From positions 1 to 14,759 of the forward strand of contig CAZEWI010000013.1 of the NCBI GenBank assembly GCA_964514455.1: a DNA stretch of 14,759 nt. Reading direction: 5' to 3'. Below are positions 1 through 14,759 of this stretch, piece by piece. The translations under genes and the position numbers were made by a program. The notes under the pieces were generated by a model that worked only from the letters and a program-made list of their open reading frames with translations, made no database searches and was not told where the DNA came from. Each line of letters opens with the position of its first letter. Positions within the stretch are counted from its first letter, which is position 1. This stretch comes from an uncultured Bacteroidales bacterium (GTDB lineage Bacteria > Pseudomonadota > Alphaproteobacteria > Rs-D84).

Positions 1-1
1 T

Positions 2-77
2 GCCACAATAGCTCAGTTGGTAGAGCACTTCATTCGTAATGAAGGGGTCGCAGGTTCGATTCCTGTTTGTGGCACCA
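2..77 (+). tRNA. tRNA-Thr (anticodon CGT)
   Basis: Cloverleaf folded by eye: acceptor gccacaa/ttgtggc, D arm gctc-agttggta-gagc, anticodon stem cttca/tgaag with loop ttCGTaa, T arm gcagg-ttcgatt-cctgt, discriminator a, encoded CCA at 75-77. Confidence 0.9.
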
Positions 78-80
78 GTT

Positions 81-114
81 AAAAATAAAACCCCTCAAAT
101 GAGGGGCTTTTTTT
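81..114. terminator. Bidirectional rho-independent terminator (tRNA-Thr on +, gapR-like gene on -)
   Basis: Stem cccctc(91-96)/gagggg(101-106) with loop aaat. A-run lies upstream (81-90) and T-run downstream (108-114), so it reads as hairpin+U-tract on both strands. Confidence 0.7.
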
Positions 115-128
115 ATACTAAATAAGGA

Positions 129-374
129 TTACAATCCAATCAATTTTCTATATTCTGAAAGGAGCATTTCATTTTCTGCTAATTCGTCAGCATCTGTGGC
201 CCTCATTTTTAATAATTGTCTGATACATTTTGTATCAAAGCCGACACCTTTTGCTTCTTTGAATATCTCGCGAATATCGGCCCTTAAACTAGACATTTCT
301 TCCTGTAATGATTCAATTCTTTCTAATAAAGATGTCAATTGTTCTGCATTTAAGTCTCTAATACCTTTTGCCAT
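129..374 (-). CDS. gapR: GapR-like nucleoid-associated protein (DUF2312 family), 81 aa
   Basis: Short coiled-coil protein with the family core ...IREIFKEAKGVGFDTKCIRQLLKMR..., comparable to Caulobacter GapR. ATG at 374 is preceded by AGGAG (minus strand). Confidence 0.8.
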   Translation of the reverse strand: MAKGIRDLNAEQLTSLLERIESLQEEMSSLRADIREIFKEAKGVGFDTKCIRQLLKMRATDADELAENEMLLSEYRKLIGL

Positions 375-392
375 TAGTCCTACTCCTTTTTC

Positions 393-421
393 TTGCTTTT
401 AATGGTTAAAAATTGTATAAT
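393..421 (+). promoter_or_regulatory. Candidate sigma70-type promoter for pyk
   Basis: TTGCTT (393-398), 17 nt spacer, TATAAT (416-421). A second TATAAT lies at 428-433. AT-rich background makes chance matches likely. Confidence 0.35.
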
Positions 422-463
422 TGATTGTATAATAAAAACAAAAAAAATCAAGGAAAATAAAAT

Positions 464-1897
464 ATGAAAATGAAACTCACAAAAATTCTAGCAAGTATTG
501 GGCCTTCCAGTGAAAATATGTTGGAGAAACTTGTTGATGCAGGTATGAATGCTATTCGTCTGAATTTTAGTCATGATACTCACGAGGCTCAGAAAAAGAA
601 AATTTTAGCAATTCGTGAAATTTCTAAAAGAAGAGGGATTCCTATTGCGGTTGTCGCAGACTTGCAAGGACCTAAACACCGAATCGGAGATTTTATCGGG
701 GGTGATAAAGGAAAAAAATATATTTTGAAAGTAGGGCAAAAATTTATACTAGATTCTAATCCAAAACTAGGCGATGATAAAAGAGTTTGCTTGCCAGATT
801 CCGATGTTATGAAAGCCCTGAGTGTTGGAGCAAGAGTCTTACTCAATGACGGAAAAATGGAATTGATTGTTCGCAAAAAATTAAAAGATAGTGTTGAAAC
901 CGAAGTCGTCAGAGGTGATGAAATCTGGGATCGCAGGGCCTTTAACATTCCTAATGCTGAAATTGATACTCCTATTTTAACAGAAAAAGACAAAGATGAT
1001 TTATTATTTGCTCTTAAATGCGGAGTTGATTGGGTGGCCGTGTCTTTCGTCCAAAAGGCCGAGGATATTGATTTCGTTCGTGAGTTTATTACTAAAAACT
1101 CCAGAGAACATATTCGCATAATTTCTAAAATTGAAAGGCCTCAGGCAGTGGAAAGATTGGAATCTATTATCAATACTTCAGATGGTGTTATGATTGCTCG
1201 TGGAGATTTAGCAGTAGAAATGCCTTACGAGAAAGTTCCAGTTATTCAAAGGCAAATTATCAGACTATGTCGTCAAAAAAATAAGCCTGTTATAGTTGCT
1301 ACTCAAATGATGGACGCTATGATTGAGAACTTATTTCCAACTAGGGCAGAAGTATCAGATGTTGCGACTGCTTGCTATCAAAAAACCGATGCGACTATGT
1401 TGTCTGGTGAAACCACCATGGGAAAATACCCTCTGGAAACCGTTCAGGCTATGGCTAAAATTTTGGAAGAATCTGAAATGGATCAAATAGAAAATGATTG
1501 CTCGTCAGAAAGTGGAGAACCTTGTATAGAGCCAGAATCTGCTTTGGCTGAATCTATTGTTGATATGGCGATATTAAATGAAGCCGTTGCAATAGTAGTA
1601 TTTTCAGGCTCGGGAGATACAGCCAGAGAATTATCTGCTCGCCGTTCTATGATTCCTATTATAGCGATATGTAAAATAGAATTGTATGCGAATCAGTTAT
1701 CTATATCAAATGGAGTAGTTCCTATATTTGATGATAAAACAGTCAAAGGTCAAAAGTATGAAAATATAGCCTCGGCTTATGCTAAAAAATATAAGTTTGC
1801 TAAAAAAGGCGATAATATAATAGTGATAACTAAAGGTGATTTAAGAGATAACTTTGCTCATAACTCCCGAATCATAACCGTTATAACAGTGGATTAA
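464..1897 (+). CDS. pyk: Pyruvate kinase, 477 aa
   Basis: N-terminal TKILASIGPSS...AGMNAIRLNFSHD, then ISKIE...DGVMIARGDLAVE and ATQMMDAMI...PTRAEVSDVA. These are canonical pyruvate kinase motifs. AAGGA RBS lies upstream. Confidence 0.95.
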   Translation: MKMKLTKILASIGPSSENMLEKLVDAGMNAIRLNFSHDTHEAQKKKILAIREISKRRGIPIAVVADLQGPKHRIGDFIGGDKGKKYILKVGQKFILDSNPKLGDDKRVCLPDSDVMKALSVGARVLLNDGKMELIVRKKLKDSVETEVVRGDEIWDRRAFNIPNAEIDTPILTEKDKDDLLFALKCGVDWVAVSFVQKAEDIDFVREFITKNSREHIRIISKIERPQAVERLESIINTSDGVMIARGDLAVEMPYEKVPVIQRQIIRLCRQKNKPVIVATQMMDAMIENLFPTRAEVSDVATACYQKTDATMLSGETTMGKYPLETVQAMAKILEESEMDQIENDCSSESGEPCIEPESALAESIVDMAILNEAVAIVVFSGSGDTARELSARRSMIPIIAICKIELYANQLSISNGVVPIFDDKTVKGQKYENIASAYAKKYKFAKKGDNIIVITKGDLRDNFAHNSRIITVITVD

Positions 1898-1912
1898 AAA
1901 ATTGAATATATT

Positions 1913-1941
1913 AAAAAAAGCCGGTAATTACGGCTTTTTTT
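1913..1941. terminator. Bidirectional terminator between convergent pyk and the nuclease gene
   Basis: Stem agccg(1919-1923)/cggct(1931-1935), flanked by A7 (1913-1919) and T7 (1935-1941). Confidence 0.65.
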
Positions 1942-1946
1942 ATTAA

Positions 1947-3062
1947 TTATTTTCCCGATTTTCTACGGTTGCAACTTTTACAAAGCATTTGGCAGTTTTC
2001 GCTATTAGTTTTTCCTCCAGAATGCCAAGGGTCAATATGATCGGCTTCCATTTCATCAATTTCAAAATGTTCTCCGCAAACTTCGCAAATTCCATTTTGC
2101 CGTTCGTATGCTTCTCGCTTCATATTTTCAGTAAAAGCCCGAATATTCAAAGCCCGTTCATTCTTTTTTCCACTTAGTAAGTATTCGTAAATACCTTTTT
2201 TATTTGTAACATCATCATCAAGTATTAAACGATTGATTTCTGATTCAAGTTCAGTAGTATCGTATTGATTTTTATTATATTCATTATAAAGGAATCCCCA
2301 CTCAACACTTTTCATAATATCGCGATATTTTGGAAATACTGTTTTAACCCATTCAATTACAGAATTAAAATATAACCATAATTCACTGGAATTTTGATCG
2401 TGTTGATGTTGTCCCATATATTCACGAATTCCAGAATCTGTGTTTTTTGTATTATTACTAATCCATTTAATAGCAGTTTCTAAATACTTCTGTCTAATAC
2501 AAGAGCCGGACATATATTTTGAAGCAATACCATAAGCAGGACAATTAGTTTTACTAAAATATCTTTTAGCCTCGGTTAGCCAAGAACCACGATAAATAGC
2601 ATTTCTAATTTCTTGATCTTCTAATTTTTCACCAGCGATATTTATGATTTGAAACCAATCAATAATTTCCGAATCGGTTCCATTACTGCAAATATAAATC
2701 TGAAGTTTATATTTTAATATTTTTTCTTGTTCGTCAGATTCAAAACTATGAAAAGGTCTTTCATCAATAGAAAAATCATTATCAAGAAATTTACATATAG
2801 AAAGAGTCCTTTGTTGCCCATCCAACAATTCGTATTTATCATCAGAAGTTTTAATCCAATACATAACATTTAGAGGGTAACCTTTTATAATAGTGCGAAT
2901 CACTTCGCTCTGTTGTTTCGGAGCATAAACAAATTCTCGCTGATAAGCAGGGCGAATATCAAGCAATCCGCCATAGCCAACAACTCCTTCTTCATCACGA
3001 TTTAGATAGCCATTAAATAAATCACGAACAGTGATTTCAACAAGTTCAATTTTCATAGTCAT
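1947..3062 (-). CDS. DUF262 (ParB/Srx-like, DGQQR motif) + C-terminal HNH nuclease, GmrSD-like architecture, 371 aa
   Basis: N-terminal ...YELLDGQQRTLSI... (DGQQR at aa 81-85) typical of DUF262. C-terminus CEVCGEHF...ADHIDPWHSGGKTNSENCQMLCKSCNRRK is a CxxC...DH...N...CxxC HNH zinc-ribbon. Strong RBS AAGGAG lies 7 nt before the ATG at 3062. Confidence 0.85.
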   Translation of the reverse strand: MTMKIELVEITVRDLFNGYLNRDEEGVVGYGGLLDIRPAYQREFVYAPKQQSEVIRTIIKGYPLNVMYWIKTSDDKYELLDGQQRTLSICKFLDNDFSIDERPFHSFESDEQEKILKYKLQIYICSNGTDSEIIDWFQIINIAGEKLEDQEIRNAIYRGSWLTEAKRYFSKTNCPAYGIASKYMSGSCIRQKYLETAIKWISNNTKNTDSGIREYMGQHQHDQNSSELWLYFNSVIEWVKTVFPKYRDIMKSVEWGFLYNEYNKNQYDTTELESEINRLILDDDVTNKKGIYEYLLSGKKNERALNIRAFTENMKREAYERQNGICEVCGEHFEIDEMEADHIDPWHSGGKTNSENCQMLCKSCNRRKSGK

Positions 3063-3324
3063 TTTTAGACTCCTTTTTTAGTTTTATTAAGATTCGCACA
3101 TAAGTTCTTTTGTTATTTATTGTGCAATCATTGATTAGCCCATTTTTTAGATTTGTAGATATAGGATATACAAGATCAACGGGTTCTATATCTTCCTTAT
3201 CGTTATACGAGCATAAGTATTTCTCCCATTTATTTTGCCCTCTGTATTTTTTATCATTCCTGCGATACTCGTTGAACAAGGATACGAAAGAATGGTTGAA
3301 CTCTCTCTCTCTCTCTAGTAAACA
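3046..3324 (-). other. Open alternative frame downstream of the (AG)8 tract carrying a second MTase-type C-terminal motif (not called as an independent gene)
   Basis: The frame is open from 3324 to the stop at 3046, translated by hand through the tract. It ends ...LINDCTINNKRTYVRILIKLKKE. It has only a TTG start (3279) and no RBS. It joins the MTase frame if the tract gains 2 nt. Confidence 0.3.
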
Positions 3325-4153
3325 CTAGGTCTTTCCCATCTTCGCCTTTACGAAAAGCGACAATCTCAAACTGATTCGGATTATATTTATCAAGAAAAGT
3401 AATGGGAACTCCCATAACTCCATAATAATCACAAGGAATATCAGCAACTTTATCAACATTGATAGCATCATAATTATCGTATTTAGGGTATTCCTTTGGA
3501 TTGTACTTTTTATACAAAATCATTTTTTCATTTCGTTTATTATGAGAAAGATTTGTATACCAACTAACATTTCCAAAATTTTGAAATTCTCCATTTGTTT
3601 TTAGAAAACTTTTTACATGATTATAACCACACCAAATTTTATTTTCTTTAATCAACTTAAAGACTTCTTTATATGTTCTACAATTATCATTTCCAATAAT
3701 TAAAAACTTTTTATTATATTCTATCAATTGAGCGACATATTCGCGAAACAAAGAAAAAGGGGGATTTGTACAAACTATATCTGCTTCTTTTAATAATTCA
3801 ATACAGTCAGTACTACGGAAGTCTCCGTCACTAAACATCATTTCAATTTTTTCCACATCTTTACGATTTATTTTTTTATCTTTATTTTTATCTTTTTCTA
3901 TTATTAATTTATAGCTTGCAGAGTCTTTTTCATAATGAGTACAAATCAACTTTTTCAACCCAAGGTATTCAAAATTATCTGCAAAATACCTGAAAAAATG
4001 AGACCAATCTGGATCATCGCAATTACAATAAACAACTTTTCCCTTGAAATGTTCTTTGTAATTTTTTAATTCGTTTTCTATATCTGCTCTTTGAGTATAA
4101 AATTCGTCATTCTTGGCTTCTCGTGCTGAATGTAAATTAGAATTTTTAGCCAT
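3254..4153 (-). CDS. N6-adenine DNA methyltransferase, M.EcoRI family, 299 aa from ATG 4153
   Basis: MAKNSNLHSAREAKNDEFYTQ, VVYCNCDDP, catalytic TNPPF (nt 3766-3755), GVMGVPITFLDKYNP, C-terminal FRKGEDGKDL...PFFRILV. The track start at 4165 is TTG. The ATG at 4153 with GGGGA upstream is preferred and matches the family N-terminus. Confidence 0.9.
   Translation of the reverse strand: MAKNSNLHSAREAKNDEFYTQRADIENELKNYKEHFKGKVVYCNCDDPDWSHFFRYFADNFEYLGLKKLICTHYEKDSASYKLIIEKDKNKDKKINRKDVEKIEMMFSDGDFRSTDCIELLKEADIVCTNPPFSLFREYVAQLIEYNKKFLIIGNDNCRTYKEVFKLIKENKIWCGYNHVKSFLKTNGEFQNFGNVSWYTNLSHNKRNEKMILYKKYNPKEYPKYDNYDAINVDKVADIPCDYYGVMGVPITFLDKYNPNQFEIVAFRKGEDGKDLVFTRERERVQPFFRILVQRVSQE
3301..3316 (-). 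repeat. Dinucleotide simple sequence repeat (AG)8 on the coding strand, inside the MTase 3' end
   Basis: ctctctctctctctct on the + strand, read directly. It encodes RERER in ...LVFT-RERER-VQPFFRILV. Confidence 0.95.
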
Positions 4154-4171
4154 TACAATCCCCAAAATTAT

Positions 4172-4200
4172 AAAAAATAACCGCCAATAAGAATGGCGGT
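4172..4200 (-). terminator. Unidirectional rho-independent terminator (minus strand)
   Basis: 7 bp stem accgcca(4200-4194)/tggcggt(4186-4180) on the minus strand, 7 nt loop, followed by ttattttttat. There is no T-run on the + strand side. Confidence 0.7.
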
Positions 4201-4400
4201 CGGGGTGTGGTAATCAGTTTATCATTGATTCTGGGTCTTTGGACAAGTCCTATTGTATAACTTCCAGATCCCCAACTAAATCAGGGATATAACGGTGCAA
4301 AAACACCGAAACATCAGAATTACGATGTTTTTAACACCGGATAAACAGGGCCACCACAGCCCGAACCCAATTCCCATCGGATTCAAAAAAGAGTATAGAA
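4172..4400 (-). ncRNA. Candidate structured RNA of unknown family (or long structured 3' UTR of the DUF721 gene)
   Basis: A ~230 nt non-coding gap, clearly richer in G/C than its flanks. It has several local hairpins: aaacatc/gatgttt, cggtg/caccg, atccc/gggat, tctgg/ccaga enclosing ggac/gtcc. A long-range 5'/3' pairing (gttcgggctgtggt with accacaccccgac) sits next to the terminator. TATAAT at 4412-4407 (minus) is a possible own promoter. Confidence 0.35.
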
Positions 4401-4429
4401 AAGTTTATTATAAAATGCTAGTTTTATTT

Positions 4430-4768
4430 TTAATTCACAAATTTTATTTTTTTGATTGTATTATGGCCGTAGTAGGAGTTTAATTTTTCTAATAATTTTT
4501 TTTCTGAATAGGACATCAATAAAGCACTTGATTTTGATATCATTTTAACGGTCAGAGTCCGGTCTTCTTTTCCTTTTGTTAGTTTGACTACTTTTATCTG
4601 ATTCGCCATTTCATCTCCGACTATATTCGCCCAATTCATAATTAAATCCGCATCGCTGATATTGCCTCCCAATGTTTTTACAACTCTATTTAATGAGGCC
4701 GAAAAATGACAAGGGTGTTTTACCCTCTCTTCAAATTTGAATTTCTTAAAAGTCTTCGTTATACTCAA
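4430..4768 (-). CDS. DUF721 (DciA-like) protein, 112 aa
   Basis: ...LIMNWANIVGDEMANQIKVVKL...RTLTVKMISKSSALLMSYSEKKLLEKLNSYYG...IKKIKFV fits the DUF721 pattern. The start is TTG at 4768 and overlaps the rpoH stop by 23 nt, so the start is uncertain. Confidence 0.7.
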   Translation of the reverse strand: MSITKTFKKFKFEERVKHPCHFSASLNRVVKTLGGNISDADLIMNWANIVGDEMANQIKVVKLTKGKEDRTLTVKMISKSSALLMSYSEKKLLEKLNSYYGHNTIKKIKFVN

Positions 4769-5693
4769 TTTCTTTCACCTTGGACTCGTCTGTTAAAACA
4801 CTCCGCATATCTTTTGCATCTTCTAAAATCGCTAGTTTTAATTTCTCGTATGCTCGCTCTGCTATCTGACGAACTCTCTCTTTTGAAACACTATATTTCA
4901 AAGCCAAGTCTTCTAATGTTATAACAGGGTCCGATAAATATCGGGCTTTTATAATGTCTTGCTCCCGCTCTGATAAATCCGAGAGATGTTTGCGGAGTAA
5001 TTCCGCCCCTCTGATATTCATTTCCTTTCTTTCCAAAGCCTCTTCACTAGTTTGTTTTGTATCTGACAAATCGTCTATCAATTCGCCTTCATCTTCATCA
5101 TTGCTCTTGGTCTGATTTAACGAAATATGACGAGTCATCCAACTGGACATTTTTTTAACTTCGTTAGATGAAACACCTAAAAGGCCGGCAATCTCGTCCG
5201 CATTACTATCTGTAAGTTTTCCAGAGTCTATTATTCCAAGTTGTTTTTTTGCCCTAGATAAATTAAAAAATAATTTCTTTTGATTGGAACTATTACCTAT
5301 TTTTACAATGGACCAATTAGACAATATGCTCTCATAAATAGCGGCTTTAATCCACCACATCGCATAAGTCGTAAGTCTAAATCCTTTGTCTGGGTCAAAT
5401 TTTTTAACTGCTTGCATAAGACCTATATTACCCTCAGAAATTAAATCAGAAATTGGTAATCCATAATGGCGAAACTCATAAGCAACCGAAACTACTAACC
5501 TTAAATGAGATGTAACCAATTTTTCCGCAGCAAGTTTATCTCCAGAATCAATCCAGTCTTTAGCGAGATTATACTCTTCTTCTGCCGTTAAAATCGGAAA
5601 TCTCTGAACCTCACGAATATATTGCTCTAAACCGGTATCATCACTTGCTCCGCGAATCGCTATCAAGGACCGATTTGTGTTTTCTTTACTCAT
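4746..5693 (-). CDS. rpoH: RNA polymerase sigma-32 (heat-shock sigma factor RpoH), 315 aa
   Basis: Sigma70-family regions 2-4 (LRLVVSVAYEFRHYGLPISDLISEGNIGLMQAVKKFDP) plus the RpoH box NQKKLFFNLSRAKKQL. Confidence 0.93.
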   Translation of the reverse strand: MSKENTNRSLIAIRGASDDTGLEQYIREVQRFPILTAEEEYNLAKDWIDSGDKLAAEKLVTSHLRLVVSVAYEFRHYGLPISDLISEGNIGLMQAVKKFDPDKGFRLTTYAMWWIKAAIYESILSNWSIVKIGNSSNQKKLFFNLSRAKKQLGIIDSGKLTDSNADEIAGLLGVSSNEVKKMSSWMTRHISLNQTKSNDEDEGELIDDLSDTKQTSEEALERKEMNIRGAELLRKHLSDLSEREQDIIKARYLSDPVITLEDLALKYSVSKERVRQIAERAYEKLKLAILEDAKDMRSVLTDESKVKEIEYNEDF

Positions 5694-5746
5694 AATTTGA
5701 ATTATAACATAATTTTTATCAGAAATAAACTAATAAATCCCAATTT

Positions 5747-5863
5747 TTAATTTACTGGGTATGTCCTAGGAAACTCATTCCCGTTAGGGTGATCAAGGTT
5801 GGATTTTACCCCACAACCCGTTAGTATAAGACAAATTGAAAGAACTAAAATTAAATATCTCAT
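5747..5863 (-). CDS. Small lipoprotein, 38 aa, LptM/YifL-like (not in the ORF track)
   Basis: Hand translation: MRYLILVLSICLILTGCGVKSNLDHPNGNEFPRTYPVN*. It has the lipobox LTGC followed by GVK..L..P, and AGGAAA 6 nt before the ATG. It explains the G/C-enriched patch between rpoH and tRNA-Leu. Confidence 0.55.
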   Translation of the reverse strand: MRYLILVLSICLILTGCGVKSNLDHPNGNEFPRTYPVN

Positions 5864-5879
5864 TGTTTTTCCTATGTTT

Positions 5880-5966
5880 TGGTGCCCGAGACAGGACTTG
5901 AACCTGCAAGATATTACTATCACTAGTACCTGAAACTAGTGCGTCTACCAATTTCGCCACCCGGGC
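5880..5966 (-). tRNA. tRNA-Leu (anticodon CAG), class II with long variable arm
   Basis: Minus strand gcccggg-tg-gcg-aaattggtaga-cgc-a-ctagt-ttCAGgt-actag-tgatagtaatatcttg-cagg ttcaagt cctg-tctcgggc-a-cca, with CCA encoded. Confidence 0.9.
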
Positions 5967-6025
5967 CTAGTTTGACCAAAATAATAGTCTAATTAAAAAA
6001 AATTTCAAGAAAAATAATGATTTAT

Positions 6026-6054
6026 TTGAAATTTAGATATTTTTGTGTTATAAT
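6026..6054 (+). promoter_or_regulatory. Candidate sigma70 promoter for carD (extended -10)
   Basis: TTGAAA (6026-6031), 17 nt spacer, TGtTATAAT (6046-6054), ~37 nt upstream of the ATG at 6091. Confidence 0.45.
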
Positions 6055-6090
6055 AAACTATAATAATTGTCTAAATAGAGGTTTTTTACT

Positions 6091-6648
6091 ATGGCTACTA
6101 AAGCAAAATTGAGTTTTAAGAAAGGGCAGTTCGTTGTTTATCCAGTTCATGGAGTAGGACAAATTAAATCTATTGAAGAGCAAAAAATTGCTGGTCAAAA
6201 ATTGGAACTAATCGTTATTGAATTTGAAAAAGATAGAATGACTTTAAGGATTCCTTTGGCTAAGGCCGAGACTTCCGGTTTAAGACAAATCTCATCTTGT
6301 AAAACTATGGACGAGGCTATTCAATCTGCTAAAAAAAGCCCTAGTGTTAAAAGGGTTATTTGGTCCAGACGTGCTCAACAATACGAGGAAAAAATCAATT
6401 CTGGAAATCCTTGTGAATTGGCTGATGTTATTCGCGATCTACAAAGAAGAGATCCAACCGATGTTATGACATTCTCGGGTCGTCAAGTTTATACCAAGGC
6501 TTTGACTCGTATGGCGGAAGAATTCGCAATTATTCACAAAATTGATGTTGATACTGCATCTGAAAAAATTGAAAAAATCCTGGGGATTCCAAAGGAAATT
6601 GAAATCAATTTTGATGAAGATAAATCAGACGAATCTTTAGATGAATAA
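6091..6648 (+). CDS. carD: CarD-family transcriptional regulator, 185 aa, acidic C-terminal tail
   Basis: FKKGQFVVYPVHGVGQIKSIEEQKIAGQKLELIVIEF...MTLRIPLAKA is the CarD/TRCF RNAP-interacting domain. AGAGG RBS present. Confidence 0.88.
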   Translation: MATKAKLSFKKGQFVVYPVHGVGQIKSIEEQKIAGQKLELIVIEFEKDRMTLRIPLAKAETSGLRQISSCKTMDEAIQSAKKSPSVKRVIWSRRAQQYEEKINSGNPCELADVIRDLQRRDPTDVMTFSGRQVYTKALTRMAEEFAIIHKIDVDTASEKIEKILGIPKEIEINFDEDKSDESLDE

Positions 6649-6715
6649 AATCACATTATAGCATAAAGTTTTTACTGGATTTTTAGAAAATCTATGTCAA
6701 ACTGATAATGCTTTT

Positions 6716-6790
6716 GTCCCTATCGTCTAGCGGTCAGGACGTCAGATTCTCATTCTGAAAACACGAGTTCGATTCTCGTTAGGGATACCA
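6716..6790 (+). tRNA. tRNA-Glu (anticodon CTC)
   Basis: gtcccta-tc-gtct-agcggtca-ggac-g-tcaga-ttCTCat-tctga-aaac-acgag-ttcgatt-ctcgt-tagggat-a-cca. The 5' half resembles canonical tRNA-Glu (GUCCC.UUCGUCUAG). Position 1-72 is a G-U pair. Confidence 0.88.
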
Positions 6791-6800
6791 AAAATTTAAC

Positions 6801-7280
6801 TTATTTTTTTAAGCATTTTTTTAGGACATCAAAAGCAGCATTTATTTCTGCAAATTTTTTTGTATCTCCACCTAAATCAGGGTGATGTTTTTTAGCAAGT
6901 TTTCTATACTCTTTTTGTATAGCATCTATTGTAATCGGCCATTTTAATCCAAGTGTTTTTAATGCTTTATTTTGGGGAGGTGTAGGAGCCTTTGTTTTTA
7001 CATAATTACCGGTCTTTTGGCCAAGTAGTGATTTCAAAAACTCTAAATCTGTATCAAATTTTCTTTTGGTTCCTCCGAATATAGATTTCGTTTCCCGGGA
7101 TTTTTCATCATCTTTAATTATATCTTCAATAGACATTCCCGCATAATAATTCCAATTTTTATTATATTCTGCCGCATGCTTTTTACAAAAATTATAATAC
7201 TCTTTTAGATTTCTATCTTTTGGAGCACGACAAGTTCCAATTTCTTCACAGCCTAGAAAATCACATTTCTTAAAAGCCAT
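6801..7280 (-). CDS. J-domain (DnaJ-like) co-chaperone with N-terminal Cys/His-rich domain, 159 aa from ATG 7280
   Basis: C-terminal J domain ...IQKEYRKLAKKHHPDLGGD...FAEINAAFDVLKK. N-terminal CDFLGCEEIGTCRAP...FCKKHAAEYNKNWNYY. ATG 7280 with AAGGA upstream is preferred over the track start at 7328. It overlaps the xerD stop by 11 nt. Confidence 0.8.
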   Translation of the reverse strand: MAFKKCDFLGCEEIGTCRAPKDRNLKEYYNFCKKHAAEYNKNWNYYAGMSIEDIIKDDEKSRETKSIFGGTKRKFDTDLEFLKSLLGQKTGNYVKTKAPTPPQNKALKTLGLKWPITIDAIQKEYRKLAKKHHPDLGGDTKKFAEINAAFDVLKKCLKK

Positions 7281-8163
7281 ATTTTTTTCCTTTTTCTGCC
7301 AGTGGGTGATGTTTTTGGACCGCATCAATTAAATGTTGAGGCAATACATGAGTATATATTTGAGTTGTTGCAATGTCTTCATGTCCAAGCATAGTTTGAA
7401 TCGCCCGAAGATTCGCTCCGCCAGCAAGTAAATGGGAAGCAAAAGAATGCCTTAAAACATGGGGCGAAACTCTATCTGGATTTATTCCTGCTATTAAAGC
7501 ACACTTTTTCAGTATCTTAAAAAATGCATCTCGGGTTAAATGCCCAGTTTCTCCGCTGCTAGGAAATACAAAAGGTGAATTTTTTTGTCCGCTTGGAATA
7601 AATGCTTCGCGGACATCTAAATAATCATCAAGGGCTTTAACAGCGGTTTCATGAATTGGAACAAATCTTTCTTTTGAGCCCTTGCCATGAATTAAAAGTC
7701 TGCCATCAAGAATAGCACTCATAGGTAAGCATACAAGTTCAGACACACGAAGCCCCGATGCATACATAACCTCTATCATAGCATGAAGCCTTTTCCTGTG
7801 CTTTATATCATCAGAGGCATCAATCAATTCAACTATTTCCTCGGGTGTTAGATATTTTGGAAGTTTTTTTTGTCTTTTAGGTAATTCAATTCCTATCATG
7901 GGATTTTCGTTCATAATCTTTTCCAGATTCAAAAAATTATAAAATCCACGAAGAGCAGATGCCTTGCGAGCAATCGTAGTGCTTCTTGTATTCTTTTTTA
8001 TCAGTTCTGTAAAGTAATTTTGAATTTTGTCGGTTGTAAGACTTGTTAAATCTCCCAATTCACTTTCTATATTATTCAAATCAGAGGAATAAGAACTGAT
8101 AGTCAAATTTGCCCTAGCCTGTTCGGCTGCTAGCATTTCAAGATACATTTCAATATAGTTCAT
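7270..8163 (-). CDS. xerD: Site-specific tyrosine recombinase XerD, 297 aa
   Basis: ASGLRVSEL, HGKGSKERFVP, HLTRDAFFKILKKCALIAGI, SPHVLRHSFASHLLAGGANLRAIQTMLGHEDIATTQIYTHV give the R..HxxR..Y catalytic set. The pattern resembles XerD more than XerC. Confidence 0.8.
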   Translation of the reverse strand: MNYIEMYLEMLAAEQARANLTISSYSSDLNNIESELGDLTSLTTDKIQNYFTELIKKNTRSTTIARKASALRGFYNFLNLEKIMNENPMIGIELPKRQKKLPKYLTPEEIVELIDASDDIKHRKRLHAMIEVMYASGLRVSELVCLPMSAILDGRLLIHGKGSKERFVPIHETAVKALDDYLDVREAFIPSGQKNSPFVFPSSGETGHLTRDAFFKILKKCALIAGINPDRVSPHVLRHSFASHLLAGGANLRAIQTMLGHEDIATTQIYTHVLPQHLIDAVQKHHPLAEKGKKYGF

Positions 8164-8306
8164 GGTTTTGGATATAATAATGTCTCGGTCACAAAGTCAG
8201 GGGCAGGGTATGTGAATATAGTCAGTGCAATAAGTGCAATCACAGCCACAATAATAAGATATTTTTTATAATTTATTCTTCTTTTCCTGCGAGATAAACC
8301 GACCAT
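8160..8306 (-). CDS. Small membrane protein, 48 aa, translationally coupled to xerD (not in the ORF track)
   Basis: Hand translation: MVGLSRRKRRINYKKYLIIVAVIALIALTIFTYPAPDFVTETLLYPKP*. AAGGAG lies 6 nt before the ATG at 8306. Basic N-terminus plus one TM helix. Its TGA overlaps the xerD ATG (ATGA). Confidence 0.5.
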   Translation of the reverse strand: MVGLSRRKRRINYKKYLIIVAVIALIALTIFTYPAPDFVTETLLYPKP

Positions 8307-8375
8307 TAGAAACTCCTTTCAATAAATTATAACATATTTTTTGGAAAAAATCACTAAAAATCCATAATTTAAGTC

Positions 8376-8403
8376 TTGATTATTGAGATTTTTAATTTAT
8401 AAT
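8376..8403 (+). promoter_or_regulatory. Candidate sigma70 promoter for mreB
   Basis: TTGATT (8376-8381), 16 nt spacer, TATAAT (8398-8403). Confidence 0.4.
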
Positions 8404-8438
8404 CCAATCAGAATTTTAATTTACGGCTAATAAAATAG

Positions 8439-9509
<1,071 letters not shown>

Positions 9510-9523
9510 AAAAAGAATTGAAT

Positions 9524-9552
9524 AAAAAAAGTGCCAATTTGGCACTTTTTTA
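9524..9552. terminator. Bidirectional terminator between convergent mreB and the pilin-like gene
   Basis: A7 (9524-9530), stem gtgcc(9531-9535)/ggcac(9541-9545), T-run 9546-9551. Confidence 0.7.
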
Positions 9553-9571
9553 TTTGATAGGTATTTTAATT

Positions 9572-9922
9572 TTATTTCCAAGCACTCAAAACAGTATCAG
9601 CATCAGGTAAAAATGCAGTAATTAAAACTTGAACTCCGAATAGCAAAACAAAGCCAACTATAACAGAAATAATCCAAGCTTTTTCTTTTTTCCAATCAAA
9701 CTCACCTTTTTCAATATAACCCCATGCTTTCCCTAAAATAACAAAAGCAAGTCCTATAAAGGCAAGATTTCTGATGATTACAAAAACCGGATAAATTTTT
9801 CCAGCTAAAGCATTAGCGGCATTGGTATTTACCCCGTCAAGAGCATACCCTGTTGATATAGTCGCAGCAATAAATAGCATAGCAAGAGTTGCAGGTTTTA
9901 AGAATTTTTTTAAGTTTTTCAT
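9572..9922 (-). CDS. Secreted small two-helix membrane protein, VirB2/TrbC pilin-like, 116 aa
   Basis: Signal peptide MKNLKKFLKPATLAMLFIAATISTGYA, then LDGVNTNAANAL..., hydrophobic helix, charged loop (GYIEKGEFDWKKEK), second hydrophobic helix. This is the same layout as T4SS pilins, recalled from Brucella VirB2 (...GGLDKVNTF...). Strong AGGAG RBS. Confidence 0.5.
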   Translation of the reverse strand: MKNLKKFLKPATLAMLFIAATISTGYALDGVNTNAANALAGKIYPVFVIIRNLAFIGLAFVILGKAWGYIEKGEFDWKKEKAWIISVIVGFVLLFGVQVLITAFLPDADTVLSAWK

Positions 9923-9982
9923 ATTTTTCTCCTTTCTTATTTTGTCATTATATCAGAAAATAAACCTCCCTGCAAGTTGTTT

Positions 9983-10189
9983 TTATAATTTCTTATCAGA
10001 TGATATTTTTTCAGATTTTACAGGCAAAGTTTTATTTGGAATATTGACACTCACATTTTGCTTTGGAGCCTCGGTTATATGTGGAGGAACTATTAGTTTT
10101 TCATTCTCTGTAATTATAGGCTCATTTCTGCAATTGCAACATGCGGAAATACTTAAAATTAAAATAGGTAGTGCCAAAAGTTTTTTCAT
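9983..10189 (-). CDS. Small lipoprotein, 68 aa
   Basis: MKKLLALPILILSISAC has the lipobox ISAC, followed by a Pro/Lys-rich unstructured tail. AAGGAA RBS present. Confidence 0.6.
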   Translation of the reverse strand: MKKLLALPILILSISACCNCRNEPIITENEKLIVPPHITEAPKQNVSVNIPNKTLPVKSEKISSDKKL

Positions 10190-10254
10190 ATTATATTCCT
10201 TTCTTTTTTATGTTTTATAAATTGAGTTGCTTTCAGCAACAAATTTATTTGAAC

Positions 10255-10295
10255 TGGATTCTCGGGTCAAGCCCGAGAATGACACAACGCTGTGT
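10255..10295. repeat. Palindromic repeat element, copy D (TGGATT-hairpin-AATGACA) plus a second small hairpin
   Basis: attctcggg(10258-10266)/cccgagaat(10272-10280) is a perfect 9 bp stem with loop tcaag. It is followed by gaca, then acaca/tgtgt (10282-10295). The flanks match the copies at 13903-14050. Confidence 0.8.
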
Positions 10296-10391
10296 TCGTT
10301 GTTTTGTAATTTATTATAACATCTAGAAAAAAATTCTTCAAGTTAAAGATTTATATTGTCTTTTTTTTTTAAGTGTTTTATCATCTTACTT

Positions 10392-11393
10392 ATGAGAAGG
10401 TTTCTAATCGTATTTTCAGGATTTTGTTTTTATAGTTCATTATTATGGGCTCCGCCATATTTTGCTGAACAAGATTACGATAAACCTAGCGATGTTGAAA
10501 ATTCTGTCATAGCGGGTCCAAGTCCTGAAACTCCAGTAGAAAGAGTTGGAGAAGGTATGGGTAGAATTGCCTCTGGGGTGGCTAATGCTATGGGTAATAA
10601 TTTTCAAATTCCAATTGGAAATACAGAGAATGACGATATTGTAGATGATGACCAATATCAAGATGTGCTTGATGATGAAAATGCCGTGATTGATGTTGAT
10701 GCAGAAAAAACTTTCGCAGATGTTTTTCTAGATAATGCTAATGAAACAGTTGATCTTGCTCCAGGACAAAAATTCAAAAATGTCGCTATCTTTGATATTC
10801 AAGGTGTTGCTCTGGGACAAAGATTTGACGATATTCAGACAGTTTTTTTTAATACTAAAAATTTATATACTCCTGTCGCAAAAGACTCTATTACATACAC
10901 TATTCCAAAAGAATGGAAGTATAATCTAGATTATGAATGTAGGCAACAAGGTTTATTTGTTCCTGCTGATGTAAGCCAATGTATTAAAACTAGTGCTATA
11001 AAGAAAGGCATTCTATATCCTGCCGAAGTTCGTCTTGAAAGGGCTAGTACAGGGGAAAAAATCTATATATTTTTAACCTCTAATTTAACAGATAATCTTG
11101 TTTATAAAGTCATATACCACAACGATGTCAATGAATTATCTGGGAATGGTGAAGTTTTCCAATATCAAAAAGAAAAAAAGATTTTGAACTTTTGGAAAAA
11201 TGTCTTGGAAAAATTCGGACAACCAAATTCTGGCTCGTCGGAATGGATTTCTTCTGATAATCCTTATGACCCAAAAATGAGTGCTGCATACGGAGAACTT
11301 ATTTTGGAAAATCAAGGACTCTATTATAAAGACTTGGAAGAAAATGCTAAAAATTCCGAGGAAAATTTCAAAGCAAAAGATTATGCTTTCTAA
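10392..11393 (+). CDS. Secreted hypothetical protein with acidic N-terminal region, 333 aa from ATG 10392
   Basis: MRRFLIVFSGFCFYSSLLWA looks like a signal peptide, followed by a D/E-rich stretch (DDIVDDDQYQDVLDDENAVIDVD). No family recognised. The track start at 10356 is TTG within a T-run. Confidence 0.6.
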   Translation: MRRFLIVFSGFCFYSSLLWAPPYFAEQDYDKPSDVENSVIAGPSPETPVERVGEGMGRIASGVANAMGNNFQIPIGNTENDDIVDDDQYQDVLDDENAVIDVDAEKTFADVFLDNANETVDLAPGQKFKNVAIFDIQGVALGQRFDDIQTVFFNTKNLYTPVAKDSITYTIPKEWKYNLDYECRQQGLFVPADVSQCIKTSAIKKGILYPAEVRLERASTGEKIYIFLTSNLTDNLVYKVIYHNDVNELSGNGEVFQYQKEKKILNFWKNVLEKFGQPNSGSSEWISSDNPYDPKMSAAYGELILENQGLYYKDLEENAKNSEENFKAKDYAF

Positions 11394-11445
11394 TGTGGTA
11401 TTAAAATACCGTATATGATTTTTGATTGATTTTATGCTATTTTGC

Positions 11446-11474
11446 TTGACTTTATGATTTCTTTAATTTATAAT
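11446..11474 (+). promoter_or_regulatory. Near-consensus sigma70 promoter for rplM-rpsI
   Basis: TTGACT (11446-11451), 17 nt spacer, TATAAT (11469-11474). Confidence 0.55.
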
Positions 11475-11563
11475 CGCCTTGTCTTAAAAAGATTTTACAG
11501 AGTATAAATATGTAAAGTGCTTATTTTCTCTGTATTACAAACAACAAAACAAAAGGAAAAACT

Positions 11564-12034
11564 ATGGCTACACCAAGTTTAAAAAAAGCAGATTTGAAAT
11601 CCGATTGGATTCTAATTGATGCTACTGATTTAGTTTTGGGTCGTTTGGCTGTTCAAATCGCAAACTTGTTGCGTGGAAAACACAAACCTCAATACACTCC
11701 TCATATGGACGGCGGTGATAATGTTATCGTTGTCAATGCTTCTAAAATCGCTTTAACTGGTCGCAAAGCAGATCGTGAAAGTTTTTATTGGCACTCTGGA
11801 TTCCCTGGTGGAATTAAATCCAGAACCAAGGGCGAATTGCTTGCTAATAAACCAGAAGAATTACTATTCAATGCTGTAAAACGTATGATGGGTCGCACTA
11901 GATCTTCCGCTCTTGCAGATCAACGTTTAACTAAATTACACATTTATGCCGGAGCAGAACATAAACACTCTGCACAAAAACCAGTTGTTATGGATTTTGG
12001 TTCTCTAAATGTTAAAAATAAAAGGAGTGCATAA
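11564..12034 (+). CDS. rplM: 50S ribosomal protein L13
   Basis: [46 protein letters not shown] is a canonical L13 N-terminus. Confidence 0.96.
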
Positions 12035-12462
12035 TGGTTGCTACAAAAGAAACAGTCGTATCTGTTACAAAAAATCCTAAGGTTATTTCTGCAACTGGTA
12101 AAAGAAAAGATTCTGTTGCTAGAGTTTTCTTGGCTCCTGGAAAAGGAAAAATTTTTGTAAATGATCTTGAATTAAATGCTTATTTCAAAAGACCTGTATT
12201 ACAAATGATTATCAATCAACCTTTTGCTGTCGCTAAAAGAGAAGGTGCTTATGATGTTTGGGCTACTGTTAAAGGTGGCGGACTTTCTGGACAAGCCGGT
12301 GCTGTTAAACACGGTATTTCCAAAGCACTTACATTGATTGAATCTGAATTGCGTCCTGAATTGAAAAAAGCAGGATTCTTGACTCGTGATTCCCGTGTTG
12401 TTGAAAGAAAACACTTCGGTTTCCACAAGGCAAGACGTTCAACTCAATTCTCAAAACGTTAA
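12034..12462 (+). CDS. rpsI: 30S ribosomal protein S9
   Basis: [40 protein letters not shown]-terminal [10 protein letters not shown]. The start overlaps the rplM stop (TAATG). Confidence 0.96.
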
Positions 12463-12471
12463 TTTTATACT

Positions 12472-12527
12472 CCCAGTTTTTTGGTCGGCTATTTATTTCT
12501 TGGTTGGACCAAAACTCTGGGATTTTT
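12472..12527 (+). terminator. Long hairpin plus T-run after rpsI (terminator or attenuator ahead of tig)
   Basis: cccag(12472-12476)/ctggg(12517-12521) and ttttggtc(12479-12486)/gaccaaaa(12507-12514), with a 2 nt mismatch in between. Followed by attttt. Confidence 0.5.
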
Positions 12528-12544
12528 CATAAAAAGGAGTTCTT

Positions 12545-13846
12545 ATGTTTGACAATAAATATCTAAAAAAAGAAAAAGTTAAAGATTTACATTACACTCT
12601 CTCACTAGTTTTTCCAAAGGATTTAATTGAAAAAAAATCTGATGAATTACTAATGGAACATGGTAAAAAAACAAAATTAGCAGGATTTCGCCCAGGACAT
12701 ATTCCTTTGGAAGTCTTGCGTCAGCATTTCGGAAATGCTATGCTGGATCAAGCAATCAATTCAATTATGAATGAATGGATGGACGGCTATATTGCAGAGA
12801 AAAAAATCCGCTTGGCCGGTTCTCCTAAGGCGGATATGAAAAATTATCAAGCAGGAAATGATCTTGATTTCAATCTTGATTTTGACATCTTGCCAGCACT
12901 TCCAAAAATTGAATTAGACAAAATTACTCTTACTAAAAAAGTTGCTGAATTTGATGAAAAAGAAGCAGAAAAAGCACTTGATAATATAGCAAAATCTCGT
13001 CGCGTTTTGAAAGAAATTGCCGATGAAAATACTGTTGCTAAAAAAGGTCATACTGCTGTTATAGACTTCAAAGGATTCGTTGGAGACACTGCTTTTGAAG
13101 GCGGAGAAGCAAAAAAACATTATTTGGAATTAGGTTCAAATACTTTTATTCCTGGCTTTGAAGATCAAATAATTGGTCATAAAAAAGGCGATAAATTTGA
13201 TGTAAATGTTAAATTTCCAAAAGAATATCATGCTGAAAATTTGGCAGGTAAAGATGCCAGATTTGAAATTCTTTTACACGAACTTAAAGAAGTTTCTATT
13301 CCTGAAATCAATGATGATTTTGCAAAAGAAGTCGGTATGGAAAATGTTGCTAAATTAAAAGATCATATTAAAAAGATTTTAATGGATCAATATGACATTG
13401 CTTCTAAAAATTCTATGAAAGAAGAATTATTAGATGTTCTTGCTGATAAAGTTAAAATGGATATTCCTGAATCTCTCATTGAGCAAGAGTTTGACTTAGC
13501 AAAAAGAAATGCAGAATCTAAAAAAGAAACTTTTGATGAAAAATCTGCTAAAAAAGATGCTGAAAAAAGAGTAAAACTCGGATTGATTTTGGCTGAATGG
13601 GGAAATCAAAATAAAGTTGAATTGACTCAAGAAGAAGTTCAACAGGCTATTATGCAAGAAGCAATGAGATACCCTGGACAACAACAAGCAGTTTTTGATT
13701 ACTATAACAAAAACAGAAATGCTTTGATGATGCTCCGTGGAATGCTTTATGAGGGAAAAGTTCTTGATACTATGCTTGGACATGTAAAAACAAAAGATAA
13801 ACAAGTCAAAGCAAAAGAACTGTTTGAACCAGTTGAAGCAAAATAA
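12545..13846 (+). CDS. tig: Trigger factor (ribosome-associated PPIase chaperone), 433 aa
   Basis: GFRPGHIPLEVLRQHFG in the N-domain, FKBP-type core VIDFKGFVGDTAFEGGEAKKHYLELGSNTFIPGFEDQIIGHKKGD, and a helical C-domain. Confidence 0.93.
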   Translation: MFDNKYLKKEKVKDLHYTLSLVFPKDLIEKKSDELLMEHGKKTKLAGFRPGHIPLEVLRQHFGNAMLDQAINSIMNEWMDGYIAEKKIRLAGSPKADMKNYQAGNDLDFNLDFDILPALPKIELDKITLTKKVAEFDEKEAEKALDNIAKSRRVLKEIADENTVAKKGHTAVIDFKGFVGDTAFEGGEAKKHYLELGSNTFIPGFEDQIIGHKKGDKFDVNVKFPKEYHAENLAGKDARFEILLHELKEVSIPEINDDFAKEVGMENVAKLKDHIKKILMDQYDIASKNSMKEELLDVLADKVKMDIPESLIEQEFDLAKRNAESKKETFDEKSAKKDAEKRVKLGLILAEWGNQNKVELTQEEVQQAIMQEAMRYPGQQQAVFDYYNKNRNALMMLRGMLYEGKVLDTMLGHVKTKDKQVKAKELFEPVEAK

Positions 13847-13865
13847 ATAAATTGCTAAAAATAAT

Positions 13866-13891
13866 AAACGGAGCGAATGCTCCGTTTTTTT
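13866..13891 (+). terminator. Rho-independent terminator of tig
   Basis: Stem cggagc(13869-13874)/gctccg(13879-13884), loop gaat, then T7. Confidence 0.8.
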
Positions 13892-13902
13892 ATATTATAG
13901 AA

Positions 13903-13938
13903 AGATTGCCACAGGCAAGAGCCCTCGCAATGACAGGG
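13903..13938. repeat. Palindromic repeat element, copy A (degenerate)
   Basis: gattgc...gcaatgacag: the outer 5 bp stem attgc(13905-13909)/gcaat(13927-13931) and the AATGACA flank are kept, while the interior pairing is decayed. Confidence 0.55.
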
Positions 13939-13963
13939 TGGTGCTAATTGAGCGGGTCATAAC

Positions 13964-13991
13964 GAGATTCCTGACCAAGTCAGGAATGACA
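13964..13991. repeat. Palindromic repeat element, copy B
   Basis: attcctgac(13967-13975)/gtcaggaat(13979-13987) is a perfect 9 bp stem with loop caa, followed by gaca. Confidence 0.8.
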
Positions 13992-14018
13992 GCGTATATT
14001 TTATAAGGAATGTTTTAC

Positions 14019-14050
14019 CTGGATTATCGGGTCGGGCCCGATAATGACAC
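14019..14050. repeat. Palindromic repeat element, copy C
   Basis: ctggatt + attatcggg(14023-14031)/cccgataat(14037-14045), a perfect 9 bp stem with loop tcggg, followed by gacac. It is nearly identical to copy D except for compensated stem positions. Confidence 0.8.
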
Positions 14051-14083
14051 AAAGAATAAGGAACGTTAGATTGAAAATAAGGG

Positions 14084-14112
14084 TTGATGTTGCTGTCTTT
14101 TTATGATATAAT
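14084..14112 (+). promoter_or_regulatory. Strong candidate sigma70 promoter with extended -10
   Basis: TTGATG (14084-14089), 17 nt spacer, TGaTATAAT (14104-14112). Confidence 0.5.
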
Positions 14113-14118
14113 TCATTG

Positions 14119-14298
14119 GTAATCAAGGAGTGGTTTCTTGATTATGAGGTCTCAAAACCTCGCCATAGGCGTCAAATAAAAGACGAAAAACCTCCAACTG
14201 GGTTGGAGGGTGGGTAATAAGCATTTTGCAAATATCTACACTATACTTATGGATAGTTTTGAGCCTCCAACCGCCACTTAAAAACTGGCGATTTTTTA
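14119..14298 (+). promoter_or_regulatory. Structured ~180 nt leader RNA (candidate attenuator/riboswitch-like element or sRNA) upstream of the last ORF
   Basis: Hairpins taatcaag/cttgatta (14120-14144), gaggt/acctc (14146-14161), cctccaac/gttggagg (14191-14209). cctccaac occurs again at 14264-14271, directly abutting the terminator stem. See findings. Confidence 0.4.
14272..14298 (+). terminator. Leader terminator
   Basis: cgcca(14272-14276)/tggcg(14286-14290), 9 nt loop, then attttttatt. Located 24 nt upstream of the ATG at 14322. Confidence 0.5.
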
Positions 14299-14321
14299 TT
14301 CATAAAAAAGGAGAAAATATT

Positions 14322-14759
14322 ATGAAAATATTAAAAAATAAACTAAATAAGGCAAAATCGGTTATAAAATCAATGGTGCCACCTGAAAGAGATCTATTAT
14401 TGAAAAGAATTAGAATACAAATCTCTACCCATGAAGGATTGTTAGGTTATGATAAATCTTTGGATAATTATCTAAAAGATAGAATTACAAAATGTAAAGA
14501 AATAAAAGCATTAGCAGATAAAGGAGAAATTTCTTTGGCTAAAGATATGTTATATTCCTTTCTAGGTGCGGGCAAGAGCTGGACGTATATCCACGAGATG
14601 ATAAAAATCGTAAAACAAAGAGAAAAAGTTGAACAAAAATTAAAACAGGAAAAAGAGAGAGTTGACGGCGGATTTGCAAAACTAAAAGATATTGATAGAA
14701 GAAAAAAAGCAGATAAAAAATTTTACAAAGATAATGAAATCCTAGCATTAAAACAAAGA
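14322..14759 (+). CDS. Hypothetical Lys-rich protein, 3'-truncated by the window end (146 codons seen)
   Basis: Hand translation MKILKNKLNKAKSVIKSMVPPERDLLLKRIRIQISTHEGLLGYDKSL...GAGKSWTYIHEMIKIV... is open to the last base. AAAGGAG lies 8-9 nt upstream. It is absent from the track because no stop falls in the window. No family recognised. Confidence 0.6.
   Translation, partial: MKILKNKLNKAKSVIKSMVPPERDLLLKRIRIQISTHEGLLGYDKSLDNYLKDRITKCKEIKALADKGEISLAKDMLYSFLGAGKSWTYIHEMIKIVKQREKVEQKLKQEKERVDGGFAKLKDIDRRKKADKKFYKDNEILALKQR

Follow-up and report, generated by a model that had tools for sequence, protein, structure and literature searches.

Introduction

The EcoRI system is a two-gene Type II restriction-modification (R-M) module that is often plasmid-borne, and the pair of genes described here resembles it in both respects, with a methyltransferase that is colinear with M.EcoRI and carries the same motifs. 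The nucleases, in contrast, are unrelated. R.EcoRI is a PD-(D/E)XK enzyme, whereas the nuclease considered here joins a DUF262 domain to an HNH domain, and the gene order differs as well: R then M in the EcoRI system on its E. coli plasmid, M then R here. KpnI, Hpy99I and PacI are methylation-sensitive HNH Type II enzymes with a beta-beta-alpha-metal core and zinc cysteines, as in our nuclease; enzymes of that type are not known to carry a ParB/Srx-like NTP-binding domain.

The nuclease is built like GmrSD and BrxU in having DUF262 with DGQQR at its N-terminus, a His-Me finger at its C-terminus and helices linking the two. BrxU is its best structural match, although the global TM-score is just 0.2. 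GmrSD and BrxU are DUF262-DUF1524 proteins, whereas the nuclease described here ends in a zinc-ribbon HNH domain (PF01844) and is about 200 residues shorter. SspE, from the SspABCD-SspE phosphorothioate system, is a DUF262 nuclease that acts with a host DNA-modification module, as may be the case here (PMC9646914). It differs in being a DUF262-DUF1524 protein activated by sensing the host mark, and in that its modification genes are something other than a single methyltransferase. We would also make the distinction between our nuclease and NsnA of the Menshen system, to which the match is partial: PADLOC's model for NsnA, like PD-T4-2 a DUF262-containing defence protein, spans aa 34-243 (E 1e-27), PD-T4-2_A scores E 2.7e-15, and in our nuclease the HNH domain is joined straight onto the DUF262 module. 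The Menshen study does raise the possibility that ParB-DUF262 domains found beside methylases target non-modified DNA (PMC12065111).

Results

The two genes lie on the minus strand of the window, by which we mean the whole 14,759-nt stretch of DNA that was analysed. The methyltransferase gene (3254..4153), for an EcoRI-family N6-adenine DNA methyltransferase, encodes 299 aa from the ATG at 4153, the likely true start; the open reading frame continues up to a TTG at 4165 (3254..4165, minus strand, 303 aa). A spacer of 191 nt (3063..3253), unusually long for the family, runs from its stop to the start of the restriction nuclease gene (1947..3062, 371 aa), whose ATG is preceded by an AGGAG-like Shine-Dalgarno sequence. 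A frameshifted C-terminal part of the methyltransferase concealed in the spacer was considered and ruled out, as the alignment to M.EcoRI reaches residue 320 of 326. Between the convergent pyk (464-1897) and nuclease genes stands a hairpin with a 12-bp stem, flanked on either side by runs of T and A (1912..1942, plus strand), predicted to be bidirectional and terminator-like. Upstream of the methyltransferase start, a second terminator-like hairpin (4179..4201, minus strand; 8-bp stem with 5 GC pairs, T-run) probably terminates the transcript of dciA/DUF721 (4430-4768), and rpoH (4746-5693) flanks the pair on the same side; the region holds five such hairpins, against 0.8 expected from shuffles. 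Open reading frames and hairpin scan hence agree with the preliminary description of this DNA, which had placed two minus-strand genes 191 nt apart between two hairpins and core genes. The protein sequence is identical across four independent assemblies. NCBI labels the nuclease just "DUF262 domain-containing protein", and a cluster look-up of both window proteins returned no enzyme name.

The methyltransferase is a strong match to Pfam EcoRI_methylase (PF13651; E 6.9e-117, 391 bits against a curated cut-off of 26.4). In a tblastn search with M.EcoRI, residues 1-320 of 326 aligned colinearly at 50% identity, and identity to genuine M.EcoRI stands at 50-56%. The family hallmarks that had been read from the translation (KNDEFYTQ, VVYCNCDDP, TNPPF and FRKGEDGKDL...FFRILV) are all present. 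DEFYT, CNCDDP and TNPPFSLF are shared by at least 97% of 74 family methyltransferases, and the window protein has all three; the invariant TNPPFSLF includes catalytic motif IV, N-P-P-F (aa 130-133 counted from the ATG; 3755..3766, minus strand). The methyltransferases that accompany this nuclease vary widely enough to encompass M.EcoRI itself, the best reaching 62.8% identity to it (locus L015).

The nuclease consists of three parts, all encoded on the minus strand. Its N-terminal DUF262 (GmrSD_N) domain, of ParB/Srx-like type (aa 36-157; 2592..2957; Pfam 3.6e-19), matched BrxU (7p9k, E 4e-4, probability 0.95) and ParB CTPases in Foldseek. In an alignment of 62 nuclease sequences, Q41-R42-E43-F44 and D81-G82-Q83-Q84-R85 are invariant in this domain, and these two motifs are predicted to form an NTP-binding pocket. 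The C-terminal HNH (beta-beta-alpha-metal) nuclease domain (PF01844, 2e-14; aa 326-369; 1956..2087) aligns to PDB 4h9d, an HNH nicking endonuclease (E 7e-7); C326-x2-C329, D341-H342, N356, C361 and N365 are invariant in the 62 homologs, and C364 is variable. The invariant set supplies the D/H-H general base, structural Asn, metal-binding residue and zinc cysteines of a His-Me finger nuclease. A Pfam search returned no DUF1524 match in the nuclease at E<=0.1, the C-terminus being a PF01844 HNH with CxxC...C. The DUF262 and HNH calls made from the motifs LLDGQQRT and CEVC...ADHIDPWH...N...CKSCN are thus upheld by Pfam, the catalytic residues are in place, and none of the invariant family residues that were checked has been lost from the window protein. 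Homologs number more than 8000, at about 60-66% identity.

Between these two domains, the AlphaFold2 model (pLDDT 86.7 for the whole nuclease) places an all-helical middle domain (aa 160-305; 2148..2585; pLDDT mostly 85-96). These roughly 145 residues are rich in invariant positions, including W200, W229, W238 and W255, and the domain is a candidate DNA-recognition or dimerisation module. The earlier remark that the protein has no visible sequence-reading domain is hence doubtful.

The association of the two genes was followed through 80 homologous loci, which span more than 15 phyla. In 79 of these 80 the strand of the nuclease also carries an EcoRI-family methyltransferase, directly upstream in 72, and in 60 of the 79 the distance from methyltransferase stop to nuclease start falls within -32..+20 nt, a 4-nt overlap being commonest. 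At least 584 species genomes (459 clusters at a 50% identity threshold) contain the pair. It also occurs on small plasmids with few other genes, such as the 7.5-kb L. agilis pLa3_1, and, with a 4-nt overlap, in Flavobacterium phage laban6-1; nuclease identity in the plasmid and phage pairs is 39-58%. One 688-aa protein is a fusion of EcoRI_methylase, GmrSD_N and HNH. No conserved third gene was found within 3 kb of the pair in the 80 loci, neither NsnB or NsnC nor any other (the largest neighbour cluster counts 6/80), and an R.EcoRI homolog is absent from all of them. Taken together, these data support a co-inherited functional pair. Chance adjacency had been named beforehand as the outcome that would speak against such a unit, and it is not what the 79 same-strand pairs display.

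In at least four of the 80 loci the methyltransferase is frameshifted beside an intact nuclease, and in one locus it is missing. The frameshifts fall at homopolymers (A7, G12) in metagenome-assembled genomes (MAGs) and may be assembly errors. An intact nuclease beside a broken methyltransferase is unexpected for a lethal restriction enzyme.

The nuclease family has already been catalogued: residues 3-371 match the PADLOC model REase_II PDLC03418, "Type II restriction enzyme", from end to end (model positions 1-372 of 372, E 2.2e-130). As the methyltransferase matches the MTase_II model, likewise over its whole length (6.7e-107), PADLOC would classify the pair as a normal Type II R-M system. 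The arrangement had been described as not a textbook one; with both genes already modelled and the pair this widespread in genomes, on plasmids and in a phage, that judgement is overstated, and the window copy is nothing out of the ordinary within a widespread, little-studied family. The further proposal of a Type II-like R-M system with a ParB-like/HNH nuclease is the best reading. A full-text search of the literature covering GmrSD, Menshen, R-M reviews, PADLOC and methylomes found no description of the pair, a prototype enzyme or the site.

Because the window methyltransferase is 50-56% identical to M.EcoRI, which nests among the paired methyltransferases, the recognition site is predicted to be, most likely, GAATTC or a related AATT-core site. 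In the literature, related methyltransferases methylate RAATTY, and the supplements of Blow et al. (2016) give RAATTY or GAATTC as the REBASE-predicted site of some EcoRI-like methyltransferases, though no link from those genes to this nuclease family was found. GAATTC occurs 3 times in host DNA against 10.7 expected (O/E 0.28) and is the most depleted AATT-core hexamer across the 80 loci (O/E 0.67, z -6.8), but several unrelated palindromes are as depleted, so depletion does not single out the site. In a maximal-order Markov model, AATT (O/E 0.92-0.94) and RAATTY (0.89-0.94) show hardly any depletion; against dinucleotide shuffles, RAATTY is low (54 against 87).

The cassette had also been viewed as a likely horizontally acquired island, more AT-rich than its neighbours. 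The counts behind that comparison are exact (10 G/C in 3841-3900 versus 29 in 8941-9000), but they come from hand-picked 60-nt windows. GC is 0.320 for the nuclease gene and 0.290 for the methyltransferase gene, against 0.336 for the window, and the two genes have the same GC3, 0.20, which lies within the 0.17-0.34 of the host. The cassette avoids AGCT, TCGA and TTTAAA to the host's own extreme degree, which points to long residence. A search of its borders for a tRNA, an integrase and direct or inverted repeats yielded nothing convincing. The closest relatives by pyk, at 66% and 52% identity, have kept gapR-pyk and have no such pair beside pyk, and since the region downstream of pyk is rearranged, these genomes offer no clean insertion junction. 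The case for a recent island at this locus is hence weak.

Discussion

We suggest that the pair is a classical methylation-blocked Type II R-M module whose nuclease has a GmrSD-like build, a reading in which we place high confidence. The methyltransferase would N6-methylate adenine in a short palindromic site of host DNA, and the nuclease would cut or nick the same site when it is unmethylated, whether by a double-strand break or a nick. Enzymes of the GmrSD, BrxU and SspE kind normally lack a cognate methyltransferase, whereas a nuclease of the window type is partnered in nearly every locus; being so consistently paired, it should, we infer, be blocked by modification and not dependent on it. 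Cutting would fall to the C-terminal zinc-bound HNH active site, D341-H342...N356...N365, and site recognition to the helical middle domain, the N-terminal ParB-like DUF262 domain, or both. NTP binding by DUF262 probably gates dimerisation or activity, because the invariant nucleotide-binding motifs that GmrSD, BrxU and SspE share, DGQQR/QREF, are intact in it. Several considerations count against the Type II reading: the genes of the window are 191 nt apart, without translational coupling, a few loci keep an intact nuclease beside a frameshifted or missing methyltransferase, and characterised DUF262 nucleases are all modification-dependent or modification-sensing (PMC12065111, PMC12707154). 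A bolder version, which we regard as rather unlikely, makes the family a distinct methylation-blocked class in which a DUF262 NTP switch sets clamp closing, dimerisation or methyl sensing before the HNH domain cuts.

Other interpretations have been weighed. DUF262 nucleases in the literature are Type IV enzymes without cognate methyltransferases (PMC4619093, PMC12707154), and one might hence see here a solitary GmrSD-like Type IV nuclease that happens to lie next to an unrelated orphan methyltransferase. The pair on one strand in nearly all loci across phyla, mostly overlapping, and recurring on plasmids and in a phage between nucleases as divergent as those reported above, effectively refutes this, and we give it next to no credence. 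A more elaborate proposal has the methyltransferase mark host DNA and the DUF262 domain sense that m6A, or an NTP signal linked to it, before the HNH domain is allowed to nick DNA that enters the cell, much as SspE does with phosphorothioate, the nuclease alone being inert. The intact DGQQR does recall the sensor/NTPase domains of BrxU and SspE (PMC9646914), the closest solved HNH belongs to a nicking enzyme, and an inert nuclease would sit comfortably in those loci where the methyltransferase is frameshifted or missing. Against this, the frameshifts at MAG homopolymers may be artefacts, the structural match to SspE is weak (Foldseek E 0.28), and in place of DUF1524 the C-terminus has a classical HNH nuclease. 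The M-to-R operon with its 4-nt overlap, the minimal plasmids and the Type II restriction enzyme profile all fit classical R-M, and we therefore hold sensing of a self mark to be very improbable.

It is also conceivable that the window copy is a domesticated or decaying remnant, with a methyltransferase that has become a de facto orphan, epigenetic or protective in its role, and a nuclease that, although its reading frame is intact, is poorly expressed or inactive. The 191-nt spacer in place of the usual translational coupling would fit such a history, as would the long residence implied by host-like GC3 and palindrome avoidance, and orphan EcoRI-family methyltransferases do exist, one on a C. 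coli plasmid and others among RAATTY enzymes. However, the window protein keeps all the invariant residues checked, its sequence is the same in all four assemblies, and the hairpin at 1912-1942 together with the Shine-Dalgarno sequence suggests a normal gene; we consider decay very improbable.

For the window itself, the result of a classical Type II reading is mostly one of annotation, in that a protein known only by its domain would supply restriction in a Type II R-M module of very wide distribution. For the family, the implications reach further. DUF262 nucleases have been seen as modification-dependent or modification-sensing, and a large methyltransferase-paired family that behaves in the opposite way would hence be well suited to asking what a ParB-like NTP-binding domain contributes to nucleases. 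Should the site be GAATTC, the nuclease might turn out to be an EcoRI isoschizomer of an entirely different fold, and two unrelated nuclease folds would serve one methyltransferase lineage. If the NTP-switch reading were true, the family would be a case of a Type II enzyme gated by NTP, and in evolution it would link Type IV GmrSD-like nucleases with classical R-M.

Results

Genes, domains and borders of the cassette

The nuclease gene of the window (1947..3062, minus strand) encodes 371 aa and lies 191 nt from the methyltransferase ORF (3254..4165, minus strand), which gives 303 aa when read from a TTG codon; translation more likely begins at the ATG at 4153. Pfam places GmrSD_N/DUF262 at aa 36-157 (E 3.6e-19) and a classical HNH, PF01844, at aa 326-369 (E 2e-14) of the nuclease, returning no match to DUF1524, and EcoRI_methylase (PF13651, E 6.9e-117) on the methyltransferase. 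Terminator-like hairpins at 1912-1942 and 4201-4179 flank the genes, with pyk on one side and dciA (DUF721) and rpoH on the other. These results confirm the preliminary description as a record of the sequence: all the peptide motifs that it quoted occur in the two ORFs, its DUF262 plus HNH architecture is correct, and its G/C counts (10 in cassette positions 3841-3900, 29 in mreB positions 8941-9000) are exact on recount. A 230-nt stretch (4202-4429) that separates the methyltransferase start from the dciA stop has a second hairpin (4362-4348), no convincing ORF and no Rfam match.

An AlphaFold2 model of the nuclease, built from a 62-sequence alignment (pLDDT 86.7, pTM 0.71), shows the N-terminal part (about aa 1-157) as an alpha/beta domain, aa 160-305 as a well-ordered domain of helices and aa 310-371 as a beta-beta-alpha-metal HNH domain. 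The earlier remark that the protein has no visible sequence-reading domain misses this conserved helical middle domain. Among solved structures Foldseek ranks the GmrSD-family Type IV enzyme BrxU first (E 4e-4, probability 0.95, with a TM of only 0.2), ahead of a Geobacter HNH nicking endonuclease, ParB CTPases and sulfiredoxin, and matches SspE only weakly (E 0.28). The DUF262 nucleotide-pocket motifs (Q41-R42-E43-F44 and D81-G82-Q83-Q84-R85) and the HNH residues C326, C329, D341, H342, N356, C361 and N365 are invariant. The build of the nuclease is thus GmrSD-like, although in the strict sense it is not a member of the GmrSD family, as it lacks DUF1524 and is not solitary.

The pair across genomes

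More than 8000 close homologs of the nuclease (~360 aa, 60-66% identity) were found, the named ones labelled only "DUF262 domain-containing protein". Among 1.84 billion cluster representatives, searched exhaustively, 459 clusters matched at E<=1e-30, almost all of them sharing the full-length architecture, and a scan of one genome per species gave matches in at least 584 species. The best 80 of these loci, which we compared using the window methyltransferase as query, span Patescibacteria, Bacteroidota, Bacillota, Spirochaetota, Cyanobacteria, Chloroflexota, Campylobacterota, Pseudomonadota, Acidobacteriota, Verrucomicrobiota and others, with one Woesearchaeota MAG. A same-strand EcoRI-family methyltransferase is present in 79 of the 80, immediately upstream of the nuclease in 72, downstream in one and 1.2-3.7 kb away in six. 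From methyltransferase stop to nuclease start the distance is -32 to +20 nt in 60 of the 79, a 4-nt overlap being commonest. The pairing is real, and chance adjacency is excluded. No conserved third gene was found near the pair in these loci, the largest neighbour cluster occurring in 6 of the 80.

Pairs are annotated on plasmids of Macrococcoides, Mammaliicoccus, Sulfitobacter, Aeromonas, Variovorax, Gordonia, Ruania, Ligilactobacillus, Lactiplantibacillus and Pediococcus (nucleases 41-59% identical to that of the window); the minimal 7.5-kb L. agilis plasmid pLa3_1, for example, holds nothing besides the pair other than a rep gene and a gene for a MerR-family regulator. This regulator gene (322-795 of locus L010) lies directly upstream of the methyltransferase and may encode a controller protein; the window has no counterpart. 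The cultured Flavobacterium phage vB_FspS_laban6-1 (NC_048834.1) also carries the pair, with a 4-nt overlap and a nuclease of 39% identity, at 1781-4143 of locus L098, between tail and other structural-region genes. A single 688-aa protein, P0297, joins EcoRI_methylase, GmrSD_N and HNH, and may be a true M-R fusion or an artefact of reading through the 4-nt overlap common in the family. In a Treponema MAG (L084), two full-length EcoRI-family methyltransferase genes (2361-3452 and 4910-6004) precede one DUF262-HNH nuclease.

Relationship to M.EcoRI and candidate target site

Genuine M.EcoRI was located on a 5.6-kb E. coli plasmid, adjoining a gene annotated "type-2 restriction enzyme EcoRI". 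The window methyltransferase aligns to its residues 1-320 of 326 (50% identity by tblastn; 55.7% in a MAFFT alignment), and the gene is therefore full length; the same alignment rules out a truncated C-terminus hidden in the 191-nt spacer. A neighbour-joining tree of 74 family members places M.EcoRI within the group of methyltransferases paired with DUF262-HNH nucleases, to which its identity is 44.6% to 62.8% (median 52%, against 55.9% within the group), the closest being that of a cyanobacterial MAG (L015, 62.8%). No R.EcoRI homolog is encoded in any of the compared loci; one methyltransferase lineage thus serves two unrelated nucleases, and on this ground the likeliest target is GAATTC or a related site with an AATT core. 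RAATTY-methylating relatives are known.

Word statistics agree with such a target and are not decisive. The 22.8 kb of host DNA analysed (the window, 1-14759, and 8 kb of locus L001) contain 3 copies of GAATTC where 10.7 are expected. Across the 80 loci GAATTC has an O/E of 0.67 (z -6.8), lower than the other three AATT-core hexamers; depletion is just as strong for several unrelated palindromes, and AATT itself is hardly avoided (O/E 0.92-0.94).

The host DNA is nearly devoid of several short palindromes. By dinucleotide shuffles the window has 5 AGCT against 52 expected, 2 TCGA against 46 and 1 TTTAAA against 32; by a Markov model the 22.8 kb contain no GCGC against 14 expected, 2 ATTAAT against 17 and 4 RTTAAY against 36. 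This depletion far exceeds that of GAATTC and suggests long exposure of the host to several other restriction specificities. Both TCGA sites of the window (56-59 and 6769-6772) fall in constrained sequence, within tRNA-Thr and tRNA-Glu genes.

Discussion

We consider it probable that the window pair is a classical Type II system, the best-supported reading of these data. The methyltransferase would protect host sites through m6A, and the nuclease would recognise the unmethylated site and cleave it with its HNH centre. The least certain step is regulation of the nuclease by NTP binding, as in BrxU, GmrSD and ParB, which the conserved DGQQR pocket suggests. An SspE-like logic, with the nuclease licensed by the host mark, is the chief alternative. 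It draws some support from loci where the nuclease is intact beside a defective methyltransferase: the methyltransferase gene is frameshifted in four loci (L009, L026, L038, L077) and absent in L081. Two of these frameshifts could be traced to a sequence feature, in each case a homopolymer in a MAG with an intact nuclease: a G12 run in L026 (Clostridia, about 5163-5174) and an A7 run in L009 (Anaerolineales, about 5722-5728). They may therefore be assembly errors or phase variation.

The preliminary description, supported in part as an interpretation, also took the cassette for a likely horizontally acquired island. The family is mobile in general, as its scattered occurrence across phyla and its presence on plasmids and in phage show, and the pair is missing beside pyk in the nearest pyk relatives. 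Recent acquisition of this copy has little evidence behind it: cassette GC3 (0.20) is within the host range (0.17-0.34), no tRNA, integrase or repeats were found at the borders, and AGCT, TCGA, TTTAAA and ATTAAT together occur only twice in the cassette (1947-4165), where 66 homologous cassettes have a median of 15.8 and a minimum of 2.2. Host-like GC3, bare borders and an extreme palindrome avoidance common to the host suggest either long residence or a donor that shared these sequence biases.

The PADLOC model PDLC03418, "Type II restriction enzyme", is covered along its whole length of 372 positions by nuclease residues 3-371 (E 2.2e-130), and MTase_II matches the methyltransferase (E 6.7e-107); both models presumably derive from REBASE sequences. 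A defence-system finder would therefore report an ordinary Type II R-M system, and the pair joins a very widespread Type II R-M family already in databases as a new member, no other homolog found exceeding 67% identity to it. We found no paper describing the pair; the family is catalogued but, as far as can be told from the accessible literature, uncharacterised. The window locus alone adds little beyond the interest of its family, which offers an attractive and apparently uncharacterised example of a DUF262 nuclease that works with a methyltransferase and not against modified DNA.

Follow-up and report, generated by a model that had tools for sequence, protein, structure and literature searches.

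The (AG)8 repeat near the 3' end of an EcoRI-family DNA methyltransferase gene is probably a slipped-strand contingency site, which would act as a three-position selector of the C-terminal ending of the enzyme and not as an on/off switch. We observed the anatomy of this locus, polymorphism of its tract length, conservation of the design among related loci, and purifying selection on all three endings. From these observations we infer that each of the three isoforms is an active DNA methylase and that selection acts on some property in which they differ. Slippage in the (AG)n tract would shift translation from one to another of three overlapping endings that selection maintains. Each frame would supply a terminal strand with the family-invariant Arg, and hence a complete enzyme at every tract length, and the cell would never be left with the nuclease but without the methylase. 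The window referred to below is the whole stretch of 14,759 nucleotides that was analyzed.

The repeat tract and the three endings behind it

The methyltransferase gene is located on the minus strand at 3254-4153 (ATG at 4153, stop at 3254-3256) and encodes, as isoform A in the present frame, an N6-adenine DNA methyltransferase of 299 aa. Isoform A matched the EcoRI_methylase family of Pfam (PF13651) with 391 bits against a cutoff of 26.4, and the gene product also matched the PADLOC model MTase_II (E 8e-107). The catalytic (D/N)PP(F/Y) motif was present as TNPPFS; in the protein alignment A1, N130, P132, and S134 do not vary, and P131 and F133 hardly do.

The slippery tract, read from the sequence, occupies positions 3301-3316 of the minus strand ((CT)8 on the plus strand). 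We confirmed the statement of an earlier, sequence-only reading of this DNA that the tract encodes RERER in the present frame, 20 codons ahead of the stop. It is uninterrupted, lies inside the methyltransferase reading frame, and is the sole dinucleotide array in the whole window. An (AG)8 16-mer with at most two mismatches is expected by chance 0.01 times per window. GAG accounts for 5% of the Glu codons and AGA for 18% of the Arg codons in the rest of the gene, so that a pure AG run is atypical of its codon usage and is not what coding for RERER would give at that place; this reasoning rests on the gene in the window, being circular across loci that were selected by pattern. The codon usage argues that the (AG) repeat would be kept as DNA and would not be a by-product of RERER coding.

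Translation of tract lengths from n = 4 to n = 12 assigned the downstream reading frame by length modulo 3: frame A at n = 5, 8, and 11, frame B at n = 4, 7, and 10, and frame C at n = 6, 9, and 12. All three frames are open past the tract, about 255 nt behind it being read in all three, and each contains its own copy of the terminal strand of the family (consensus Y/F-x-R-I/V-x-I/V). Tail A consists of 15 residues, VQPFFRILVQRVSQE, followed by the stop (3254-3301, minus strand); it ends in ...VQPFFRILV, with the terminal strand FFRILV at 3275-3292, which corresponds to the last β-strand (residues 290-295) predicted by AlphaFold2. Tail B, read at (AG)7 and (AG)10, consists of 37(-38) residues, (S)STILSYPCSTSIAGMIKNTEGKINGRNTYARITIRKI, followed by the stop (3186-3300, minus strand, stop at 3186-3188); it ends in ...GKINGRNTYARITI and carries the terminal strand YARITI at 3198-3215. 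Tail C, read at (AG)6 and (AG)9, consists of 84(-85) residues, FNHSFVSLFNEY...EPVDLVYPISTNLKNGLINDCTINNKRTYVRILIKLKKESKNDYEN, followed by the stop (3046-3300, minus strand, stop at 3046-3048), with the terminal strand YVRILI at 3085-3102 (...NNKRTYVRILI). The three outcomes translated in the earlier reading were essentially correct for tail A and for the loss of one unit (37-38 residues, stop ending at 3186), but the gain of one unit gives 84-85 residues instead of the 70 that it reported. The shorter alternative tail, which it called unrelated, is not so, and neither is the longer one: both carry a terminal motif of their own. The distal part of tail C is also listed as a separate 77-aa ORF with a TTG start (3046-3279, minus strand), which gene callers could annotate as a separate hypothetical protein.

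Six-frame translation of the 14.8-kb window returned the terminal motif exactly three times, once per frame and all within 210 nt, and these three copies are those of tails A, B, and C. In each of three protein alignments of the family, the terminal-strand Arg does not vary. In a MAFFT alignment, ending B matches the distal portion of ending C (YP..T......N.....GK.TY.R..I), and these two endings look like paralogous copies.

The hypothetical frameshifted forms scored 401 bits (B) and 395 bits (C) against PF13651, both exceeding isoform A, and form C reaches positions 1-344 of the 345-position profile, whereas form A stops at 306. Judged by these matches, both frameshifted products would be full-length EcoRI-family proteins.

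The AlphaFold2 model of isoform A (pLDDT 83, pTM 0.81) places the tract in a flexible, low-confidence hairpin (strands 278-280 and 283-285) that precedes the last strand of a small C-terminal domain, a position that fits the tolerance of an RE insertion in the (AG)11 allele described below. The tail in a model of a form C protein had pLDDT values of 33-67 and is unreliable there. A sequence search of solved structures found no relative, and a Foldseek comparison of the form A model with the PDB returned generic Rossmann methyltransferases only (best E 0.009). The C-terminal domain of the present enzyme is likely the target-recognition domain, as judged by N6-adenine methyltransferases whose motifs run from I to IV and then to the TRD; M.EcoRI is presumably a methyltransferase of the gamma group.

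Tract polymorphism, related loci, and selection on the hidden frames

Within the window's own lineage, tract length varies from one assembly to another. The alignment of the window with L206, an independent assembly, spans 5,958 nt and shows a single gap but no mismatch; the gap is explained by (AG)11 in L206 in place of (AG)8. The (AG)11 tract was also found in L205 and L209, from sibling runs, and the (AG)11 version of the window's protein had an exact match in a public collection; searched in the same way, the hypothetical forms B and C of the window gave none. All four complete assemblies of this lineage are in frame A, with (AG)8 once and (AG)11 three times, although those with (AG)11 come from runs with consecutive accessions, which might not be independent of one another. 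Frame A could be favored in the window's own lineage. Additionally, a 44-kb contig of the window's own organism (L208, Logan SRR8925793) ends inside the tract (L208:1-16), as would be expected if length heterogeneity had made the de Bruijn graph branch there, although this is only suggestive.

Differences of a single unit were found among near-identical relatives. The flanks of L089 (n = 6) and L118 (n = 7) are 100% and 99.8% identical, and L086 (n = 6) is approximately 98% identical to L090 and L124 (n = 7). One lineage with nearly identical tails occurs in all three forms: A in L081 (n = 8), B in L082 and L083 (n = 10), and C in L084 and L085 (n = 9). These results support a hypermutable slipped-strand site, as had been proposed from the sequence alone, and the evidence is of two kinds: (AG)8 against (AG)11 in otherwise identical assemblies and the single-unit differences among relatives. 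Nor is the tract an assembly artefact, a possibility that the earlier reading had named.

DNA of related loci was obtained by look-ups of individual proteins and by scanning a DNA pattern against viral and metagenome contigs; a scan of genome contigs gave mostly canonical repeat-free members, and hence the DNA pattern was used for repeat-bearing loci. This pattern fixes the first 16 nt behind the tract, and those positions were left out of the conservation and selection statistics. The resulting 46 loci (40 distinct sequences) carry (AG)5-10, with a core identity of 46-100% (median 63.5%). The terminal motif is kept in all three frames in 32 of the 40 distinct sequences, and one or two endings have been lost in 7 of the 40, which indicates that the three-state design is not obligatory. 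The frame in use follows n modulo 3 with few exceptions, and the related assemblies are distributed over frames A, B, and C as 9:18:16, whereas an on/off gene would mostly be assembled in its ON frame. The tract was found in independent assemblies from NCBI, ENA, JGI, Logan, and IMG/VR, and the design occurs in Alphaproteobacteria, Bacteroidota, Fibrobacterota, Firmicutes, and IMG/VR viral contigs.

The same endings were recovered among database proteins. The 120 best homologues (53-68% identity) include 28 with ending A, 17 with ending B, and 8 with ending C, which diverge exactly at the RERE position. Recurring ending modules are QPYFRILV (short), SIPGMIKNAEGKINGKxTYARITI, PSMPISGLMNNPKDTxVNGKSKYARILI, and DDVIRPxLNGKNxYRRITI, together with EPIDxFYP, behind which the distal part comes in at least five variants. 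In repeat-free members, some of these modules occur as the only ending. For example, L012 has a single open frame, no repeat tract, and a long tail (DDVIRPILNGKNIYRRVCI) of the type that forms one of the alternative frames in the repeat-bearing loci L007, L143, and L004.

Other repeats were identified at the same protein position. They comprise (G)10 in Fibrobacter intestinalis ATCC 43854, a cultured type-collection strain (L001:5903-6120, NZ_FUWU01000023.1), (G)8 in L019, (G)7 in L054, (GAAGA)10 in L004 (a Flavobacteriaceae MAG), and (AG)12 in L007 and L143, where its offset is different; behind each of these repeats, all three frames contain the terminal motif. In L212, tails A, B, and C are the same but (AG)n is replaced by (G)8. 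The tract has decayed in L210 and L144, in which the unused tails are truncated, and the invariant Arg is missing from tail B in L211. The repeat itself thus appears to be selected as a mutable element, as far as these substitutions indicate.

Purifying selection was detected on tails B and C in their own frames. In the region where B and C overlap, entropy was 1.09 at the wobble position of frame B as compared with 0.56 and 0.71 at the other two positions, and pooled Nei-Gojobori pN/pS was 0.39 for B and 0.67 for C as compared with 1.11 for the already-terminated frame, which served as the null. In the distal region coded by C only, pN/pS of frame C was 0.14, 0.22, and 0.12 in three groups, whereas the other frames had values of 0.84-2.3; in the window's group the values were 0.22 in frame C and 1.24 and 2.14 in the other frames. 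Because the sets include loci whose tract length currently gives frame A or B, endings that are not in use would still be maintained, suggesting that lineages pass through all frames.

Variants of the design were also observed. An extra indel in the tails of L113, L120, and L106 fuses the start of tail B to distal tail C or scrambles the frames, making these loci two-state or one-state variants. A Clostridia MAG (L014:5957-6400) has a (CAGA)6 tetranucleotide tract at the same position, and in its other two frames a larger portion of the C-terminal domain (GVPITFLDKYNPEQFEI...YARILI) is present in extra copies, which suggests either whole-subdomain alternatives or tandem partial duplications. 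In a Muribaculaceae MAG (L003:5880-6300), and likewise in the 507-aa protein P0027, a second (AG)n lies within tail C (...ALAERERES...), and the frames behind it lead to the motif-bearing NATNLQNGLVNDCRINGHKTYVRVLI or ALPGVIKNAEGKIHGKPTYARILI; two repeats in series could provide more than three C-termini.

The nuclease partner and the surroundings of the cassette

A DUF262 (GmrSD_N)-HNH nuclease (Pfam PF03235 and PF01844) is encoded on the minus strand at 1947-3062, downstream of the methyltransferase. It matched the PADLOC REase_II model PDLC03418 over its full length (E 2e-130) and is likely the restriction component. The DUF262 domain is typical too of modification-dependent GmrSD enzymes, so that the nuclease may cut either unmethylated or methylated DNA. 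A stand-alone methyltransferase with a separate nuclease gene has the layout of a Type II restriction-modification (R-M) system (PADLOC MTase_II and REase_II). By tblastn, the nuclease gene was located directly behind the methyltransferase gene in most of 124 related loci, both among those with a tract and among those lacking one, indicating that the two genes form a conserved cassette. The sequence-only reading had warned that switching a methyltransferase beside a classical restriction endonuclease would be dangerous; the partner is indeed Type II REase-like, but no tract length would remove the methyltransferase.

The nuclease gene has an AGGAG Shine-Dalgarno sequence at 3070-3074 (minus strand), 7 nt upstream of its ATG (3060-3062) and within the coding sequence of tail C. 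Because the nuclease has this site of its own, translational coupling to the methyltransferase is not obligatory. The tail C stop and the nuclease start overlap by 17 nt in the window. The stop of the longest tail lies -23 to +43 nt from the nuclease start in most (AG)n loci with the nuclease directly behind, and -1 to +14 nt from it in four of the five other-repeat loci in which the nuclease was found. The A and B stops of tightly packed (AG)n loci lie 94-257 nt upstream of the nuclease start. Only isoform C terminates at the nuclease start, and so coupling to the nuclease may differ among isoforms. Coupling would not be the whole story, since L081-L085, L104, and L109 have no DUF262-HNH nuclease within 2.2 kb downstream, yet keep the tract and the three tails. 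The neighbors in the nuclease-less lineage (L081) had no Pfam or PHROG matches, and 'phage' would be a tentative label for this context. In L086, L091, L100, L112, and L115, an extra 845-1045 nt (about 1 kb) lies between tail C and the DUF262-HNH gene.

The upstream edge of the cassette is marked by a terminator-like hairpin at 4179-4201 (minus strand), just upstream of the methyltransferase start, and the downstream edge by another at 1912-1942 (plus strand), between the convergent nuclease and pyruvate kinase genes. No terminator-like site was found between methyltransferase and nuclease, and Rfam and tRNA scans gave no match in or beside the cassette. The intergenic region at 4166-4430, between dciA (4430-4768) and the methyltransferase start, has G+C-rich stretches amid AT-rich DNA; it holds the terminator-like hairpins at 4179-4201 and 4348-4362, has no Rfam or tRNA match, and may be the junction of an inserted R-M cassette. 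The host is an uncultured alphaproteobacterium of low GC content (33.6%), its MreB protein is 75-82% identical to MAG proteins labeled 'Rickettsiales/Alphaproteobacteria bacterium', and GapR is encoded nearby.

Readings of the proposed selector and comparison with known systems

As the arrangement of the locus suggests, the isoforms most likely differ in how they recognize DNA or in methylation pattern, in their translational coupling to the nuclease, or in both. What sets the endings apart is the module inserted ahead of the final strand in the C-terminal, probably DNA-recognition, domain, and recognition or methylation pattern is therefore a likely difference. Altered recognition would fit because the variable module lies in the putative recognition domain and because distal tail C is diverse. 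More specifically, and only tentatively, the repeat may act as a frame-encoded specificity switch, picking among three recognition-domain endings with different methylation and/or nuclease coupling while the enzyme is never lost. If so, a clonal population or a phage stock would contain up to three methyltransferase isoforms, phase variation would have been made safe for a Type II R-M system, and such switches would be widespread in gut and rumen bacteria and in viral-classified contigs, with interchangeable repeat types.

The alternative that survives best, although we regard it as improbable, is frameshift buffering only: the tract would be a hazard, tails B and C would just avert a lethal loss of the methyltransferase, the isoforms would be equivalent, and switching would be non-adaptive. 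Such a buffer would be useful ahead of a Type II REase-like partner, yet the loci mentioned above that lack a DUF262-HNH gene within 2.2 kb retain the tract and all three tails. Each tail restores the same essential strand and invariant Arg, as buffering would require, but a mere buffer needs neither the length of tail C nor a distal module in at least five versions. Synonymous changes could remove the hazard, and yet the pure repeat persists against the codon usage of the gene and is substituted at the same site by other repeat types ((G)8, (G)10, (GAAGA)10, and (AG)12). The restriction of the window's own lineage to frame A agrees with buffering.

Far less likely is the classical ON/OFF phase variation that the sequence-only reading had suggested, in which an active methyltransferase would be made from a single frame, the remaining two being OFF. 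The tract is hypermutable, AG tracts switch off some R-M methyltransferases, such as the Type III enzyme MmyCI with (AG)12 (PMC3498834), and the window's own lineage, again, is in frame A only. Against this, the alternative products are predicted to be full-length with Pfam scores above that of form A, conservation and purifying selection are seen in tails B and C, and assemblies in B and C are commoner than those in A. Moreover, the repeat-free L012 uses as its sole ending a tail type that is seen in an alternative frame elsewhere, and an OFF state beside a Type II REase-like nuclease would be self-destructive. A sequencing or assembly artefact, or a chance repeat without a biological role, can be dismissed almost entirely, for even though dinucleotide repeats can be miscounted and the L208 contig ends in the tract, the chance expectation is small, the tract recurs in independent assemblies from five sources, and three-frame coding downstream cannot be artefactual.

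The preferred reading, a selector of endings, has its closest precedent in the C-terminal phase variation proposed for Helicobacter canadensis (Snyder et al. 2010, PMC2823697), in which a simple repeat near the 3' end likewise alters the C-terminus without abolishing expression and tract-length heterogeneity drives the variation. The present locus is of the same kind in that its tract lies near the 3' end and the alternative frames change only the C-terminus (37 and 84 residues). In contrast to the present case, the H. canadensis tracts are homopolymers, most alternative ends comprise few residues, and no conservation or function was shown; here, conservation across phyla and purifying selection apply to all three ends, and an essential structural element is rebuilt by every one of them. 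Our literature search found this concept of C-terminal phase variation, and no three-frame motif-restoring endings described for EcoRI-family enzymes.

In Type I and Type III systems, phase variation of methyltransferases is known to act as an on/off switch. Phasevarions, in which simple sequence repeats (SSR) switch Type III mod or Type I hsdM/hsdS genes ON and OFF (PMC5909438, PMC7383803), share with the present locus a slipped-strand repeat in an R-M methyltransferase gene, as in the Type III M.MmyCI gene with its (AG)12 tract (PMC3498834), and their stochastic heritable switching generates subpopulations. They differ in that early truncation leads to the OFF state, which is safe because restriction depends on the methylase subunit. 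The present methyltransferase is, unlike these, Type II-like and stand-alone with a separate nuclease, and would be OFF at no tract length. An off state should be suicidal in a Type II system with a separate nuclease, and the locus displays a different solution, namely a triple-overlapping coding sequence that would yield a complete enzyme with a different ending at each repeat length. It is rare in bacteria for three overlapping reading frames each to show measurable purifying selection.

Specificity switching of Type I hsdS by recombination between alternative TRD cassettes (PMC7394358) resembles the present locus in holding alternative modules for the variable part of a methylase in one locus, one being expressed at a time. 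The hsdS modules are separate inverted or duplicated cassettes that are recombined, whereas here they are superimposed in three frames and chosen by repeat length; a change of specificity is a feature of hsdS and here only a candidate. M.EcoRI and the canonical members of PF13651 resemble the present enzyme in fold family, in the NPPF motif, and in the terminal ...INGK-x-x-Y-F-R-I-L-I strand, but have a single short ending (KDLSINGKCPYFRILI) with no repeat and no alternative frames. The partner here is not R.EcoRI but the DUF262-HNH nuclease. The earlier suggestion that the tract is an acquired insertion relative to M.EcoRI is borne out in so far as canonical members are tract-free; it falls short in that the tract is contained in a larger, conserved module of three frames.

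In annotation, tails B and C are at present called truncated, extended, or separate small ORFs, and methylome variation arising from such loci would be missed. Fibrobacter intestinalis ATCC 43854 is a cultured carrier of a (G)10 version, and the idea is directly testable in it.

A second kind of variation was observed in the core of the enzyme. P0031 and P0086 differ from P0011, P0070, and P0082 in one block at columns ~150-290 of alignment A1, which spans from just past the NPPF motif to WFTNLD, while the N-termini and the tails are nearly identical. This block suggests allelic mosaicism, and the methyltransferase core may thus contain a second variable region.
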